Both the position numbers and the translations under genes were made by a program. The notes under the pieces were generated by a model. That model did no database searches and was not told where the DNA came from. It was given only the letters and a program-made list of their open reading frames with translations. From positions 1 to 63,254 of the IMG/VR virus record IMGVR_UViG_3300021403_000008: a DNA stretch of 63,254 bases; one strand, given 5' to 3'. The number at the start of each line of letters is the position of its first letter. Positions within the stretch are counted from its first letter, which is position 1. This document shows positions 1 through 63,254 of this stretch, in pieces. The DNA is from a virus. Lineage: Duplodnaviria > Caudoviricetes.

Positions 1-593
1 CGGTCAGCGGTAGTTATCTCAGCGCCCACTCTAGCGGGCTTGTCGTTCTTTCTGGATGTTCCGGGAGCCTTCTGGCTTGTACGCTCCTGGGCGGAAAGGG
101 AATCCCGGAACCGGATACCGGAGTCTATAACTGGAGCGGAGCACTTGAAGTAGTCGAAAGGTTCAAGTCCCATTTCGGTGATAGGTACTTCCTAGAAGTC
201 CAGCCTTTCTGGGAGCTGGAGCGCTCGTGCTTTATGAATCCGGCCTGTGAGGAACTGAGCCGGATGACCGGAGTGCCGCTAGTCGTTACCCATGATATCC
301 ATTACCCGCTCCCGGAGGACGCGGAGATGCAAGCTATTCTCCACGCGGTCCATCGCGGGAAGGCGAGTATTGATGACGCGCTCCGGGAATGGAATTATGA
401 GGTAGCGATGACCTTCCCGGACGGAGACGCTATACTCGGAGAGAAGCTAATGAAGACCGGCCTTAGCCGGGAAGCCTCGTGGGAGGCTATCCTGACTACG
501 GAGCGGATAGCCGGAATGTGTAAGGTAAAGCTACCGAAGGCCGAACGTCTCCGGTACCCAATATCCCAGCAGGACCTTCAGCCGTGGAGCTAG
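1..593 (+). CDS. dnaE: 3' part of the DnaE PHP-domain gene (duplicate of the 62294-63244 end)
   Basis: Translation nearly identical to C-terminus of 62294..63244 (PLVVTHDIHY PHP motif). Confidence 0.85.
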   Translation, partial: VSGSYLSAHSSGLVVLSGCSGSLLACTLLGGKGIPEPDTGVYNWSGALEVVERFKSHFGDRYFLEVQPFWELERSCFMNPACEELSRMTGVPLVVTHDIHYPLPEDAEMQAILHAVHRGKASIDDALREWNYEVAMTFPDGDAILGEKLMKTGLSREASWEAILTTERIAGMCKVKLPKAERLRYPISQQDLQPWS

Positions 594-603
594 CATGATG
601 TCA
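1..603. repeat. Terminal overlap copy A (circular assembly)
   Basis: Matches 62652-63254 with ~13 substitutions counted by eye. Confidence 0.95.
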
Positions 604-804
604 TTCGAGACTACCAAGGTCATTACCGGAGCCGAGAATACGATGACGGCCGGAGAGATAATCGCCGCTCTGGATGGCGTCGTATCGAATCACAAGCCGG
701 AATTCCGGGTCACCTGGAAAGGCCAGGTTAAGTCGGTAAAGATCGTCACGCTTACCGATGAAGCCGGAGACCATATCCGGGCCGACCGGAAGCACCTAGC
801 CTAA
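595..804 (+). CDS. Hypothetical protein
   Basis: 69 aa ORF packed between neighbours; TAATG overlap with next gene. Confidence 0.65.
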   Translation: MMSFETTKVITGAENTMTAGEIIAALDGVVSNHKPEFRVTWKGQVKSVKIVTLTDEAGDHIRADRKHLA

Positions 805-1028
805 TGGTAAGAGAATGCCAGATGTGTGGGCTAGAGCGGAGCGTCTGTAATCGGTACCGGCGAGATATCGCCTACGGCCGGAGCCTCGTCATCTTCCTAT
901 TCATGGAGGCCGTGTTCGGGTCCGCAATTATGTTCGCGGTAACGTCGCGAGCTTACGCCGCGCTATTCGTATTTGCCGTTGCCGCCTTTACGTCGATTGT
1001 CCTAGTAGTGAGGTCGCCATGGTCCTGA
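804..1028 (+). CDS. Small membrane protein
   Basis: CxxC near N-terminus and two hydrophobic segments; coupled to neighbours. Confidence 0.6.
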   Translation: MVRECQMCGLERSVCNRYRRDIAYGRSLVIFLFMEAVFGSAIMFAVTSRAYAALFVFAVAAFTSIVLVVRSPWS

Positions 1029-3328
1029 CTCTTCCCGCGACGGCTCCTGTCCCGGATATCCCAGCCGATGACCTCCTATGGGAATGGCTCCGGTACGGAT
1101 GGAACTTCCGTGGCTATAGCTCGCGGCCGGTAGCCGAGCAGAACTGGATCATTGACCGCGTCAAGTACGAAATGAATATGATCCTTGGAAAGGAACTGGC
1201 GGACTTCTTTCTATTCACGTCGGACGCTATCCGATGGGCGAAGGACAACGACGTAGCTATCGGACCCGGACGCGGCTCCACGGCCGCTAGCCTAGTCGCC
1301 TATACCACGCGGATTACCGAGGTCAACCCTTACAAGTACCCGTCTATGATCTTTGAGCGCTTCCTCGACGTTACCCGGCATGACCCTCCCGATATCGACG
1401 TGGACTGTTCGGACGAGGAACGCCACAAGGTCTATGAATACCTCGCCTGGAAGTATGGCGCTGAATGCGTCGGCCATATCGGCAACTTCATAAAGTACCG
1501 GGCTAAGAATTCCCTGGCTGACGTAGCGCGAGTCTACAACATTCCGCCATGGGCGAAAGACATCGTTGCTAACCTCGCGATTGAACGGAGCGGTGGAGAT
1601 AGCCGGGCAGACGCGACCCTAGGCGATACCTTTGATATGTTCCCGGCCGCGCAGGAAGTCCTCCGGCAGTTCCCGGACCTCGCGAAGGCGATTCGGCTAG
1701 AGGGTAACTATCGCGGGCTCTCGGTTCACGCCTGCGGGCTTATGGTAGCGAATTCGCCGCTTACCGGAGTATGCGCTATTTACTCCAGGGAAGGCGAGCA
1801 GATACTCAGCCTCGATAAGATTGACGCAGAGTATATCGACGCGCTGAAACTCGACTTCCTAGGGCTCTCGACTATGGGCGTGATTGCCCGGTGCCTCCGG
1901 ATGGCCGGCCTGACGCTAGCCGACCTATATGCCATCCCGGATACGGACCCGTCCGCTATCGAGGTATTCACCAAGGGTGACCTAGTCGGTATCTTCCAGT
2001 TCTCCGGCCGCGCGACCCGGCTAGTGAACCGGGACGTTAAGCCGCTGGACTTCTGGCATATTGTCTGTATCAATGCGCTGAGCCGTCCGGGTCCTCTGTT
2101 CTCCGGCCAGACGGCCGAATTCATCGAGGTACGGCATGGACGTAAGCGGCCGACTTCGCTTCACCCAATCGTAGATGAGATCACCAAGGATACTTACGGG
2201 CAGATGATCTTCCAGGAGCATATCCTTCGGTGCCTCCGGGAGATAGGCGACCTACAGTGGACTAACGTCCATCACATTCGCCGGATTATCGCTAAGAAGG
2301 CCGGGCAGGCAGCCTTCCAGCAATCGTTCGATGCCTTCGCGGAGGGAGCGGATAGGCTCCACGGGATTAAGCGCGAGCTAGCCGAGCAGATATGGCTCCG
2401 TCTCGTAACGTCCGGGACCTATGCGTTCAACGTCGCTCACGCCGTCTCGTATTCGATGCTAGCATTCTGGACGGCCTGGCTCAAGGTTCACTACCCGCTA
2501 GAGTTTTACGCGGCCTCTCTTCAGAAGGCGACGGACGCAGAGGACCAGTTCCGGCTTATGCGGGATGCTCTCTCCCACGGTATTGATATCAAGCCTCCGG
2601 ACCTCCATTGCTCCACGAGGACGTGGATACCAAACCACGTCCTCTCTGATATCCCGGAGCTTCGGCGCGGAGAGCTAATTGCCGGATGGCAGCAGGTGCC
2701 GAAGATCGGCCCGAAGCTAGCCGAGCGCATCGAGCATCACCTTTCCGTCGAGCCCGCGAATCAATGGACAGACCTTACCCGGATTCCCGGTATCGGTGAG
2801 AGTACGGTCGCGAGGCTAGGAGCCTTTGTAACGGCTAAGGACCCGTTCGGGCTCTACCGGACGGAGCGACGGCTTAAGGCTGTTAGCCGCTGGCTCAAGA
2901 CCCAGAAGGCGGTACCCTATCCGACTACGAACGGCGACAAGCTATCAGCCATGGTAGTCGAGGACTCGCGTCAGACCGGAGGCAGATGGAGGCGCGGACC
3001 TCTGGTGGTTTACGCGGGAGTAGTCCGGAGAGTTGAATACAAGGACATCGTAGAGGACGAGCACTCCCGGACGGGCAAGGAATATGAAGAGATACTCAAG
3101 GAAATCAAGAGGCCGGACCTCGTAAAGCGCGCCACCCTTCATATGTACGACACGAGCGATGAGGAAGTCTATGCGAGAATCAATCGGTGGAAATTCCCTG
3201 ACCTAGTCCGTACGCTAGAGACGATCAACATTAATCACGACGTTGTGATAATACTGGGGAACCGTATAGCCGGGTTTGGGACTCCAGTCCTCGTAAACAA
3301 GATATGGGTTGTAGACCCGGAAACGTAG
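1019..3328 (+). CDS. dnaE: DNA polymerase III alpha (DnaE), catalytic/fingers/HhH part lacking PHP
   Basis: GPGRGSTAASLVAY, FERFL, PDIDVD, KLDFLGL, RPGP, YAFNxAHAVSY motifs. Confidence 0.95.
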   Translation: MVLTLPATAPVPDIPADDLLWEWLRYGWNFRGYSSRPVAEQNWIIDRVKYEMNMILGKELADFFLFTSDAIRWAKDNDVAIGPGRGSTAASLVAYTTRITEVNPYKYPSMIFERFLDVTRHDPPDIDVDCSDEERHKVYEYLAWKYGAECVGHIGNFIKYRAKNSLADVARVYNIPPWAKDIVANLAIERSGGDSRADATLGDTFDMFPAAQEVLRQFPDLAKAIRLEGNYRGLSVHACGLMVANSPLTGVCAIYSREGEQILSLDKIDAEYIDALKLDFLGLSTMGVIARCLRMAGLTLADLYAIPDTDPSAIEVFTKGDLVGIFQFSGRATRLVNRDVKPLDFWHIVCINALSRPGPLFSGQTAEFIEVRHGRKRPTSLHPIVDEITKDTYGQMIFQEHILRCLREIGDLQWTNVHHIRRIIAKKAGQAAFQQSFDAFAEGADRLHGIKRELAEQIWLRLVTSGTYAFNVAHAVSYSMLAFWTAWLKVHYPLEFYAASLQKATDAEDQFRLMRDALSHGIDIKPPDLHCSTRTWIPNHVLSDIPELRRGELIAGWQQVPKIGPKLAERIEHHLSVEPANQWTDLTRIPGIGESTVARLGAFVTAKDPFGLYRTERRLKAVSRWLKTQKAVPYPTTNGDKLSAMVVEDSRQTGGRWRRGPLVVYAGVVRRVEYKDIVEDEHSRTGKEYEEILKEIKRPDLVKRATLHMYDTSDEEVYARINRWKFPDLVRTLETININHDVVIILGNRIAGFGTPVLVNKIWVVDPET

Positions 3329-3333
3329 GAGAC

Positions 3334-3612
3334 ATGACTACTGTCGCGGAAACGAGAAACGTGGAGAAAGTCTACGTGCCTTCGGCCGACGATATGGACC
3401 TGGAGACGTTCTGCCTCCACATGACCCATAGGCACGCCGACTCCCTAGGAGGACTCGCGGAGCTGGACCCGGAGCGGCTAGACAATTACCTGGAAGAATG
3501 CTACCGGAGCTTTCACGACAAGCTCCACGAGCTTCGGCCGGACGCCAGGGGTAACCTCGTCCAGACTCTGGGATATCGCGTATTCGATCACGAGCATAGG
3601 AGCCCGCGATGA
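3334..3612 (+). CDS. Hypothetical His-rich protein
   Basis: AGGAG RBS before ATG 3334. Confidence 0.6.
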   Translation: MTTVAETRNVEKVYVPSADDMDLETFCLHMTHRHADSLGGLAELDPERLDNYLEECYRSFHDKLHELRPDARGNLVQTLGYRVFDHEHRSPR

Positions 3613-3842
3613 GTGGCTATACGGACGAGAGCCTAGAGCGCGAACCGATGTACACGGCCGGTTTCACGGTGACCCTCCGGCTTCCGGAGCGGATAGCCCC
3701 TGAACAGGCGCGCCAAGAACTGCTCACGTGCGTATCGTTCGGAAGCCCGGAGGTATCGGCTCCGTGGGTCCTCCCGGACCCGGACGAACGCGCTACGCTG
3801 GCCTGTAAGGCTTCGGAGCTTCCGGAGGGTATACCGACCTAG
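3609..3842 (+). CDS. Hypothetical protein
   Basis: ATGA overlap, AGGAG RBS. Confidence 0.55.
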   Translation: MSGYTDESLEREPMYTAGFTVTLRLPERIAPEQARQELLTCVSFGSPEVSAPWVLPDPDERATLACKASELPEGIPT

Positions 3843-4105
3843 GCTAGAGGCCCTAGAAGTCCCGGAGCGGCCAGCGTAGCTCGCTCCGGCCCGGCCCGGA
3901 GCCCGGCTCCCGTCCGGGAACGTCCGGAATCCCATGTAATGCTCAGAGACCCTAGACCGGCTGGCGGAGGCCGGTCTAGGGTCGGCTCATAAGCTGGGGA
4001 GCTAGGAGCGAGTAATGTTCTGGTGGCTGAGGAAAGATAAGCAGACCGACTACATAGGCATTCACCGGAGTGGGGGAGGTCCCGGCCGCCATCGGGCCGA
4101 CCCAC

Positions 4106-4759
4106 TCACAAACGAGGACCCGGCTCCGGAACCAGAGGATCAGGATGGGTGGCACTACGCTGGATCATCTGGCGATAGTCTCCTGCTTGAGCCCGTGGAG
4201 TCTCTTGATCCGGAATATCAGTATCCGGCTTCACCCAGACGCCACGGAACGGACGGCGATAACGACACGCCCAGCTATAGGGCTTGACCGCCGCATACGC
4301 GGAGATTAGCACGGCTCCCGGCCGCATCGCGAGCATAACGGAATGCTCCCATGCGGCTTCCACCTCATCGTCCTTAAACGGCCGGGAGAGATAGACGATA
4401 TCGAATTTGTCCCAGGGAGGGACTTCTGTCCGAAGGTCGCATTTCTCAGCACGGACTCCGAGCGCTCGCGACTGCTCTAGGTACTCGTCCGATATCTCAT
4501 AGCCCATCTCTTCCATGAGATAGTACTTCCGGGCTAGATAGAGCTTGGTTCCTATTCCGGACCCGGCCTCGCCGTACCGGAGACGGCTATTGTCCGGGCT
4601 CATAGCCCAGGCCCGCGCGACGTGGAGCATCCGGTCAAACTCTAGAAGCTCCAGCGGGCTCCAGCGCCACAGGTCCGGGTCCGGAGCGGAACCAGACTCC
4701 TGGACTAGAGCGGCTAGCTCCATATGCCAGAGAGCCTCGATGGTTAGAAGGTCCGCCAC
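4106..4759 (-). CDS. Class I SAM-dependent methyltransferase
   Basis: EAGSGIG motif I, acidic residue after beta2 (GYEI), DIVYLSRPF, MRPGAVLI. Confidence 0.75.
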   Translation of the reverse strand: MADLLTIEALWHMELAALVQESGSAPDPDLWRWSPLELLEFDRMLHVARAWAMSPDNSRLRYGEAGSGIGTKLYLARKYYLMEEMGYEISDEYLEQSRALGVRAEKCDLRTEVPPWDKFDIVYLSRPFKDDEVEAAWEHSVMLAMRPGAVLISAYAAVKPYSWACRYRRPFRGVWVKPDTDIPDQETPRAQAGDYRQMIQRSATHPDPLVPEPGPRL

Positions 4760-4917
4760 TAGTTTGCCTCTAGGGTGACGGCCTCGATATACGCGACATC
4801 CGTAGTGCCATCTTCGGCAGTGTACCGGACCTCTCCGGCTTCGCGGATATCATCCGCGACGGAGGCCGCGCGCTCCGGGTCATCGTAGTCCCGGAGCTTC
4901 AGCGTAATGGTCGTCAT
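4759..4917 (-). CDS. Hypothetical 52 aa protein
   Basis: Translated by hand (MTTITLKLRDYDD...); fills the gap between lysin and methyltransferase. Confidence 0.55.
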   Translation of the reverse strand: MTTITLKLRDYDDPERAASVADDIREAGEVRYTAEDGTTDVAYIEAVTLEAN

Positions 4918-4919
4918 GG

Positions 4920-5729
4920 CTACTTCGCCGGCCACTTCTTATCGGTCCAGGTCCAGCCGCTAGCACCCTTGGCCTGGGTGTACGTACAGAACTTGCCCGA
5001 TGCGTTGGTGTAGCTGACGACCTTGAGGCCGCTGGCCGGGTCGATGGCGATACCCGCGCCACTCTTGGCGTTAGAGCCAGCGATGGCCCCACCATTGACG
5101 CACACCTTCCCGCTGGGGTCGATGTAGGCGAAGTACTGCTTGCCTTCATAAAACGCGACGGCTGCCGCCATGAGTCCTCCTGAATCGGATGGAGGCGTTG
5201 AGCCGCCTCCGGAGCTTCCGCCTTTGGCGCGCTTGATGACCTCGTCCATCGGGAAGCCGGAGCCGCAGTCGTGGTGCCCGGAACCCATTGAGCCGAAGTT
5301 GACGTGCTGGCAGATTCCCTTGACCGTCCCGGACTGCGCCTGGGAATTGCTGAGCTTGGTATAGGGAATCTTGTACTTGTCGCACATGTAGCGGAGCCAG
5401 TCCGCCGCGTTGTTGAGTAGGACGTTCTTGCCCATCCACGTCGATGTCGACCACGAGGCGTAGGCGCACATCTCCAGGGAGAGGCAGTAGTTGTTCGCGT
5501 TCCCCTGAGTCCACGCCTTGTGGTTCTCATAGACGTAGGCTCCCAGGAGCCCGGCCGACGTATTGTCCGCTCCGTGATGGGACGAGCATCCGGCCGAAGG
5601 ATTGGCGAACCACGAGCCCAGGGACTCGATTGTCATCGCGCCTTCCGTCGTGTGGAACGCAATGACGTTGTACGGACCTCGCGAGGACGAGTAGTGAGGC
5701 GACGGCATCCACTTCTCTTTGATCGCCAT
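4920..5729 (-). CDS. Endolysin, N-acetylmuramoyl-L-alanine amidase (Amidase_2-like)
   Basis: IAFHTTEG, SSHH, KAWTQGNAN, LEMC, HHDCG motifs; Gly/Ser linker and C-terminal domain. Confidence 0.9.
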   Translation of the reverse strand: MAIKEKWMPSPHYSSSRGPYNVIAFHTTEGAMTIESLGSWFANPSAGCSSHHGADNTSAGLLGAYVYENHKAWTQGNANNYCLSLEMCAYASWSTSTWMGKNVLLNNAADWLRYMCDKYKIPYTKLSNSQAQSGTVKGICQHVNFGSMGSGHHDCGSGFPMDEVIKRAKGGSSGGGSTPPSDSGGLMAAAVAFYEGKQYFAYIDPSGKVCVNGGAIAGSNAKSGAGIAIDPASGLKVVSYTNASGKFCTYTQAKGASGWTWTDKKWPAK

Positions 5730-6211
5730 TACTCCGGGACCTCCTCAGGGTCATCCGGCGACTCGTCCGGCGCTTCCTCGTCCGGGTCACCGACCGGATC
5801 ATCGTGGTGTTCGTTGCGCCACTCTTCCAGGAAGGCCCGGTAACCGGCGAGACGTTCCCGTACCGAGCCAGGAGCTGGTTTCTCCGACCATCCCCACGGC
5901 TCCGTCGCTAGGTCGGCCTCCGGCTCCGTCTCGTCCGGTCCTTCCTCGTCTAGGACGGCCTCTCCGCTGTCCAGCTCCGCTTGGTCAACGATCTCACCGA
6001 ACCGGACGCGGCGAGCGTGCCGCCGCTCTCGCCTTTCCTCCCTCCGCTCCACTCGCTCTTCATGGCGGGACTCGGCTCCCTCCACTACTTCCTTGAAACT
6101 AACCATTGAGCACCTCCTATCCGTAATCCTACTCCGATGGCGGTTCCGGCTTATCTGGAGGCCGCTTACTCCGGTTAAGGCCGATATACGCACCCAGGAG
6201 CCCGGTAACAC
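5729..6211 (-). CDS. Acidic hypothetical protein (true start probably ~6106)
   Basis: Coupled to lysin by TAATG; AGGAGG RBS near 6113-6118. Confidence 0.55.
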   Translation of the reverse strand: MLPGSWVRISALTGVSGLQISRNRHRSRITDRRCSMVSFKEVVEGAESRHEERVERREERRERRHARRVRFGEIVDQAELDSGEAVLDEEGPDETEPEADLATEPWGWSEKPAPGSVRERLAGYRAFLEEWRNEHHDDPVGDPDEEAPDESPDDPEEVPE

Positions 6212-6392
6212 CTCCGGTCCCGGCTATGAGCACCTGGGTCGCATTCTCCGAGAGCTTGACCTGAGGGAAACTCCCGTGGGTTATCTGAATGGCGCTAACG
6301 ACTAGGATCAGGAGAATGGTGATCCCAAGGGAAAGCGCGAGGATCATCGCCACCCAGTCGACAGCGCTCCATTCCTTCGGCTGTTTATCCAT
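6129..6392 (-). CDS. Holin-like two-TM protein
   Basis: Two hydrophobic helices, basic C-terminus, upstream of lysin. Confidence 0.6.
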   Translation of the reverse strand: MDKQPKEWSAVDWVAMILALSLGITILLILVVSAIQITHGSFPQVKLSENATQVLIAGTGGVTGLLGAYIGLNRSKRPPDKPEPPSE

Positions 6393-6630
6393 GGGCTCCG
6401 TTCCTTTCCCTTGCCTCCGCTGCGAGCTTCGCGGCTTTCCTCTCGATACGCCAGTGCTCTAGCATCCCTCCGGCGATAGAGAGCAAGCCGGTCCAGATAG
6501 TCGAGAGCGTATCCTTCACGTCATCCGGTATCTTCATAATCGGATGGAACCGGATAATGAAGAACACGGACACAGTTGCGACGATAGCCCCAGCCGCCGC
6601 TCCGATAACCGGCCTTGGAATTCCCCACAT
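6385..6630 (-). CDS. Membrane protein (holin-like)
   Basis: Two hydrophobic segments in lysis region. Confidence 0.55.
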   Translation of the reverse strand: MWGIPRPVIGAAAGAIVATVSVFFIIRFHPIMKIPDDVKDTLSTIWTGLLSIAGGMLEHWRIERKAAKLAAEARERNGAHG

Positions 6631-6636
6631 ATTCCC

Positions 6637-7473
6637 TCACGATTGAATGAAGCCTGCCTGATCGTCTAGCGGATACCGGCCCATGATTCCAATCTGTGTC
6701 GAGGCTAGCGAGTTTGGCACATAGTTGAAGTTGATGTTGCCGCCGGGATTGATGCTGAGAATCGGAGAGGCCGCTCCATCCGCTACGTCAGTAACGAGGA
6801 ACCTCTGAGCGGCAATCGGCCGGTAGTTCGGCGGGAAGGTAAAGAAGGTCACGTTGTTCATGTTGCCGGTGACGTTGTTGGTCTGGACCTTTCCTGCTAT
6901 CTCGACGTACTTAAGGTCACTAGCAAATCGGTACTGTGGCGGAGTCATACCCGCGACGGTACCAGCCCAGTTCGCAGCCGAGAGCGGTCGCATGTCGTGC
7001 CATTGATCGTTGCTTAGCCTCCGGTCATCGATGAGCCCGGTGAGCGCTCCGGCCGACGTAGAAGTCCAGTGGGATACCGGGAGGTCCCAGATACCAGTAG
7101 GAGTCTGTACGATCGGAGGGAGGACCGGCGAAGCTCCGGGAGTCCCGGTGATGATCGTCGGCGCAATGACGGTCGCGGACGAGGCCGCGCCTCGCGTATA
7201 CCGGAGGACGAGCCGGTCAATCCGGTTGGACGCGGACGCGGCCGGAATGGGGGTTGAGACCGGAGCGTCGCAGCGCCACAACTGGCCTTTGATAACGGAC
7301 ACGCCGTCCGCGATTACCGCGTTGCGGCCTCCGGTATCGAGGGAGGGAACCATGGCGCTGCCAATCGAGCCGTCGATGGCATTGAGAAGGCCCGAAACGG
7401 AGCAGAAGTATTCCCACTCAGCCGTTGTCGTTAGCTGAGTAAAGGCGGAAGGCCGCGCGTCGTACGTTACCAT
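6637..7473 (-). CDS. Minor tail protein
   Basis: NRIDRLVLR...WDLPV...DDR baseplate-type motif; FTFPPNYRP; position after Gp37-like gene. Confidence 0.8.
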   Translation of the reverse strand: MVTYDARPSAFTQLTTTAEWEYFCSVSGLLNAIDGSIGSAMVPSLDTGGRNAVIADGVSVIKGQLWRCDAPVSTPIPAASASNRIDRLVLRYTRGAASSATVIAPTIITGTPGASPVLPPIVQTPTGIWDLPVSHWTSTSAGALTGLIDDRRLSNDQWHDMRPLSAANWAGTVAGMTPPQYRFASDLKYVEIAGKVQTNNVTGNMNNVTFFTFPPNYRPIAAQRFLVTDVADGAASPILSINPGGNINFNYVPNSLASTQIGIMGRYPLDDQAGFIQS

Positions 7474-7480
7474 GACTCTC

Positions 7481-8767
7481 CTACTTAGTTGCGAGCTTCT
7501 TTTCAACTGCCTTTATCCGGGCCGTGAGCTGCCCTATTGCGGTTAGGTCCGTAGCCGTCGCGTTAGCCGAATTCCCAATCGTCGGCACAACGGATATCTC
7601 CGGAGTCTGAGACGGGTCAGCCGTTAGCGTCACTCCGGTCACGACATCATTGTAGGTAACTCCCGGCCGGACTTCTACCGTCACGATATCGCCAAGATGG
7701 TAATCCCGGCCGAACGTCAGGAATGGGATATCGGTTGCGGTCACATTCATCGTTGGCCCGGCCGCTCCCGTCGCTATCGCCTGCTGGGCTGCGGTCGCGA
7801 GATTATTCGCATCCGTCTCCGAGGAATCGTCAATGAAGTTCTCCGTTAGATTCCACTGCGTCCGGTTAGTCGCCGTCCTCGATACAAAGTTGGTAGAGGT
7901 CCCCTGGACCAATGCGTCGGTTACGGTCGGGTCCGTTAGGGAAAGGCTGATAGCCGTAAGGTTACCTAGGCTCTCGGAGAACCAAGCCTTGCCGGAGAGG
8001 TCCCGTGGGACGTATACGTCAAAGATCATCCGGTGAGTCGATGGAACGCGAACGATAGAGACGCCCATAGCCGTCCCTGACTGAGCGATGAGAGCCCTAA
8101 TCACGTCGAGTAGGTTCAGGTCTACCCCGGAGCCGAACTTGACTGTATAGGACACGTTAGGGCCTCGCGTAAGGTTCGGCCCGATATCGAGCAGGTTATG
8201 CCTTCTGGCCGCGAGCGCTCCGGGTCCTAGGTTCCGGTTCACATAGTATTTGATCGCCGTCTCTAGCGGCTGAGCCGATACCGCATCGGTAGCTGCGGCC
8301 GTCTGCGAGGCCCACGCTACGGTCGGGTTGGGATAGGCAATCCGGTTCGCGACTAGCGCAAGGTAATCGCCTCCGGTCAGCGTAATGAATGGACCGGCGA
8401 ACTGGCCCTGTCCTCCGAACGAGCCCGGTATTGAATCGGAGTACTGAGGCTGTTCGCATTTCCCGCCGAAGGTAAAGAGGCCGCGCCAGTTCACATTGAC
8501 GAGGAAGTCTCCGGCCATCATGATATTCCAGAGCATGTCCGAATAGGGAACGAGGATAGTCCACGAGCCGACCGCATTGTAATAGAGCTGAGCCGATATG
8601 CTTATAAACTGAACGACTCCCTGGCTTACAAGATTGCTATTTAGTATCTCAACGAATATCTCATCGGAGGACCCGGCCGAAGGCGGCACAAAAGGAATTC
8701 CCGGCAGGAGGGTACCATCTCCACGGGTATAGTGCCGGGAGAAAGCGCTAACGGGAAGGACGGCCAT
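7481..8767 (-). CDS. Minor tail/baseplate hub protein (siphovirus Gp37-like)
   Basis: YNAVGSWTI and FGRDYHLGDIVTV motifs; follows Dit. Confidence 0.85.
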   Translation of the reverse strand: MAVLPVSAFSRHYTRGDGTLLPGIPFVPPSAGSSDEIFVEILNSNLVSQGVVQFISISAQLYYNAVGSWTILVPYSDMLWNIMMAGDFLVNVNWRGLFTFGGKCEQPQYSDSIPGSFGGQGQFAGPFITLTGGDYLALVANRIAYPNPTVAWASQTAAATDAVSAQPLETAIKYYVNRNLGPGALAARRHNLLDIGPNLTRGPNVSYTVKFGSGVDLNLLDVIRALIAQSGTAMGVSIVRVPSTHRMIFDVYVPRDLSGKAWFSESLGNLTAISLSLTDPTVTDALVQGTSTNFVSRTATNRTQWNLTENFIDDSSETDANNLATAAQQAIATGAAGPTMNVTATDIPFLTFGRDYHLGDIVTVEVRPGVTYNDVVTGVTLTADPSQTPEISVVPTIGNSANATATDLTAIGQLTARIKAVEKKLATK

Positions 8768-9657
8768 TATGCGCGGCTCCATCTAGCGGTCCAGGACAAT
8801 GTTACGGAAGTCGCGAGCGAGCTTCCGGCCATAGCAATACTCACCTGGTTATCTCCACCCATTAGGCCCCATAGGTCCCGGAGGGAAGAGAGTACAAGCG
8901 AGTCCCATATATTGGTCGCGGTCGTGACGTTATAGGCCATCTGCGTTCCGGGCTTAGTCTGAACCTGGACTACCTGCCCGGCCGGTACCGGCGCGTTGAG
9001 AGACCACTTCCGGCCCGTAGTTAGGTTCTGCATCGTGGGCGTACCGGGTCCGGTGATATTCCATATCGGATAGGCCGGAGCCGTCCCGGTATTCGTGATA
9101 ATGACGGAGCCGGTAACGGACCCGGCCGCGAGCCGTACAGGAAGCAGCGGGAGAATACCGGCCGCGTTGCTTATCGCAAAGGTCATCGAGCGCTGGTTCT
9201 GATCCGACCAGTACGGGTCCGGAGTCTGGAGCGTTAGCGCGTATACTGTATGATGAATTCCAACGTCCGGAGTATTGAGCCCGGAGGTCACATAGACGGC
9301 TATCTGCCGCGAGGTACCGTCCGGCCGCTCAATGACTAGGTATCCGGGAGCCGGAGCCTCTTTCCTCCGCGTCAGGAAAGCCCGCACGACCCTATCCAGG
9401 AGCTTGTAGTAATCGTTCTGGGTCCCGCCAATAGGAGTCCCTACAATGACGCCAAGCGCTATCGTTCCCGGCTGCGGAATGTATACGTCGGTAAAGGCCG
9501 TGCCGTCTAGGAGCGGGAGCGTCTGAATGGATACCGGGAGTCCTTCTATCCCGGCTATCCCGGTACACGCATACCCATTCGCCATCGTAAGGTCCGAAAG
9601 GTTCCAGTATCCTCCGTCCGGGTCCAGGTATCCAATCTGGAGCGGAGTAGTTGTCAT
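8767..9657 (-). CDS. Distal tail protein (Dit)
   Basis: LQTPDPYW, NTGTAPAYPIWNITGP, LMGGDNQV; directly after tape measure. Confidence 0.85.
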   Translation of the reverse strand: MTTTPLQIGYLDPDGGYWNLSDLTMANGYACTGIAGIEGLPVSIQTLPLLDGTAFTDVYIPQPGTIALGVIVGTPIGGTQNDYYKLLDRVVRAFLTRRKEAPAPGYLVIERPDGTSRQIAVYVTSGLNTPDVGIHHTVYALTLQTPDPYWSDQNQRSMTFAISNAAGILPLLPVRLAAGSVTGSVIITNTGTAPAYPIWNITGPGTPTMQNLTTGRKWSLNAPVPAGQVVQVQTKPGTQMAYNVTTATNIWDSLVLSSLRDLWGLMGGDNQVSIAMAGSSLATSVTLSWTARWSRA

Positions 9658-12296
9658 TAGGTCCTCCTACCCTGACGCTGAAGGCTTCCATCCGTAAGCG
9701 ACATGGCCTGGAAGGCCGACCGGACGTGGCCTTCAATGACCTGCCCGGTTAGACCATCGAAGTGGGCGTGATACGCGGTCCCTCCGTCGCCTCCGCGAGG
9801 CCGGCCACCCGTCCATGGGCTTACCGTCTCGCCTCCGCTGAAGCGGATAAGCTCCGGGCCTCGCTCTCCGGTCCAGGCCCATCCCGGCATTGCGTTATTC
9901 GTACCGTACGCATAACCGTGGCCGGAGCCCATTCCCATTCCTCCGGACATAAGGCTAGGACCGTATACGTGCCTGGCATAGTTAATGGCCGCAGCGACGT
10001 TAGCCAATGGGTCATAGATATTGTTCGACGTACCCGGAACGTGATAGGCCGCGAACGTACTTCCAATAGTCTGGAGTAGACCTCGCGATGGATCGCCGCG
10101 CTGAGCGTTAATGTCCGTGAGGTTGATAGCGTTCGGGTTGCCGCCGCTCTCCGTATTCATCTGATAGAGGACCCGCGAGGCGAGACTAAGCGGGAGCCCC
10201 AGCATTCCGAGAGCCTGAGCGACTACTCCGGCCCACCGCGAGACTCCGGAGCCGGTAGAGTGGAATAGCTTCGCAAAGAAGCCTCCGACTGCGCCGCCTA
10301 CCTTTCCGAGAGCGCTTAGAGCCTTGGCCGGGAGGTTGGCTAGCGATATCAGGGACTTACCCGCGAGCGAGGCTAGGGCCTGCGGCCAGCCGCCAAATAT
10401 CTTGCCTATGAAGCTACCGAGGTTTGTAGCTCCGGAAAGCATACCGTGGAGCATGCCGGCGACTACGTTCTGGCCCAGTGGCATCATTATCGTCGCCGGA
10501 GACTTAATCCCGAACCAGTGCTTAACGGCTCCGATAATCGGGTCTACGATGTTGCCCTTTATCCAGGAGCCGATACTTCCAATGGCGCTCTTCATTCCGG
10601 CGAGTAGGCCGCTGATAATATTCGAGCCGGCATTGACTAGCCACGACCTAGCCGACGCAAAGAAGTTAAGGATGCGGGTCTTGAGATTGGTATAGGCGTT
10701 GTATACGTCCTGGGCGCCACGGATAGCGCGGCCGACCGTATTACTCCACAGCGTATTCCAGGCAATAGCCGACCCGGCAATAAGCGAGGTCCACCAGTTA
10801 TTCAGCCACGACCTAGCCCGGTTATACAGCGTCTCTACGTCGTGCCATCCCCTAACTATCCGGCTGATCGTATTGTTCCAGATCATATCCCAGTAATGGG
10901 ACACGTCGTGCCGGATGCCGTCAAAGGAATTCGCGATATCGTGCTGAATACGATTTAGCCAGTTCTGGATTCCCTCGTGAATCCGGATGATAGCGCCAAT
11001 GGTATTGTTGTAGATCGAATCCCAGACGTGGGCTATCTCGTGACGCACTCCGTCGAATACGACGGCGACGTCATGCATCGCCGGCAGGAAATGCTGCTCT
11101 ATGTACGTCGCTATCTCGGTAAGGAACTGGAGAGCCCGGATAGCGAATATAGCAATCTGGAATAGGAAGTTCAGAAAGTCGGCAAAGGCTTTGGGGTTAG
11201 CCGAGATGGCGTGTGCGAGCCCGGAGATAGCGTCCGCGAACGATTTAGCAATGCCTGGTATGTCCGGAGTGAAAGCTTTCAGGATAGCGATAAAGGCGGA
11301 AGCGACGGCTCTCATAGACCCGATAACGGCCGGACTCGTAAAGGCCATGAGGATAGCATCGACAAAGGCCTGGAACGGTCCCGCTATCATTCTCATGATA
11401 GCCGAGAACACCGGGGTAAGCTCGTCAAGGATAATCCCCACCATAGCGAGGATGTGGGATATTACCGGAACGAATGCCTGCCCTATCTTCTCAAGGTCCT
11501 TCTTGGCATTCGTCTGGAAGAGGTCCCACTGCTTAGTGAGCTTCCCGGTCATGATAGCGCCAGCGATGCCGATAGCCGCGAAGGCTCCGCCAAGCGCGAA
11601 CACGATAGCTCCGGCCGCAGCCTGGGCGAGGAACGGGAGCGCGGCTAGCCCGGCTACGATGGCCGCTACGATACCGGCCGGACCCGCGAGCGCAGCTATC
11701 CCTCCGCCAGCCGGAGCGGCCGCAGGAGCCCCACCCGTGGCCGCTGGGGCGATAGCTCCGGCCCCACCGAACAAGCCGCCGATGGCCGCTACGGGTCCTC
11801 CCTTGCCTCCTGCGGAGCCGGAGTCCCTACGGAGCAGCGCTAGCTGAGCCCTGGCTTCTTTCGTATCAAAGGTGATACGGATGTCCTTGGACTTACTCCG
11901 GACTTCCTCCAGCCCGGTATCAATGAGCGCAATTTCCTTCATCGCGTCCTTAGACGAGATGTCAACGCCAATCTCTTTGCCTAGCAGTTCCTCCATTCGC
12001 TTGCGTAGCTCTGCGACCTTCTTATCGGCCTTGGATGAATTCGCGTCTATCTCGGCTTCCGGCAGGGCATCGAGCGCGGCCTTCAGACGCTTCCGGAAAC
12101 TAGACCCAAAAGCGTCAGCCGACTTAGTGCCGCCTTTCCCCATCTCGTCCGTAACCGACTTGGAGATGTTGCGGCCTATTTCCTCGCCCACGGCCGAAGA
12201 GGACGGCACGAGCTGTGCCCGCATTCGCTGGTCCCAGCCGCGAGCGTCGGGGACTACTCCGACCGCAACATTTCCTACGAAAATATCAGTTGCCAT
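9657..12296 (-). CDS. Tape measure protein with C-terminal lytic transglycosylase
   Basis: Ala/Gly-rich with Trp/Phe periodicity; TESGGNPNAIN...GLLQ SLT motif; GERGPE. Confidence 0.92.
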   Translation of the reverse strand: MATDIFVGNVAVGVVPDARGWDQRMRAQLVPSSSAVGEEIGRNISKSVTDEMGKGGTKSADAFGSSFRKRLKAALDALPEAEIDANSSKADKKVAELRKRMEELLGKEIGVDISSKDAMKEIALIDTGLEEVRSKSKDIRITFDTKEARAQLALLRRDSGSAGGKGGPVAAIGGLFGGAGAIAPAATGGAPAAAPAGGGIAALAGPAGIVAAIVAGLAALPFLAQAAAGAIVFALGGAFAAIGIAGAIMTGKLTKQWDLFQTNAKKDLEKIGQAFVPVISHILAMVGIILDELTPVFSAIMRMIAGPFQAFVDAILMAFTSPAVIGSMRAVASAFIAILKAFTPDIPGIAKSFADAISGLAHAISANPKAFADFLNFLFQIAIFAIRALQFLTEIATYIEQHFLPAMHDVAVVFDGVRHEIAHVWDSIYNNTIGAIIRIHEGIQNWLNRIQHDIANSFDGIRHDVSHYWDMIWNNTISRIVRGWHDVETLYNRARSWLNNWWTSLIAGSAIAWNTLWSNTVGRAIRGAQDVYNAYTNLKTRILNFFASARSWLVNAGSNIISGLLAGMKSAIGSIGSWIKGNIVDPIIGAVKHWFGIKSPATIMMPLGQNVVAGMLHGMLSGATNLGSFIGKIFGGWPQALASLAGKSLISLANLPAKALSALGKVGGAVGGFFAKLFHSTGSGVSRWAGVVAQALGMLGLPLSLASRVLYQMNTESGGNPNAINLTDINAQRGDPSRGLLQTIGSTFAAYHVPGTSNNIYDPLANVAAAINYARHVYGPSLMSGGMGMGSGHGYAYGTNNAMPGWAWTGERGPELIRFSGGETVSPWTGGRPRGGDGGTAYHAHFDGLTGQVIEGHVRSAFQAMSLTDGSLQRQGRRT

Positions 12297-12790
12297 TAGT
12301 CGGTCCTCCCGGTTATCTCATCCAGCGCATCCTGTGCGTCCTCGTCCCGGACGAGCCTGAGCCGTGGGTCCATCTTCCGCGCATCGGAGAGCGATATCTG
12401 GCGGAGCTTCCGTGTCCGGCCGGTAACTCCCGGCCGCTTAATCGGCTCCGGCCTAGGAATGGCCTGTTCCGTGTGTGCGCTCTGATAGATCCAGATAAGG
12501 TTCCGGACCTCATCAATGAGCGTAGCCGTCAGGCCTTCCATCGCACTCCACCGGGCCTTTACCGGGTCGCCGGAATTCTCCAGTATCCGGTCCTCTGGCA
12601 TACTATTCCGGATAGCCGTATTGAGCGAAGCCTCCACCGGGAGCTGATCTATTAGCACGAGCAGCTTCCGCCACGTTAGGCCGGAGCCTCGACGGAACAA
12701 GTCCGCAAAGGCCAGTCCGTAATAGCGCTGGAGGTCTGCCTCTACCTCTTCCGGGAACGTTTCCGTGAGCCAGACGGCCTTCTGGATTTT
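12296..12790 (-). CDS. Tail assembly chaperone, -1 frameshifted extension
   Basis: -1 frame open from the slippery site (KIQKAVWL...EADLQRYYG) into ORF 12296..12700. Confidence 0.8.
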   Translation of the reverse strand, partial: KIQKAVWLTETFPEEVEADLQRYYGLAFADLFRRGSGLTWRKLLVLIDQLPVEASLNTAIRNSMPEDRILENSGDPVKARWSAMEGLTATLIDEVRNLIWIYQSAHTEQAIPRPEPIKRPGVTGRTRKLRQISLSDARKMDPRLRLVRDEDAQDALDEITGRTD

Positions 12791-13119
12791 CCCATCGACA
12801 TTCTCGCCTGCCGGCCGGACTCGTTGAACACGGCCTCAATCTGGTAATTCTTGAGGTCCGCGTCCAGCCATGTCTCGTATTCCTCATCGTCCTCGATGAC
12901 GGAGCGAGCCCACGTCTCCCAGTCGCCGGAAGTCGCGGCGCGCATAGCGGAGGACGGCCAGGCTCCGGCGTGGAGAATGTGAATGACGGTTCCGTCTATC
13001 CGGACGGTAAGCGGGTCACCGACAACTTCCCGCTGGAGGGTATCGGAGATAAGGTCAAGGTCAACGTCAACCTCTTCCAGCTCCGGGTCCTCGTCCGGAC
13101 GGATTGGGTCCACGCTCAT
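12742..13119 (-). CDS. Tail assembly chaperone
   Basis: Between major tail and tape measure; contains slippery site. Confidence 0.8.
   Translation of the reverse strand: MSVDPIRPDEDPELEEVDVDLDLISDTLQREVVGDPLTVRIDGTVIHILHAGAWPSSAMRAATSGDWETWARSVIEDDEEYETWLDADLKNYQIEAVFNESGRQARMSMGKSRRPSGSRKRSRKR
12787..12793 (-). other. Programmed -1 frameshift site GGGAAAA
   Basis: G GGA AAA in chaperone frame; -1 frame joins downstream ORF. Confidence 0.85.
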
Positions 13120-13760
13120 ATCGACGTGGCGAAGTAGTCGGCAACGCTCTTGCCGTAATTGATATAGCGCTTACCGACTCCGGCCACCTGGGTGGTCCCG
13201 TCATCGATAATTCCCGGATACATGGTCCAGGTAATGTCGAGGGAGGTCACGTCGGCCTGCTGGACCTGGTCGTTTCCGCGAGCCGTCACCTTGGTGAATG
13301 GCGCGTAAAGGCGCATCGCCTTATCGCCGTCGATGGAGTCCCAGATCACCGAATAGCGGTTGTCGTCTGGCGGGTCCGGGATAACGTACCCCACGGTATT
13401 GCCGGTGGCCGGCTTGAGCGGCGAGGACGCCAGCGGGAAGATCGGCACGTCATCGTAGAGCGAGCGAGCGATGGGGTTGAGACCTTCCAGCAGGGTCGCC
13501 TGAACGGTCTTGGAGCCGCCGGTCAGGATAGACCGGATAGGCGTAAGGACGCCAGCGGCCGGAATGTCCTTGATCGTCTCGTCCAGCTTGAAGATATAGC
13601 CGGACGTGTCGACCCAGCCGGCACAGGCATATCCGTCGATGGTCGTTACGTCCTCGAATGCGACTGGGGCTCCGGTGTTCGGAGGACCGACCCAGACGAT
13701 GACGTCTCCTGCGGCGTATAGGAGTTCATTGTCTTTCTGCGGGACTACGGGAGTTGTCAC
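13116..13760 (-). CDS. Major tail tube protein
   Basis: Size, position, GWVDTSG and ATLLE motifs. Confidence 0.85.
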   Translation of the reverse strand: MTTPVVPQKDNELLYAAGDVIVWVGPPNTGAPVAFEDVTTIDGYACAGWVDTSGYIFKLDETIKDIPAAGVLTPIRSILTGGSKTVQATLLEGLNPIARSLYDDVPIFPLASSPLKPATGNTVGYVIPDPPDDNRYSVIWDSIDGDKAMRLYAPFTKVTARGNDQVQQADVTSLDITWTMYPGIIDDGTTQVAGVGKRYINYGKSVADYFATSI

Positions 13761-13768
13761 TTTCTCTC

Positions 13769-14167
13769 CTACGGGTGAATCAGGATTTCATAGGTGGCGG
13801 AATAGCGGACTACATCGGTGTTAGCCTCCGGGAGTGGTCTAGGTCCGGCTATGGTATTCGCGTGCTGAATAACTCCATTCGTAACCTTGATACCCATAAG
13901 GGAATGGATATCTGCCTGGATGTCTCGCGCCGCAGCAGAGACGTTACCCATTTCGGACTTCGGTCCATATACGTCAACATCAATGATCGGCCGGTCAACG
14001 TGGATATTCCGGGGTGCCCCGGATATGCGGTGAAGGCGTGCGACGATTCCGGTTAGGTCGCCTGCTGGCATAATCGTCACAAAACGGATATCGGGCTCCA
14101 TCGGGACGAGCGCATAAAGCATCGCACTCTCCGCGTCCGGTAGAACCGGCGCAACCTGAGGTATCAC
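13769..14167 (-). CDS. Tail terminator
   Basis: PDAE, RISG, DRPIIDVDVYG, RYSATY. Confidence 0.8.
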   Translation of the reverse strand: MIPQVAPVLPDAESAMLYALVPMEPDIRFVTIMPAGDLTGIVARLHRISGAPRNIHVDRPIIDVDVYGPKSEMGNVSAAARDIQADIHSLMGIKVTNGVIQHANTIAGPRPLPEANTDVVRYSATYEILIHP

Positions 14168-14496
14168 GGCGTCACCTCAAAGGCCGCTCGCGCTAGGACC
14201 CGGTAAGGCTCACGTCCGTAGTGGCCGAATTCAACCCAGAACGCGGACGGGGCATCGTTGTACACGATAGCTTCCGCACGGTCCCTAGTGGCGCCTCCGT
14301 GGTCGCTGGAGCGTATCCGGAAGCTAGCCCGGTAACGTCCCGGTTCCTCGTCTCCCTCAGCCCTAGAGCCGGTCGGAGCGATAGCTTCGGCGCGAGCCCG
14401 GATTCCCTCCGCGCGCCGGACCATCTCCGCCACCATAAAGTCGGCCCGGAGCATCCGGCCAATCCCCGCGTGGTCCGGGGTATACGTCGCCGTCAT
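14164..14496 (-). CDS. HK97 gp10-like neck protein
   Basis: AEAIAP...GRYRAS...WVEFG...RVLARA. Confidence 0.75.
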   Translation of the reverse strand: MTATYTPDHAGIGRMLRADFMVAEMVRRAEGIRARAEAIAPTGSRAEGDEEPGRYRASFRIRSSDHGGATRDRAEAIVYNDAPSAFWVEFGHYGREPYRVLARAAFEVTP

Positions 14497-14840
14497 ACCG
14501 AGACTCCCGTCACCTTAGTGGCCCGGACTTCTACCGGAGCCGTATTGCCGGAGAATGGAGAAGCCCATACGTTCGGCTTTCCCTGAACCTCGTATTCGGT
14601 CCCGTCCGGAAGCCGGAGCGCATCTATGTACTCAACGTCAGTCCCGTACGGGAAGTAAACAACAATCTCGGAGCTAAGCTGATCGGTGAACTGAGTAGTC
14701 TCACTCGTTCCCGCTGGCTGAACCGAGCACAGCGGGATATCCTCAGTCGTCTCCGAATATGTGTCATTGCCGTACTCGTCCGTTCCGGAGACGGCACGGC
14801 TAACAATCGTGACCGTTACTCCGTACGGGAAAGAAGGCAT
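14493..14840 (-). CDS. Head-to-tail stopper
   Basis: DEYGND, VQP, YEVQGKP motifs; position. Confidence 0.8.
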   Translation of the reverse strand: MPSFPYGVTVTIVSRAVSGTDEYGNDTYSETTEDIPLCSVQPAGTSETTQFTDQLSSEIVVYFPYGTDVEYIDALRLPDGTEYEVQGKPNVWASPFSGNTAPVEVRATKVTGVSV

Positions 14841-14946
14841 TACTTCCTCCGGCGAGTCCGTGCAGGCGGTGGCTCAGGTAGCTCAATCTCTACCTGAACC
14901 GGATACCTCTGGCCGCCGATCACGACGGCTCCGGTAACGACAACAG

Positions 14947-15231
14947 TCACGGAATGGTACAGGTGAATACGGCCGGGTCCGACGTTCCGGTGAACGTGAG
15001 CGTGTCCTCGTCCGAAGTCGGGACCTCGAATTGCTCCGAACCGGCCGGAGTACCCGGAAGGGTCATGGTCGTGCTGACGTCGTACCTCGTCCCGCCGATC
15101 ACGGCCGCTCCGCTAACGGTCGCGCCGGACGGAGGAACGGGATCATTCCCGTCAACCGAATAGGTGAACGTTACGATCTGGCCGTGAGCCGGAGCCGTAT
15201 CGTCGGCATTGATAGCACAGCTGATTGGCAT
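14947..15231 (-). CDS. Hypothetical beta-rich structural protein
   Basis: Thr/Pro/Val-rich; AGGAG RBS. Confidence 0.55.
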   Translation of the reverse strand: MPISCAINADDTAPAHGQIVTFTYSVDGNDPVPPSGATVSGAAVIGGTRYDVSTTMTLPGTPAGSEQFEVPTSDEDTLTFTGTSDPAVFTCTIP

Positions 15232-15238
15232 TTCGCTC

Positions 15239-15889
15239 CTATAGTTGGACCTTGATGGTTCCGGTAGTCTGACGGTAATCCGCGAGCGTGGTCTTCATCC
15301 CGGCATCGGCTAGCGCGGCCGATAGCCCAGCTCCCGAAGTCCTCCGCATGGAATAGGAATAGGCTCCGATGGACTCGCTCGCTAGAGTCGCGGACTGAGT
15401 TGGAGTCGCTAGCTCCGATATGATTGCGGTACAGAGGACGGCCATAACGTCGGCCGGAGTATCCTGATAGCCATGCGCTCCGGTTACCTGGAATGTCCCG
15501 CCCCACCAGAACGTCTCCTCATACCATTCCTCTGGAAGATTGATAATCCCGGAAGCTCCCGGATTCATGACCGTGATCTCATCGACATCGTCAAAGTGAA
15601 ACCACGTGACCGGGATATCCGGAATGCCAGCGGTACCGCTAAGCGCGAGGACTTCATCAACGGACGCGACCGGGCGCCACGGGAGCTTGATGAGATTCCC
15701 GTCTCCAACTATCTTGATAACGTCCGCATCATACCAGATAAAGTCCTCGCGGCAGTATCGCCGGATAATCGCGGAGCCGTCCGCGAGTAGAGCGGTTGTG
15801 CGCGTCTCTTCGGATGGCGTTAGGCTGCGGCCTAGCCTCGCCTCGATATCCTCCGGAGTGGCGAGGCTAGGCAGCGAGCCAGTCGTCAT
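15239..15889 (-). CDS. Head-to-tail adaptor
   Basis: LATPEDIEARLGRSL, ESIGAYSYS. Confidence 0.85.
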   Translation of the reverse strand: MTTGSLPSLATPEDIEARLGRSLTPSEETRTTALLADGSAIIRRYCREDFIWYDADVIKIVGDGNLIKLPWRPVASVDEVLALSGTAGIPDIPVTWFHFDDVDEITVMNPGASGIINLPEEWYEETFWWGGTFQVTGAHGYQDTPADVMAVLCTAIISELATPTQSATLASESIGAYSYSMRRTSGAGLSAALADAGMKTTLADYRQTTGTIKVQL

Positions 15890-15902
15890 CCTGGTCCACC
15901 TC

Positions 15903-17105
15903 CTACTTGCGGGAACGCCGCGAGCTAGCGGAGCCGGACTCGCCGGTGTCTTCCTCGCCGGAGTCCGGGCCGGCAGCGACGGCCTGACGCTCTTCCTCAG
16001 CGGCCTCTCGCTCTTCCAGCGCGACCCGCTCCCACTCGGAACGGGACATGAGCTGCTCCTGGCCTTCGCCGCTCTCCAGGAGTACGTCCTGCGGGCCGGT
16101 CGCCGGATAGCCCTGCTTGACGTCGATAGCTCCGGTCGTGGGCGGCGTGGTCCCGACTCCGAGCACCGCGCCGAACGGCCAGCGAGCGGTGATCGCCGCT
16201 CCGGGCTGCATGATCGTGACCGGGTTGACGGTCGCGTAGGCGAGGCGCATCGTCATCCGCATCGCCACGGAGTCCTGCTGCATCAGGTTCAGGATGACCT
16301 TCCCGGTATCGTCGGAGATGACGCCTTCCGAGAACATCTTGAACGAGATGTCGGAGCGGATTCCGATCATCGACTTGGTGAAGTCTCCGGCGAGCATGAT
16401 CGCGCCGGGAGTCGGCATGACCCACGAGCCGTTGTTGACCTCTGACATCCGGTAGCCGTAGAGCGTCCCACCCGGACCCGATTGCATGTCGGACTGGTAA
16501 ATCGGGAGGCCCTGCGCGGAACGGATTCCGGTGAGCTTCCAGTTCATACCGGGCATGGCCGCAAAGCCATTCACGGTATAGCCGGTAAGCGCCATCTCCT
16601 GTCCGAGCGCGGCCACGTCCTGGCCCAGGTCCACGCCGGTTCCCTCGATGACGGAATGGCCGGACTTGGTTGCGCCGACGAATACGGATTCGCCCCATGT
16701 GTTCGGCTTGTTGATGCCCCAGAGCACAGCGGAGTCGATGAGCGCGCCCACGGCCTCCGTAATACGCGGCTTGACCTGATCCCAGAGCGGAACGTCCGCA
16801 TCGTCAAGGTACGCTTCCGGAATGGGAACGATACAGGCCAGTTCCTCGACCACGAGCACGACATTCTTCCACTGCTGCTGCGTGGTCTGCTTCATTCCGG
16901 TATCGCCGCCAACCCAGTAGGCGACGGGAAGGACGTCAAGAACCGGCATGCGCTGGGTCTTGGACGAGAGCGGAGTTGACGCCATCAGGGAAAGCGCGGC
17001 CGAAGCTCGCGGAGCCTCCTGGATGATGTCGGATGCGAGAGGCTGCGGGACTAGCGGGTCAGGCCCACCCTGCGTCCGTACGACTCCCTGGTTGTATACG
17101 GCCAT
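15903..17105 (-). CDS. Major capsid protein (HK97 fold) with acidic C-terminal extension
   Basis: AYWVG, EELACIVPI, LAGDF, NLMQQDSVAMR; very GC3-rich codons. Confidence 0.93.
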   Translation of the reverse strand: MAVYNQGVVRTQGGPDPLVPQPLASDIIQEAPRASAALSLMASTPLSSKTQRMPVLDVLPVAYWVGGDTGMKQTTQQQWKNVVLVVEELACIVPIPEAYLDDADVPLWDQVKPRITEAVGALIDSAVLWGINKPNTWGESVFVGATKSGHSVIEGTGVDLGQDVAALGQEMALTGYTVNGFAAMPGMNWKLTGIRSAQGLPIYQSDMQSGPGGTLYGYRMSEVNNGSWVMPTPGAIMLAGDFTKSMIGIRSDISFKMFSEGVISDDTGKVILNLMQQDSVAMRMTMRLAYATVNPVTIMQPGAAITARWPFGAVLGVGTTPPTTGAIDVKQGYPATGPQDVLLESGEGQEQLMSRSEWERVALEEREAAEEERQAVAAGPDSGEEDTGESGSASSRRSRK

Positions 17106-17151
17106 GTGTGCCGGACCTTTCCGCGCAAGCGCGGCTTAACACGCTCGCGGC

Positions 17152-17769
17152 TTATTCGTTTCTACCCTGGACGAGAGTCCGGAACCACGCATTCGGGTCA
17201 GTAGAAGCGCTGCCATTCGACGGAGCGGACCCGGCTCTCAGAGACTCAACTGGGCGTGCGCCCATGGGCGAGCCGTTCCGGCCCTGGCCGTTCTCAAGCA
17301 TGTCCTTTACAAGGACCTGGGCTATTTCCTGGGCTCTCGTTTCGATAAGCCCGGCCCACCGTTCCGCTCGCTCGCTGATTTCCTCGTCCGTTCCGGTACC
17401 GAGGTCATCAATCATCTCGATTGGAAGGTCGTGCGCGGCCGCAGCCATCACGCGGGAATGGTCGGCGCGAGCCTCGTCCCGTTCCCTCCTGGCTTCGGCC
17501 AGTTCCTCCTGAGTCCGTTCGGACTCAGTCATCTGTGCCTTCTTGATTTCGGCTAGCTCCCTAGCCGCGTCGGAGTTGCCCTTTGAGCGATTCTCCCACT
17601 GGCGAGCGCGAGCCTTCCAGTCACGGAGTTCAGCCGCAAGCTGCTCCGGAGTCTGCTCTTCCTCGCCTGTGCCTTCCGGCGCTTGGCCTTCCGGGTCCGT
17701 TCCGGCCCCAGCTCCCTGATCTTCCTGCCCCGTTTCGGGTCCAGTCGATTCCGGCGCTTCCTCGCTCAT
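17152..17769 (-). CDS. Scaffolding protein
   Basis: WKARARQWENRSK coiled coil, MTESER; upstream of capsid gene. Confidence 0.85.
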   Translation of the reverse strand: MSEEAPESTGPETGQEDQGAGAGTDPEGQAPEGTGEEEQTPEQLAAELRDWKARARQWENRSKGNSDAARELAEIKKAQMTESERTQEELAEARRERDEARADHSRVMAAAAHDLPIEMIDDLGTGTDEEISERAERWAGLIETRAQEIAQVLVKDMLENGQGRNGSPMGARPVESLRAGSAPSNGSASTDPNAWFRTLVQGRNE

Positions 17770-17829
17770 CTTAGCCTCTCCCTGCGCAGATACGCGGGAT
17801 TCTAGCCCGTAAAGATCGTAAAGGGAAGC

Positions 17830-18105
17830 TCAGCCTAAGTGCCCAGCCTTCTTGGCCTTAGCCGTCGCCTCTTCCACTCCGGGCGCGTGTCCCGGCCATC
17901 CTCCGGTCGCGCGCTTATGGAGATTGGCGCAGAGTCCCTTTACGATGGCCGGCCCGACGTATTTCCCAAGCTGAACAACACACCTGTCGAAGTCTCCCGG
18001 AACGCCCCAGTCAATCTTGGCGGCTCCGGCTCCCTCTGTCCAGTAGTGCTTGAGACGCTCCGTACTGGCTGCGTCCTTGGGGGTCGCCTCGCGTCCCGCT
18101 ACCAT
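17830..18105 (-). CDS. Conserved actinophage head-region protein
   Basis: LKHYW...KIDWGVPGDFDRC...GLCANLH...GGWPG motif. Confidence 0.7.
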   Translation of the reverse strand: MVAGREATPKDAASTERLKHYWTEGAGAAKIDWGVPGDFDRCVVQLGKYVGPAIVKGLCANLHKRATGGWPGHAPGVEEATAKAKKAGHLG

Positions 18106-18226
18106 CGGTCCTCCCTAACTCGACGGAACCGGCCGTTGCGGGCTCCGAGGTGGTTTCTCCGGTGTTCCGAGGCCCTAGGAGGCCCGGAGGTACCCTCCCG
18201 GCCGCTCCCGGCCATCGTAGCGCTGT

Positions 18227-18547
18227 TCACGGGTACCTCCGGGGCAGCCGTACGGGCTCCGTCGCGATGCGGATGATGCGAGCCCGGACGCGGCCTCCGC
18301 GCTCCGCGCACAGCCTACAGGTAGCCATACCGGAGCCCGCGAGGCCGGCATGTACCGGGCAGAGCCAGATATCCGCCCCATGGCTGAGCACGCCACAGGC
18401 CCGATGGTAGAGACTCGCCGGAGTCGCGCCGCACGTCGCCTCAGGCCCGATCCACGCTGCGCACGGATGGCCGCGTGGAATTACGAGGTCTGGTATGGCG
18501 GGTCCTACCCGGAGGCTATATCTGGAAGATGAATCCGACACCAGCAA
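18227..18547 (-). CDS. Cys/His-rich hypothetical protein (start uncertain)
   Basis: LCPVH and CRLC motifs. Confidence 0.5.
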   Translation of the reverse strand: MLVSDSSSRYSLRVGPAIPDLVIPRGHPCAAWIGPEATCGATPASLYHRACGVLSHGADIWLCPVHAGLAGSGMATCRLCAERGGRVRARIIRIATEPVRLPRRYP

Positions 18548-18971
18548 CTCCCGTTCCGGCTGCGCCTGTTATTGAGTCTCCGGCCGCTGGGGTCCTCGAC
18601 GTACCTAGGAGGAATGCGGCAATGGTATGAGCGGAAGGCCCGGTTACCGCATCACAGCACAGAGCCCAGAAGCACGTCCCAGGCCCGGACGTGAAAGGAC
18701 CCCATGTTATCACGTTGGTATTCCAGACCTGAGACGGCGAGGCATTCGTGGGGCTAGTCGGGTTGTATAGCTGGCGCGCATAGCCAGAGCCGGAAGGGTA
18801 CTCGTTAATGGTAACTCCGGCCATTGAGACTTCATGCTCGTCAAGCGCGCCGATCGCCGTCATGGAAAGGCCAAGGTAGGTATTCGCCGGAGCCGGGCTC
18901 TGCGCCTTGAGGAACACAGCCGCAAGAGCCTGGTTCTGCGCGTACTGGAAAAGCTGGCCCTGTGATATCAC
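18516..18971 (-). CDS. Structural/decoration-like protein
   Basis: YLGL...GSGYARQ...ITWGP pattern seen in phage fibre/decoration proteins. Confidence 0.6.
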   Translation of the reverse strand: MISQGQLFQYAQNQALAAVFLKAQSPAPANTYLGLSMTAIGALDEHEVSMAGVTINEYPSGSGYARQLYNPTSPTNASPSQVWNTNVITWGPFTSGPGTCFWALCCDAVTGPSAHTIAAFLLGTSRTPAAGDSITGAAGTGVAGVGFIFQI

Positions 18972-19267
18972 TCTTCCACCTTAATGAAGTCGCGGTCAAA
19001 TACGTCCGGGTCAATAGTGGTAATCCGGGTATTACCAGTCTTGTCAGCCCACTGGACGAGAGGCCAGCCGGACTCATCGTCATGAGCTATGACCTGTACG
19101 TCGGTACCGGGAGGCATATCCAGCTCTGCCATATCATCGTCTAGAGCCTCTCCACGGGCAGCCTCTCCAAATCCAACGTCGTGGCTATACCGGAATATCT
19201 CCAGAAGCTCCGAACTCACTATGAGCCGCCTCCGCTCTTCCAGGAACTGGGGATGTCCGCAGACCAT
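18968..19267 (-). CDS. Hypothetical protein (start uncertain)
   Basis: Operonic ORF; GTGA overlap with next gene. Confidence 0.55.
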   Translation of the reverse strand: MVCGHPQFLEERRRLIVSSELLEIFRYSHDVGFGEAARGEALDDDMAELDMPPGTDVQVIAHDDESGWPLVQWADKTGNTRITTIDPDVFDRDFIKVEE

Positions 19268-19488
19268 CCTCGCTTGGCCGCTACCCGCTTGATATAGGCC
19301 CGGATACGGTTGTGCTCTTCCGGCGTGTTCGGCCTAGCCCGGCCAACCGACGCGATAGCTGACGCAAGGGAGTCCTTACCCGTTCGCTGCTTGATTGGGA
19401 AGCGCGGCGCGTCCGACTGATTCTGCTGCGACGGAGGCAGGGCCTGTCCCCGCTTTTGTAGTGACTGCCGTTCCTTCAGGTTCGCCAT
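19219..19488 (-). CDS. DUF6582-like stand-alone protein
   Basis: GQALP...RFPI...AIASVGRA...IRAYIKR...IPSSW pattern. Confidence 0.65.
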   Translation of the reverse strand: MANLKERQSLQKRGQALPPSQQNQSDAPRFPIKQRTGKDSLASAIASVGRARPNTPEEHNRIRAYIKRVAAKRGWSADIPSSWKSGGGS

Positions 19489-20218
19489 GACTACTCCAGT
19501 ACTTATCCCATTCGGCCCGTGCGGCCGCTCCACGATATCCCTTTGTGACCTCTCCCCATTTATCCGAGAGGCCCGTATTGACTGACTTCTGCCCGTGGAA
19601 GACTACCCGTGCTACACAATGGCAATGATCGTGTGCCCGGAAATGAACCGACTTCTCTGAATAGACTCCGCCTCGTCCCGCGAGCATCGAGCAGAAGCCA
19701 CACGCTCCCGGAGTGATTACCCGCTCCCAGCCGGAAGCTACCGGGTCATTGACGGCAGCCTGGGTTATGGTATCCCGGCCGCCAAGAAGAGTCATCCGGG
19801 TAGCCGCTCCCCTGAGCCCATCTCGCGCCATCGTAGAAGCCTCCGGAGCGTCGGCCTCTTTGAGGTAATGGAAGAACTGGCCGGCTCCCATTGACTGGAC
19901 CACAGTCTGGAGATATCCCGGACGGAGCGAGACTCCCGGAACCGGGACGGCCGGATACCCGGCCATTACCCGGCTACTCCCATAGTACTGAGCCGCCTCC
20001 GCAGCCGACATGTTGTAATGCTGCTCGATCATTCCCTGGACGAGCGGCGAGAGCCCGTCCCACGACTCCGCGAACTTCGCCGGATTGATTACGCGGTCCC
20101 ATAGGTTCACGATAGCGAGCGCGACCCGCGTAGCAATGAGAGCCTGATTGCTCCGGTACCGATTCAGCAGAGCCGCTGACCCGGCCGCTCGCGATACCGG
20201 GAGCCCAGGCGTACTCAT
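19376..20218 (-). CDS. MuF-like minor head morphogenesis protein
   Basis: GWERV...ACGFCSMLAGRGGVY...HDHCHC; follows portal. Confidence 0.8.
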   Translation of the reverse strand: MSTPGLPVSRAAGSAALLNRYRSNQALIATRVALAIVNLWDRVINPAKFAESWDGLSPLVQGMIEQHYNMSAAEAAQYYGSSRVMAGYPAVPVPGVSLRPGYLQTVVQSMGAGQFFHYLKEADAPEASTMARDGLRGAATRMTLLGGRDTITQAAVNDPVASGWERVITPGACGFCSMLAGRGGVYSEKSVHFRAHDHCHCVARVVFHGQKSVNTGLSDKWGEVTKGYRGAAARAEWDKYWSSHGEPEGTAVTTKAGTGPASVAAESVGRAALPNQAANG

Positions 20219-21768
20219 GGCGTACTCGTATCAGCCGGGACCGGAACGGCTCCGTTGGCCTGAGCGGGAGCGGGAGCCGGAGGCTGCCCGTTAGCCGCCG
20301 CGACTCCCGGAGGGACCGGAGGTGGGTTTACGGTTGCGGCTATGGCCTGCTGGACGAGTGCCTGCGCTTCCTCGCGCTGCTTCGCGAGCCGCCACGCCGC
20401 CACATCGTCGGCCGTGACTCCCGGAATCCTCGCCCACAGTTCCTCTTCCGGAACGCCAAGCATCTGAGCGGCCTTGGTTAGCCCGTCGATAGTCGCGCCA
20501 AAAGCACGAGCCGAAGTATCGCGCCACAGGACCGTCCCGAAGAGATCATTCCATCCCTTCTTGTCTCCGGATGCGAGAGCCGAGAGCCGGAACGTATTCC
20601 GCCACGGGTCCATTAGGAGTGCCTGTAGCTCTTCAACTTTCCGGTCTAGGCCATCCCGCGCAGCGGCTAGCGCTTCGGCCGATAGGTTCGCTATCTGGCC
20701 TAGAAGGTGATACGGAGGGACCTGAGAGATAGTTGACATATGCCGGATACCGTCCTCACGGACTCCGGAGTATGGCGCGAGCGCGGTCTCAGAGAAGTCT
20801 CCGAACTTGGTCCCAGGGTCCTCTGCCGAAAACATCCGGTCTACTCCCGGACGGAATGGCTGAGCCTCGCGGCCTTCCTCGTCCACCGGGCTCATCCCGG
20901 TAACCCACCGCTGTCGGAAGGCGGCGAACTGCTCCGATATCATGAGGTTGAACGTATCAAAATTAATCTGGTCCTGAAGCGGCATTAGCGGCTCGATTTC
21001 ACCGCTACAGTCATCCTCACCGTCTAGGTCGGCCTCATAGAGGAACCGGACGATGGGACATACTCCGAGACCGTGTTCCGCTATCGGGCTCTGGCCCATT
21101 AGCATTGGGTCGGCCGGGTCCGCTAGCTCCAGATTCAGATTCGAGGTCCGGCCGCTCCCGCCCACCTGGCCTGAGAGGATATACCGCATCATCTCGTCAT
21201 AAACCGAGACGTAAATGCGGGACCTCCCGCGAGGAAGGTTTATCATGCGGACCTCGACGGCGAACTGCGGCCATTCGTCATCGACGTCATCCGCGTAGAA
21301 GGCCGTGAGCCGTCGTGGGCTAACCGGCCGGATAACCGGAACGCTATCACCCTGGCGTTCCTCGTCCGTCGCCATCTGGCCCGGAAGCACGACGTTGTAC
21401 GCGGAGCCGTACTTGATGACCGACCTATGGACTCCGTGCTGCCGGGATATCATCCGGTTAGCCCGGAACGCATCCCACTCCGGCTCCGGAGTCTGCGGCA
21501 GGAGAGCCTGATTAGCCGTTGAGCCGGTCGGCCGGTATCCGTCCACATGGAGGTTCTGTGAGATAACCGAGATGATAAGCTTGAGGAAATTCCTCCGGGC
21601 CTTCCTGGCTATCCAGCGGTATTCCGCATTAACTCCCTTGGGCGTATATGGCGGGTCCTGCTTTCCTTTCACGTAGTCGCCAATACGCTGGAGCCGTCGC
21701 TGCTCCCGCTCGCGCTCCAGCATCGCCTGAGTCGTTAGCTGGACTAGCTCATCCGGGTCGATTATCAT
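20215..21768 (-). CDS. Portal protein (SPP1 Gp6-like)
   Basis: LGVCPIVRF, GEIEPL..QDQIN, AFRQRWVTG, NLSAEAL. Confidence 0.93.
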   Translation of the reverse strand: MIIDPDELVQLTTQAMLEREREQRRLQRIGDYVKGKQDPPYTPKGVNAEYRWIARKARRNFLKLIISVISQNLHVDGYRPTGSTANQALLPQTPEPEWDAFRANRMISRQHGVHRSVIKYGSAYNVVLPGQMATDEERQGDSVPVIRPVSPRRLTAFYADDVDDEWPQFAVEVRMINLPRGRSRIYVSVYDEMMRYILSGQVGGSGRTSNLNLELADPADPMLMGQSPIAEHGLGVCPIVRFLYEADLDGEDDCSGEIEPLMPLQDQINFDTFNLMISEQFAAFRQRWVTGMSPVDEEGREAQPFRPGVDRMFSAEDPGTKFGDFSETALAPYSGVREDGIRHMSTISQVPPYHLLGQIANLSAEALAAARDGLDRKVEELQALLMDPWRNTFRLSALASGDKKGWNDLFGTVLWRDTSARAFGATIDGLTKAAQMLGVPEEELWARIPGVTADDVAAWRLAKQREEAQALVQQAIAATVNPPPVPPGVAAANGQPPAPAPAQANGAVPVPADTSTP

Positions 21769-23447
21769 GAGTAGCTCCATACCTTCCGGCCGGACTTCTT
21801 CACCGCTGCCTCTTTCCGCTCTTTGTACTTCTTGGACGCGAGGACGAGACGGCGAGCATGCCTAGCCGTTATCATCGCCACGCAGGCGTCAATCTTATTG
21901 TGGCTCTTGGGCGATTCCTTGCCTATTGATATCCCATAGCGATTCGGACGGCGACGGGCATTAACTACGTGCCGGCCCATTACCGAATCGCCATCATGCT
22001 TAAATCCTCCGGGCTCTGCCTCTATCTCGCCCAGTACCATTTCGCACGCCTGGGTAAACTCCGCGACGTGAGACCGCATATCCCAGGCGACTGGCTGGGG
22101 GTCGCGTCCTCCGGGAACGGCCCACACGTCCAGCGTTTCCTCAAACCATTCACGCCAGGTAATCTTGGTCGACTGCTCCCATTCCTTTACGTCCGCAAAG
22201 AAGGCGCATACGTTGAACCTTTCCTTGGCCGCCGATATCGCCGCGTGTACCTCGTCCGCTGGGATATAGCGAGAGCCGCGCGGTTCCCATATCCCAAGGC
22301 TGAAGGTAAAGCCGCTCGCTATATGGCAGCCGACAAGAGCAGTCGCGTCCTCGACACGGCTTCCGTCGAATGCCATTGCTATATCGTCGCCGTCCTCGAT
22401 ATAGAAATTGGGGTCAGCGAGCCTGGCCCATAGCTGCTGAGTCGTCCAGGCATCCTCCGGGCTCTCCGGCCAGTTCAGGTAAAAGCGCTTGGATACGTCC
22501 AGCTTGGTACGCGGGCTCAGAATCCGGTTCTCAACAATGTCCTCCGGGTTGGCCCAGTAGCAGTCGCCGTAAGCGAATTCCACGGCCTTCCGGATAGAGC
22601 CGACGTCATCCCAGTCAATGTTAGGAGGCGCGAGCCTAGCATCATAGAGGATACGGCCTTTGCCTTTCAGCCGTCCTTCCTCCTGAGCCACCCACGCATC
22701 AAATGTACTCTCGGCTACGGATTCCTTTCCGGGCTCCCACGCATTGCTCGTCTCAAGGATTCGGTTGCCGGACTTACCGACGTTACGGTCCATAACGTCC
22801 GCAAGCGCTACTCCGCCATTGCTCGGATAGAATGATTCCGTCTGGTCGAGAATAGCAAAGGTAACAAGCGCGCCTTCCTCCGTTGTCGGACTCGACGTAA
22901 TTACCATTAGCTGCCCGCCGCCAGGAACGTGGAAAATAGTCTTCCCGGCCTCAACGTCGTAATCCTTCAAAATCCTCGAGTTTTTCGGCAGAAGAGCGCG
23001 GACCATTCGCATGGTATTGATATTGGCCTGATCGTGGCTAGTCGCGCCAATCTGGACCAATGGCATTGATACTTTCTTACCGACGCAGCCGCCTATCACA
23101 TTAGGGTCGTAATGGTCCAGCCGAACCGGAGCTAGCAATTCAATCATTGATAGCACGGCCGCGAACGGAGATTTGCCTGCGCCTTTCGGCCACCTCCGGA
23201 CTCCGTGGTAATAGACCCAGCGAGCGTAGTTAAGATTGATAAGCCGCTCGTCCGGGTCAAGCGCATACCACCACAGGATAAAGCGCACCTGGGACTCTAT
23301 GAATTCCCAGCGCTCTCCCGCATTCGGCCCGTCAGGCTGCCGGAGGTATTTGGAAGCCCAATGAATGGCTTCCCAGCCTAGCGTTAGGCTGGGAACACCT
23401 TCCGGCAGCGTGACGAGCCTATCCCTTGGTGCTAGGAGTGCTGGCAC
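21765..23447 (-). CDS. terL: Terminase large subunit
   Basis: KGAGKSP Walker A, AILDQ Walker B variant, FDGS..DATALV, KIDACVA. Confidence 0.95.
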   Translation of the reverse strand: MPALLAPRDRLVTLPEGVPSLTLGWEAIHWASKYLRQPDGPNAGERWEFIESQVRFILWWYALDPDERLINLNYARWVYYHGVRRWPKGAGKSPFAAVLSMIELLAPVRLDHYDPNVIGGCVGKKVSMPLVQIGATSHDQANINTMRMVRALLPKNSRILKDYDVEAGKTIFHVPGGGQLMVITSSPTTEEGALVTFAILDQTESFYPSNGGVALADVMDRNVGKSGNRILETSNAWEPGKESVAESTFDAWVAQEEGRLKGKGRILYDARLAPPNIDWDDVGSIRKAVEFAYGDCYWANPEDIVENRILSPRTKLDVSKRFYLNWPESPEDAWTTQQLWARLADPNFYIEDGDDIAMAFDGSRVEDATALVGCHIASGFTFSLGIWEPRGSRYIPADEVHAAISAAKERFNVCAFFADVKEWEQSTKITWREWFEETLDVWAVPGGRDPQPVAWDMRSHVAEFTQACEMVLGEIEAEPGGFKHDGDSVMGRHVVNARRRPNRYGISIGKESPKSHNKIDACVAMITARHARRLVLASKKYKERKEAAVKKSGRKVWSYS

Positions 23448-23607
23448 TCTTCGCCTTCCGCTCGCGAGCTATCCGGCCGACCTTTCCCTGGATCACTTCG
23501 GCCGGGTCCTCTAGGTCCGGCACATAGCTGTCCGAGATGATATCTCCCGGATGATAAGGCTCGCCAGTATCCAATGGCGGCGAGTCTGGCGGCAGTTCCC
23601 TTGTCAT
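23419..23607 (-). CDS. Hypothetical protein
   Basis: ATGA overlap and AGGAGG RBS. Confidence 0.5.
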   Translation of the reverse strand: MTRELPPDSPPLDTGEPYHPGDIISDSYVPDLEDPAEVIQGKVGRIARERKAKSASTPSTKG

Positions 23608-24989
23608 CCCTGTCCTCCTAGGTGATCGGTTACGTAATCCCCAAAGTACTTAGCCGGAGCGCGCGGCTTAGACGATAGCACGTATTCCGTCCATAGCTCC
23701 GCGAACATCTCATTCTGATTACTTGAGCCGTACCTCGAAACGTACTGGCTTATAGCAGACTTATTCCGGCTAATCCACGCACCGACATTCATGCGAGGAA
23801 CAAACCGCGTCTCCGTAGATGGAAGCGATGGGTCACTCCATCCCGGAACCGGCCTCGTTACCATTGCGTCGGAAGTCTTCGGCTGGGTTACCGCGTTGGT
23901 ATATCCTCCGGCCTCGTGGTTGATAGCGTCCGCGAAGCCGCGCCAGAATTCCTGTTCCTTCGGGTCATCGGTATTCGGCTGGTGCCGGCTAGTCGAGATA
24001 ATCCCGTGCTTCATTATCATGCCGTGAACGCCATGGCCGTATTCGTGGATCATGACGTTAGTCGCGAGGTCGTGTTCCGGGTCTGTCTTAGGCCACCAAC
24101 CCGAATTCACGGAATGCTCTAGGACGGCCTGCGTGTTATTCCCAATCAGCACATCCGGCTTTATGTGGAGCGTATTCCCGGAGCCGGTATGGGAAGCGAG
24201 CGCACGGCCTCGCCGGCCATGAGGAGCCTTTGTAACGGTGACTTCCGTCTTGGATACCATATCCGGAGTATGCCGGGCCTGAATAGTCGAGGCGTGAAGA
24301 ACCTTCTGCCTCATCCTCTTCTTGTTCTCAGCATTATCCTGAACCCTGACAAGAAGCTCTTTCGGATGGGCCACGCCTCCGGGCTGAATGGTCTTCCGGA
24401 GTACGTCCGGCTTTACGCCGCCAATGTGATGCTTCTTATCCTGGATCGCGAGCGCGGCCGAATTCTCGGAGCCATAGACCATCTTGGTCCGGCCGATCTG
24501 AACCTCATACCTTCCGTTACCCACTCCGGTAACGCCAACGCCATTGATCCCAATCCTCTGCCCTTGCCCGATATCCCGGAGCCGGTCTGTTATCTCCGAG
24601 AAATTCATTGTGGACGGAGGCGACGGAGCCGGAGCCTTCGGAGGCGACGGAGCTGGAGGCGACGGAGCCGCACCGCTATGGCTCCCGGAATGGAGAGCCG
24701 CTGCGGCTTCCTCCGGCGTGTCGTAGGTCCGGGTATCGCGCTTGCCCTTATCGGAGGTCTTGAGCTTTACCCGGTACTTGTGGCCTTCCTCAGCCGGACG
24801 GTCTACCCAATGGCCGTTAACGGTCTTGCCTTTGCCTTCGGGAATAGACCGGACCTTAGCGAGGACTCCCTCATGAGTCTGCTCTCCGGCCGCCTCGTGG
24901 GACATTCGTTCTAGGGCTGCGCCGCCTTTGGTCCATTTACCGCTGCGGTCGCGAAGCTCTCTCGATACGTCGTGAAGAAGATTAGCCAC
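23604..24989 (-). CDS. Putative virion cargo protein with C-terminal zincin metallopeptidase
   Basis: N-terminal RDxSGKWxKGG motif; HEYGH and NQNEMFAE zincin signature. Confidence 0.7.
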   Translation of the reverse strand: MANLLHDVSRELRDRSGKWTKGGAALERMSHEAAGEQTHEGVLAKVRSIPEGKGKTVNGHWVDRPAEEGHKYRVKLKTSDKGKRDTRTYDTPEEAAAALHSGSHSGAAPSPPAPSPPKAPAPSPPSTMNFSEITDRLRDIGQGQRIGINGVGVTGVGNGRYEVQIGRTKMVYGSENSAALAIQDKKHHIGGVKPDVLRKTIQPGGVAHPKELLVRVQDNAENKKRMRQKVLHASTIQARHTPDMVSKTEVTVTKAPHGRRGRALASHTGSGNTLHIKPDVLIGNNTQAVLEHSVNSGWWPKTDPEHDLATNVMIHEYGHGVHGMIMKHGIISTSRHQPNTDDPKEQEFWRGFADAINHEAGGYTNAVTQPKTSDAMVTRPVPGWSDPSLPSTETRFVPRMNVGAWISRNKSAISQYVSRYGSSNQNEMFAELWTEYVLSSKPRAPAKYFGDYVTDHLGGQG

Positions 24990-26424
24990 GGACGTGCCCT
25001 ATCTCTTTGAGCTTCGCCTGCCGGTATCTTCTTGCTATCTCATCCTTTATCGCTTGCGGGCTGCCGGGCTTCTTAGCGGCATTCTGAAGCTGCCTGTCTG
25101 ACATCGACGTAATAAGCGCTCCATTGTACCGGGTAGTCTCTCCGGTCGCAGCCGGGCTCTCCGGGACTCCACCCATAGGCCCGGAATGAATAGTTACGCC
25201 GCCTCGTCCTTTGTTCTCGACTTCCACACGAGCCTTCTCACGGGCCTGAATCTTAGCGAGCAATGCCCGCTGATCCTGAGTTATCGTCCCACGAGCCTTA
25301 GCAAGCCTTTCCTCGTGGTCCTTGATAGCGTCGGCCGCTGCCCGGCCCTGCGGCGCTTCAAGGTCAGAGCCGGGCTTTGGCCGGCCTCCGTACCCGCCTC
25401 CGTGAATGGCCTTCCGGTAGGATTCCTTGTGGGCTGCCACTACCTCCGGATGCTTCAGATCATAGGTGTAGCCGACCGTCCGGTAAGAGCCAACGGAGAT
25501 ATTGCCAGTCCGGCCGCGCTTCTGGCTCAGGTAGTCGCGATACCGGAGCGTTGCTATATGGCCTTCCTTTGCGCTCCATATCTCAATGTTAGGCTTGCCC
25601 TTATCACCTTTCAGCCCAGGGTCGTCGGCCGGAGCGTAATGCGCGGAGTATCCCATTGGGAGCCCGCGAACCGGAGCCTTGATCCCTGGCTCTTTCTTGC
25701 CGGACTGAGGGATGTTGATATTCCGGACATTCGCCGTTCCGGACTGGACCTCAATCCTCCGCGTCTGCTGTGGCCCGGCCGGAGCCTCGCCGTGGACCTT
25801 GAACTTGGTATTGTTTGAGACCTCGTATTTGCCGTCCTTGTGATGGACGATAGTCGAGGCCGTGTGGTATATCCCTTGGCTATACCGGACGCCACCAGAA
25901 CGGCTCCCGGCTCCCGACTTCTCCAGCTTGGTTATCTCGTGCGGGCCGGACGGAGCCTGCCAGTGGCCGGAGCTTACCGTCATGCCCGGCTTCAGCTCTC
26001 CGGCGCGTACCTCCCGGAGGCCCGCATTTGGTTTCTCCGGTGCGGCGGGAGCCTTACCCGGCCGCGAGCCCGCTACGCCGCGAGCGGCTGCCTCCGTTGC
26101 GGGAGAGGTATGGCTACCCGTGTGGAGAGCGTGGGCCGCGTCCTCCGCGCTGGCATAGGTCCGGGTATCCCGGCCACGCTCTCCCGGCTTCTTCAGCTTG
26201 ACCCGGAATTTGCCGCCTTCCGTGGCCGGCCGGTCTACCCAGTGGCCGTTGACTTGCTTCCCGGCTCCGGGCTTAACCGACTGGACCTGGGCTAGGGTCC
26301 TCTCATGGCCTCCGGCCTTCGCCTCGTCCACAAGACGATGGAGGACCTGCCCGCCTTTGGACCATTTCCCGGAGTGTGGGTCGCGAAGCTCTCCGGATAC
26401 GTCATGCGCGAGGCCGGTAGCCAT
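24982..26424 (-). CDS. Putative virion cargo protein, N-terminal paralogue of 23604..24989
   Basis: Shares ~105 aa N-terminal domain; unrelated basic C-terminus. Confidence 0.7.
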   Translation of the reverse strand: MATGLAHDVSGELRDPHSGKWSKGGQVLHRLVDEAKAGGHERTLAQVQSVKPGAGKQVNGHWVDRPATEGGKFRVKLKKPGERGRDTRTYASAEDAAHALHTGSHTSPATEAAARGVAGSRPGKAPAAPEKPNAGLREVRAGELKPGMTVSSGHWQAPSGPHEITKLEKSGAGSRSGGVRYSQGIYHTASTIVHHKDGKYEVSNNTKFKVHGEAPAGPQQTRRIEVQSGTANVRNINIPQSGKKEPGIKAPVRGLPMGYSAHYAPADDPGLKGDKGKPNIEIWSAKEGHIATLRYRDYLSQKRGRTGNISVGSYRTVGYTYDLKHPEVVAAHKESYRKAIHGGGYGGRPKPGSDLEAPQGRAAADAIKDHEERLAKARGTITQDQRALLAKIQAREKARVEVENKGRGGVTIHSGPMGGVPESPAATGETTRYNGALITSMSDRQLQNAAKKPGSPQAIKDEIARRYRQAKLKEIGHVRG

Positions 26425-26433
26425 TGGATTCCC

Positions 26434-26727
26434 CTAGCTATAGCAGATGACTATTCCGAGAGGCGGCGCACCCGTCCCAAGGAAGATCACATTGGCGCGG
26501 ACCTCGCGCCGCGCGTGGTGATAAGAGGCCGAAGCCCAGTTGGGCCCGCTCACGCGGTCCTGTTCCGCCCAGGTCGTGCCGTCTGCGCTCGTCTCCAGCG
26601 CCACGGTACAGTCCGGAGCGGAGCTAATCACCTTCATCGTGAAATTCCGGTGGGTATTCCCGGAGCCCGCATCGACGGGTCCGGCAACGGCTCCGGTAGC
26701 CGACGCGGTGAAACTCTTCTGGCCCAT
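26434..26727 (-). CDS. Small beta-sandwich structural-like protein
   Basis: VALETSADGTTW...VRANV pattern; AGGAGG RBS. Confidence 0.6.
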   Translation of the reverse strand: MGQKSFTASATGAVAGPVDAGSGNTHRNFTMKVISSAPDCTVALETSADGTTWAEQDRVSGPNWASASYHHARREVRANVIFLGTGAPPLGIVICYS

Positions 26728-26739
26728 TGTCCGGTCCTC

Positions 26740-27111
26740 CTAGGAGCTTCGCGTGAACTGGTGGGGATGGGCCAGTGTGTACTCGCCTTTGTCCCCAGCC
26801 GGTATGATGGACTTCTTGTCGTCCCCAAGGACGAGCGGGACGAGCACGCCGGAGCCGTCATCTCCGAAGGCGATGATAAGCTCCGGAGAGCCATTCTCCC
26901 ACGTGAGATACCAGCCCTGGCTGTTGGATACCATTCCGTCTCCACTTCCTCCCTCACCGGCAGAGCCGGTATCGCCTTTGTCGCCTTTGTCGCCTTTTGG
27001 CCCTGCTGGTCCCGTGGAACCGGCTGGCCCCTGAGGTCCGGTCGCGCCGGTAGCTCCCGGAGGTCCCTGTGGTCCGGGAGGTCCCTGCGGGCCTTCTGGT
27101 CCTTCTGTCAT
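26740..27111 (-). CDS. Collagen-like protein
   Basis: Uninterrupted Gly-X-Y run (GPEGPQGPP...GDKGDKGDT). Confidence 0.85.
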   Translation of the reverse strand: MTEGPEGPQGPPGPQGPPGATGATGPQGPAGSTGPAGPKGDKGDKGDTGSAGEGGSGDGMVSNSQGWYLTWENGSPELIIAFGDDGSGVLVPLVLGDDKKSIIPAGDKGEYTLAHPHQFTRSS

Positions 27112-27113
27112 TC

Positions 27114-27587
27114 CTATCTCCCTGTCTGGTATTGCCGGAGCCGCGCGAGGACGGCCTTGCTCGTTGTAGCCGATTTGCCGGATGCCGTCGCCGGAGCGGG
27201 TGCTCCACGGGCCGGAGTCCTCGTCCCGGCCGCAGTACCAAGCGCGACCGCTCGCGTGTGGCCGGAGACGACACGGGCCTGAGCGGCCTGAGCCGACTTC
27301 GCTTTCAGGCTAGCCGTCCGGGCCTTAGCCAGAGCCGCGCGCTTCCTCTGGGCCATTATAGAGCGCGCTAGAGTCTGTACGTGGGCGGCCTGGCGCTGAG
27401 CCGGAGTGAGCCGGGTATTCGCTAGGGCCTTCGCTCGCGCCGCTGCGATCTGAGCCTGAGCCGCCTGGATCATGGACTCCGGAATGGGAACGTAGCCGAC
27501 TACGGTAGCCGGAGCGGCTGGGGCTCCGGAGCCAGCGCCGAACTTGCCTCCGGCCTGCCGGGTCTGCTTCGCCGGATTGTAACTCAC
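27114..27587 (-). CDS. Basic Ala-rich protein with N-terminal YNP..RxxGGKF motif
   Basis: GTG start after GGAG; motif resembles N-termini of 23604 and 24982 proteins. Confidence 0.6.
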   Translation of the reverse strand: MSYNPAKQTRQAGGKFGAGSGAPAAPATVVGYVPIPESMIQAAQAQIAAARAKALANTRLTPAQRQAAHVQTLARSIMAQRKRAALAKARTASLKAKSAQAAQARVVSGHTRAVALGTAAGTRTPARGAPAPATASGKSATTSKAVLARLRQYQTGR

Positions 27588-27990
27588 GGACCACTCCCAG
27601 CCTATGGTGCCAGTCGATAACGGCCTTGTCTGCGGCTTCCTCGTCCGCGTCTGCGGGCTCCGGAGCCTCAAGATCAATCCGGGAGCGCTTGCGGTCGGTA
27701 ATCGTCGCGCCTAGTCGTTCACTAAGCCGGACGAATGAGCCAAGGGTTGAGGCGTTGTGCGTCTTGAAGAAGATATCATAGGCTTCGGCCGCACAGATAG
27801 CAGTGGCCCAGTCGCTGGCTTCATAGAAGGCGGCCTGCCCGGAAAGCGCGAGCGAGCGATACCAGCTCTGGGCCTGCGGGCACCAGCGCTCGCTCGCGGT
27901 AGGAATGACCGGAGGCTTTCTCGACTGGCCTCGATTGACGACGACAATGACTGGATCGTCCGGCTCCGGATTCCCTGGCTTACGCGGCAT
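27325..27990 (-). CDS. terS: Terminase small subunit
   Basis: WYRSLALSGQAAFYEASDW...LGATITDRKRSRI actinophage TerS pattern. Confidence 0.8.
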   Translation of the reverse strand: MPRKPGNPEPDDPVIVVVNRGQSRKPPVIPTASERWCPQAQSWYRSLALSGQAAFYEASDWATAICAAEAYDIFFKTHNASTLGSFVRLSERLGATITDRKRSRIDLEAPEPADADEEAADKAVIDWHHRLGVVRELQSGEADPAGRRQVRRWLRSPSRSGYRSRLRSHSGVHDPGGSGSDRSGASEGPSEYPAHSGSAPGRPRTDSSALYNGPEEARGSG

Positions 27991-28191
27991 TACCACCACC
28001 CAGCGATATGTCCCACTGCTATCGTTATCACGATAAAGCAGCCGGTGGAGATCATGACGAATATCTCGATCAGAGTAAATCGCCTCACTGCCAGAATCCT
28101 TTCCCGATATAGAGCAGAGTCCCACAGAACGCGAGGAAGCCTCCGAGCACGAGGCTAGCGAGTGCTATTAGCAGCATGGCCCACCATGGCA

Positions 28192-28950
28192 TTAGCCGGT
28201 CCCTCCCTTAGTGATAATCGAGAGGTTCCGGAGCGTGAATGGTAGCGTCCGGCCGCCAGTCCCGGCTATCTCAAAGCCAAAGGGAATCGCGGTAAGCCCA
28301 AGGTGCGGGCTCATGTAGTGGCGATGGACGAGCCAGCGAGCGGCGCTGAGGATATGGACCGTTCCCTTTGACTCGTTATGGTTGAGCTTAAATACGAATT
28401 CCGGAGGGTCATTCTTGCCGCCTGGATATTCGTACACGCCGAAGGTCTGGCCGTAGATGCGAGCCCGGCCAAGGAACCGGCTTCCGTCGAGGCTCCGGTT
28501 CACGGTGTTGACCCAGATCATCAATTCGAGCTTGGTATCCCAGCCATTCCCCCACCATACGTCGTAAGCGGCCTCCGCGCTTAGTCCTCTGCCCTTTGGC
28601 ATCGTCACAGCGAAGTGGCTCACGATCCTCCGGAAGCTGGAGTATGGATCCTGCTTCCGATTCGTGGCCGGCCCATAGACGCGCTGGGAGTCCGGGAACG
28701 TCTCGACGGCTGTGCCGCGCTGATTAGACCACGCAGTCCACGAGTGATAAGAGTGGGCGCATATCTTCTGAGGACCATGGCCGCCACTCCAGGCGTCATT
28801 CTGGATAAACCAGCGACCAAAGCCGGGCTGCCACGTCGATTCGCTCCCGGACCCACAGAAAGCCCATTGAGAGGCATTTGCCGGGCCGGGAATGACGAAT
28901 GAAAGGATCACGAGAAAGGCTGCAGCGAAAGCACTGGCAACAGCTCGCAC
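28192..28950 (-). CDS. Secreted glycoside hydrolase family 12-like protein
   Basis: Signal peptide ending ANA; IQNDAW, AAYDVW, ELMIW and FGFEI with both catalytic Glu. Confidence 0.75.
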   Translation of the reverse strand: MRAVASAFAAAFLVILSFVIPGPANASQWAFCGSGSESTWQPGFGRWFIQNDAWSGGHGPQKICAHSYHSWTAWSNQRGTAVETFPDSQRVYGPATNRKQDPYSSFRRIVSHFAVTMPKGRGLSAEAAYDVWWGNGWDTKLELMIWVNTVNRSLDGSRFLGRARIYGQTFGVYEYPGGKNDPPEFVFKLNHNESKGTVHILSAARWLVHRHYMSPHLGLTAIPFGFEIAGTGGRTLPFTLRNLSIITKGGTG

Positions 28951-29010
28951 ACCCAGTTGGCGTATGCGTCTAGGTCGGGAGCCTGCATCCGGCTGGGGGT
29001 CCTCCCCCAC

Positions 29011-29066
29011 CCCGGAGGTCCCCCACGGGAGGACCCGCACGGAGGACCCGGCACGGGAGGTCCCGG
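29011..29066. repeat. Four tandem ~14 bp repeats CACGG(G)AGGWCCC
   Basis: Copies start at about 29011, 29024, 29038, 29052. Confidence 0.75.
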
Positions 29067-29334
29067 ACTGGCGCATTAGCCCACGCACAATGGCAAGGTA
29101 CTCCCCTGGGGCAGGAAGTCCCTTGGCTATTGGGAGTACCTTCATCACAGGCAGACCTTCCTATTCAATGGGAGCCTTCCTTTCACTAGCGAGCCTTACT
29201 CCACCAGCGCTTAGGAATCCCTAGCATAGGGAGGCATAGCGCACCGATAAGGATTGCGTACCCAATCAAGGGGAGTACAGTTTTCATACGGGCCTTCTTT
29301 CTGATAACTAATTCCTGCCGGAGTACCTAACCGA

Positions 29335-29661
29335 TCACGGGACCTCTTTCGCATAGCCAGGATGATCCGGAGTAGGACGCAGCCGCCGATCCCTCTTTGC
29401 CTTCTTAGCAGCCCTGCCTTGCGCAGTAGAGCGCGCTACATGATGGACGTGGCATATGCCCCGTAGGACTTCCGGCCGATGATCCCAGGCCTGGCCGATA
29501 TGATCAACCTCAGACGAGTCGGCTATACATAGCCCGTCCTCGCGCGGCTCGATACCAGGAACCGTTCCCCACCGGCACACCGGGTCGCGCGCTAGGATGG
29601 CATCGCACGTAGCACCCCAGCCCGGAGGCAGAGGCTCCGTCCGCCACGAGGACCCGCTCAT
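29335..29661 (-). CDS. HNH endonuclease (packaging-associated type)
   Basis: ILARDPVC...EVDHI...DH...CHVHH; upstream of terminase operon. Confidence 0.85.
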   Translation of the reverse strand: MSGSSWRTEPLPPGWGATCDAILARDPVCRWGTVPGIEPREDGLCIADSSEVDHIGQAWDHRPEVLRGICHVHHVARSTAQGRAAKKAKRDRRLRPTPDHPGYAKEVP

Positions 29662-29798
29662 AGAAGCTCCCGGCCGTAGGTTCGCCTTTCCGGACGAGTA
29701 TAGACCCAGTGGTCCATTCGTAACCTGTCCAATGCGCAGAGTAACTGCCCCGTAGAAACTCGTTCGTGCAAGAGGTTCCGCACCAGAGCAAACTGCGC

Positions 29799-29813
29799 TA
29801 TACTTGACCTAGG
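29799..29813 (+). promoter_or_regulatory. Promoter -10 module TATACT-TGACCTAGG
   Basis: Matches repeated phage module TANNNT-TG(A/C)C(C/G)TAGG. Confidence 0.6.
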
Positions 29814-29961
29814 TCCGGACGTGCGGGACCGGGAACGCTCTAGCCGTTAGGTTCGGCTAGATGCCGGTAGAGCGCGAGCTAGGCCGGGTTGACCGTTCCG
29901 CGTAAGTGCCGCCGATAGAAGCCCCAGGGTGGCGGAGATACCCCGGACGGCCGGACCTAGG
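29808..29961 (+). ncRNA. Candidate structured ncRNA A
   Basis: 11 bp closing stem CCTAGGTCCGG/CCGGACCTAGG, internal hairpins, directly after -10 box. Confidence 0.45.
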
Positions 29962-30028
29962 CCCGGAGCCGACTGCGACTAGATGCGGAAGGCTCCGGGC
30001 CTCCTACCAAAACTCTAGAGAGGCGAGT

Positions 30029-30376
30029 ATGAAGAATCGAGAGTTCATCGAGGCCATCCGCACGACCGGAACCGAAGATGGCATCGTGTGGATCGTCAAT
30101 CCGGGAACGGACGGCGAGGAAGCCGGTTCATGGGCGGTAGGCAAAGTTACCTTCCTCATGGGCGTAACTCCCGAAGACACGATCATCGAGGCGAGCCCGA
30201 CCGGCCCGACAATCCGCATCCCGGAGCTTCTCACCGCACTAGCCGAATTCGCGCCGGACGGAGACGTTCAGGTATACGTTCCCGGATGGGAAGGTCAGCA
30301 ATTCGCCTATTTCGACGTCAGGGACGTTTCCGGCGACCTCGATATCAACCTAGGCGACTGGCGCTGCGGCGGCTAG
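30029..30376 (+). CDS. Hypothetical acidic protein
   Basis: GAGAGGCGAG motif before ATG 30029. Confidence 0.7.
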   Translation: MKNREFIEAIRTTGTEDGIVWIVNPGTDGEEAGSWAVGKVTFLMGVTPEDTIIEASPTGPTIRIPELLTALAEFAPDGDVQVYVPGWEGQQFAYFDVRDVSGDLDINLGDWRCGG

Positions 30377-30467
30377 CCTAACCGACCGGAGGCCGTAGGC
30401 CGCGACAACGCAGCCTGCGGCCTCCACCACACGCGAAGGCGTAAGCTACCGCTAGGAGGAAGATAAC

Positions 30468-30680
30468 ATGCCTACGGCCACTACAAGCCCATGGGAGCCG
30501 CTTCCTAGGCGACGGAAGCCGCGAGCGGAGCACAAGCATGACGGATTGTGCGTTACCGTCTCGGTTCTTACCCATTGCTGGTGCCGCTGCCCTAAATGCT
30601 GGGACGTTAACTCTAGTAAATGCGTCTGCGCTTCCTGCCCCTGTGTCTGGCCCAGACTGTATACTCCCGCGAGGACATAG
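30468..30680 (+). CDS. Cys-rich small protein
   Basis: AGGAGG RBS; 8 Cys in CxC/CxxC patterns. Confidence 0.5.
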   Translation: MPTATTSPWEPLPRRRKPRAEHKHDGLCVTVSVLTHCWCRCPKCWDVNSSKCVCASCPCVWPRLYTPART

Positions 30681-31009
30681 CCGTATATCTCGCAACCGCA
30701 TAGAAGGCACCGAAGACACCAGTCGCAACACGGATACGGCTTATCGCAGCCGCAGAATTCCGGAGGCCGCTGTGTTATCTCGAATGGGATTCCGACTCGT
30801 TTGAAATCTTCTTCAGTATCCCTTATTTTCGCGTCAATAACCTCGTCCGGAGGCTTCTTCATTGTCGTTCCTTCCGATAGTAAAAACAGGGAAGTAATCC
30901 AAGGGTAGTTTTACTACCCTTGTCCGACTTCCGGCCTTATACCTTACGTGTTTAAGCAGGCATTATATATATAGGCATGGCTCCGGGAGCCTCACCCAGG
31001 ATAGTAATA

Positions 31010-33262
31010 CTACCCTTGGTTTCCTACCCTCTTTTTGCGCTGTGGCTTGCTGTACCATTCCGTAACCGGGCTGCCGTTATACGAGCCCGTTTCCCGGACG
31101 AGCATGCCAGCCTTAGCCATCTCCCTAGCCGTAGCTTTGACATCGTCAATAGGGTGCTGCCGCATACCGTTTGCTATCTTGCCTATCGACTTACGGCCGG
31201 AATCCGGAACGTGCTTAAGAATCAGGTTCTCAAGCCGCTTGTTCTCCGTCCTTGCCTTAACATCCTCAGACGCAATATGCCGGTATCCGTCCATCCGGCC
31301 TTCCTCGCGTACCGTGACTAGTTTCTGCTTCCGTAGAGCGGCTAGACATAGCTCCCGGAGGCTTTCCGACCGTTCCATAGCGTAAGCGGCCAGCCTCCAG
31401 TCTTCCTCCGTTAGCGCCGTCCTCATGGCTAGGACAGCGAGCCCGGCCGCGAACTTCTCCTGTGTATGGAGGAAGTGGCTCCGGAATGGATCGCCTTTGC
31501 CTTTGCGCCCATCTCTCCGAGCCTCGCGAATCTCATCAACGGCCATTCCGCAGACGTCCATTACTTCTAGCGGAACGCCGGCATCATGATCCAGATCATA
31601 GAGCCCGCGAGGAAGAGTCCACTTGATAGGCTCTGGTCTTGGCGGAATTACGTCCGGAGCCCATGGGTCGGTAGCGTCCAGGAACAGCCACCGCTGTGAG
31701 AAACCAGAGCCGTTATCGTGAACGATAATAGCAGAGCGCTCCGGCTGTACTCCGCCAATGAATACGCCACGGTACATAAATGACTTGATGAATATCCGCT
31801 TGGATACGTCGGAGTAGCCGAAGCCAAGCTGCTCCCCTGAATAGAAGTGCCGCATCTGGCTAGACAGCGTCTCGCTTCCTCGTCCCATAATCGCCTGGAG
31901 CGTATCAATCTCATACGCGGTGGGAATCGACGTAAAGGCGTGCTGGACCGTCTGCCCGTCTGCCCTATGGCCGTAATTCTTAACCAGACCTTCGCCGGAG
32001 CCAATCGGAATCCGCTCCGGTACCATGAATGGATTGAACGGCTTGCCATCCGGGCCTTCCGGCTCATCAATGGATATAGCGAGACGTGCGACGCTAGCCG
32101 CTCCACCCTTACCGGCTCCGGAGCTTCCCGTAATGGCTAGGAGCATATTCAGCGAGCCGTAGCCGACGATGATATCAGGGAGCACGAACGTAGGCGGTAC
32201 GCGAGCTACAACGTCCGCTATAACCTCTCCGAGCAGAGCCCACGGGCTTACCATCTGAGCCTGCGCCCATTGGCGAATCGTCGTCAGGTCCTCCCGCGAA
32301 TTCCAGAACCAGTCCTCGCCTTCGCCATCGAGCCTAGGCTCCATAACAGCAATCTCTGATAGCAGCCTTTCCTCTTCTACGGAAGCGACCACATTCTGCC
32401 GCGAGCCGAGCATATCCCGGAGGCCGCGCTCAGTCCACGGGTCGCGCTCATCGTAGGAGCGAAGCTGCCTAAGCAGGAGCGGGAATACGGCTCCGGTAAT
32501 CGCCTCAGCCGAAGCCTCTTTCTCCAGAGCGTTTACGAGGTTCCGGACGGCCGGATGCTGGCTCTGGTTATCGAGGTCCGGATTGTCCGGTCCAGCCGCC
32601 AGAGCCTTATCGAGTAGCTCACCGACATATCCGACTGCGCCGGTTCCGTGGACTCGCTGCTCTCGCTTTGATCGGTAGCTCGCGAGAGCGCGTAGAAGGC
32701 TCAGAGAGCCTTTCGCTACCACTGGCCCGGACACAACCCTATACGGCTTGTTGTTCGGGTGAATCGAGCCTGGCGCTCCGGTAAAGCCCGCAGTCTTGAG
32801 CGTTCCTCCGGGTATGTCTCCCTGGACCGGCCATTCATCTTGCGGAACAACAGCCCGCAAATGGCGGAAGTCTAGGTACAGGTGATACCCGCCCATACGT
32901 CCCGACGATACCGTCAGCGTCTCCGGAAACTCGATGTCCCATTCAAGAAAGGCAATCGGGTCATCAACGTCGAGAGCAACAAGGCCAGTCCTCCATGAAC
33001 AGGCGAATCCGACCTGCCACTTATCCGCCCATAGGTCGATATCGTCAGACGTCTCAATTACCTCAGGGCCATTGAAGTGGAATTCCGAGCCAGTCCCGTC
33101 TCGCCTCTTGCCGCGAGCCGATATCTTTGTGCGGGTCCTTATCCATGGGTGAACCGGGAATCCAGCAGCCGCGTAAATTCGCGCAATATCCCTCTGATTA
33201 GAATCTGCCGGAATGGCGGGAAGGACTAGCTTCCCGTTCCGGCCGTTAGGTAGTATACTCAT
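31010..33262 (-). CDS. Primase-polymerase fused to helicase-like (DUF3987-type) domain
   Basis: LVALDVD, GGYHLY, APGSIHP prim-pol motifs; GSSGAGKG P-loop; SGFSQRWLF. Confidence 0.85.
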   Translation of the reverse strand: MSILPNGRNGKLVLPAIPADSNQRDIARIYAAAGFPVHPWIRTRTKISARGKRRDGTGSEFHFNGPEVIETSDDIDLWADKWQVGFACSWRTGLVALDVDDPIAFLEWDIEFPETLTVSSGRMGGYHLYLDFRHLRAVVPQDEWPVQGDIPGGTLKTAGFTGAPGSIHPNNKPYRVVSGPVVAKGSLSLLRALASYRSKREQRVHGTGAVGYVGELLDKALAAGPDNPDLDNQSQHPAVRNLVNALEKEASAEAITGAVFPLLLRQLRSYDERDPWTERGLRDMLGSRQNVVASVEEERLLSEIAVMEPRLDGEGEDWFWNSREDLTTIRQWAQAQMVSPWALLGEVIADVVARVPPTFVLPDIIVGYGSLNMLLAITGSSGAGKGGAASVARLAISIDEPEGPDGKPFNPFMVPERIPIGSGEGLVKNYGHRADGQTVQHAFTSIPTAYEIDTLQAIMGRGSETLSSQMRHFYSGEQLGFGYSDVSKRIFIKSFMYRGVFIGGVQPERSAIIVHDNGSGFSQRWLFLDATDPWAPDVIPPRPEPIKWTLPRGLYDLDHDAGVPLEVMDVCGMAVDEIREARRDGRKGKGDPFRSHFLHTQEKFAAGLAVLAMRTALTEEDWRLAAYAMERSESLRELCLAALRKQKLVTVREEGRMDGYRHIASEDVKARTENKRLENLILKHVPDSGRKSIGKIANGMRQHPIDDVKATAREMAKAGMLVRETGSYNGSPVTEWYSKPQRKKRVGNQG

Positions 33263-33295
33263 TATGTCGCCTTTCGTAACGGTGAGCGTGACGTG

Positions 33296-33330
33296 AAGGT
33301 CCGGGCCTCTACCGAGTAGGCCCGGACCTT
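33296..33330. promoter_or_regulatory. Inverted repeat in divergent intergenic region
   Basis: AAGGTCCGGGCCT-N9-AGGCCCGGACCTT. Confidence 0.6.
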
Positions 33331-33402
33331 CTACCTTACGTCTTTGTTACTGTGATGTTCTAGTCCCGTTAACCGTAGCTAGCGCGAACGGCGAGCGTCG
33401 GC

Positions 33403-33539
33403 TATACTTGGATTGCGTGCGCGGGCCAGCTCCCGTTAACTCGCCTTTCCGGGAGACTCAGCGCATCGAGGCCGCCAGGCCTGCTAGCCGCCTGGCGGCC
33501 TCACTCATATCTGGCGAAAGGCGAGGCGAAAGGCGAGTC
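33403..33539 (+). promoter_or_regulatory. Promoter and structured leader with anti-GAAAGGCGAG loop
   Basis: TATACT 33403; hairpin 33430-33455 with loop TTAACTCGCCTTTC; two GAAAGGCGAG copies at 33516 and 33528. Confidence 0.6.
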
Positions 33540-34088
33540 ATGGTTACCAAGCATCTCCACGTCCTCGGTATAGACCCTGGCGGCGAGACTGGCTGGTGCT
33601 GGCTCACGGTCGCGCGAGCGGCTATCTTCGGCCCGGAATGGCCGGAGGTAAGCTCGTGGGACTATGGGACCTTTACCGGGCCGGAGCCTGGACAGGCTAT
33701 CGCGATTGCCCGGAAGGCCAGGGAGATACAGGGACTCGACTACCGCACCGGGCCGGCCATCGTCTCGGAGCGCTGGGACGTTGATCCTTCCTTCAAGTCC
33801 ACGGACCCGGAAACGCTGAGCCCTGTCCGCATTAACGCCCAGCTAGAGTTTCTCCATTACGAGAAACGAATGGGCGATGCGACATTGAGCTTCCAGGGCC
33901 GCACCAATACCTTTCATACCTATACGGATGAAAGGCTGAAGCGGCTAGAGCTTTATGTCCCAGGCCCGGACCATATCCGCTCCGCCACTAAGCACGCGCT
34001 AATGACGCTCCGGCGAGCCCGTGAGAAAAGAGAGCTGGCCCTAAAACTGTGGCCGTATCCGCCAAATGGAATGGATACGCCAGAATGA
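33540..34088 (+). CDS. RuvC-like Holliday junction resolvase
   Basis: VLGIDPGGETGW, IVSE, DHIRSATKHAL. Confidence 0.75.
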   Translation: MVTKHLHVLGIDPGGETGWCWLTVARAAIFGPEWPEVSSWDYGTFTGPEPGQAIAIARKAREIQGLDYRTGPAIVSERWDVDPSFKSTDPETLSPVRINAQLEFLHYEKRMGDATLSFQGRTNTFHTYTDERLKRLELYVPGPDHIRSATKHALMTLRRAREKRELALKLWPYPPNGMDTPE

Positions 34089-34213
34089 ATAGTTATCGGC
34101 CCGTTACCTAATCCGGCCTCCTAAACTCCGGACTTCCGGTAAACCTTAAGCGAGCCCTAAGCGTCTAATAGGGTAGGTGGGGGAGCAACCCCCTGGAAAC
34201 AGGAAGGCTTTAC

Positions 34214-34711
34214 ATGTTCACCAAGTCCGGGATCAAGGCATTCGCCGTATCCATCCTTTCCATCGGAGCGCTCGCGGGTACCGTGGCCTTCGCGGGTGGA
34301 GCGTCGGCCGCTACCACGGGTCAGCCCCATCCGACTCAGCTTCCGCGTGCCTGTGCGACCCACGTCCGCGCGAGCGACAACCTCCGGCTGAACCTCGGTA
34401 CGTCCAACTTCAACTACCAGGTCCGGCTCCGTCTCGCGCCCGTGTTCTTCCAGCGCGGCGTGCTCGTCATCTCCGGGACGCTCTGCGACACGAACGAGCC
34501 CATCCCGGCCGTCCTTCCGGTCCACGGCGTCATCTTCGGCCACGTGGCCGTGTTCTCCGTCTCCTACCCGACCACCGGCCCGGATGCCGGCAACCAGGGA
34601 GTCCGGACGTTCGTGGGCGTCATCGGCCCGCACGGCCAGATCGTGGGCGGCCACTGGAGTGAGACCGGGACCGAAGCCGGTTCAGGCCTCTTCAGCCTCC
34701 AGCGCATCTAG
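34214..34711 (+). CDS. Secreted hypothetical protein
   Basis: Signal peptide (ASA cleavage), beta-rich, GC3-rich codons. Confidence 0.75.
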   Translation: MFTKSGIKAFAVSILSIGALAGTVAFAGGASAATTGQPHPTQLPRACATHVRASDNLRLNLGTSNFNYQVRLRLAPVFFQRGVLVISGTLCDTNEPIPAVLPVHGVIFGHVAVFSVSYPTTGPDAGNQGVRTFVGVIGPHGQIVGGHWSETGTEAGSGLFSLQRI

Positions 34712-34996
34712 TCCACCGGCCGGAGGCTAGTCCGCCATAGCCTCCGTCCCTCCGGAGCCCGGCAGGCTCACTCCCCAGCTCCACGGGCCTGCCGGGCTCG
34801 CTCCGTCTCTAGGGACCAGTATGCGAGTCTGGATCAGGCGGCTACGCTTCCGGTACCGGAAGGTCCGCGCTCTAGTCGAGGACACCAAACCGATGCCGAA
34901 GGTGAAGCCGTTATCAAACCGTTACTCTGCAGGGAGGAAGGCATGTCTGAAGTCCGGGGTACGCTTGCCGTAGGCGAGCGATCGAAAGGCGAGAGT

Positions 34997-35638
34997 GTGA
35001 GTAAGACTGGATACGTAACCTGGGAGATTCCCGTGCCCGGCCGGTTCCTCGATGCCGTGGCGTACCTGGACCTGGAGACGCGGAAGGTTCCGTGCCGCTG
35101 GGCCTTCCCGAACGGAGTGCCGCTTGGCCGGCGCTGGATGGCCTTCCTCGCGGGAGTCGCGACTGACGGCCGTATCGTCCTAGTCGAGTCGGCCGGAGAC
35201 GAGCGGTGGTTCCTGGACGGCGTGCGCGAGGCTATCGGTTCGGCCGATACGGTCCTGTACCGTGCGACGAATACGTTCGATGAGGGAATCCTGAAAGGCC
35301 GGTATACCTACGCGCGGCGAGGCTGGGCCGATGAAGCCTTCTATCCCGCGATGCCGGACGCGGAGGACCTGACCTGGGACCGGAGGAAGCACGAGCCGGA
35401 CTCCGAGTGGCAGAAGCTCCGGGAGCGCGAGCTGGACTCCCGCTACGTGGCGGAAGTGTACGAGCGTAACTCCGGCCTTGTCCTGATCCACCTTCTACGC
35501 GACGTAGTGGAACTGATCGGCGCGTATGGCGAGCCGGACGAGGAAGCCGAAGCGTGGTGCCGTAGGGTCCTGACGGACGCCACCTACGCTGACGCCGTGA
35601 TCTTCGGTGGCGAACCGGACTCCGACCAGGGAGTCTGA
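34997..35638 (+). CDS. Hypothetical protein, possible RNase H-fold exonuclease
   Basis: YLDLET, NTFD, LLRDV acidic motifs; GAAAGGCGAG before GTG. Confidence 0.55.
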   Translation: MSKTGYVTWEIPVPGRFLDAVAYLDLETRKVPCRWAFPNGVPLGRRWMAFLAGVATDGRIVLVESAGDERWFLDGVREAIGSADTVLYRATNTFDEGILKGRYTYARRGWADEAFYPAMPDAEDLTWDRRKHEPDSEWQKLRERELDSRYVAEVYERNSGLVLIHLLRDVVELIGAYGEPDEEAEAWCRRVLTDATYADAVIFGGEPDSDQGV

Positions 35639-35639
35639 A

Positions 35640-35741
35640 AAAGTTTTAACAATCTTGGGCCCGGAGGCCGCCAGACCTCCGGGCCTGAGGTATAGTTGAT
35701 CTTGTTGGGCCGGAACGAGGCCCTAGGCGAAAGGCGAGAAA
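35640..35741 (+). promoter_or_regulatory. Hairpin-promoter-RBS cassette
   Basis: AAAGTTT; IR 35658-35667/35676-35685; TATAGT 35691; GAAAGGCGAG. Confidence 0.7.
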
Positions 35742-36410
35742 GTGACGAACGCGAACGAACTGAAGCTCCACCTCCAGGAGTGGCTGCGGAAGCCGACTGA
35801 GGACCTGGCTACCCACCTCCGCGAAGCCCACGGCCTGACCGGCGATCTTCCGAAGCTCAAGACCAAGCTGGCCCAGCTCCACGGCCAGCAGGACCACGAG
35901 GACGCTCCCGCGAAGGACGCGGCGAGCCAGAAGGACATCAGTGTCCTGGCCGGCGTGACCCGGCCGAAGGAAGAGACGGCGAAGGCCGCGACCAAGGCTC
36001 CGGCCCGTAAGGCTCCGGCGAAGGCCGCTGCGAAGCCCGCGAGCCCGAAGACCACGACCCGGAAGACTCCCGCCGCGAAGGCGGCTCCGAAGCCCGCTCC
36101 GAAGCCCGCTCCGGCCAAGGCAACAACGCGGAAGGCCGCGACTCCGAAGCCCGCGAGCAAGGCTCCCGCGAAGGCCGCCAGTAACGGCAACGCTCCGGTC
36201 GCCTCCGTCCGCGAGGTCAACCAGACCGTAGCGCGGAAGCTCGCGAACCTCGCGGCCGAAGCGTTCGGCTCCGAGTCGGACGAGGTCAAGGCGAAGGTCG
36301 CCTACTGGCTCCACTCCCTCCCGACTGGCGGCGAAGGCGGCTCCTGGAACCGCTGGTGGCCGGAGAGCCTTCCTCGTCCGGAGACGGCCGACTGGCGCGC
36401 TCCCGCCTAG
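35742..36410 (+). CDS. Histone H1-like Ala/Lys/Pro-rich protein with conserved Trp-rich C-terminal module
   Basis: KAPAK/KPA repeats; WLHSLPTGG...RWW...LPRPETADW. Confidence 0.8.
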   Translation: MTNANELKLHLQEWLRKPTEDLATHLREAHGLTGDLPKLKTKLAQLHGQQDHEDAPAKDAASQKDISVLAGVTRPKEETAKAATKAPARKAPAKAAAKPASPKTTTRKTPAAKAAPKPAPKPAPAKATTRKAATPKPASKAPAKAASNGNAPVASVREVNQTVARKLANLAAEAFGSESDEVKAKVAYWLHSLPTGGEGGSWNRWWPESLPRPETADWRAPA

Positions 36411-36977
36411 TCCGTCCTCCCGAATCGTGCCCGGCCTCTCCGGAGGCCGGGCAGAAAGGTTTTTAGCAATGAGAATGGGGTTTAGCTGGCCCATCGGACG
36501 CGGCCGGAGGATGTGGATATCGGGCTCGCTAGTCGAGTGGCTGACCTGGATTCCTCTCTTCGCTATCGCGTGGGCCGTGTGCTGGATAATCGGCGGAACG
36601 GCCTACGGTATATTTGCCGCTATCCGCGCTCTCTACCGGAAGGTGAAACATTAATGGAGGACGAGCTAACCTGGCAGCCGCTACGCCGCTCTACCGTCAC
36701 GGGGCACCGGGTATCCCTCCGTCCCGGCTACCGGCCCGTAGAAACCAGGAGACTGGGCTTCTGGGCCTGGCTCGCGGAGATACCGCTACGGCAGATGGCG
36801 AAGTCCATGGCGACGGAGCCCGACAACAAGCGCTGGTTCCAGGAAGAGCGGGACGATGAAGAATCTCCCGCGTAAAGCGCTGACCTTCCTTCTAGCTCTC
36901 GCGGCGGTAATGGTGATCGTCGCGACCTTCGCGGACATCATCCGCTCTCACCACCACTAAATCTCGAAAGGCGAGAA

Positions 36978-37724
36978 ATGAGTAACCACATTCAGCACCA
37001 GACCCAGGGCCTTCCCTTCCCAGAGAACCAGCCCGCTCCGGAGCCGCGAGGCGAGGCGAAGAATGACGGGCTTGCCGTCATGGCCCTGATCTTCGGCTGG
37101 ACCTTCTTTCCGGTCGGCCTGCTCTTCGGCCACATGAGCAACCACGCCGCGAAGCGAGCGAACCGCAGGCGTTCCGTCCTCGCCATCGTCGGCCTCGTGG
37201 GCGCGTACTGGTGGACGGTCGTGGTAGTCATCTTCATCGTCGCCGGTATCGCCGGAGGCGCAAGCGGGAGTCCTACGGTGGCTCCTACGGTCATCACGCC
37301 GTCCAGCGCCGCTCCGCTCGCGCCGGTCACGCCCAAGCCCGCTCCGGCCACTCCGGAGCCCGCGACGGCGACTCCGGCTCCGGCGACGGAAGCTCCGGCC
37401 GCTCCGGCAGCGCCGGTCATCTCCGCGAGCCAGGCGCAGGCTCTCGACTCCGCGAAGTCCTACCTCAGCCTGGGCACCGGCTTCAGCCGCGCCAAGCTGA
37501 TCGAGCAGCTGAAGTTTGAGAAGTTTTCGACGGCCGACGCCACATGGGCCGTGGACCACTCCGGAGCCGACTGGGACGCGCAGGCTGTCGAGTCCGCGCA
37601 GGGCTACACCAAGCTGGGTACCGGCTTCAGCCGTCAGTCGCTCATCGACCAGCTCACCAGCCCGTACGGCGAGCAGTACACGCAGGCCCAGGCGACGTAC
37701 GCGGCCGGGAAGGTCGGCCTGTAG
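36978..37724 (+). CDS. Ltp-family surface protein (putative superinfection exclusion)
   Basis: N-terminal TM helices, Pro/Ala linker, two repeats A..SA..Y....GFSR..LI.QL. Confidence 0.85.
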   Translation: MSNHIQHQTQGLPFPENQPAPEPRGEAKNDGLAVMALIFGWTFFPVGLLFGHMSNHAAKRANRRRSVLAIVGLVGAYWWTVVVVIFIVAGIAGGASGSPTVAPTVITPSSAAPLAPVTPKPAPATPEPATATPAPATEAPAAPAAPVISASQAQALDSAKSYLSLGTGFSRAKLIEQLKFEKFSTADATWAVDHSGADWDAQAVESAQGYTKLGTGFSRQSLIDQLTSPYGEQYTQAQATYAAGKVGL

Positions 37725-37739
37725 GAATCTCAAAGAACC

Positions 37740-37789
37740 ACGCCGCTAGGTCTAGACTTCACGGGCCTAGCGGCGTAGTCTTGCCTTAT
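37740..37789 (+). promoter_or_regulatory. Hairpin-promoter cassette
   Basis: IR ACGCCGCTAGG/CCTAGCGGCGT; TAGACT-17 bp-TAGTCT. Confidence 0.6.
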
Positions 37790-37933
37790 AAGTGAAGAGG
37801 TTGGGCGCGAACCGGGATCTAGGCTCCGCTTGCGGAGGACGGTTAAGACCAACATGGTAACGCTAGGCTGGTGGAAGCTAGCGGCCGGAGGTAAGTCCCT
37901 CCGGTTGGGACGGCCAGGCGCGCCTCTTCACTT
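37790..37933 (+). ncRNA. Candidate structured ncRNA or leader B
   Basis: 11 bp closing stem AAGTGAAGAGG/CCTCTTCACTT, three internal hairpins. Confidence 0.5.
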
Positions 37934-37955
37934 CTAAGGCGAGAAAGGCGAGACG

Positions 37956-38198
37956 ATGCGTAAAATGGCGAATGACGCGAAGACCATCGCGAAGTCGGCT
38001 GCCCTGGTGGCCGTAGTCCTCTGGGTCCTCTCCAAGGTCCAGGTCCACGCGAACGTAGCCGGAGCTTCCTGCTCGGCTAGCGTCCTCGCGCTTATCGCCG
38101 TAGTGGTCGGCCTAGCCGTCCTCGCCGGAGTCGCGCTAATCGGCTATGTCGTTATCCGCGAATTCCGGGCCGGTGTCTACCGGCCGAAGCACGCTTAG
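37956..38198 (+). CDS. Membrane protein
   Basis: Two TM segments; GAAAGGCGAG motif. Confidence 0.7.
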   Translation: MRKMANDAKTIAKSAALVAVVLWVLSKVQVHANVAGASCSASVLALIAVVVGLAVLAGVALIGYVVIREFRAGVYRPKHA

Positions 38199-38210
38199 AA
38201 AGGCGAGAGA

Positions 38211-38477
38211 ATGCCGTATAACCTGACCCAGTCCGACTGGGATGAAGTCGGCCGGATAACCGGCGAGATCATGGAGAACTACCCGGCCAACAAGAGCGCA
38301 TTCGAGTACCACGTGCGCCGCGTCCTCGCGAAGGCCATCGTCACGGCCCAGGACGAGTATGACGCGAAGCTCGCGGACGAGACGACCCACAAGTGGGAAT
38401 TCGGCCAGCACGCCATTTCCGACTGCCGCATTGACTGGTGCGGCCGCTACCGGGGTCAGCGTCGTGAGTCACAGTAA
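38211..38477 (+). CDS. Hypothetical protein
   Basis: GAAAGGCGAG motif before ATG. Confidence 0.75.
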   Translation: MPYNLTQSDWDEVGRITGEIMENYPANKSAFEYHVRRVLAKAIVTAQDEYDAKLADETTHKWEFGQHAISDCRIDWCGRYRGQRRESQ

Positions 38478-38787
38478 AGGCTTCCTACGCGGGACCTGCC
38501 CCGGTAACCTCAGGAAGTCGGGAAGGCCGCGCGACGGGCAGCAGAACTATAAGTGCGGCCGATGCGGAATGCTGAAGCATAAGCGCGTCCGGAAGTGCTT
38601 CCTATTCCACCACTACGTCAACTCCGGTAAGCCGGACCACGGCCACCAGAAGCAGAGGTGCGACCGCTGCGGGAATCCGAATCAGGCATTCCTCCGGGGA
38701 TGCGGGATTATCCGGGCCTGCCGCTACCATCGATGCGATAAAGTGCCCGGCCTCCATTGCCGGCGCTGCGGACGAGGACGAGGATGA
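38464..38787 (+). CDS. Basic Cys/His-rich protein with repeated CxRCG
   Basis: CGRCG, CDRCG, CRRCG. Confidence 0.55.
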   Translation: MSHSKGFLRGTCPGNLRKSGRPRDGQQNYKCGRCGMLKHKRVRKCFLFHHYVNSGKPDHGHQKQRCDRCGNPNQAFLRGCGIIRACRYHRCDKVPGLHCRRCGRGRG

Positions 38788-38929
38788 GCGACTACCTAGC
38801 GATGTGCCTAATTGCGTCCTCCGGAGCGCTCGCCATCCTCCTGCTATTCGCGTACGGCTATGAGACGGAGGCCATCCTGCTCTTTACCGCGTGGTTCAGC
38901 TAGGAACAAGGAAACAACAGGAGGTACAA

Positions 38930-39001
38930 ATGAGGTGCTCATACTGCGGGAAGGTCGTCAACCCGTTCAAGGTCCACAAGTGTAAAGGCGGCCATCACTA
39001 G
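38930..39001 (+). CDS. 23 aa zinc-finger-like micropeptide
   Basis: AGGAGGT RBS; MRCSYCGKVVNPFKVHKCKGGHH. Confidence 0.55.
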   Translation: MRCSYCGKVVNPFKVHKCKGGHH

Positions 39002-39224
39002 GAAGGAAGTGCGGAAGCCAAGGCCCGGTGTCCTATGGACATCGGGCCTTTCGCTATCCTAGGAGAGCCGGACTCGTCCGGTCGATGCTCAAGTTCCAGG
39101 TGTCGCGCATCACAACTAAACGGAAGCGCCGGAGGCTAAGGGCACCGATTATGGCGGTGGAACGGCCGTAGCGAACGGATCGTGGCTTGTCACTTCTATC
39201 CGAATCCCTATCCTCCGGCGCGAC

Positions 39225-39764
39225 CTAGCCGGACTCTCCCCACTCGAATCGTGCGCGCCTCGCGCGCTCTAGGCCGTCCCTAGCCCAGTCCGGGACTCCG
39301 AACGGGAAGCCGCTCGTTAGGTGTTCTGTGATAACCGGCGACGGCTCTACGGCCACCCTAGGCCGCTTCATAGGGCAGCCGGAGCTATACGGGTCCCACG
39401 CTACGCCCCAGAGCTTCCCGTGGAAGTGAAGCTGGACAGGCCAGAGGACCGACTGTGGTCCGGGTACCTCTCCGAAGACAACGAGGTCATTCCCGTTACC
39501 GCATTTGGCTAGCGTCTCCGCAATGGCGCATAGCCGGTCGGCCGACTCTGTATTCAGGAATCCCTTTACTTCGGCCCACTGGCCGCATTCAAGATAGAAG
39601 TCAGGGAGATACCGGACGCGGCCGATTCGCGTACTCATCTCATATCCCTGACTCTCATAGAGCCAGGGAATCTGGCACTCATTGTAGAACACGGCCCAGC
39701 GCGCTTCTAGGCGCGACCGGAACCGATATCCGTCATAGCTCGTCTCGATAGCCTTTATCGTCAT
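39225..39764 (-). CDS. PD-(D/E)xK nuclease-like protein
   Basis: FRSRLEARWA...YE...YLPDFYL...EVKG. Confidence 0.8.
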   Translation of the reverse strand: MTIKAIETSYDGYRFRSRLEARWAVFYNECQIPWLYESQGYEMSTRIGRVRYLPDFYLECGQWAEVKGFLNTESADRLCAIAETLAKCGNGNDLVVFGEVPGPQSVLWPVQLHFHGKLWGVAWDPYSSGCPMKRPRVAVEPSPVITEHLTSGFPFGVPDWARDGLERARRARFEWGESG

Positions 39765-39815
39765 GCCTAAGTATAATCCGAGATGACGGTAATTAACTAG
39801 GTAAAGAGAGGCGCC

Positions 39816-40322
39816 ATGAATCAGGGACGCATCACCAAGATCAGGAAGTATGTCCGGATAGCGGACGAGCACGAAGTCAAGGCTTCTGAGCACAACTGGA
39901 TGGCGGCAGAGCTTATCTGGGAAGAGATAGACTCCGGCACTCCCCAGAAGGAAATAGCCCAGGCCATCGGCAAGAGCGAGGCCCACGTCTCTTTCGTCAA
40001 GCGGTGCTGGCAGCTCCGCGTGGTCGATACCGGCCTAGAAGGCTTCGCCTTCGGTGACCTCGGTTCATTCTATGAGTTCTACAACTCGTCTCAGGTACGC
40101 GGCGAGTCGGCCGGAGGCGACCATGGTGGCGGCTCCGGCTCCGGCGACCGTCGTAAGCCGTCTGGCGACTATTCGGCCTCCGGCCTCGTCACCCAGGCCT
40201 ACACCGCCATAGACGCTCTCATCCGGGTACCCTCTCACCACGAGCTACTAACGGACGAGGACCTGGACCGGCTCCGGGAGCTTCCGGCCAGAATACGGGC
40301 TCTCCTGCGGACTATCGGCTAG
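39816..40322 (+). CDS. HTH DNA-binding protein (ParB-type HTH)
   Basis: TPQKEIAQAIGKSEAHVS; TATAAT at 39772. Confidence 0.75.
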   Translation: MNQGRITKIRKYVRIADEHEVKASEHNWMAAELIWEEIDSGTPQKEIAQAIGKSEAHVSFVKRCWQLRVVDTGLEGFAFGDLGSFYEFYNSSQVRGESAGGDHGGGSGSGDRRKPSGDYSASGLVTQAYTAIDALIRVPSHHELLTDEDLDRLRELPARIRALLRTIG

Positions 40323-40332
40323 CCGACCCGAC

Positions 40333-40490
40333 TACTGCGAGTATAGATTGTCGGCTTTGTCCGGACTAACTCCGAGTAATCGAAATTGGTTACTCCGAGT
40401 ATTACCGGCAGCTTATCCGAGTATTCCGGACCCGATTACTCCGCCAGCGGACAATTACCCCCAGTAATCGGGCTCGCTATTATCCGCTAC
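40333..40490. repeat. Array of quasi-palindromic TACT-CCG-AGTA repeats
   Basis: Copies at 40333, 40368, 40391, 40413, degenerate at 40437, 40456, 40480. Confidence 0.7.
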
Positions 40491-40574
40491 TGGCGCTAGG
40501 CTTCCCGACTAAGCGGCTCCGGCCGGAGATGCGACCTCCGCGCCGGAGCCTAGGAACCTACTAGGAGGCTCCCT

Positions 40575-41468
40575 ATGTCGGAGAATAACTCCGCGACCTC
40601 GCGGAGCGCGAGTATCGGCCGATTTATCCGGGCTGCGATTAAGAGGATTATTGGCGGCTTTCTCTGGCTCGTTGTCCTGGTCCCTATTCTCGGCGTGTCG
40701 GCTTACTCGCTTTACTTCATCGGCCGGTACCTCGGAGCGCCACCCTATATCGCCATCGCTTTCTCTACGTGTTTCGACGGCGTGGCGCTATTCGCGGCGC
40801 GTAAGTCCGTCGATTACGCCCAGGCCGGATTGTCCGGGAGCTTCCCGAAGCTCGTGGTGCGCCTGTTCGCGTTTATCGCCGCATTTCTCCAGACCTTCCA
40901 CGCGAAGATCGGCCACGAGCTACCGTGGTCGTGGGTCTTGTGGGCCAGCCTTCCTATCGGCGCGATGCTCGTCTATGAGATGCATATCCGGTGGGAACGT
41001 CGGAAGGCCCTGGCTCGCTCCGGGTCTATCTACCCAGCTCCGCTCCCTTCCTTCGGAATGATGAGCTGGGTCCTCTTCCCGCTCTCCACGCTTAGCAAGC
41101 TCCGGGACATAACCGAAGCGCGGCGTAACGCTCTCGTCACGGCCGCCAACATCGTAGTGGCCGACTTCCAGCGCGAGGCGAGCAAGGTACGGAATACCCG
41201 CGAGCGGCCGGAACCGGCCGCAGAAACCAGCGAGGAAGCCGCTCCGGCCGACGTAGCGCCACCGGAGGTCATCGCGGCGCATCGTGCGCGGCGTACGGCT
41301 CCGGCTAGCCGTCCGGCCTCCGGGACCTGGGAGGCTAAGCGGAAGCCCGACATTCATATCCGGGAATGGGCGCGAGCCCAGCCGGAGTACAAGGGCAGGG
41401 TAGGCGAGCGCGGCCGGGTCCCAGCCGATATCAAGGCAGCCTACAACGCACGGGAAGGTACCGGGTAA
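40575..41468 (+). CDS. DUF2637/SpdA-like membrane protein with C-terminal Lsr2-type DNA-binding domain
   Basis: Four TM helices; IREWARAQ...VGERGRVPADIKAAY. Confidence 0.75.
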   Translation: MSENNSATSRSASIGRFIRAAIKRIIGGFLWLVVLVPILGVSAYSLYFIGRYLGAPPYIAIAFSTCFDGVALFAARKSVDYAQAGLSGSFPKLVVRLFAFIAAFLQTFHAKIGHELPWSWVLWASLPIGAMLVYEMHIRWERRKALARSGSIYPAPLPSFGMMSWVLFPLSTLSKLRDITEARRNALVTAANIVVADFQREASKVRNTRERPEPAAETSEEAAPADVAPPEVIAAHRARRTAPASRPASGTWEAKRKPDIHIREWARAQPEYKGRVGERGRVPADIKAAYNAREGTG

Positions 41469-43138
41469 TGATCGCGGAAGGACTACGCGCGGTCCACGCT
41501 CCGGTATGGATCGTATTCGTCGTCATCTTCGGCCTTTACATCCTGACCGTAGGATGGTGGATGCTTAACGGATACACGCGCGAGCTATTCGGCTCCCCGC
41601 TCCCGCATATGGGCCGGATTCATAAGGTGGTATATAACTTCCACACGGGCCTTCCCGTCAAGAACATGAAGTCTCATGGAGACGGCCGGCACCTCAAGAA
41701 GGTAGCGGGCTCCACGAGCCGTGCGACTCCGGAAGGCGCGACCGTCTATTTCACGCCGTGGAAGCGTTGGCAGCGGGCTCTCCGGAATAACGCCATCATT
41801 ATCATCTGGCTTCTCTCGTCCTGCGGAATGGCGATAGACCCTAAGAACACCGTCCGGGCTATGACGCTCCTGCTCTTCCTCGGAGCTATCGGCCTAGTTG
41901 CCCTACTCGTCCGGAGGAAGCGCGAGCTGGTCAGAAGGTCGCGCCCGGTATCCCGGCCGGCCATCGCCATGACTAAGCCCGCTAAGAACGTCCTAGAAGC
42001 CGACATACTAACCCTAGGCCGGAGGCCGAAGCTAGAAATTGAGGAAGCTCCCCAGCTGGAAGGCGTTGCGCCTTCCGTCCTCGCTAGCCTCCTATCGAGC
42101 CGACTGGGCGTGAGCGCGGCTGAAGTCATGACCCGGCTCCGGATGAGTTCGGAGTCCGGGAGCCTCGTCCTTCCCGATACGTATGCGGCGCTGAAGAAGG
42201 ACCGTGAGACGATTGAGGAAGTCATCGAGGCCCACACCGATGGCAAGGTCCGGTTCGCCTGGAAGACTACGGCTACGCCTCGCGTCCTAGAATGGTATCC
42301 GGTCAAGGTGCCGGTCCTCCCGACCAAGGTCCGTTTCCGGGACCACCTAGACGAGCTAGAGCGGCTAGGAGCCCGTGAGACCGGCCTTGGCCTCCGGGCC
42401 GACAAGTCGCTATACATTCAGAGCCATAACGGCGACCTTCCGTGGTGGTGCCGGTTCATGGGCTCCGGTACCGGGAAGTCTATGAGCTTCCTCGTCAAGG
42501 CCGCGCAGATAGCGCACAAGGACCCGCGAGCCGAGATTCACTGCTTTGATACCAAGCAGGTATCTTTCGAGGCTCTCCACGGAATTCCCGGAATCCATAT
42601 CTATGACAACCCGGTTACCGAGATGGATAAAATCTGGACCGGGCTCTACTCGATTGCCGGCCTGATCGAGTCCCGGTATACGGCTGTCCGTGAGAAGCGT
42701 AAGAAGCTAGAGGAATTCGATGACGTCTGGGTATTCGCGGATGAAGGGAATGACCTAGGCGACCGGCTCAAGACCCACTGGACCAAGACAATGGGCGAGT
42801 CGAGCGCGAGCCCGGCTATCTGGCCCGAAGCTATCGCCGCCATGCTCCGGCAGGGAAGGCAGGCGCGCGTATTCGGAGAGTGGATGTTCCAGGACCTTAC
42901 TGACCGGGCTATGGGCGGCCAGTCCCTCAAGTTCGCATTCGGAGGATTCTGTGCGGCCGGATTCCTTCCCAATCAGTTTGTCCGGACGATTGGTGCTCCG
43001 GCCGAAGAGTGCCTAGAAGGCCCTGGGCGTATACTTGTATGTCAAGGGAACAAGCGTACGTGGACTCAGGGCTTCTACGATGATGAGCAATGGCTCCACG
43101 ACTACGCGCTAGAGAACAGAAGGGAAATGGCGGCATGA
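41468..43138 (+). CDS. FtsK/SpoIIIE-like (TraB-type) membrane ATPase
   Basis: N-terminal TMs; GSGTGKS, CFDTK, VFADE, LRQGRQAR arginine finger, Q sensor, GPGR. Confidence 0.8.
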   Translation: MIAEGLRAVHAPVWIVFVVIFGLYILTVGWWMLNGYTRELFGSPLPHMGRIHKVVYNFHTGLPVKNMKSHGDGRHLKKVAGSTSRATPEGATVYFTPWKRWQRALRNNAIIIIWLLSSCGMAIDPKNTVRAMTLLLFLGAIGLVALLVRRKRELVRRSRPVSRPAIAMTKPAKNVLEADILTLGRRPKLEIEEAPQLEGVAPSVLASLLSSRLGVSAAEVMTRLRMSSESGSLVLPDTYAALKKDRETIEEVIEAHTDGKVRFAWKTTATPRVLEWYPVKVPVLPTKVRFRDHLDELERLGARETGLGLRADKSLYIQSHNGDLPWWCRFMGSGTGKSMSFLVKAAQIAHKDPRAEIHCFDTKQVSFEALHGIPGIHIYDNPVTEMDKIWTGLYSIAGLIESRYTAVREKRKKLEEFDDVWVFADEGNDLGDRLKTHWTKTMGESSASPAIWPEAIAAMLRQGRQARVFGEWMFQDLTDRAMGGQSLKFAFGGFCAAGFLPNQFVRTIGAPAEECLEGPGRILVCQGNKRTWTQGFYDDEQWLHDYALENRREMAA

Positions 43139-43578
43139 TTGGGAAGTATGCGAACTGGTGCCGGAAGCGAGGACGGACGGCGAACTGCTCTCCGGTTCTC
43201 GGAGTCCTCGCCATCCTAGTGGTGGCGGCCGTGACGGTCTACGTGTACCGGGAGGTAATCCTCCAGACTCTGCTGACGGCTCTACTCGCCATCGCAGCCG
43301 TCTGCGCCATCGTGGCCCTAGGAGCCCTGACGCTCTCGACGGTCCAGTGGTACCGGAGGCGAGCCCGGAAGCTCGCAGCGGCCACTACGGCTCCGGCCGT
43401 CGAGGAAGTCCAGGACACGCCCAACTGGCCGGCCAAGGACGCGGCCGACTGGGCGATGAACAAGCCGTCCACGGACGTGGACGAGGCGGCCATCTCGGAG
43501 GAAGCCGACTGGCTAGCCTCCGGCGTGGAGCTGGCGTTCGGCCCGGACGGCAAGCTGAAGGCCAAGGGAGGAAGCTAG
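43135..43578 (+). CDS. Two-TM membrane protein
   Basis: ATGA overlap with ATPase gene. Confidence 0.7.
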   Translation: MIGKYANWCRKRGRTANCSPVLGVLAILVVAAVTVYVYREVILQTLLTALLAIAAVCAIVALGALTLSTVQWYRRRARKLAAATTAPAVEEVQDTPNWPAKDAADWAMNKPSTDVDEAAISEEADWLASGVELAFGPDGKLKAKGGS

Positions 43579-43579
43579 C

Positions 43580-43798
43580 ATGCGCGCGGTGGCCGTGACC
43601 CTCGTCCTCCTAGCCGTCCCGCTAGGACACCAGGTCATCGGCCACCGCGTCCATCTCCGGCTGCTCCGTCGATACGCTCCCCTAACTCCCCACGAGCTAC
43701 GTCACGCGACCCGGAGCCGTCCTCTCCGGCTCGCGGCTGACGGAGCCTGGCTCGCTTACCTCGCGGGTGTCCTCGTCCTCGCGCTCTGCCTCCGCTGA
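43580..43798 (+). CDS. Small membrane protein
   Basis: GGAGG RBS; hydrophobic ends. Confidence 0.55.
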   Translation: MRAVAVTLVLLAVPLGHQVIGHRVHLRLLRRYAPLTPHELRHATRSRPLRLAADGAWLAYLAGVLVLALCLR

Positions 43799-43873
43799 AG
43801 AAAGTTTGCGGAATCCTTCGCCAACCCTTCAAATCTAGGGTAAGCTTGCCCTAGGCAAGCGAAAGGCGAGAAA

Positions 43874-44398
43874 ATGAAAATCACGATAGCGAAGCGGAAC
43901 GGTGTGGAGGAAGTCCACAAGGCCGGATGCCGGGACCTCAAGAACAAGCGCGGCTGGGACTCTGACCGCGAGGACTACAGCTTTGAGGCTGAGACGCTCG
44001 CGGACGTGTACCGCGACTACTGGCAGTGTATCGACGTTGAGAACGTCGGAGAGGGTCACTACCCGACCGTAGAGCACGTCTGGTGGGCGTGGCGGAGCGA
44101 GTTTGACGTGAAGCCGTGCGCCGCGAGTCTCCCGGAGATGGATGAGCCCGGAACCGAGAGCCCGAAGGCTAGCAAGAGCGAGGCCAAGAACGATCTCGCG
44201 CGGAGGCTCGTCCTCGCGGCCCAGGCGATGGTGGCAAACCTAGACGAGTCGGATGCGGCGCTGAGCGGGCTCTCCCGCGAAGAGGCCGGCCAGTTCGTAG
44301 CTAACTGGCTCCACTCGCTCCCGACCGGAGGCCGCGACGGCGAGCGCTGGTGGGAGACGGAGCTACCGCGTCCGGCGACGGCCGACTGGAAGCGCTGA
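43874..44398 (+). CDS. Hypothetical protein with Trp-rich C-terminal module
   Basis: WLHSLPTGG...RWW...LPRPATADW; own promoter TAAGCT 43841. Confidence 0.8.
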   Translation: MKITIAKRNGVEEVHKAGCRDLKNKRGWDSDREDYSFEAETLADVYRDYWQCIDVENVGEGHYPTVEHVWWAWRSEFDVKPCAASLPEMDEPGTESPKASKSEAKNDLARRLVLAAQAMVANLDESDAALSGLSREEAGQFVANWLHSLPTGGRDGERWWETELPRPATADWKR

Positions 44399-44399
44399 A

Positions 44400-44484
44400 A
44401 AAGTTTGAAGAAAGTCAGGCCCGGAGGGAACGTCCTCCGGGCTTCTGGCGTTATACTTGACGTAGGCAATCGAGAGGCGAGAAA
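44400..44484 (+). promoter_or_regulatory. Hairpin-promoter-RBS cassette
   Basis: AAAGTTTG; IR 44419-44427/44434-44442; TATACT 44452; GAGAGGCGAG. Confidence 0.75.
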
Positions 44485-44931
44485 ATGAGCGAGATGACTA
44501 GGGCTGAGGCGAAGGCCCGTTACTACGCGGAGCGCGTAGCCGGATATATGGGCTTCCGGGCCGACGTCAAGGTGGACCAGGAGGCCGCGAGCTTCTATAG
44601 CGACGGCCGTGTGATGTTCCCGGCTAGCGAAGTCGCCTGGGTCACGATCGTTGACGAGTCGTGGATGGGCGACCGGATTATGGCCGGCTGGAGGACGTAC
44701 CTCCCGGAGGCCGGGATGACTGACTGGGACGGGAAGCCGCTCCGGAGCACGACCCGGCTAGTCGGAGCCTCCAAGATTCGCGGGTGCCCTTCCCGGAAGC
44801 GTCCGAAGTCCGTAGTCCGGATCAAGAACGAGACTCACTTTGCCCGTGAGGTCGGATATCTCCGGCTTACGGACGAGGTACGCCGCGAGATAGCCGCTGA
44901 GAAGGCCGCGAAGGTAGCGGACGAAAAATAA
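44485..44931 (+). CDS. Hypothetical protein
   Basis: Cassette-driven ORF. Confidence 0.75.
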   Translation: MSEMTRAEAKARYYAERVAGYMGFRADVKVDQEAASFYSDGRVMFPASEVAWVTIVDESWMGDRIMAGWRTYLPEAGMTDWDGKPLRSTTRLVGASKIRGCPSRKRPKSVVRIKNETHFAREVGYLRLTDEVRREIAAEKAAKVADEK

Positions 44932-44932
44932 T

Positions 44933-45015
44933 CAAACTTTCCGGCCCGGTAGGGAGTATCTACCGGGCCGGTGGCGTTATACTTGACGTAGGACGAACGA
45001 GCGAGAGGCGAGGAA
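44933..45015 (+). promoter_or_regulatory. Hairpin-promoter-RBS cassette
   Basis: IR 44941-44952/44960-44971; 21-mer TGGCGTTATACTTGACGTAGG identical to 44446-44466. Confidence 0.75.
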
Positions 45016-45168
45016 ATGTTGAAGAACGGTACTCCGGTTAAGGTCCGTTACGAGAGCGGGACGTTTGACGCGTCGGTTGTGAAGTGGGCTCCGGACCTAG
45101 GCGGGTACGTCCTCCTAGTCGGTGGCGAGCAGTGGATCGCTCCGAAGTCCGACGTGTCGGCCCGTTAA
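45016..45168 (+). CDS. 50 aa hypothetical protein
   Basis: Translated by hand (MLKNGTPVKVRY...); follows GAGAGGCGAG. Confidence 0.65.
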   Translation: MLKNGTPVKVRYESGTFDASVVKWAPDLGGYVLLVGGEQWIAPKSDVSAR

Positions 45169-45181
45169 GAGAGGCGAGGAA

Positions 45182-45466
45182 ATGAGTGACCTTCGGTTCC
45201 TCTTCCCGGTAGCGTACGATGCCGGATGGCAGTTTGAGCGCTTCGGTACTAAGCCGGCAATCCGGTTCGGAGCCTTCCTGTCCGATGACCCGGACGCGGG
45301 AAGTAAGCACGCGGAGTATTCGGCCTTCTGCGAAGGGATGAGCGACGGTACCCGTGCCCGGTGGGCGGCCGGAGGCGCGACGGAGCGGGAGCGCGAGCTT
45401 CTAGAGCGGGTACACGCGGCTCAGGCCGCTCGCGGTATCGTCCCGCTGCCGATGCCTCCGCGATAG
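45182..45466 (+). CDS. Hypothetical protein
   Basis: GAGAGGCGAG before ATG 45182. Confidence 0.7.
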   Translation: MSDLRFLFPVAYDAGWQFERFGTKPAIRFGAFLSDDPDAGSKHAEYSAFCEGMSDGTRARWAAGGATERERELLERVHAAQAARGIVPLPMPPR

Positions 45467-45504
45467 ATCGGCCCGGCTGGCCCTAGATGCCGCTAGCCGG
45501 AGCG

Positions 45505-45550
45505 CGGCCGGATTCCGAGAAAGTTTGAGGAATCCGGCCGTTTTGCTTTT
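45505..45550 (+). terminator. Intrinsic terminator-like hairpin
   Basis: CGGCCGGATTCC/GGAATCCGGCCG followed by TTTTGCTTTT. Confidence 0.6.
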
Positions 45551-45609
45551 CAGGACATCAAACTTCGGGTAGCCTTGCCGTAGGCGAGTTTGAAAGAGGC
45601 GAGGACGAG

Positions 45610-45960
45610 ATGGCTTACTACCGGGCCGGTGGCGATAAGCGGGGAAACGCCGCGAGCCGTAGGGCACGGAAGCAGTGGATGCTCGGAGCCATCGAGGACC
45701 GGACCCTAGGCTGGGCTCCGTTCGGCGGGAACGGCACGACCGTAAATTGCGTGTTCTGCCGGGAGCTTCTAACCTTCGCGACCGTCGAGGCCGACCGGAT
45801 TGTGGCCGGCGGCTCCTACCGGCGTGAGAACGTTCAGCCCGCGTGCCGCGCGTGTAACCTCGCGAGGTCCGACGATGACCTGACCGTGGAGGAAGTCGCG
45901 GAGCGAGTCCTGCTGACTGTGAGCCGTACCGGCCGTAAGACTCCGGCTCTCGCGGTATAA
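45610..45960 (+). CDS. HNH endonuclease-like protein
   Basis: CVFC...EADRI..GGSYRRENVQPACRACN. Confidence 0.75.
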   Translation: MAYYRAGGDKRGNAASRRARKQWMLGAIEDRTLGWAPFGGNGTTVNCVFCRELLTFATVEADRIVAGGSYRRENVQPACRACNLARSDDDLTVEEVAERVLLTVSRTGRKTPALAV

Positions 45961-45981
45961 TTGAGGAAGGCGAAAGGCGAG

Positions 45982-46446
45982 ATGGTGAAACTGACGAGCG
46001 ACTGGGCGACGGAGCGGTGTGAGAAGCACGATATGGTGTCGTGCGGGGACTGCCTAGACCAGAAGCGTATGCGGCGTACGGCTACCGGCGAGGTCCGGTA
46101 CCAAGGCGACTGCTCCGTGGATACCTTCCGCGAGATAACCGGCTGTGACTATGACTTCGCGGCCGAAGTCCTCCACGAGGCCGGATTCACTCCAGGGCAG
46201 GGTACCCGCGCCACGGACCTCGTAAAGGCATTCGAGTCTGTGGGCTTCCGGGTAACCGACGTAACGTTCATGGGCCTAGACGAGGCCCTACTTCAGAGCG
46301 CCCACGGCCGCGACTTCTTTGTGGCCGGGTGGACCCGGAGCCGGAATCCGGAAGGTCACGCCTGGACGATTACCGGAGGGAAGGTCCGGCGAGACTTCCT
46401 CCGTCACAAGAGGATTGTGTTCAAGATGTTCGAGGTCACGGCCTAG
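45982..46446 (+). CDS. Hypothetical protein (Cys/His motifs)
   Basis: TATAAT 45956 and GAAAGGCGAG upstream. Confidence 0.65.
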   Translation: MVKLTSDWATERCEKHDMVSCGDCLDQKRMRRTATGEVRYQGDCSVDTFREITGCDYDFAAEVLHEAGFTPGQGTRATDLVKAFESVGFRVTDVTFMGLDEALLQSAHGRDFFVAGWTRSRNPEGHAWTITGGKVRRDFLRHKRIVFKMFEVTA

Positions 46447-46520
46447 GGTCGCGCAATGCGTCCTATGCGCGTATACTTGAGATAGCCCGGCCGGACGGCC
46501 GGAGCGGAAAGGCGAGGATC

Positions 46521-47474
46521 ATGGAACTAAGCAGCGTACTCCGTAAGGTCCGGGCTCTTGTAGAGAAAGCCGAACACCCGGAGACTCCGAAGGCAGAGGC
46601 CGACGCGTGCCGCGCCAAGGCTGATAAGATGATGGAGAAGTACGCCATCGAGGAATGGCAGGCGATGCAGAAGGCCGACAAGGGCACCAAGCCGACGCGG
46701 ATCAAGATCGACATTGGCGAAGGTGACTCCGGCTTCCTCTCCCAGACGGCCTTGCTCGTGAACATCGTCGCAGACTACTGCCGCTGCTCGTCCGTATGGA
46801 TGGCGGGCTCCGGAGTCCGTGGCCTAATTCCCGGCCGCCAGGAGTACTGCTGGGTCTACGGCTATGAGTCGGACCTCCGGTATTTTGAGCTTCTTTTCAC
46901 GACCGTGTTCCTCCACGTCTCTGACCTCATCTTCCCGAAGCCGGACCCCAGCCTATCGCGCGGCGAGAATATCCGCGAGCTTCGGAATGGCGGCCTGAAC
47001 TGGAACGAGATAGCCGAAGCCTACGGCTGGCGGCTCCAGGCCCGTAACGGATCCAAGACCACTTACCGGGATAAGGACTCCGACGAAGTGGCGACGTGGA
47101 GCAAGGTCGTGGGCAAGATCAAGTCCGACTACGCGAAGGAAATCAAGTCACGCGGCGAGGAACCGTTCACGCTAGGCCGTGGCGGAGCCGGTAACGCGAA
47201 CTTCCGCCACAACTCCATTAATGGGTACCTAACCCGTCTCCGGCAGCGGCTCCAGGAGCAGGCCGGTAGGCGCGGAACCGGCACGGAGCTAGTCCTAGCC
47301 GACCGGACCCAGAACATCACCGCGATGATGGCGGAGGACTTCCCGGAGATGAAGACCGCCAGGAACAAGACCGCGAAGTACAACCCGGAGGCTTACGCTC
47401 GCGGCGTACGCCATGCCAACACGGCAAGCCTCGCTCCGGAGGCCGGAGCCGCTACCCGGAAGGGACTCCAGTGA
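46521..47474 (+). CDS. DUF2786-like protein
   Basis: LRKVRALVEKAE...EADA...KADKMMEKYAI; VYGYESD. Confidence 0.8.
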   Translation: MELSSVLRKVRALVEKAEHPETPKAEADACRAKADKMMEKYAIEEWQAMQKADKGTKPTRIKIDIGEGDSGFLSQTALLVNIVADYCRCSSVWMAGSGVRGLIPGRQEYCWVYGYESDLRYFELLFTTVFLHVSDLIFPKPDPSLSRGENIRELRNGGLNWNEIAEAYGWRLQARNGSKTTYRDKDSDEVATWSKVVGKIKSDYAKEIKSRGEEPFTLGRGGAGNANFRHNSINGYLTRLRQRLQEQAGRRGTGTELVLADRTQNITAMMAEDFPEMKTARNKTAKYNPEAYARGVRHANTASLAPEAGAATRKGLQ

Positions 47475-47716
47475 AACGGAAGCTCGCGATGGTGTGGGCC
47501 GCGCTCTGCGGCCTCACCGTCGCCTTCCTCGTAATCGTCTGGTTTACCCTCCCGACCGGAGATTCATTCTGGGCGATGGCTAAGGCCGCGACGGTAGGAG
47601 TAACCCTGATGATGCCGGCCGTCCGGTACCTCCAGAGGACTCCGGCCGACCGTGAGAAGCTCCGCGAGCTTCGCGACATAGACCGGAAGCTAGATCAGAT
47701 CGATGGGAGAAACTGA
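47471..47716 (+). CDS. Membrane protein
   Basis: Two TMs; GTGA overlap. Confidence 0.6.
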   Translation: MKRKLAMVWAALCGLTVAFLVIVWFTLPTGDSFWAMAKAATVGVTLMMPAVRYLQRTPADREKLRELRDIDRKLDQIDGRN

Positions 47717-48114
47717 TGACTTACGAGCGAGAGGCCGATGAGCTGATCCAGCTCATCTTCTCAGAGGCGAGCCGACCGGAGCGGGTCCGGCTCACGGCTA
47801 GCTTCCTCCGGGAGCTAGTGGCCGCGTCCTACTCCGGCTGCGCAGGATACGAGGCCGACCCTGACGCGCCTACGTTGGTCGTTAAGGACCCGGTGAAGTC
47901 CGGTGCGGCCGTCCTAGCCGACGCAACCGAGGACGAGGTTGACGGCTTTCTCGGAGCCGTCTGGGAGGGACGAGGCCAGCTCTGCGGCGAGCTTCCACGG
48001 GACCTCTTCCCGCCTCCGGCTCCGGGACCTTCGGCCTACTGCGGCGCATGCGCGCGGAGCGGCGTAGGAGTCTGTGATGACTGGCCGGACTGCCCGGCCG
48101 GACGGGTCCGGTAA
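47716..48114 (+). CDS. Hypothetical protein
   Basis: TGATG overlap; C-terminal Cys cluster. Confidence 0.6.
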   Translation: MTYEREADELIQLIFSEASRPERVRLTASFLRELVAASYSGCAGYEADPDAPTLVVKDPVKSGAAVLADATEDEVDGFLGAVWEGRGQLCGELPRDLFPPPAPGPSAYCGACARSGVGVCDDWPDCPAGRVR

Positions 48115-48222
48115 AAAGTTCAAAGAAGTTACGGCCGGAGGCGCGCATACCTCCGGCCGTGCGGTATACTTGCCTTGTTGGCCCGGACGAGTGCTCCGGG
48201 CCGGGAACGGAAAGGCGAGAAA
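48115..48222 (+). promoter_or_regulatory. Hairpin-promoter-RBS cassette
   Basis: AAAGTTC; IR 48131-48141/48150-48160; TATACT 48165; GAAAGGCGAG. Confidence 0.75.
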
Positions 48223-48864
48223 ATGTCGAGTATCATCTGCCGGAACGGCGAGCCCCACAAGCACGGTAGCGTCCAGGAAGTCAGGGACTGCTACGCGGGC
48301 CGGAAGGTTACGGCTACCGCGACGGCCACGAGGACCGTCGAGCACGTTCGTGCGAACCAGTATCCCGGTGTCTGCGCTCTGTGCTTTAAGCCGGTAGGCG
48401 AGCGCGAAGGACGGCTAGTCAAGAATGACGGTAACGGGAACGGCTACCGCGTCCTTCACCTAGCCGGTCAGTGCCCGAAGACTCCGGAAGTCGAGCAGGA
48501 CCGCTGGAAGCGCGATGAGAAGCGTGCGGCCGCGAGGACGGACCCACGCGACTATTCGGCCGTCCGTGGCGGATACTACGCGACGGTCAACACGCGGGGC
48601 ACGAACGATTACGACTTCTGGTATGTGAAGGAAGGCCGGAAGCCCGGTTACCGTTTCGTCAAGCGGGTCATCGGCGGCCAGGGCCCAATTCGGATCACCG
48701 GAGCCGAAGCGCTCCGCGCGCTCTCCGCGATTCTCTCCGAAGGCGTGGATGTGTGCGGCGATAGGTTCGCGGACGAGATGGGAAAGTGCCGTGACTGCGG
48801 GCTCCCGCTTACGGACGAGGACTCGCGCGCCGCACGGCGAGGCCCAATCTGCCGGAGTAAGTAA
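48223..48864 (+). CDS. DUF6011-like zinc-binding protein
   Basis: CRDCGLPLTDEDSRAARRGPIC C-terminus. Confidence 0.75.
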   Translation: MSSIICRNGEPHKHGSVQEVRDCYAGRKVTATATATRTVEHVRANQYPGVCALCFKPVGEREGRLVKNDGNGNGYRVLHLAGQCPKTPEVEQDRWKRDEKRAAARTDPRDYSAVRGGYYATVNTRGTNDYDFWYVKEGRKPGYRFVKRVIGGQGPIRITGAEALRALSAILSEGVDVCGDRFADEMGKCRDCGLPLTDEDSRAARRGPICRSK

Positions 48865-48873
48865 GAGCGGACG

Positions 48874-48941
48874 AGAGAGCCCGGAGGCTAGTCCTCCGGG
48901 CTCTCTTCGCGTATAATTGAGAGAGGCGAAGAGAGGCGAGG
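48874..48941 (+). promoter_or_regulatory. Hairpin-promoter-RBS cassette
   Basis: IR 48874-48887/48893-48906; TATAAT 48912; GAGAGGCGA twice. Confidence 0.75.
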
Positions 48942-49103
48942 ATGACCGAGGACGAGAGGCGAGCGAACCGGCTAGCCTCGCACGAGAAATATAACAAGAG
49001 CAAGAAAGGCCAGAAGCGCAATAAGCGTTACGAGGCGAAGCATCCGGAGCGGAAGCTGCGGTGGGAAGCCGCAAGGAACAATCTTAGGAGGAACAATGTC
49101 TAG
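48942..49103 (+). CDS. Basic 53 aa protein
   Basis: Translated by hand (MTEDERRANRLASHEKYNKSKKGQKR...). Confidence 0.6.
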   Translation: MTEDERRANRLASHEKYNKSKKGQKRNKRYEAKHPERKLRWEAARNNLRRNNV

Positions 49104-49326
49104 CCCGTCCGCTCCGGAGTCCGAAGCGATTAAGATGCTCAAGGGAGCCCTGGGGCTCTCCGGGTACAAGCGGCCTTCCGACCGGGACATGGCCCTATTC
49201 GGCTATTCCGATGAAACCAAGCGGGCCATCGTCCGGGTCATCGAGCTGAGCCCAGTCCTTGAGGAAGCCGTCCTCAACATCGCAGACCTCGCCTTCCGGG
49301 ATGGCGAGTCTGGGAATTACGTCTAG
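49096..49326 (+). CDS. Hypothetical protein
   Basis: AGGAGG RBS. Confidence 0.65.
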   Translation: MSSPSAPESEAIKMLKGALGLSGYKRPSDRDMALFGYSDETKRAIVRVIELSPVLEEAVLNIADLAFRDGESGNYV

Positions 49327-49340
49327 AGTAGGATAGGCGA

Positions 49341-49568
49341 ATGACAAGTGACCGAGCGGCCGGGAACGGTCTCAGCATTTCCCGGAGCGCATTCGTAAAG
49401 GCGAGCCGTCCAGTTCGGCCCGGCAACGGACCCGTCCGTTCCACGCTTATCCATCCGCAGGTATGGAGGCGCGCGCTCGCGCTCTCCGGCCGGAACCTCC
49501 GGCGCATGGAACGGAAGCCGGACGGCTCCGTCATTATCCACAACAAGGAAGGTGACTACAATGCCTAG
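49341..49568 (+). CDS. Hypothetical protein
   Basis: AGGCGA before ATG. Confidence 0.6.
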   Translation: MTSDRAAGNGLSISRSAFVKASRPVRPGNGPVRSTLIHPQVWRRALALSGRNLRRMERKPDGSVIIHNKEGDYNA

Positions 49569-49790
49569 CTCAGGAGGCTCGCGCCCCATGGACCCGGTCA
49601 AGTGGATGATCGCTCAGGCGGTCCAGCACCATCTCGTTACCGGGAAGGAACAGCCCGCCATTCCTCCGAAGCCAGACAACGTCGAGTCGGCCGAAGGTCA
49701 GGCCATCTCCGCGACTGAGACGCTCGTCCGGGTCATCACCACAAACCAGGGAGTACGGTACTTCCGCGTCAAGGTAAGCGAGATACTGTT

Positions 49791-50627
49791 ATGGGTGTCG
49801 TCTATATCCCGACCATGGGACGGCCGGCCAACGTCCGGAAGATCGTGCCGAAGTGGCTGGACCAGAATATGTCCGTCCGGCTAGTCGTGAATACGGACGA
49901 GGTCAATACTCATCTCGCCGTCCGCGCCCAGGAAGGCTGGGGCTCCGACGTACGGGTCTGGGCTCCGCCAGGAGTCCGTGGCATCGGAGCTATCCGGCGC
50001 AAGATCGTACGGCAGGCCGCGAGGAACGGCCTCAACGCCATAGTCCTTTCCGAGGACGATGCGATACCGGAGCGGAAGTCTGATTTCCACGATCTGCTCG
50101 ACTGGGCCGAACGGCCGGACGTTCTAGGCATCGGCGCGACCCGGCCAATCCACGACCGCTTCACCGGAGGCGCAATCTCCAATAACTCCGGCGCTATCCT
50201 GTGCCCCGGAGGATGGGGCTTTGTCTGCTTCGCGCTTAACGTCCCGAATGCGATCGCAGCCGGCAATTACGATGCGGCTCTCCATACGATCGGAGACGAT
50301 GCGGAGCTAGCGCGGAACGGCATCGCGAAACTCCGGATTCCGTGGCTCGCCCATTGTGACGTCCGGTGGTCCGCTATCGGTACCCGGTACTCAGCCGGAG
50401 GGATCAATGCGCGCTTCGGAGAGGACGAGGTGAAGCGCCACGCGGCCGAACGGGAGTGTATGGAGATAATCCACGAGCGGTGGCCGGCCTACACGAACCG
50501 GCCAGATCAGCGGCTCCGGGTATCCTGGCAGAAGATGCTGGACGACTACATACCCGGCTGGCGCGCCCGGAGCGCTCTCCACGGAGGCGACCTCGCGGCC
50601 GACTACCGGGAAGAGGCCACGATATGA
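49791..50627 (+). CDS. GT-A fold glycosyltransferase (TET-associated type)
   Basis: YIPTMGRP, GIGAIRRKI, SEDD DxD-like motif, GDDAEL, GG before C-terminal helix. Confidence 0.75.
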   Translation: MGVVYIPTMGRPANVRKIVPKWLDQNMSVRLVVNTDEVNTHLAVRAQEGWGSDVRVWAPPGVRGIGAIRRKIVRQAARNGLNAIVLSEDDAIPERKSDFHDLLDWAERPDVLGIGATRPIHDRFTGGAISNNSGAILCPGGWGFVCFALNVPNAIAAGNYDAALHTIGDDAELARNGIAKLRIPWLAHCDVRWSAIGTRYSAGGINARFGEDEVKRHAAERECMEIIHERWPAYTNRPDQRLRVSWQKMLDDYIPGWRARSALHGGDLAADYREEATI

Positions 50628-50850
50628 CCGACTGGACCGGAGGCCCGGACCCGGAGCTAAGCCGCGAGCTAGCGGAAGAGTTTGAGGACCCGCTACCGGA
50701 GCCGGAGCCCGTTCCCTAGCGGCCGGGAGAGTCCCGCTCCGGTCCTCGCCTACCGGAGCGGGCTCCGGCCGTTAGAAACCATCCTAGCGTGTTCGACTTT
50801 CTGGCACGGTTCCGGTATCCTTGAGGCGAAGGCGAGCGAGAGGCGAGGAA

Positions 50851-52809
50851 GTGGAAGTTACCATCACGACGGACGGTAAGCGGATCATGGCGCGCATACC
50901 GTACGCGAACGGCTCCGGGCCGAAGCTCGCGAAGCGAGTACCCGGAGCACGGGCCGACTGGGACAAGACCGGGACCAAGGACGTGTTCAAGGGATGGGTC
51001 TACCCGCTCTCGATGGATACCTGCCGGAGCTTCCGCAAAGTCTTCGGTACGGACCTCGTGGTACTCCCTCCGCTCGTCCAGTGGTCGCGTGAGCAGGTTA
51101 AGGCCGAAGCGAAGCTGGAGGAACTGCGGGAAGAGGTCATAGACTCCGTAACCTTTGAGCTTCTAGGGCTCCAGGCTCCGGACCTCCTAGCCGCGATGCG
51201 TAACCGTCCGTATCAGCTAGCCGGTACGGCCTTCCTGCTTTCGGCTAAGGCCGCTATCCTCGCGGATGACCCCGGACTGGGCAAGACGCTCCAGACCCTA
51301 GCGGCCATTATCGAGTCCGACGCCAAGACGATCATCGTAGCCTGCCGCCGAAGCGCTACCCGGACGGTCTGGGAGCGGGAGACGATGCGGTGGGCTCCGG
51401 GTATCGCGACCTTTGTTGCGCAGGGGAGCCCGAAGGAACGCCAGGAGGCATTCGAGGAATTCTCCGACTTCCCGACTCACATTCCCGGTGTCCGGAAGAT
51501 GCTGATTATCAACATCGAGATGATCCGCGCCAAGAAGATCGAAATATGCCCGGAGACGAAAGGCCCGTGCGCCTATGGTGACCGTCCTCCGGCCAATCAC
51601 CCGAAGCATAAGTACAACGCGGAATACAAATGGCCGTTCCTCTTCGGGCAGGTCTGGGACGCCATTATCCTGGACGAGTCGCATAACCTTCTAGCCTCTA
51701 CCGCGAACATCCAGAGCAAGCGGATTACCCAGCAGCGCTTCGGCGCGATGAAGCTCCGGGGCTGCCTCCGGCCGGGAGGACTCGCCATCGCGCTGTCGGG
51801 TACTCCGTTCCGGTCTAAGCTCGTAAAGGGATGGGGCACGCTTAACTGGCTCCGGCCGGACCTCTTCGGCTCCTACTGGCGCTGGGCAACTCAGCACTTC
51901 GGAGTCGAGGACGGCCGGTATGGGAAGATCGTAGGCGGGACCGACGCGGAGGGTAAGCCGGTGAAGTCGCCGGACCCGCTGGACTCCGAGACGTGGGACC
52001 GGATGCTCAGGCCGCATTACCTCCGGAGGACCAAGGCCGAAGTAGTCCCGGACCTTCCGCCGATCTTCTACGCGGGAACGCCCATCCGGCCGGACGAGGC
52101 CGACTCTCCGTGTTACGTCCAGCTTGATATGCTACCGGAGCAGGCGAGAGCATACCGCCAGATCGCGGATGACGCGGAAGTTACCCTGGACGGCGAGAGG
52201 CTTACGGCTACCGGAGTCCTCGCGGAGATTACGAGGATGAGGCAGTTCGCGAATGCGGCCGGTCGGCTAGGGCCTAACCGGAGCGTCCTCCCGGCTCTGC
52301 CGAGCAACAAGCTAGAGTGGCTTGTAGACTTCATGCAAGAGCGGGAGGGTACCGGAGCCAAGGTCGTGGTCGCCTCGTCCTTTACGGCCATCGTAGAGCT
52401 AGCGGCCGACGTTCTACGCGCCGAAGGCTTTGAGGTCCTGACCCTAACCGGCACGACCAAGGACCGGGACCGCTCTGACCTCGTGGCCCGGTTCCAGGAC
52501 CCCAACGACTCCCTTCAGGTTGTCTGTATTAACCGGATAGCCGGAGGCGAGTCGATAACCCTGGACGCGGCCGACGAAATGGTCGTAATCGACCAGCCGT
52601 GGATATCGGATCAGGACGATCAGCTTGAGCCGCGAATTCACCGCGTCTCGCGTATTCACCAGGTCACGGTTTACCGGCTTATCTCGACGGGTACCGTTGA
52701 CGAGTGGATGGCGAGCCTAACGGACGAGCAGCGCGAGACGGTATCCAAGGCGAGCCCGCGTAAGCTCTCGGAGATGATGAAGGAATCCAGGACGGAGATG
52801 GCGGCATGA
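50851..52809 (+). CDS. SNF2-family helicase
   Basis: LADDPGLGKT, ILDESH, LSGTP, LRRTK, GESITL, RIHR. Confidence 0.93.
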   Translation: MEVTITTDGKRIMARIPYANGSGPKLAKRVPGARADWDKTGTKDVFKGWVYPLSMDTCRSFRKVFGTDLVVLPPLVQWSREQVKAEAKLEELREEVIDSVTFELLGLQAPDLLAAMRNRPYQLAGTAFLLSAKAAILADDPGLGKTLQTLAAIIESDAKTIIVACRRSATRTVWERETMRWAPGIATFVAQGSPKERQEAFEEFSDFPTHIPGVRKMLIINIEMIRAKKIEICPETKGPCAYGDRPPANHPKHKYNAEYKWPFLFGQVWDAIILDESHNLLASTANIQSKRITQQRFGAMKLRGCLRPGGLAIALSGTPFRSKLVKGWGTLNWLRPDLFGSYWRWATQHFGVEDGRYGKIVGGTDAEGKPVKSPDPLDSETWDRMLRPHYLRRTKAEVVPDLPPIFYAGTPIRPDEADSPCYVQLDMLPEQARAYRQIADDAEVTLDGERLTATGVLAEITRMRQFANAAGRLGPNRSVLPALPSNKLEWLVDFMQEREGTGAKVVVASSFTAIVELAADVLRAEGFEVLTLTGTTKDRDRSDLVARFQDPNDSLQVVCINRIAGGESITLDAADEMVVIDQPWISDQDDQLEPRIHRVSRIHQVTVYRLISTGTVDEWMASLTDEQRETVSKASPRKLSEMMKESRTEMAA

Positions 52810-53024
52810 CTGCTCTAGATAGAGCGATCGACAACCGGGCCGAAGATCTGCTTGAAGAGCTAGATGGGATAGCTCGCGCGGCCGAAAGGCTCAAGCGCCG
52901 GATTGCGGAGGAAGGTCCCGTTACGCCTCTGCCGGCCGACTGGCCCATAGGGACTACGCGGGCCCAGAGACTATTCTGGGAGTGGCGTACCCTAGCCGAG
53001 CACAAGAACTATGGGTGCTCCTGA
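52806..53024 (+). CDS. Hypothetical protein
   Basis: ATGA overlap. Confidence 0.55.
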   Translation: MTALDRAIDNRAEDLLEELDGIARAAERLKRRIAEEGPVTPLPADWPIGTTRAQRLFWEWRTLAEHKNYGCS

Positions 53025-53948
53025 TGACTAGGAAGCGTACGTGGCGGCCGGGAATCAACCGCGTAATCGAGGAAGCGCTCATTGAAGCGGAGCCCGCTGC
53101 CGAATGGCTCCGGACCCATCCTCCCGGAGCGAAGCTCCCGGACCATCTAGAGCCCGGCTATGAGCCGGACGAGTACGAACCGGAGAGCGATGGACCTGAG
53201 TATTGAACCGAGAGGCTGCCTCTTCTGGTTCGCTCTCGTAATCGGGACCGCTACGTTCATCGCCGCAATATCAATAGCCGTAATAGGAGGACTCTGATGG
53301 GTGATAAGATAAGCAACACCGAGATGGCCGTGCTGATAGCGCATACGCTAACGACTGTCCTTGGCCTAGAGACGGACACGAGCGAAGGCGTCATTACGTT
53401 TACGGCCAAAGCTACCGGCCAGAAGTTCACGCTCACGGCAGCCGAGATTCAGTCATGAGAAGCCGGAGCCCATGGGGCCAGAGCGTCATCCTATTCATCG
53501 CCTTCTGGCTCGCGGCGGCCATCCTCTGTATCGGCCTTCCGGCCTACCTAACGCGAGGCCGCTAATGAGCCGGCATCCGCGAGCCGTCCGCGAGCTTCTA
53601 GCCTCCGAGATGATGAAGAAGGGAAGTGAGGTCGTGATCCTAATCACCGGAGCCGACGCGCTCTTGCGGCTTACCCGTGACTGCCGCTTCCCGGAGGCGA
53701 AGGCGAGACGGGTCCTAAACATCGCCTGGGAATTCGGCCAGAAGGCTGAGCCGTGTCCCGGAGGATATGTACATATCTGGTACCACGGGAAGGACGATAC
53801 CAATAACCACATATATTCGGTGGTAGAGCACATCGGGAATCCCCAGGGGAAAGGACTACCCACTGACAGGAATAGGGACTATACTCAGGGTAAGACAATG
53901 CCTCGCCGCTCCGGTGCGGCAGTAACGGAAACAACGAAAGGGAACACA

Positions 53949-54413
53949 ATGCCTCCGCGCAAGACCAAGGCCGCGACTCCGGAGCCCGAAGTGGCCGAGC
54001 AGAACGGTGGTGAGGTGGACTTCGCGAAGTTCGTCCAGAAGCCGATCACCGACAAGATGACCGACTACATCGAGTGGTTCGAAGCGAACGTGGCGAGCCT
54101 CGACAAGCTGGAGGTGGACCGCATCCTCGTCCTGGGCGTCTCCATGTACAAGTACTTCCAGACCTCCGACTTCAACGCGGATCGTACGGAGCAGCGGCGC
54201 GCGGAGCGCGAGGCGGCCTCGACGGAGCCCGCGAGCGAGCCGGAGGTGGCCGCTCCGGCCCGTTCGGCGCGCGGCCGGTCCCGTACGGCTCCGGCGACGG
54301 CAACTCCCGCTCCGGCCAAGGCAGCCGGTCGCGCCGCGAAGGCTCCGGCCGGTCGCGCCACGACCCGCGCCAAGACCCGCGCCACGGCTCCGGCCGGTGA
54401 CGCACCCTTCTAA
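53949..54413 (+). CDS. Hypothetical protein with basic Ala/Arg tail ending DAPF
   Basis: GAAAGGGA RBS, TATACT at 53880, GC3-rich codons. Confidence 0.75.
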   Translation: MPPRKTKAATPEPEVAEQNGGEVDFAKFVQKPITDKMTDYIEWFEANVASLDKLEVDRILVLGVSMYKYFQTSDFNADRTEQRRAEREAASTEPASEPEVAAPARSARGRSRTAPATATPAPAKAAGRAAKAPAGRATTRAKTRATAPAGDAPF

Positions 54414-54420
54414 CCAGACT

Positions 54421-54561
54421 CCAGCCCGGCCGTACCCTCTGACCCCCAGAATGCGGCCGGGCTGGTCCGTCCGGTCCCTACCCGGAGGACCCAGCCTAGG
54501 CCAAGGCTGGTGAAAGCCGGACGGTAACCCGCGAGATGCGCGGTAGAGCCTCCGGGTAGGG
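54421..54561 (+). ncRNA. Candidate structured RNA element C
   Basis: Hairpin 54421-54465; 13 bp stem 54476-54488/54549-54561 crossing 8 bp stem 54467-54474/54517-54524. Confidence 0.4.
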
Positions 54562-54599
54562 TCCAGGCGGATAATGAGCGAATGACGAAAGGCGAGGTA

Positions 54600-55745
54600 A
54601 TGGCGACCGCAGAGCTTCCCATCCCTATCCTCCGGACTTCGGAGCGCTCCACATTCAAGAAATGCGTATGGCGCTGGCTCCAGGAATACCGCTACGGCTA
54701 TAAGCCGCGAGGTATCCAGGCCGACGCGCTCTGGTTCGGAATCGGCATTCACAACGCGCTAGCCGAGTGGTACCTGAAGGGTAAGCGGCGCGGACCCCAT
54801 CCGGCCGATACCTGGGAAGCCTGGTGCGGAGATGAGATAGCCTGGGCGAAGTCCTACCTAACCGATACGTTTGAGGAACCAGTCTGGCTGGACGCTCGCG
54901 ATCTCGGAACCGCCATGCTTGAGGGATACGTCGATCAATGGGGCAAGGACCCGAAATGGCATATCATCGCCGTTGAGCAGCCTTTCGAGATAGCCATCCG
55001 GCGCGATCGGCAGACGGCCGTCATATTCAAGAGCCGGTGGGATGGCGTATTCCGGGACCTTGAGACCGGGCTCATCCTCCTACTCGAATCCAAGACCGCT
55101 ACCCAGATAGCGACGGCCTATCTTGAGATGGACGATCAGGGTGGCTCCTACTGGGCTGTGGCCGGCCGGGTCCTCCGCGCTAATGGAGTCCTGAAGCGCG
55201 GCGAAGAGATAGGCGGCATTCAGTACAACTTCCTCCGGAAGGCGATGCCGGACGAGCGGCCTATGAATTCACAGGGCCTCCGGACGAACAACCCGACCAG
55301 AGAGCATTATATCCGGGCTCTCCGGTCTGTCCGTATAGAGTTTGTCGAGCAGTCGAGTCCAAAGAGCGGGCCCATTCCCGTTGATAAGGCGAAGCTCGCA
55401 GACCTCCAGGTAGCCGCTAGCTTCGCCAACCTCCAGGTACTCGGAGACATCAGCAAGAGCCAGCCTCCACCGCTATTCGTCCGGCCGGACCCGATTATGC
55501 GGAACCAGGGAGAGATAGCTACTCAGCTCCAGCGGATAACGGACGAGGTTCAATGGATGAATGCCGTCCGGGACGGAACGCTACCGGCCATTAAGACTCC
55601 GACTCGCGACTGTCCGCGCTGTCCTTTCTGGGGTCCTTGTACCCTCCACGAGCAGGGTAGCGATTCGTACCTAACTCTACTAGAATCCAACTATACCCAA
55701 GAGGACCCATACGTTGATGCTGACGTTAAGTCGGCCGACGATTAG
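54600..55745 (+). CDS. Cas4/RecB-like PD-(D/E)xK exonuclease
   Basis: SERSTFKKC, FGIGIH, VEQPF, RWDGV...ESKT, C-terminal CPRCPF...C. Confidence 0.85.
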   Translation: MATAELPIPILRTSERSTFKKCVWRWLQEYRYGYKPRGIQADALWFGIGIHNALAEWYLKGKRRGPHPADTWEAWCGDEIAWAKSYLTDTFEEPVWLDARDLGTAMLEGYVDQWGKDPKWHIIAVEQPFEIAIRRDRQTAVIFKSRWDGVFRDLETGLILLLESKTATQIATAYLEMDDQGGSYWAVAGRVLRANGVLKRGEEIGGIQYNFLRKAMPDERPMNSQGLRTNNPTREHYIRALRSVRIEFVEQSSPKSGPIPVDKAKLADLQVAASFANLQVLGDISKSQPPPLFVRPDPIMRNQGEIATQLQRITDEVQWMNAVRDGTLPAIKTPTRDCPRCPFWGPCTLHEQGSDSYLTLLESNYTQEDPYVDADVKSADD

Positions 55746-55753
55746 GAGGAACA

Positions 55754-56707
55754 ATGCCACCGAGGAAAGCGGCCGAAGAGACGGCCGACGCTCCGCGCAC
55801 CGGGACAAAGGCCCGGAGCCGGCAGACCGCGAGGCAGCAGAAGGATCAGCCCGCGCGGATGATGGAGGCTACGGTTGAAATCGAGGAAGTGACCCTAGCT
55901 TCCATCGTTACCTCAACCAACATCCTGATCCAGGGACCTCCCGGAGGCGGTAAGACAGCCCTAGCCGGTGGCGCGCCGAATGCCGTGTTCCTTTCTACCG
56001 AGATAGAGGGAGCTATCTCAGCGGCCATCTCCGGAAGCCGTGCCCGGCTCTGGCCCGCTCCGTCGTGGGAGTACTGTGTGGCCGGTATTCAGAAGGCCGA
56101 AGAGGAACTGGGCCCGGAAGACTGGCTCATCGTAGACTCCGGCACCAACATGCAGGAGATGTACATGAGGTGGATCATGGATTCCCTCGTGGCCTCGTCT
56201 CCGCATCGGGACCTCGACATTCCCTCTCCGGCAGAACACCAGAAATACCAGAACGGCTTCAAACGGTGGTATAACCGGATCATGAAGATGAAGGCGAATA
56301 CCATCTTCATCACCAACTCGATGACCGTCGATGACGATGAAGGGAATCCGCGTACCATTCCCCTCATTCTCGGCAAGAAAGGCGAGATATCCGACTACAT
56401 TTCCGCTCAGGCCGGAGTAGTCCTATACTACTCGGTAAGCCGCGAGAGCCGGGAGAATGAAGCTGTTGGCCCGGACGTTATCCGACGGGCTCTCGCTCAG
56501 CCTTTCCCTCCATGGCTCGCGAAGGACCGCTACAACGCTCTCGGTACGTTCTGGGACGTTCCTCACGGTGACTACACGGCGATGGCGAGGATGATCGACG
56601 CCATCGACAGGGCCAAGAAGGAAATGAAGAATGTCCGAGACTCCCGCGAGCCCGCAGCCCGGCCAGCCGTCCGTCGTGCTGTCCGACCCAGACGAGCAGC
56701 CAGCTGA
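55754..56707 (+). CDS. Sak4-like AAA ATPase recombinase
   Basis: GPPGGGKT, LIVDS, AKDR. Confidence 0.85.
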   Translation: MPPRKAAEETADAPRTGTKARSRQTARQQKDQPARMMEATVEIEEVTLASIVTSTNILIQGPPGGGKTALAGGAPNAVFLSTEIEGAISAAISGSRARLWPAPSWEYCVAGIQKAEEELGPEDWLIVDSGTNMQEMYMRWIMDSLVASSPHRDLDIPSPAEHQKYQNGFKRWYNRIMKMKANTIFITNSMTVDDDEGNPRTIPLILGKKGEISDYISAQAGVVLYYSVSRESRENEAVGPDVIRRALAQPFPPWLAKDRYNALGTFWDVPHGDYTAMARMIDAIDRAKKEMKNVRDSREPAARPAVRRAVRPRRAAS

Positions 56708-56833
56708 ATGGCTGCGTAAGCATATCGGGAAACGCCATACGTTTCTCGGCTACGTAACGAAAGGGGAGCACGCCGCAGATCACAGACTTCATCCGGAACG
56801 TCTAGACCATACTCACGAAAGGTAAGAGGCTAA

Positions 56834-57754
56834 ATGCCTAAGCTCAAGGATGTCAATGACCTCGATGTCGAGGCCCTGGATGCCGTCGAGTATTCCACCG
56901 AGGAATACACGACCTATGCCGGAGAGGTCCCGCCTGTCGGAATCGAGCTGACCGGGTACGTCAAGCGTCTGTGGTGGACGCGGACGGCTCCGAAGCAGGG
57001 CGGTGGCGGCGATGACCCGATGCTCAAGGTCCTGTGGGTCGCGGCCGACAACGACGGCGACAACGAGGAATTCAACGAGTGCCCGTTCTGGCTGAACGCT
57101 CCGCTCGTTCCGGGAGCCAAGTTCAGGTGGGCTCCGTTCCTCGACGTGTACGGCCTCACGCTCCGCCAGATCAAGACCAACACATTCGTCGCCTCGAAAG
57201 AGGACCAGAACGGCGCGCCCATCGAGCGCATCGGCCAGTGGAAGCCCGGAGAGGACCGGGACGAGGCGTGGTGCCGGATCATCACCGGCCAGGAGCCGTA
57301 TAACGGCGAGATGCAGGCCCGCGTCAAGGAATGGCTCATGTGGGACGAGGAAGGGACCGTGGAGCCGGGCGCGGAGGACGGCGACGGCGAAGAGGCCGGA
57401 GCGGAGGACGGCGACGGCGAAGAGGAAGGCGTGGAGCTTTTCGAGGACGATGAGGGGAACCTCGTTGACGCGGAAGGCAATATGTACGATGAGGACGGCG
57501 TGCTCATCGAGCCGGAGCCGGAACCGGAGCCTGCCCGTACCCGCCGCGCTCCGGCGCGAGCCGCTAAGCCAGCCGCTAAGGCTCCCGCTCGCGCGGCTAG
57601 GACGGCTCCGGCCGCGAAGCCCGCGAGGACGGCTCCGGCCACTACGCGGACGCGCGCAGCCGCTCCGAAGGCGGCTCGCGCCGCGACGGCGAAGGCTCCG
57701 GCCGGACGAGGCCGTGGCAGGGCTGCCGCTGCGCAGAACGAGCCTCCGTTTTGA
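56834..57754 (+). CDS. Putative single-stranded DNA-binding protein
   Basis: Follows Sak4-like gene; acidic then basic tail ending EPPF. Confidence 0.7.
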   Translation: MPKLKDVNDLDVEALDAVEYSTEEYTTYAGEVPPVGIELTGYVKRLWWTRTAPKQGGGGDDPMLKVLWVAADNDGDNEEFNECPFWLNAPLVPGAKFRWAPFLDVYGLTLRQIKTNTFVASKEDQNGAPIERIGQWKPGEDRDEAWCRIITGQEPYNGEMQARVKEWLMWDEEGTVEPGAEDGDGEEAGAEDGDGEEEGVELFEDDEGNLVDAEGNMYDEDGVLIEPEPEPEPARTRRAPARAAKPAAKAPARAARTAPAAKPARTAPATTRTRAAAPKAARAATAKAPAGRGRGRAAAAQNEPPF

Positions 57755-57829
57755 GGCTGATGACCTAGCCGCTACGGTTAAGCGGCTCCGAGATGAGCTT
57801 CACCAAGAACTCATCATGAAAGGATTCCG

Positions 57830-57955
57830 GTGAACGGATTCAACCCGAATGGCGAGAGCGGAGCTGCTCAGGCTCTCGACCAGAGACAGGCCCAGATAGG
57901 GCTCCTGGCTCATCTCCTAGCGGCGTGCCATATGCCGCGACGGGAGACCATGTAG
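57830..57955 (+). CDS. 41 aa hypothetical protein
   Basis: GAAAGGA RBS before GTG; translated by hand. Confidence 0.4.
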   Translation: MNGFNPNGESGAAQALDQRQAQIGLLAHLLAACHMPRRETM

Positions 57956-58019
57956 TAAAGCTCCGGCCCGGCAGGCATCACGGGACCTGCCGGGCCGGTT
58001 CCCATAGGGAGAATATGAA

Positions 58020-58853
58020 ATGCGCGTCCTCATTCTAGGGTGCGGTCCTTCCGGGCTAGCCGCCGCTCAGGCCGCTCTCGACTTCGGAGCCGACCCATTC
58101 ATCATAAGCAAGACTGACCGGCCGTCCATGCTCTACGGCTGCCAGTACCTCCACGAGCCCATCCCCGGATATGAGAACGTTCCCAGCACAACCGTCTCCT
58201 ATGCGCTCATCGGCACTCCGGATCAGTACCGTGAGAAGGTCTATGGCGATAAGTGGACCGGGAAGGTTAGCCCGGAGGACTTTGTAGGCGAGCACAACGC
58301 CTGGGATATCCGCGAGACGTACGGACGGCTATGGGCCGACCTCATTGGCTCCAGCCGCGTCTCCCTCTTTGTCAGGGGAGAGATAACCGAAGGCTGGATT
58401 CCTACCGCCATGGGTCCTCCGCCATTCCTCATCATTTCCTCGATACCTGCTCCGGCGATGTGTACCAAGCGAAGCGTCCACGGCTTCTACTCGCACGCTA
58501 TCTTCGCGAACGGTACGACCAACGAGGAACCTATCCACGACAACGCCATTCTCTGCGACGGGACCGACGCTCACCGGTGGTACCGGATATCGAACGTGTT
58601 CGGCTACCGGACGATTGAATGGGCGAAGCTCCCGCCTCCGGGAACCATCGCCGCGAACGTCATCAAGCCGCTCCGGACGGACTGCGACTGCTACCCGTCC
58701 GTCCTTCGCGTAGGCCGCTACGGGACATGGGACAAGAGCTACCTAGTCCACAAGGTCTACGGAGACGTTATCGACGCTCTACGGGCCACTCAGAGCCCGG
58801 CAGAGTACGTTGCGGACTACCTAGACGAGCGTAAGGGACCGTGGCGGATGTGA
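58020..58853 (+). CDS. FAD-binding oxidoreductase (UDP-galactopyranose mutase-like fold)
   Basis: ILGCGPSGLAAA Rossmann motif, GCQYLH, WYRIS, VGRYGTW. Confidence 0.75.
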   Translation: MRVLILGCGPSGLAAAQAALDFGADPFIISKTDRPSMLYGCQYLHEPIPGYENVPSTTVSYALIGTPDQYREKVYGDKWTGKVSPEDFVGEHNAWDIRETYGRLWADLIGSSRVSLFVRGEITEGWIPTAMGPPPFLIISSIPAPAMCTKRSVHGFYSHAIFANGTTNEEPIHDNAILCDGTDAHRWYRISNVFGYRTIEWAKLPPPGTIAANVIKPLRTDCDCYPSVLRVGRYGTWDKSYLVHKVYGDVIDALRATQSPAEYVADYLDERKGPWRM

Positions 58854-59644
58854 GCTGGGAGACGGAGTGCGGCAGCGGATTCCATACGGGATGGTGCCGC
58901 CATAAAGTCACCGGGAAGGTCTACCTGAGAGCGGGAGCGATGACGGACATTAGGGCCAGCGTAAGCGGCGGCATTTTCGAGTACCCGGCCGAAGTAATAC
59001 TCAGCCGCGCCAACCGTCCTATCGTCGCGCTTGATATCGACGGGACGCTGGGAGATTACCACAAGCACTTCCTCTGGTTCGCGGAGCTATGGTTTGGCCG
59101 GCCGTTCCCTCCGCCAGACGAGGTCAACCCCGGACTCCGGCTATCCACGTTCATGGGAATCCCTCACCGGGACTACCGGGAGTGTAAGCTCGCATACCGC
59201 CAGAGCGGCCTGAAGCGGGCCATGCCGTGCTATCCGTACGCGAGCGAGCTTACCCGCAACATCCGCAAATCCGGAGCCGACGTATGGATTTGTACTTCCC
59301 GGCCATATCTCCGGCTAGACAACATAGACCCGGATACGCGGGAATGGCTCCGTAGGAACGGGATTCAGTATGATGGCCTAATCTGGGAGAGTATCCCGGA
59401 CGGCGACCAGACCTGCGGGAAATACAATGACCTCGTGAACCAGGTCGGCCTTAGCCGTATCGTCGCGGTAGTCGATGACCTCCCGGAGCAGACGGCCGAC
59501 GCGGAGCGGCTAGGTATCCTTAATATCTACGTCCGGGATCAGCCGTATAACCGGGAGCCGCACGTACGCGGCGACCGGATAACGGACCTCTCTACGCTCT
59601 GGGAATGCCTAGAGCAGGATATATCACAATGGAGGAATAAATGA
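58841..59644 (+). CDS. HAD-family nucleotidase (start may be 58940)
   Basis: ALDIDGTL, ICTSRP, TREWL, VDD, PYN. Confidence 0.8.
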   Translation: MADVSWETECGSGFHTGWCRHKVTGKVYLRAGAMTDIRASVSGGIFEYPAEVILSRANRPIVALDIDGTLGDYHKHFLWFAELWFGRPFPPPDEVNPGLRLSTFMGIPHRDYRECKLAYRQSGLKRAMPCYPYASELTRNIRKSGADVWICTSRPYLRLDNIDPDTREWLRRNGIQYDGLIWESIPDGDQTCGKYNDLVNQVGLSRIVAVVDDLPEQTADAERLGILNIYVRDQPYNREPHVRGDRITDLSTLWECLEQDISQWRNK

Positions 59645-60543
59645 GTACCTACGGAGATATGCCGCACAGGACCGTCGAGAGGTATGTGGATGAGGCGATG
59701 TTCCCGGCCGTGCCGCTCTCGGAGTACGGAGAGGAAGTCCGGCCGTCCGTCACGGTCATTACGATGACCCCGGACCCGCTCCGGGTCCTCGCGTCTGCCG
59801 CCTCGATGTACAAGGGACTCCCGGTACTCCCAGAAGACATATCCGCCGAAGAGGCGGTGGCCTATCTCGATGCCTTCCGTGGCGGGAAGATCGTTGCGCC
59901 ACTCGAATGGATTCAGATAGCGCTCCTGATCCAGGGAGTCTCCCGCGACTTCACCCATCAGATGGTCCGGCAGAGGACGGCGACATTCGTCCAGGAGTCG
60001 ATGCGGTTCGCGGTAAAGGACAACGCCGCGAACGAGGTGCCGATGCCTCCGTCTATCGCGAGGCTCCCGGACAACAGCGATATCGTCCAGAGGTGGCGGG
60101 AGCACGTAATCAGCACCGGCCAGTTCTATAACTACCTCATTCAGAACGATATCCCGGCAGAGGACGCGCGGAAAGCTCTACTCATCGGAACGGCTACCCG
60201 GCTCCATTACCGGACGGACCTCCGGAACCTCGTGAATACGGCCGGGATGCGGCTGTGCTCTCAAGCCCAGGCCGAATGGAAGCAGGTCTGGCTAGAGATA
60301 GTCGGAGCCATCCTGAATTACGGGCCGGACGAGGAACGCTGGCAGCAGCGGGAGATAGTCTCCCTATTCAAGCCCGTATGCTACCAGACCGGGAAGTGCG
60401 AATTCAATAGCCCCATCGATCGGTGGTGTGTTATCCGGGACCGCGTCAACGCCCACGCGGAACGAGGCGAGCCGCCTACGGTCTGGCTCGATATCAGCCC
60501 GCACGAGCCGCTCCATCCGGCTTCGGCCCGGAGGCCACGATGA
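59641..60543 (+). CDS. thyX: ThyX-like flavin-dependent thymidylate synthase
   Basis: GVSRDFTHQMVRQRTATFVQESMRF, PAEDAR, RLCSQAQAEW. Confidence 0.85.
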   Translation: MSTYGDMPHRTVERYVDEAMFPAVPLSEYGEEVRPSVTVITMTPDPLRVLASAASMYKGLPVLPEDISAEEAVAYLDAFRGGKIVAPLEWIQIALLIQGVSRDFTHQMVRQRTATFVQESMRFAVKDNAANEVPMPPSIARLPDNSDIVQRWREHVISTGQFYNYLIQNDIPAEDARKALLIGTATRLHYRTDLRNLVNTAGMRLCSQAQAEWKQVWLEIVGAILNYGPDEERWQQREIVSLFKPVCYQTGKCEFNSPIDRWCVIRDRVNAHAERGEPPTVWLDISPHEPLHPASARRPR

Positions 60544-60845
60544 AGGTTTACCTAGCCGGTCCTATGCGCGGCAAGCCGGATGAGAACAGGACGGCCTTTG
60601 AGGTCGGAGCCAAAGCGCTCCGGGGCAGAGGCCACCTCGTATTCAGCCCAATCGAGAATAGCACTCCGGAGGGAGGACTACGCGCCGCAATGGCGAGTGA
60701 CCTTAACTGGATATGCCTCTGTGCCGATGTCGTGGTCCTACTCGACGGATGGGAGGATTCCCTTGGCGCTTCGGCCGAATACGCGACGGCCGGAGCTATC
60801 GGAATCCCGACCTATTGCCTCCATGAATTCCTGGACCTAAAATGA
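60540..60845 (+). CDS. DUF4406 / nucleoside deoxyribosyltransferase-like protein
   Basis: KVYLAGPM...LLDGWEDSLGASAE. Confidence 0.8.
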   Translation: MKVYLAGPMRGKPDENRTAFEVGAKALRGRGHLVFSPIENSTPEGGLRAAMASDLNWICLCADVVVLLDGWEDSLGASAEYATAGAIGIPTYCLHEFLDLK

Positions 60846-61183
60846 GTGGCGACGGCGACGGCCTCCAGAATGACATCGATGAGATTATCCGGCGCGTAAC
60901 GGATGGCGGTGGAGGCTCCGGCCTCGCGGCCGCAGAGATAGTCCGCTATCTCTATCTCAACGCCACGGCCGTAACAAAGCCCCATCTTCACGTGTGGGAT
61001 ATACTTGGGGTATGGAATTCGATTGAGCCAGCTCGTCCGGCTCATCCGAGGAATCCTCCGGACAGGACCACTCAGGTTCTTATCCGCTGTCAGGAATGTA
61101 ATTTCCCGCAGACGGTCCTGCTGGAGGGTATCTGGACCGAAGACCAGATCAAGGCGAACATGGACGAGGAAATCAACAAGTAG
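60842..61183 (+). CDS. Hypothetical protein with HxH/CxxC
   Basis: Operonic ORF; PHLHVW...RCQECN. Confidence 0.55.
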   Translation: MSGDGDGLQNDIDEIIRRVTDGGGGSGLAAAEIVRYLYLNATAVTKPHLHVWDILGVWNSIEPARPAHPRNPPDRTTQVLIRCQECNFPQTVLLEGIWTEDQIKANMDEEINK

Positions 61184-61199
61184 GAAGGCGAGAGAACCA

Positions 61200-61541
61200 A
61201 TGAGCGAGACGAGCGAGGCCGACCGGGACGCGGCGTACGACTACCTTAAGAAAGTCGGCCTAGAGCCAAATCCGGACGCTATAGCGAACCTAGCCGGACC
61301 TCTTACGGACGCGCTCCGCATCGTCTGTGAACGGAAGTACTCGGAGCGGATGTGGAAGATGCGGGGATGGAAGGGACTCGCCCACGACATCATAGACAAA
61401 GCCTTCCGGCTCCGGTTCCGCGAATGGGAGATGCGGGAGCTGGACGAGGACTCGCCTCGCGACATGATTAACTTCTGCTGCTATTACCTCCGGCTAGGCC
61501 ACGAGGGTAAGCCGTGGGGAGAAATGGGGAGTCCGGGATGA
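61200..61541 (+). CDS. Nucleotide-modification-associated (DUF1599/Nmad1-like) protein
   Basis: W..RG..G....I.DK..RL...EDS..D..N pattern. Confidence 0.55.
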   Translation: MSETSEADRDAAYDYLKKVGLEPNPDAIANLAGPLTDALRIVCERKYSERMWKMRGWKGLAHDIIDKAFRLRFREWEMRELDEDSPRDMINFCCYYLRLGHEGKPWGEMGSPG

Positions 61542-61819
61542 GCGAGCGCGAGCGCGAGGCTTCCGAATTCATTCCGTCCTCCGACTGGACCGATGACGAA
61601 TGGCTCCGGGTAATCAGGGAATTCCCTCCGGATACGCATCCGTCTGTAGCCGAAGCCCAGGTGGCCGTATGGAGAATGGAAGCCGGATGAAATGCCGGCG
61701 ATGCGGATGCGATAAGGATATCCATCAGCATTACCATTCCCGGACTTACTGCGGCCATTGCGGCGAGGCGGCCTGCCCCGCCTTCAAGCCAATCCGATGG
61801 TATCACCGATGGAGGAACA

Positions 61820-62074
61820 ATGCCTAAATTCCCGGACGCGGCAGTATTCGCGGACGTATCGGACGAGCTAGCCGAAGCTCGTAGCAGATTCCCGGAATTC
61901 AACGGAGCCCACGAGGGATACGCGGTCATCCTGGAGGAACTGGACGAGCTGTGGGAAGAGGTCCGGTCTAAGGGACGGACGAACGCTCGCATGTACGAGG
62001 AAGCCAGGCAGGTGGCCGCTATGGCTATCCGGTTCATGCTCGACGTATGCGGAGGGAGTCCTGATGGACGGTAG
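61820..62074 (+). CDS. MazG-like all-alpha NTP pyrophosphohydrolase
   Basis: HEGYAVILEELDELWEEV...EARQVAAMAIRF. Confidence 0.75.
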   Translation: MPKFPDAAVFADVSDELAEARSRFPEFNGAHEGYAVILEELDELWEEVRSKGRTNARMYEEARQVAAMAIRFMLDVCGGSPDGR

Positions 62075-62294
62075 CCGATGGATTCAGGATAAGGAAGGCC
62101 TGTGGTGGGAGCTAATGCCTGCCGGGCCTTTCCCGGAGCCGCGCGAGCTAACCCCGGAGGAACGGCTAGAAGCCGCGACTAACTACCTGAAGAACCGGCT
62201 CGCGCTCAAGATAGACAAGCTCTACGTCCAGGCCGGTCGGTTCCAGTCCTATGTCGGGACTACTCCCGATGACTTTACGGACGGCCTCCGGTAA
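62064..62294 (+). CDS. Hypothetical protein
   Basis: GGAGG RBS; TAATG overlap with PHP gene. Confidence 0.6.
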   Translation: MDGSRWIQDKEGLWWELMPAGPFPEPRELTPEERLEAATNYLKNRLALKIDKLYVQAGRFQSYVGTTPDDFTDGLR

Positions 62295-63244
62295 TGGGAG
62301 AGCTAGCGCGGCGAGTCCGGTTCGTTAACCTACACGGCCATTCAACATTCTCTTTCGGAGACGGGTACGGACCTCCCTCCGCGCACGTCGCGAGAGCGGC
62401 CGGACTTGGCTATACCGCGCTAGCCCTAACCGAGCACGGTAACGTATCGAGTCACTATCAGCTAGAAGCGGCCGCAGTCAAGGCCGGCATTCAGCCTATC
62501 TTCGGCCTGGAGGCTTATACCGGAGCCGTGGACCTAGAGCACCGCCAGCAATTCAAGTTCCATCTGACTATTCTCGCGGAGACAGCGAATGGATACCAGA
62601 ACCTCAACAAAGTCGTCACCCAGTCCTATAAGGACGCATACTACCACCCTACGGTCAGCGGTAGTTATCTCAGCGCCCACTCTAGCGGGCTTGTCGTTCT
62701 TTCTGGATGTTCCGGGAGCCTTCTGGCTTGTACGCTCCTGGGCGGAAAGGGAATCCCGGAACCGGATACCGGAGTCTACAACTGGAACGGAGCGCTAGAA
62801 GTAGTCGAGAGGTTCAAGTCCCATTTCGGTGATAGGTACTTCCTAGAAGTCCAGCCTTTCTGGGAGCTGGAGCGCTCGTGCTTTATGAATCCGGCCTATG
62901 AGGAACTGAGCCGGATGACCGGAGTGCCGCTAGTCGTTACCCACGATATCCATTACCCGCTCCCGGAGGACGCAGAGATGCAAGCTATTCTCCACGCGGT
63001 CCATCGCGGGAAGGCGAGTATTGATGACGCGCTCCGGGAATGGAATTACGAGGTGGCGATGACCTTCCCGGACGGAGACGCTATACTCGGAGAGAAGCTA
63101 ATGAAGACCGGCCTTAGCCGGGAAGCCTCGTGGGAGGCTATCCTGACTACGGAGCGGATAGCCGGAATGTGTAAGGTGAAGCTACCGAAGGCCAAACGTC
63201 TCCGGTACCCAATATCCCAGCAGGACATTCAGCCGTGGAGCTAG
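62294..63244 (+). CDS. dnaE: DnaE N-terminal PHP domain as a separate gene
   Basis: LHGHSTFSFGDG, ALTEHGN, GLEAY, HLTILA...GYQNL, LSGC, THDIHY. Confidence 0.92.
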   Translation: MGELARRVRFVNLHGHSTFSFGDGYGPPSAHVARAAGLGYTALALTEHGNVSSHYQLEAAAVKAGIQPIFGLEAYTGAVDLEHRQQFKFHLTILAETANGYQNLNKVVTQSYKDAYYHPTVSGSYLSAHSSGLVVLSGCSGSLLACTLLGGKGIPEPDTGVYNWNGALEVVERFKSHFGDRYFLEVQPFWELERSCFMNPAYEELSRMTGVPLVVTHDIHYPLPEDAEMQAILHAVHRGKASIDDALREWNYEVAMTFPDGDAILGEKLMKTGLSREASWEAILTTERIAGMCKVKLPKAKRLRYPISQQDIQPWS

Positions 63245-63254
63245 CATGATGTCA
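62652..63254. repeat. Terminal overlap copy B
   Basis: Direct repeat of 1-603. Confidence 0.95.

Follow-up and report, generated by a model that had tools for sequence, protein, structure and literature searches.

A conserved, putatively structured resolvase leader of an actinophage-like virus presents a loop complementary to a start-associated motif, with possible action in cis and on a gene class

Start-Associated Sequences (SAS) of Cluster K mycobacteriophages are, in the sections of Pope et al. (2011; PMC3203893) that describe them, asymmetric elements present in 11-19 copies in the non-structural right arm of the genome and in one orientation. According to the same sections, they are located 3-7 bp before start codons, include the Shine-Dalgarno core and extend further (PMC3203893); another paper describes a promoter-bearing element, ESAS, ahead of many of them (PMC11373665). 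Their function is given as unknown in passages of papers from 2011, 2024 and 2025, and no antisense partner of start-associated sequences was found in the papers searched, an earlier mention being possible. In the genome of the Cluster K phage Anaya, one reverse SAS copy is present among 17 sites. This copy lies on the transcribed strand in the 10-nt apical loop of a conserved hairpin (about 59,840-59,900 of the Anaya record). The gap that holds the copy is 385 nt long, and some 185 nt separate the copy from a downstream gene that has no SAS. In Ekdilam, also of Cluster K, the SAS consensus is kept and the loop carries a one-base deletion, leaving 9 bp plus a bulge, which is not a clean covariation test.

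Other described systems act on ribosome-binding sites by RNA pairing. In the c4 antisense RNA of phages P1 and P7, which is encoded at the head of its operon, exposed loop sequences complement the ribosome-binding region further down their own transcript, and the genes downstream are repressed. RsaE/RoxS-type small RNAs of bacterial hosts have C-rich loops, with several UCCC, and their own terminators, and target the ordinary Shine-Dalgarno sequences of many mRNAs. In early transcripts of T4 gene 49, which codes for endonuclease VII, an upstream sequence pairs with the ribosome-binding site. The immI operon of P1 and P7 is organised as c4-icd-ant and has a C4 binding site, as given in one part of a published account (PMC8198154).

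The window analysed here is the whole 63,254-nt stretch of the virus record IMGVR_UViG_3300021403_000008, and its genome is that of an actinophage-like siphovirus from soil, of about 62.65 kb, with a rightward replication arm from 33.5 kb onward. In this genome, (A)AAGGCGA(G/A) stands in for the ordinary AGGAGG Shine-Dalgarno sequence at about 18 genes, of which a single one lies outside the rightward arm. Indeed, the most repeated 10-mer of the genome, GAAAGGCGAG, is present in 15 exact copies against 0.25 expected (none of 100 shuffles reached 15) and, at up to one mismatch, in 37 copies against 6.7 expected (largest shuffle, 14). Thirteen exact copies are on the + strand; 11 of them have a start codon 0-4 nt downstream that opens an ORF of at least 30 aa, and the remaining two are a tandem partner at 33516 and a copy at 56377 without a start. 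One-mismatch variants are located ahead of seven further starts, which brings the total to 18 motif-bearing genes (18 of the 19 sites tested for an ORF yielded one) and bears out the claim of an earlier note on this DNA that the motif stands before many other genes. The start codons of the 18 genes are 0-7 nt downstream of the motif; 17 of these genes are in the rightward arm and the last is a + strand gene at 30029. The left-arm structural genes have AGGAGG-type ribosome-binding sites. As with SAS, the window motif is asymmetric, present in more than 10 copies, start-proximal and restricted to one orientation in the non-structural arm, with one reverse copy off gene starts. The two motifs are unrelated (GAAAGGCGAG in the window, SAS consensus GGGATAGGAGCCC), which points to the same kind of system and not to the same family; furthermore, the window phage differs from the SAS-bearing phages in that it has no DNA similarity to any phage record searched, none of the 50,697 records having matched the region. 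A second candidate motif, CCCGTTAAC, was rejected, being present in two exact copies only and, at up to one mismatch, in 19 copies against 11.8 expected, which is not significant.

The only exact motif copy that is antisense to local transcription lies at 33440-33449, in the leader of the gene that opens the rightward replication arm; the other minus-strand exact copy, at 6028, is sense for the leftward arm and lies within an ORF. This first gene (33540..34088, + strand) codes for a 182-aa protein recognised from its translation and from phrog_1981 as a RuvC-fold Holliday-junction resolvase, and to judge from its modelled structure the product is an RNase H-like RuvC-fold resolvase. The AlphaFold2 model has a pLDDT of 89.4, and its top 14 PDB matches in Foldseek (E <0.001) are all RuvC or viral resolvases (best E 8.5e-6), with TM values among those 14 of 0.50-0.65 when normalised to the length of the target and 0.46-0.56 to that of the query; the protein has no match in Pfam and none in a PDB sequence search. 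The leader would be coding if the protein were extended at its N-terminus from a TTG at 33408; this was rejected, since M1 does not vary among 17 homologues and the RuvC fold starts as early as residue 5.

The TATACT box, the stem, the 14-nt loop, the tandem motifs and the 13-bp hairpin that the earlier note had described upstream of this gene are all present where it placed them. In order along the + strand, the leader comprises: (i) TATACT (33403..33408), the putative -10 box of a rightward promoter, a TAnnnT box being equidistant from the hairpin base in 20 of 20 resolvase leaders; (ii) a 5' domain (33417..33466) predicted to fold at -19.4 kcal/mol into a two-tier hairpin, hairpin 1, with an outer stem (about 33417-33425 with 33457-33466, from the fold), an inner stem CTCCCG/CGGGAG (33430-33435 with 33450-33455) and a 14-nt apical loop TTAACTCGCCTTTC (33436..33449), the last 10 nt of which, CTCGCCTTTC (33440-33449), are the exact reverse complement of GAAAGGCGAG and form the anti-motif, the inner stem, loop and anti-motif all being verified by sequence check; (iii) P2, a 13-bp GC hairpin (33468..33502) supported by sequence check and fold, in which 33468-33480 pair with 33490-33502 around a 9-nt loop (33481-33489); (iv) a distal motif copy GAAAGGCGAG (33516..33525), the predicted partner of the loop from the motif scan and the ensemble; and (v) a proximal motif copy (33528..33537, motif scan), which is the resolvase ribosome-binding site and is followed by tc and the ATG at 33540. 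The spare motif copy of the earlier note is thus a genuine tandem pair, but it is not special to this leader, two or three AGGCGA(G) copies being present also in other leaders (34984, 45972, 48931 and 50838). Transcription would start near 33415 and proceed rightward from the -10 box; a generic sigma-70 scan around 33403 gave no two-hexamer promoter, and no RNA run was among the sequencing runs matched to the window sequence. P2 has no T-tract of an intrinsic terminator (the tail after it is ACTCATATCT), with no terminator-like site in 33200-33620, and a discrete small RNA, such as the one of about 90 nt raised in the earlier note, is therefore not predicted. On the minus strand, a small ORF after the inverted copy and a leftward promoter ahead of it were both rejected, there being no start codon there in the first case and no TAnnnT box just before it in the second.

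The reading that we prefer, and to which we give an even chance, is that the resolvase leader is a conserved structured RNA whose anti-motif loop has its effect in cis in this phage and probably also on the gene class as a whole. The apical loop of hairpin 1 would pair with the start-associated motif, the nearest targets being the two tandem copies in its own leader. Hairpin 1 would fold first and expose the seed; once the motifs were transcribed, a long-range helix of 10-11 bp across P2 would supplant hairpin 1 and bury the resolvase ribosome-binding site and AUG, and the translation of a potentially harmful nuclease would be held down. Other motif-bearing sites could also be paired by the same loop, on the same long transcript or in trans, which would make it a class-specific riboregulator.

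In folding calculations, the loop of the window is predicted to sequester its own tandem motifs. Across the leader ensemble, 33440-33449 pairs with the distal motif at 33516-33525 (9.96 of 10 expected base pairs) and, in the proximal copy, GG, CGAG and the UG of the AUG are mostly paired; the leader reaches a minimum free energy of -68.1 kcal/mol, and -58.8 when hairpin 1 is kept closed. The small hairpin put forward in the earlier note does form in the 5'-domain fold, but the favoured fold of the full leader is the long-range helix between anti-motif and motif. The z-score of the leader fold is weak (-1.81, with 11 of 200 shuffles equally good). Against the 18 motif-bearing sites the window loop has a median pairing energy of -17.2 kcal/mol; the median is -7.5 for 27 sites of the left arm and -5.6 for 21 sites of the right arm that lack the motif.

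Compared with the c4 RNA, the window locus likewise has a structured RNA at the head of an operon, with an exposed complement to a downstream ribosome-binding site: the loop (33440-33449) complements both 33516-33525 and 33528-33537, and all three would be co-transcribed from the one -10 box upstream of them. It differs from c4 in that c4 has one operon-specific target whereas the complement of the window fits the motif of about 18 genes, and in that the leader matches no known RNA family: an Rfam search of 33000-33800 at E up to 10 gave none within 33400-33540, and its four sub-threshold matches all fall outside the leader, at 33203-33335. The use of a pyrimidine-rich apical loop as a putative seed against the purine-rich ribosome-binding sites of a whole regulon is shared with the RsaE/RoxS-type RNAs. 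With T4 gene 49, the locus would share the restraint of a junction-resolving nuclease through a sequestered ribosome-binding site, but the T4 hairpin is local and gene-specific, whereas the pairing predicted here spans a 35-nt hairpin and uses a shared motif. Finally, the reverse copy of the window lies, unlike that of Anaya, within the leader of a motif-bearing gene, and pairing in cis is therefore possible in the window.

Homologues of the resolvase were collected from metagenomes, by a motif scan, alignment-based scans and genome G001; a single-protein scan of viral contigs with the resolvase gave no relatives. Out of 173 resolvase relatives from the metagenome scan, 80 were retained and about 35 inspected (L135, L137-L140, L145 and L146-L189 being outside the examined set), and 20 leaders, 17 of them distinct, were examined. 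L106 and L133 were left out because no clear -10 box or architecture could be assigned, and in L120, L128, L129/L130 and L136 there is no such leader directly before the resolvase gene. One layout is common to all 20 leaders: the -10 box is followed by a hairpin domain at the 5' end, by P2, which measures 12-16 bp, and by the ribosome-binding site. In most of them the 5' domain is a two-tier hairpin 1 starting near the inferred +1. A covariance model of seven leaders (R1) retrieved its own sub-group and a few weak matches and missed the leader of the window at E up to 1; it was too narrow, and the leaders were therefore parsed by scripts. In the alignment of this seven-leader sub-group, 97.6% of the cells are paired (22-48% in slid controls) and 10 pairs of the stems show compensatory changes, a number reached by one of 500 shuffles, the covariation score being reached by none of 500; in P2, 7 of 14 pairs are compensatory. 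The hand-defined inner stems of the 17 leaders vary in sequence between lineages; 14 were confirmed as exact substrings and fully paired, the stem strings of L110, L116 and L141 not being exact substrings of the leader and that of L141 not being fully paired. On these comparative grounds, the resolvase leader, at roughly 33415-33539, is a conserved structured RNA. Conservation in relatives had been set beforehand as a check in the earlier note, and the hairpin, its position and the anti-motif of its loop are indeed kept across the 17 distinct leaders, with stems that covary.

It would be highly improbable, on this evidence, that the inverted copy is a chance occurrence or a relic, i.e. a functionless by-product of the duplication of a promoter-leader cassette. 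The feature was picked out after the fact, and stray copies of the most repeated 10-mer of a genome can arise; however, the expected number of exact copies is only about 2e-6 per base and strand, which makes about 3e-4 per 125-nt leader, and the feature is kept in relatives whose resolvases share only 45-64% identity. It is also invariant in four near-identical soil contigs (from four DNA runs), in which no change affects hairpin 1, its loop, P2 or either motif although the adjacent DNA varies, with about 20 differences (substitutions plus indels) at 33284-33351 in two of the four.

The stem covariation indicates a selected structure and says nothing on loop pairing, and the leader could thus be structural only, hairpin 1 and P2 serving mRNA stability, processing (e.g. 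by RNase III) or pausing, with a loop complementarity that has no pairing role. 5'-terminal hairpins can act as mRNA stabilisers, and the position of hairpin 1 at the inferred +1 in most leaders is like that of such elements; long GC hairpins also precede several other genes of the relatives. We nevertheless regard a purely structural role as rather improbable, since the loop sequence is better conserved across lineages than the stems and TCGCCT is 12-fold enriched in the leaders (8.5 per kb, compared with 0.70 per kb elsewhere in these loci). Moreover, the exact 10- and 11-nt complements that change jointly in the window and in L112 would be unexpected under such a role.

Our preferred reading of an anti-motif loop was further examined through the loops of the relatives and their matching sites. 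TCGCCT is present in 15 of the 17 leaders, always within the hairpin-1 domain or P2. The hairpin-1 loop contains CGCC in 12 of 17 leaders and CGCU, which still pairs through G-U, in two; in the other three the anti-motif, CUUCGCCU, sits in the P2 loop. L110, L116 and L113 have no anti-motif in the loop of hairpin 1. Lineage-specific matches to the own site are present only where the resolvase ribosome-binding site is motif-type: (i) in the window, the CTCGCCTTTC loop matches GAAAGGCGAG; (ii) in L112, CTCGCCTCTCC matches the own site GGAGAGGCGAG at 11 of 11 positions, with a compensatory A-U to G-C change; (iii) in L105, CTCGCCTGCC matches the own site GGAAGGCGAG at 9 of 10 positions, with one G-A mismatch, which is a partial compensation; and (iv) in L124, ATCGCCT matches an own AGGCGAT that abuts the start codon. 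In a six-lineage sub-group, the own hairpin matches the own site better than swapped ones do, with the exception of 19 of 720 permutations in energy and, when the longest Watson-Crick run is scored, of 18 of 720. In the family as a whole, own-versus-other covariation of loop and site is absent (permutation p = 0.32), and no more than 5 of the 17 loops match their own ribosome-binding site better than shuffled loops do. The covariation of loop and motif foreseen in the earlier note appears in L112, partially in L105 and in the sub-group but not family-wide, and the cis reading of that note, which the ensemble pairing with the distal copy also favours, is supported in part.

If the loop acted in cis only, it would be a private anti-Shine-Dalgarno element gating the resolvase alone, and its likeness to the motif would merely follow from the type of the resolvase site. 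The four lineage-specific matches, the sub-group permutation and the strong preference of the ensemble for intramolecular pairing are in favour of this explanation, and intramolecular targets 66-78 nt away should win kinetically. We nonetheless consider it unlikely, for three reasons. Twelve of the 17 loops match their own site no better than shuffles, yet all but three of these 12 keep a (U/C)UCGCCUU-type sequence. In the L117-L123 sub-group, the resolvase site is GGGGAGGG-like and the loop instead fits, by 8-10 bp, the AAGGCGA(A/G) site of the gene that follows; one position in L117 runs counter to this, the loop having CUCGCC and the following gene GGCGAA. Lastly, the anti-SAS loop of Anaya adjoins no start-associated sequence.

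Since the relatives keep the anti-motif despite a resolvase site of another type, the loop probably pairs with other motif-bearing sites too. When loop 1 was compared with the other motif-bearing sites of its locus, at most 13 of 300 shuffles did as well in 11 of 15 testable loci; the figure for L105 is 27 of 300, so that 12 of 15 loci are below 30 of 300. The class-wide reading of the earlier note is in this way supported in part, by these loci and by the retention of the anti-motif where the resolvase site is not motif-type.

A role of the motif at the DNA level, as an operator or 'stoperator'-like site for a phage DNA-binding protein, with the inverted copy as one more such site near divergent promoters, is very unlikely in our view. 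The asymmetric, one-orientation motif along the transcribed arm does recall the stoperators of mycobacteriophage L5, as they are treated in part of Pope et al. (PMC3203893), nine of the 18 motif sites lie 16-38 nt past a TAnnnT box, and a protein that read the motif in either orientation would also make the inverted copy track the general motif. L5-type stoperators are bound as duplex DNA by a phage repressor and have no fixed relation to start codons. Arguing against such a role are the fixed spacing of 0-4 nt to start codons, which points to translation, and the position of the inverted copy within covarying stems, which always frame it and would be needless for binding to double-stranded DNA. 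In L123 and L126, furthermore, pairing is kept only through G-U (CGCU against GGCG), which for a DNA site would be a change of the core.

The window thus provides a second, unrelated motif system with the anatomy of SAS, the Cluster K system having been described in 2011, and adds a concrete partner of the motif, the single antisense copy being located in a conserved hairpin loop, which makes the mechanism testable. A broader proposition, which is tentative and on balance doubtful, is that some actinophage-type viruses mark a temporal gene class by a private Shine-Dalgarno extension, and that one 'anti-SAS' loop RNA binds all marked mRNAs, at their ribosome-binding sites or 5' ends, and switches the class off or tunes it, sparing host and late phage messages, the same design having arisen independently in Cluster K. 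If true, this would explain the purpose of start-associated sequences and would represent a compact post-transcriptional control of a viral gene class through a private ribosome-binding code, with a usable design for orthogonal translational control. Cluster K phages are amenable to engineering and propagate on the laboratory strain Mycobacterium smegmatis mc2 155, so that the idea could be tested at the bench.

A second hairpin (50716..50775, + strand), detected by the hairpin scan, carries an 8-nt anti-motif loop CCTCGCCT at 50744-50751; it is intergenic and upstream of a helicase gene (GTG at 50851). Its place in the system is uncertain because it is not conserved in the relative G001, where the region is non-homologous. 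On the other side of the resolvase leader, the divergent neighbour at the head of the leftward arm is an ORF of 750 aa (31010..33262, - strand) coding for a Prim-Pol-type primase (Pfam PF09250 Prim-Pol, E 2.6e-8). The motif scan showed that its ribosome-binding site GAAAGGCGAC (33266..33275, - strand), 3 nt before the primase ATG, is a 9/10 copy of the motif, and in relatives GAAAGG is kept 7-10 nt ahead of the primase start.

A single exact copy of the start-associated 10-mer GAAAGGCGAG in the window is antisense to local transcription; it lies at 33440-33449, within the 277-nt gap between divergent genes, in the loop of hairpin 1 of the resolvase leader. The earlier note had described this loop as complementary to the start motif, and all of its coordinates were correct when the sequence was rechecked. 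The window contains 15 exact copies of GAAAGGCGAG against 0.25 expected (none of 100 shuffles reaches 15) and 37 copies at up to one mismatch against 6.7 expected. Of the 13 exact copies on the plus strand, 11 have an ATG or GTG that opens an ORF 0-4 nt downstream, and the others are the upstream member of a tandem pair (33516) and a copy within a gene (56377). Seven one-mismatch copies also precede starts, for a total of 18 genes out of the 19 sites tested.

The motif-bearing sites belong to a genome with two arms. The leftward arm (~3.6-33.3 kb, minus strand) encodes a tape measure protein, a major head protein, a portal protein and a large terminase, with a Prim-Pol primase at its head, and its genes have ordinary AGGAGG-like ribosome-binding sites instead of the motif. 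The rightward arm (plus strand, starting at 33.5 kb and continuing past the end into the first 3.6 kb) begins with a RuvC-fold resolvase and also encodes a superinfection-exclusion-like protein, a helicase, an exonuclease, a Sak4-like annealing protein and a DNA polymerase. The resolvase had no match in Pfam or by PDB sequence search; its AlphaFold2 model (17 homologues) has a pLDDT of 89.4, and Foldseek against the PDB gave 14 matches with E < 0.001, namely bacterial RuvC, lactococcal phage RuvC and the fowlpox resolvase, so that the label holds on the predicted fold. All 857 records matching the portal protein (857/857) are actinobacteriophages (identity ≤42%), which weakly suggests that the host is probably an actinobacterium. 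Bases 1-603 of the 63,254-base IMG/VR record recur as 62652-63254 with 13 mismatches, hence a genome unit of about 62,651 bp; the 603-nt overlap may represent a terminal repeat, or may reflect assembly of a circularly permuted genome from a mixed population. The DNA polymerase occupies two ORFs (62294-63244 and 1019-3328) matching consecutive parts of phrog_405 (positions 41-330 and 327-889), with two small ORFs (595-804 and 804-1028) between them, and could be a split polymerase or contain an inserted element.

The primase gene carries GAAAGGCGAC 3 nt upstream of its ATG. GAAAGG is complementary to the CCUUUC of the actinobacterial 16S rRNA 3' tail, and since relatives keep it 7-10 nt upstream of the primase start, it is probably the Shine-Dalgarno core, which would leave CGAG as an extension without an rRNA partner. 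A TAnnnT box is located 16-38 nt upstream of 9 of the 18 motif sites, and promoter-leader cassettes (TAnnnT box, 6-7 nt, (T)AGGCGA or AGGCAA, a few nt, the 10-nt motif, start codon) are repeated at 34960-34993, 43836-43870, 44452-44481, 44978-45012, 45956-45981, 48912-48940 and 50816-50847. Their first AGGCGA copy may be at or near the RNA 5' end; at one related locus (L141), AGGCGA is in this cassette-type 5' position while the ribosome-binding site is an ordinary AGGAGG. Because tandem or triple AGGCGA(G) is common in other leaders (34984, 45972, 48931, 50838), the 'spare' motif copy of the resolvase leader is not unusual.

A search of the region against 50,697 phage records gave no DNA match. 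Scanning viral contigs for the motif together with a start codon identified a 62.8-kb relative, G001, with a resolvase 56% identical and 17 exact copies of GAAAGGCGAG, of which 15 lie on the strand of the resolvase arm. Among metagenome contigs, an alignment-based scan identified 173 relatives of the resolvase, and 80 of these were retained. The upstream 300 nt were read for 32 loci (resolvase identity 43-64%), and a -10 box was assignable in 20 of these, representing 17 distinct leaders (L111, L114 and L134 being merged with near-identical partners). Exact duplicates (L125, L127, L130, L132, L133, L142, L143), one locus that was too short (L144) and loci whose leader is not directly before the resolvase (L106/L133, L120, L128, L129, L136) were left out, and L135, L137-L140, L145 and the distant relatives L146-L189 fall outside the set. 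At L120, a related two-hairpin element lies 240 nt upstream; its loop has no CGCC, and the locus has no AGGCGA on that strand.

All 20 leaders share one order of parts: a TAnnnT box, usually with GGG before it; about 6 nt further, a G/C-rich start (GCG...) forming the outer stem of the two-tier hairpin 1; an inner stem of 4-8 bp with a pyrimidine-rich loop of 8-26 nt; a short linker; P2, a GC hairpin of 12-16 bp; 10-45 nt holding the ribosome-binding site; and the start codon. Inner stems vary by lineage among the 17 leaders (CUCCCG/CGGGAG, CCCUG/CAGGG, CUGGAG/CUCCGG, CCCAG/CUGGG, CCUGG/CCAGG, GCCGG/CCGGC, CCAG/CUGG and others). For the seven leaders well aligned by MAFFT, RNAalifold predicts 24 pairs, with 97.6% of cells paired (22-48% in slid controls), compensatory changes in 10 pairs (reached by 1 of 500 shuffles) and a covariation score that none of 500 shuffles reaches. 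The hand-defined hairpins were confirmed as exact, fully paired leader substrings in 14 of 17 cases; the strings for L110, L116 and L141 do not match their leaders exactly, and in L141 the defined stem is incompletely paired. The leader matches no Rfam family. Four near-identical soil contigs from two studies (95-99% identity) show no change in hairpin 1, its loop, P2 or either motif copy, and over 33352-33539 they differ only at spacer base 33526 (one run) and by four linker changes (another run); unlike these elements, 33284-33351 shows about 20 differences (substitutions and indels) in two soil runs.

Other elements of this intergenic region were also noted. A 13-bp GC hairpin at 33295-33331 separates the primase start from the rightward -10 box and is present in relatives too; two of the near-identical soil contigs differ there at about 13 places (7 substitutions plus indels), whereas the leader is invariant. 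On the plus strand the loop of this 13-bp hairpin reads TTCGCC in L110, ATCGCCTT in L112 and CTCGCC in L115, so the sense motif is on the primase-mRNA strand. CCCGTTAAC, which includes the palindrome GTTAAC, has exactly two copies in the window, 67 nt apart (33365-33373 and 33432-33440), both in the divergent intergenic region, the second overlapping hairpin 1 in its 5' arm and loop; a copy with one mismatch adjoins a motif copy at 45161, and repetition at up to one mismatch is not significant in the window. In L117-L122 (e.g. L118 2404-2503), a conserved GTCACGT(A/G)(C/T) makes up the 3' half of the P2 loop, the rest of which is variable; this conserved part may be contacted by a protein or an RNA.

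As for the loop of hairpin 1, CGCC is present in 12 of 17 leaders, inside (C/U)UCGCCU(U), and CGCU, in which G-U still allows pairing with GGCG, in two; in the L110/L116/L113 group the anti-motif is absent from this loop and CUUCGCCU forms an 8-nt P2 loop. L115 has the anti-motif in both loops, and the P2 loop of L124 also has a TCGCCU anti-motif. Of the 17 leaders, 15 contain TCGCCT, which is confined there to the hairpin-1 domain and P2, with 17 occurrences in 1,997 nt of leader (8.5 per kb) against 91 in the remaining 130,486 nt of the same loci (0.70 per kb). An accidental antisense copy, for which the expected number of exact copies, computed after the feature was chosen, is ~2e-6 per base and strand or ~3e-4 per 125-nt leader, is the least probable reading; from the sequences compared, the feature is real, conserved and selected. 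A purely structural leader would fit the covarying stems, and would leave the enrichment of TCGCCT to be accommodated; it is quite unlikely. A DNA operator would have to account for the tight spacing of the motif to start codons and for the covarying stems around the inverted copy, and is very unlikely. RNA-RNA pairing of the loop with the start motif is the best explanation, with about an even chance of being right.

A second strong hairpin (50716-50775) occupies the gap before the helicase gene, and its region is not homologous in G001. Its 8-nt loop CCTCGCCT (50744-50751) is identical to the hairpin-1 loop of L105 and L112, and TCCTCGCCT (50743-50751, the loop and the preceding T) is exactly complementary over 9 nt to AGGCGAGGA within the helicase ribosome-binding site. 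The plus strand of the right arm has 14 TCGCCT, and only the two intergenic ones (33441 and 50746) are in hairpin loops.

Folded alone, the 5' domain of the resolvase leader gives the hairpin of the earlier note with CUCGCC exposed (-19.4 kcal/mol). In the 33415-33560 ensemble, the anti-motif pairs with the distal motif copy (9.96 of 10 expected base pairs), the hairpin-1 stem falls to 0.0, and the proximal copy is mostly paired, together with U and G of the AUG; if the 3' end is shortened, the anti-motif pairs with the proximal copy instead. The optimal fold of 33415-33560 has a free energy of -68.1 kcal/mol, whereas forcing hairpin 1 closed with its loop unpaired gives -58.8; the leader fold z-score is only -1.81. 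Cis sequestration is thus predicted for the window phage by the folding model: transcription from the conserved -10 box would produce the leader, hairpin 1 would form first and display the anti-motif as a seed, and once the tandem motifs were transcribed, a long-range helix across P2 would hide the resolvase ribosome-binding site and start codon, so that less of a junction-cutting nuclease would be made.

Own-site and other-site tests point different ways. Against its own ribosome-binding tail, the loop beats 300 shuffled loops in 5 of 17 leaders (shuffles as good: window 0, L124 6, L105 9, L131 9, L112 19). The cis gating proposed earlier is supported by the window ensemble and by the six lineages with an AGGCGA-type resolvase site, where the own hairpin and last 19 nt beat swaps except in 19/720 permutations by energy and 18/720 by longest Watson-Crick run, but it did not extend to the family, loop swaps among leaders revealing no family-wide covariation of loop and own ribosome-binding site (p = 0.32). 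The six-lineage result is driven by two pairs: in the window, CTCGCCTTTC pairs with GAAAGGCGAG, and in L112, CTCGCCTCTCC pairs with GGAGAGGCGAG (11/11); the two pairs differ by a true A-U to G-C exchange. L105 has one compensatory and one disruptive change (9/10), and the L124 loop AUCGCCU matches AGGCGAU running into its own AUG.

As to the proposed action on other genes, loop 1 matches other motif-bearing sites of the same locus, with at most 13 of 300 shuffles as good, in 11 of 15 testable loci (L105, 27/300), although it fails in L110/L116/L113, whose P2 loops score 14, 13 and 61 of 300. In L117-L123, the resolvase site is GGGGAGGG-like, the loops are UUCGCCUU or CUCGCCUU, and AAGGCGA(A/G) precedes the ATG of the gene directly after the resolvase; in L123, UUUCGCUUUC pairs with GAAGGCGAAA at 10/10 positions with one G-U, and L117 is a counter-example at one position. 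In the window, each of the 18 motif-bearing sites pairs with the loop at about -17 kcal/mol, against medians of -7.5 at 27 left-arm sites and -5.6 at 21 right-arm sites without the motif, a gap that follows by construction and shows the sharp separation of the motif class.

The family therefore conserves complementarity to the shared motif, with lineage-specific cis matches added where the resolvase itself uses it. Cis-only action of the loop agrees with the window and L112 pairs, and is unlikely; the anti-motif loop is conserved also where there is no cis target, which suggests a second, class-wide role, favoured by the family data. In this second role, the same seed, carried by the mRNA leader or by a shorter RNA that stops after P2, would pair with other motif-bearing sites, repressing or tuning that class of genes specifically. 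P2 lacks a T-tract, and a discrete small RNA stays putative.

A parallel is found in Cluster K mycobacteriophages, whose start-associated sequence (SAS) is a 13-bp motif (GGGATAGGAGCCC) described with 11-19 copies, in the right arm only, in a single orientation and 3-7 bp upstream of starts (Pope et al. 2011, PMC3203893); the main text of that paper left open whether RNA or protein binds it, and in their main texts papers of 2024 (PMC11373665) and 2025 (PMC12699233) still term its role unknown. No earlier report of an antisense SAS partner was found in main texts, supplements apart, and an earlier mention is possible. Mycobacterium phage Anaya (L190) has 16 forward SAS sites and one reverse site, in the 385-nt gap gp96-gp97; on the transcribed strand the latter forms the hairpin GCGCGG-CCUCCUAUCC-CCGCGC, with a 10-nt apical loop, atop a 10-bp outer stem (L190 31850-31905, record ~59,849-59,904), and the fold has z = -3.99, with none of 200 shuffles as good. 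Two unrelated motif systems, those of the window and of Cluster K, thus both combine many start-proximal sense copies with one antisense copy in an apical loop. The feature in the window is related to two kinds already described, leader antisense RNAs of the c4 type and start motifs of the SAS type. The Cluster K hairpin is covered by no Rfam family, and its region is conserved across 138 Cluster K records. Aligning 8 phages again predicts the hairpin, with compensatory changes at 3 pairs of its outer stem. The loop is CCTCCTATCC in 5 of 8; it is shortened in Ekdilam and Amgine, though Ekdilam retains the consensus SAS, and Keshu differs. Some annotators call an ORF across the hairpin region.

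Follow-up and report, generated by a model that had tools for sequence, protein, structure and literature searches.

An FtsK-like ATPase and DUF2637-Lsr2 operon in a tailed phage: a candidate membrane DNA-handling machine of the Streptomyces plasmid kind

Plasmid spread systems and FtsK-like genes in phages

Streptomyces plasmids use membrane dsDNA machines for transfer and spread. In the TraB/Spd systems of pSVH1 and pIJ101, a membrane-associated FtsK-like motor is accompanied by a coupled operon of small membrane proteins, one of them a four-TM DNA-binding protein, by an adjoining repressor-type gene and by short repeats, a plan that is shared by the phage operon considered here; according to those parts of Thoma et al. 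2015 that deal with them, the spd genes are small and translationally coupled, and SpdB2 is a four-TM oligomer with non-specific affinity for dsDNA, which forms pores and is co-purified with TraB (PMC4447253). Plasmid spread-type membrane proteins also occur in phages, namely the SpdB2 homologues of the actinophages phiC31 and VWB, and in the same sections of that paper help in spreading phage DNA is suggested for phage homologues of SpdB2 (PMC4447253); the idea of virion-free spread of phage DNA is not new.

FtsK-superfamily translocase genes, with roles unassigned, are already known from cultured tailed phages, including Geonosis and other Streptomyces phages as well as phages of Mycobacterium and Bacillus. 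Geonosis encodes a close TraB homologue (45.6% identity over 83% of pIJ101 Tra), and the product of the gene upstream of it is similar to the 'conjugal transfer protein' encoded ahead of an FtsK-like ATPase on the plasmid NZ_CP108050.1; by tblastn, pIJ101 Tra matches 260 phage records.

The window analysed here is one whole virus record of 63254 bp, about 98% complete, and it encodes the large terminase, portal, protease, major head protein, tape measure, minor tail proteins and endolysin, together with a DNA polymerase, a primase-polymerase and a helicase. It is thus, as the sequence-only reading had it, a complete tailed phage, and its host is probably actinobacterial. The operon (Table 1) starts a long rightward gene block which runs on into the replication genes; an Ltp-type exclusion lipoprotein gene (36978-37724) lies near it. 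Unlike the TraB/Spd plasmids, the module sits in a virion-forming phage; moreover, no integrase was recognised among its ORFs by Pfam, PHROG and other annotation searches, so nothing makes the element AICE-like. Of the earlier label "plasmid/AICE-like" only the first half is retained, because relatives are found on actinomycete conjugative plasmids.

Table 1. Features of the operon and its upstream region (window coordinates)
Feature	Position	Strand	Basis or remark
Endonuclease / Holliday-junction-resolvase-like gene	39225..39764	-	phrog_21138 E 2.3e-30; phrog_9019 (Holliday junction resolvase) E 3.8e-6
168-aa all-helical protein, candidate operon regulator	39816..40322	+	KorB/ParB-type HTH signal, AF2 helices
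Five-copy cluster of the 9-bp motif CCGAGTAWT	40372..40468	.	Motif scan of the 63-kb window
GC-rich hairpin	40515..40550	+	25 bp upstream of the operon start codon, without a T-run after it
297-aa integral membrane protein: DUF2637, low-complexity linker, C-terminal Lsr2-type domain	40575..41468	+	Profile matches, hydropathy
556-aa membrane-anchored FtsK/SpoIIIE-superfamily ATPase	41468..43138	+	AF2/Foldseek, homologue Pfam, hydropathy, motifs
147-aa protein: basic N-terminus, 2-TM hairpin, acidic C-terminal tail of about 85 aa	43135..43578	+	Hydropathy
72-aa protein: two hydrophobic segments with a basic loop between	43580..43798	+	Hydropathy

The operon and its relatives

The ATPase begins with three hydrophobic segments and a conserved basic loop (residues 30-108), from which the motor (about 200-556) is placed in the cytoplasm by hydropathy; its start was set at 41468 because nearly all homologues measure 546-578 aa. 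The Walker A motif GSGTGKS lies at 333-339 and the Walker B motif DEGN at 425-428, and all 37 ATPase sequences share G334, G336, K337, D425 and E426. The window protein itself has no match in Pfam, PHROG (E up to 0.01) or NCBIfam; PF01580 is matched by 20 of the 37 aligned homologues. The AF2 model (pLDDT 83) finds as best Foldseek matches the FtsK motor bound to dsDNA (7e-13), the conjugation coupling protein TcpA (9e-12) and then EccC, the matches to EccC, EssC and TcpA being significant as well (E 1.5e-9 to 9e-12), and as best viral structural matches phage 'DNA translocase FtsK' proteins (E 6e-15). The earlier assignment to membrane FtsK-like ATPases is borne out by these results.

The motor fold, N-terminal membrane anchor and Walker motifs are shared with FtsK and SpoIIIE, whereas the three segments with their basic loop are unlike the membrane part of those proteins, the long linker and the gamma (winged-helix) domain are missing, and the similarity of E. 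coli FtsK to the family profile is marginal (E 0.075). In fact the chain ends about 15 residues past the last strand of the motor, leaving no winged helix, as had been noticed from the sequence. pIJ101 Tra instead has a MarR-like winged helix at 594-631, and its similarity to the phage ATPase is not detectable (family profile E 0.035, BLASTP E 7). A sequence kinship with canonical TraB is not supported, and the analogy with TraB therefore rests on fold, architecture and context.

The upstream partner of the ATPase has four strong hydrophobic segments and one weak. PF10935 (DUF2637) matches it below the cut-off (E 1.1e-3, 19.4 bits against 22.8), but phrog_10376 matches with E 2e-27, and PF10935 is borne by homologues of the protein, of which 91 were collected. 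Its Lsr2-type DNA-binding domain, at residues about 258-292 on the predicted cytoplasmic side, scores 26.3 bits against a PF23359 cut-off of 26.9, the only three PDB sequence matches (E about 1e-3) are all Lsr2 DNA-binding domains, and none of the 31 aligned homologues lacks the C-terminal block, in which W265 never varies. Both the four-TM DUF2637 protein and its Lsr2-type tail were thus correctly recognised at first sight. The epithet "SpdA-like" is not supported: SpdA does not match the phage DUF2637 family (E 2.5), and a weak match (15.6 bits) is given instead by pIJ101 SpdB, which itself lacks a Pfam DUF2637 match. In phiC31 the DUF2637 family profile matches nothing at E up to 1, and none of its genes is annotated as FtsK-like. 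DUF2637 proteins are also found in Streptomyces phages of about 130 kb; the annotation of LilMartin, the one such phage inspected, shows no FtsK-like gene for about 5 kb around the DUF2637 gene, which indicates that DUF2637 may not need such a motor.

The translational coupling and the two small membrane proteins that had been described, each with two hydrophobic segments, are confirmed. The stop codon of the DUF2637-Lsr2 gene and the start of the ATPase gene share one base (TAATG, 41466-41470), the next junction is a four-base overlap (ATGA, 43135-43138), and one base separates the last two genes (43578 and 43580). All 14 related viral contigs found show the operon in synteny and, as far as their flanks reach, keep the order endonuclease, HTH gene, spacer, DUF2637, ATPase and TM protein, with an ATPase identity of 42-68% across these divergent relatives. 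By tblastn the 147-aa protein is directly 3' of the ATPase in 13 of the 14 loci, and the 72-aa protein is seen in three (L003, L010 and L013).

Outside this phage lineage the window ATPase has its relatives on plasmids: tblastn at E up to 1e-3 gives 0 of 50,697 phage records, and 37 plasmid records are matched by tblastn, 35 of them from Streptomyces. The family profile matches six inspected plasmid ATPases with E 6e-24 to 1e-50; a DUF2637-like gene lies upstream in four of the six loci, a conjugation-associated gene (GntR regulator, TcpC-like or 'conjugal transfer protein', pRL2-8) lies near the ATPase gene in five, and VirB4-like genes are also beside plasmid DUF2637/ATPase loci. The pair stands in the same order, uncharacterised, on NZ_CP109008.1, NZ_CP117710.1 and NZ_CP109056.1; NZ_CP108050.1 carries the ATPase homologue alone, and the four ATPases give E 1.8e-37 to 1e-50. 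The order of the phage operon recurs on the 34-kb plasmid NZ_CP109008.1, with a regulator, a DUF2637 protein (E 2e-8 with the DUF2637 profile), an ATPase with overlapping starts and a small protein. The plasmid ATPases, however, have 135-220 additional C-terminal residues, shorter N-terminal parts and only 27-31% identity with the window ATPase over the motor; the plasmid DUF2637 proteins have no Lsr2 domain by Pfam. In a tree of 58 rows the phage proteins form a single clade (SH-aLRT 100) nested in a 56-row clade (SH-aLRT 99) that contains all six plasmid ATPases. As judged from these comparisons, both main phage genes are homologous to a gene pair on conjugative plasmids, and of the expected phylogenetic grouping the link to plasmid proteins holds, in a clade which is separate from TraB.

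The upstream region

On its left the module is bordered by the divergently transcribed endonuclease gene, an arrangement conserved in 12 of 12 related loci with enough upstream flank. A longest-ORF start at 39986 was set aside for this gene, the Met at 39764 being the likelier start.

The 168-aa protein is probably a KorB/ParB-type helix-turn-helix DNA binder, as far as its weak signals go. It has no match in Pfam, PHROG, NCBIfam or PADLOC; the KorB HTH is the best PDB match for a profile of 11 homologues (E 0.038), and the AF2 model (pLDDT 86.2) consists of helices throughout, whereas the ParB DNA-binding domains which top its Foldseek list are at E of at least 0.6, with none at 1e-3. The HTH gene that had been called is in this sense only partly supported. 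Its homologues are 27-49% identical, a conservation below that of the neighbours, and it is not of the GntR type found in the TraB/Spd systems and, divergently transcribed, beside the plasmid pair.

The repeat array that had been noticed next to it also needs qualification, since Tandem Repeats Finder calls no array for the five CCGAGTAWT copies. The only three exact matches in the window, all within 40372-40425, are direct repeats spaced by 23 and 22 bp; the other two copies of the cluster are one inverted and one direct with one mismatch. With at most one mismatch the window holds 35 copies against about 25 expected, and five of the 35 are in 40372-40468, where the GC content of about 0.50 is in the lowest 1% of 150-bp windows. 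Most related loci having this spacer hold clusters of other short motifs at the equivalent place, and we regard the cluster as candidate binding sites of the 168-aa protein. The hairpin that follows has an MFE of -30.2 kcal/mol (z -4.64, equalled by 0 of 200 shuffles); of the 12 loci folded, 8 have a hairpin with z of at most -3.2 at the equivalent place, but their stem sequences differ and are not alignable by MAFFT. It would be part of the operon 5' leader, or a U-less terminator or attenuator. One relative, L010, among 11 distinct ones with enough upstream flank, possesses the operon but neither the HTH gene nor the repeat region.

A possible DNA pump and its alternatives

In general terms, the evidence tips slightly towards a membrane DNA-translocation complex; that the operon would be more precisely a membrane-embedded dsDNA-handling machine of the Streptomyces plasmid transfer and spread kind is an even call. 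By analogy with FtsK and TraB we infer that the motor, held in the membrane by its three helices, would form a ring and pump dsDNA on ATP. Recognition of specific 8-bp sites by TraB or FtsK depends on a C-terminal winged helix; in the phage ATPase this domain may have been lost, or it was never there, and DNA capture would be supplied in trans through contact with the co-translated four-TM partner, the cytoplasmic Lsr2 domain of which would bind AT-rich DNA with low specificity, comparable to the non-specific SpdB2. On the sequence-only reading, the motor may owe its DNA specificity to the Lsr2 tail or to the HTH protein; the gene for the latter is absent from L010. An accessory role comparable to that of the small Spd proteins would fall to the two small membrane proteins. 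The leader hairpin, the KorB/ParB-like protein and its five sites most likely serve a Kor-like function, regulating expression of a membrane operon whose products could be toxic; that they form the cis site to be pumped is less likely, since one relative lacks them yet carries the operon. As to its use, our best but tentative suggestion is that phage DNA under replication is moved through the hyphal cross-walls of a putatively mycelial host, or into adjacent compartments, which would correspond to the virion-free movement of the phage genome inferred from the sequence. Against it we count that a phage with a full set of virion and lysis genes does not need a second route of spread, and that one plasmid bearing the DUF2637 and ATPase pair encodes, in addition, a complete type IV set that includes a separate coupling protein.

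The same architecture, a cytoplasmic motor at the membrane with a non-specific DNA binder, could also serve genome entry, if the operon were expressed from the presumed first-entering DNA and reeled in the rest through the thick actinobacterial envelope. T5 and phi29 enter in two steps that depend on early phage proteins, the operon opens the block leading into the replication genes, and a sequence-specific recognition domain is unnecessary for a motor loading on an entering DNA end. We consider this unlikely, since the ring would need to assemble around already threaded DNA and a homologous plasmid pair beside conjugation genes misfits phage entry, unless DNA uptake takes place there too. FtsK itself resolves and segregates chromosomes, and the DUF2637-Lsr2 protein might simply tether phage DNA while the ATPase resolves or segregates concatemers and the ParB/KorB-like protein with its sites acts like a centromere. 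The weak ParB/KorB-type signal followed by putative sites, the Lsr2 domain borne by a membrane protein and the shared direction of the replication genes suit such anchoring or partition without transport; it is rather improbable all the same, given that no ParA-type partner was found among the window ORFs scanned, that L010 keeps the operon without HTH gene or site cluster, and that the plasmid relatives adjoin transfer genes, not the one ParA gene seen.

Exclusion is a typical role of early membrane proteins, and with the Ltp-type lipoprotein gene nearby the operon might block or expel superinfecting phage DNA. It might alternatively disturb chromosome segregation, septation or sporulation, since FtsK-like, ParB and Lsr2-like phage genes are named as possible manipulators of Streptomyces development in the relevant passages of phage studies (PMC10117723, PMC13587820, 10.1101/2024.02.16.580700). 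Exclusion, defence or cell-cycle manipulation has, in our estimate, a low probability: a search of PADLOC defence models (E up to 0.01) is negative for all five proteins, the strict synteny and fair conservation in the 14 divergent relatives resemble a core function rather than an accessory defence cassette, and the fusion of the membrane partner with a DNA-binding domain suits DNA handling. Within the FtsK superfamily, TcpA and EccC handle relaxase-bound ssDNA or proteins, and the modelled fold, which is equally close to these, is counted against a DNA pump. Export of a phage protein by a type VII (EccC/EssC) or coupling-protein-like ATPase would agree with those fold matches and with the PDB sequence search of the family profile, in which EccCb1 (E 0.25) is the sole, weak match. 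It is nevertheless very improbable, because the top fold matches are FtsK motor-DNA complexes, the co-translated partner bears a DNA-binding domain, no candidate substrate gene is evident, and type VII ATPases have several ATPase domains against one here.

From the FtsK-like genes of Geonosis type the operon differs in the distinct ATPase clade, the DUF2637-Lsr2 fusion partner and the lack of a C-terminal domain. If the reading as a plasmid-type transfer and spread machine is true, this phage would carry a plasmid-type operon able to move phage DNA across membranes.

The phage record and its coupled operon

Four membrane proteins are encoded in an early-positioned, tightly coupled operon of the phage. 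Of these, one is a motor with the FtsK fold on the cytoplasmic side, and another bears a cytoplasmic Lsr2 DNA-binding domain. The combination, a distinct FtsK-like motor lacking a winged helix and a DUF2637-Lsr2 fusion, has counterparts of its kind on Streptomyces plasmids and is a fixed trait of one uncultured actinophage lineage. The sequence-only reading had seen in this region an actinomycete plasmid- or AICE-like module for DNA transfer and spread inside a complete tailed phage; its observation is confirmed, with the genes of the module lying where they had been placed (39816-43798), and its interpretation is partly supported.

An endonuclease gene on the minus strand and a gene for a 168-aa protein are followed by a spacer with short repeats and by the genes for the DUF2637-Lsr2 protein (297 aa), the ATPase (556 aa) and two small membrane proteins (147 and 72 aa). 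The stop codon of the DUF2637-Lsr2 gene shares one base with the ATPase start codon (TAATG), the ATPase stop overlaps the next start by four bases (ATGA), and the gene for the 72-aa protein begins one base past the preceding stop; these overlapping or abutting junctions bear out the translational coupling that had been claimed. The ATPase start was set at 41468, and not at the longest-ORF start 41366, because its homologues are nearly all 546-578 aa long, mostly 550-563.

Hydropathy gives the 297-aa protein four strong hydrophobic segments and a weak one, in agreement with the proposal of a four-TM protein; since its N-terminus is basic, both of its termini should be cytoplasmic. The ATPase has three hydrophobic segments (residues 13-29, 109-125 and 132-148), and the loop between the first and the second, residues 30-108, contains 13 Lys/Arg and 3 Asp/Glu, a charge that puts both the loop and the motor on the cytoplasmic side. 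Residues G35, H59, G61, R106 and N107 of this basic loop are invariant, and the loop could be a DNA- or partner-binding element in place of the missing C-terminal domain. Each of the small membrane proteins has two hydrophobic segments by hydropathy.

Coordinates of features in the window, from left to right
Feature	Position	Strand	Remark
ORF open at its 5' end	3-593		left end of the window
DnaE-type polymerase, polymerase part	1019-3328	plus	left end of the record
Tape measure	9657-12296	minus	
Large terminase	21765-23447	minus	
Ltp-type membrane protein	36978-37724	plus	about 2 kb upstream of the module
GC hairpin	40515-40550		25 bp before the operon start codon; -30.2 kcal/mol, z -4.6
ATPase loop between membrane segments 1 and 2	41555-41791		
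Weak TET-associated glycosyltransferase match	49791-50627		E 7.8e-5, below the cut-off
5'-nucleotidase-like protein	58841-59644		
ThyX	59641-60543		
DnaE-type polymerase, PHP part	62294-63244	plus	right end of the record

The record (63,254 bp, without end repeats) is rated about 98% complete and encodes, besides the terminase and the tape measure, a portal, a head protease, a major head protein, minor tail proteins and an endolysin, so that the description as a complete tailed phage stands. Because the PHP and polymerase parts of the DnaE-type polymerase lie at opposite ends, the record appears to have been opened within the replication module, and its ends are probably not the physical ends of the genome. 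A primase-polymerase, a helicase, a PD-(D/E)XK nuclease, an AAA_24 ATPase, ThyX and an Ltp-type lipoprotein are also encoded; a tRNA scan found none and a search of Rfam gave no significant match. The Ltp-type membrane protein has two lipoprotein repeats (PF07553, E 1.9e-28), of a family known from superinfection exclusion. The glycosyltransferase-like, 5'-nucleotidase-like and ThyX genes together are a hint of nucleotide or DNA modification.

The window terminase matches 2019 phage records (tblastn), the best being those of Corynebacterium phages (47-48% identity), and the ten commonest organism names among the matches are all actinobacterial hosts or actinophage genera (Mycobacterium 1346, Gordonia 227, Streptomyces 207 and others). 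On these matches the prediction of an actinobacterial host, at a level above the genus, is well supported. No integrase, recombinase, excisionase or partition ATPase family was found with Pfam or PHROGs among the 48 window ORFs scanned, some small ORFs being outside the scan, and a pattern scan with the ATPase alignment found no relative in genomes taken one from each of 185,579 species; from these two results the phage looks virulent, or at least non-integrating. The hallmark of an AICE is an integrase and excision module together with a plasmid-type replication gene. With no integrase or recombinase family among the scanned ORFs and no relative in the genomes of those species, identity as an AICE or a prophage was rejected, and the 'AICE-like' part of the sequence-only reading falls: the element is a virion-forming phage.

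The ATPase and its relatives on plasmids

The ATPase of the window itself has no Pfam, PHROG, NCBIfam or PDB-sequence match, PF01580 being absent at E up to 0.1, and gave only spurious zinc-finger matches in a phmmer search against PDB sequences; the label 'FtsK-like' could therefore not be assumed. A PF01580 search of the record had no match, and neither tblastn with the ATPase nor megablast with the module found a match in 50,697 phage records. PF01580 is matched by 20 of the 37 aligned homologues (E up to 0.01, best 9.9e-7), and within the Walker A (GSGTGKS, residues 333-339) and Walker B (DEGN, 425-428) motifs G334, G336, K337, D425 and E426 are invariant across the 37 sequences. Moreover, an AlphaFold model built on the homologue alignment (pLDDT 83.0) has the fold of the FtsK motor: Foldseek returned 79 PDB matches at E up to 1e-3, among them 6t8o, 6t8g, 6t8b and 2ius (probability 1.00, E from 7e-13 to 1e-11), and the FtsK motor-DNA complexes lie at E 7e-13 to 4e-12. 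Among viral models the ATPase adjoins phage proteins named DNA translocase FtsK (6e-15). Homologues, motifs, model and fold matches together uphold the FtsK-like ATPase that had been proposed. The model also matches TcpA, a clostridial conjugation coupling protein (about 1e-11), and the type VII EccC/EssC ATPases (1.5e-9 and weaker). The chain stops about 15 residues past the last strand of the motor, and model and alignment agree with the earlier statement that the protein ends directly after the motor, without a winged helix. Complex prediction for the ATPase and the DUF2637-Lsr2 protein gave no verdict (score 0.00).

An exhaustive search found 211 relatives of the ATPase at E up to 1e-3 among 1.84 billion cluster representatives, and the clade is thus a narrow one. 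On plasmids, tblastn with the window ATPase matched 37 of 72,556 records (35 Streptomyces, 1 Pseudonocardia, 1 Planobispora), and six of these loci were inspected. The 34-kb Streptomyces plasmid NZ_CP109008.1 holds a divergent GntR regulator, a DUF2637 gene (Pfam 1.3e-11), a 77-aa ORF, a 598-aa ATPase with an overlapping start and a 177-aa protein, a layout that matches that of the phage; the same plasmid (1-22100) also has a full type IV set (VirB4-like, coupling protein, 'conjugal transfer protein', NlpC/P60), beside which its DUF2637-ATPase pair is an extra, putative DNA-handling module. In two large linear plasmids the ATPase gene has a DUF2637 gene before it and, after it, genes for a TcpC-like 'conjugal transfer protein', a short FtsK-like protein and a large protein that binds ATP; the Pseudonocardia locus has a weakly DUF2637-like upstream protein of 458 aa, and one plasmid has a group II intron gene upstream of the ATPase. 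On the 18-kb plasmid NZ_CP108050.1 an 828-aa ATPase, the sole FtsK-like gene among those listed in the incomplete gene tables of the plasmids, comes after another type of 'conjugal transfer protein'. The DUF2637 profile matched one of three plasmid records searched.

Against the profile built from the phage ATPase family, all six plasmid ATPases score between E 6e-24 and 1e-50 and E. coli FtsK scores 0.075; BLASTP of the window ATPase against three plasmid proteins gave 1e-26, 1.6e-24 and 1e-18. The phylogeny of the motor region used 58 rows, namely 13 of the 37 family sequences (every third), 37 of 150 representatives among the matches listed, the six plasmid proteins, pIJ101 Tra and E. coli FtsK, leaving out two fragmentary representatives and a 270-aa FtsK-like protein; it was made by a quick method under LG+G4 with SH-aLRT support only. 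The phage family forms one clade (100) inside a 56-row clade (99) to which all six plasmid proteins belong; outside it, on long branches, fall pIJ101 Tra and E. coli FtsK, in a pairing flagged as unreliable by the program. The nearest relatives of the phage family likewise end at the motor, and the plasmid proteins are 135-220 residues longer at the C-terminus.

Streptomyces TraB (pIJ101 Tra/KilA, pSVH1 TraB) has as its hallmark a C-terminal winged helix that reads 8-bp clt repeats, together with Kil-Kor pairing with a GntR-type repressor. The ATPase differs in sequence, the family profile scoring pIJ101 Tra at E 0.035 and 3.0 bits and BLASTP giving E 7.0, and in architecture: pIJ101 Tra has a MarR-type winged helix at 594-631, whereas the window protein ends at the motor. 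Also the regulator differs, since the upstream protein of the window is not GntR-type and carries a weak KorB/ParB-type HTH signal with no Pfam match; by analogy, it is a possible functional Kor counterpart. The kinship with plasmid transfer modules is sustained by the 37 plasmid records and by the pair, in the same order, beside conjugation genes, but it does not extend to canonical TraB, to which no detectable sequence similarity was found. Like SpdB/SpdB2, the partner is a four-TM membrane protein translationally coupled with a translocase gene. According to Thoma et al. 2015 (PMC4447253), TraB alone is sufficient for transfer and TraR has the Kor function. The spd genes are arranged as translationally coupled operons; SpdB2, an oligomeric membrane protein of four helices, binds dsDNA non-specifically, makes pores and is co-purified with TraB. 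phiC31 is stated to hold a SpdB2 homologue, and the authors suggest that such phage homologues may assist the spread of phage DNA. The DUF2637 family profile found no match in phiC31.

pIJ101 Tra matches 260 phage records (tblastn), the best being Streptomyces phage Geonosis (45.6% identity over 83% of Tra), so plasmid-type translocase modules in tailed actinophages are not new as sequences. In Geonosis (PP750866.1) the Tra-like sequence is an unannotated plus-strand ORF of at least 686 aa (5746-7803), about 45% identical to pIJ101 Tra, which continues past the end of the linear record and whose place in the annotation is taken by three minus-strand 'hypothetical protein' calls. Geonosis_00068, upstream of it, is similar to the 'conjugal transfer protein' encoded ahead of the ATPase on NZ_CP108050.1. 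In other phage genome papers, FtsK-like, Lsr2-like and ParB genes of Streptomyces phages are noted without an assigned function (PMC11536984, 10.1101/2024.02.16.580700, PMC13587820, PMC10117723).

The DUF2637-Lsr2 partner and the upstream region

The partner had been described as 'DUF2637/SpdA-like'. It scores 19.4 bits against DUF2637 (PF10935; cut-off 22.8), matches phrog_10376 at E 2e-27 and has many homologues that carry PF10935, which supports the first half of the description for a protein that itself stays below the Pfam cut-off; the second was rejected, the DUF2637 family profile scoring pIJ101 SpdA at E 2.5. The same profile matches pIJ101 SpdB weakly (15.6 bits, E 9e-6 in a set of 24 sequences), and SpdB has no match to Pfam DUF2637 at E up to 0.05. 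LilMartin gp32 is matched by the family profile at 1.6e-36 and passes PF10935 at 25 bits. In the full-text literature DUF2637 is named in only two papers, both, by their listings, on other subjects. A 340-aa DUF2637-like protein (profile E 1.4e-22) also occurs, with terminase, portal and primase-polymerase genes, on NZ_CP108372.1, a 34,477-bp circular 'plasmid' of Streptomyces sp. NBC_01335 that seems to be a phage, or a phage-plasmid, deposited under the label of plasmid.

The C-terminal tail matches the Lsr2 profile PF23359 at 26.3 bits (E 4.7e-6), 0.6 bits short of the curated cut-off of 26.9. The last 52 residues match as PDB sequences only 6qkq, 6qkp and 2kng, all Lsr2 DNA-binding domains (E 1.1e-3 to 1.6e-3), with the Arg-Gly-Arg (RGR) DNA-contact motif aligned; moreover, Lsr2-like PHROGs match the tail, and none of the 31 aligned homologues lacks the block. 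By these sequence comparisons, the Lsr2-type tail noticed earlier is real.

In a large sequence collection the ATPase has 82 similar proteins and the DUF2637-Lsr2 protein 91; many of them are encoded on contigs 54-72 kb long. In fourteen related viral contigs, two of which (L011 and L012) are near-identical copies, the gene order is that of the window wherever the flanks reach. The DUF2637(-Lsr2) gene, cut by the contig end in two cases, and the ATPase gene are present in all 14; the first small membrane protein is found in 13 and the second in three, and among the 12 loci with enough flank the minus-strand endonuclease occurs in every one and the HTH gene in 11. Viral-contig scans with two distant ATPase representatives yielded no loci. 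NCBIfam and PADLOC searches of the module proteins gave nothing meaningful, and with no meaningful PADLOC match a reading as a defence system was rejected.

The upstream 168-aa protein, which had been called an HTH protein, is conserved yet fast-evolving (homologues 27-49% identical) and has no Pfam match. A profile of 11 homologues finds in the PDB, as its best match, the helix-turn-helix of KorB, weakly (E 0.038 and 0.047 over 30 residues), and the model is all-helical (pLDDT 86), which makes an HTH protein likely; the Foldseek matches are non-significant, with ParB DNA-binding domains at the top (E from 0.64 upwards) and no match reaching 1e-3. The 'repeat array' is only partly retained: the 252-bp spacer has three exact copies of CCGAGTAWT, 23 and 22 bp apart, which are the sole exact copies in the 63-kb window, and with one mismatch allowed five of the 35 window matches lie inside 97 bp of the spacer, but Tandem Repeats Finder reports no array for the motif. 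The copies are better described as a cluster of short candidate sites, like operators or iterons. Most of the related loci with a spacer hold motif clusters at the same place with different motifs, which fits co-evolution of the clusters with the variable upstream protein.

A scan for promoter and terminator consensus found nothing in the spacer. The GC hairpin in front of the operon has comparable counterparts with different stem sequences, being present in 8 of 12 folded loci (window counted), weak in three and absent from one, as judged by single-sequence folds with shuffles, since MAFFT was unable to align stems of differing sequence. In L010, one of the related contigs, the operon comes straight after the endonuclease gene, with the DUF2637 gene about 150 bp past the divergent endonuclease (region 3333-4024) and with neither HTH gene nor repeat region; both are thus dispensable for keeping the operon, which weakens the proposal that a pump would require the repeat cluster as its cis site. 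In another contig, L007, the HTH homologue (3385-4005) reads about 45 extra residues into the spacer, either as a genuine extension or through an error in the sequence.

Possible roles of the operon

A general reading, which we favour slightly over its being wrong, is that the motor would form a ring that pumps dsDNA, with the DUF2637-Lsr2 partner as membrane passage and DNA holder standing in, with low, AT-biased specificity, for the missing reader domain; the small membrane proteins would be accessory subunits, and the upstream protein, its sites and the hairpin would regulate the operon. The purpose proposed in the sequence-only reading, passage of phage DNA through cross-walls or from hypha to hypha without virions, is possible and clearly more doubtful. 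Rather unlikely as it stands is the full proposal that apparently virulent phages of mycelial actinomycetes push naked replicating genomes through cross-walls or into fused neighbouring hyphae by means of a plasmid-derived pump without winged helix and its Lsr2-tailed partner. Searches of the full-text literature turned up no experimental test of phage DNA spreading.

Two observations caution against over-reading the pump role: the fold of the motor is as near to TcpA and EccC as to FtsK, and in LilMartin, the one large Streptomyces phage inspected around DUF2637, the DUF2637 gene has no annotated FtsK-like neighbour. The same FtsK-fold motor facing the cytoplasm might reel the entering phage genome into the cell, and the operon might serve exclusion or the manipulation of host development; we regard each of these two as improbable. 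Membrane tethering or partition of phage DNA, a role for a membrane protein with a cytoplasmic Lsr2 domain, is very unlikely in our judgement, and protein export, with type VII ATPases among the fold matches, extremely so.

If the operon does move phage DNA between hyphal compartments, it would be a cell-to-cell route for viruses in multicellular bacteria, comparable to plasmid spreading and to plant viruses moving through plasmodesmata; one adsorption would seed many compartments before any virion forms, the virus would spread inside a multicellular bacterium both as particles and as conjugation-like DNA, and this would bear on plaque growth and containment in Streptomyces lawns. Independently of spread, a distinct FtsK-like clade paired with DUF2637 is common to Streptomyces conjugative plasmids and a lineage of about 80 uncultured phage proteins; the pairing gives DUF2637 a testable context, and it is a second, independent plasmid-type translocase module in actinophages, beside the TraB homologue of Geonosis. 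The fusion of Lsr2 to a membrane protein would be a compact example of DNA recognition in trans for a motor that has no reader domain of its own.
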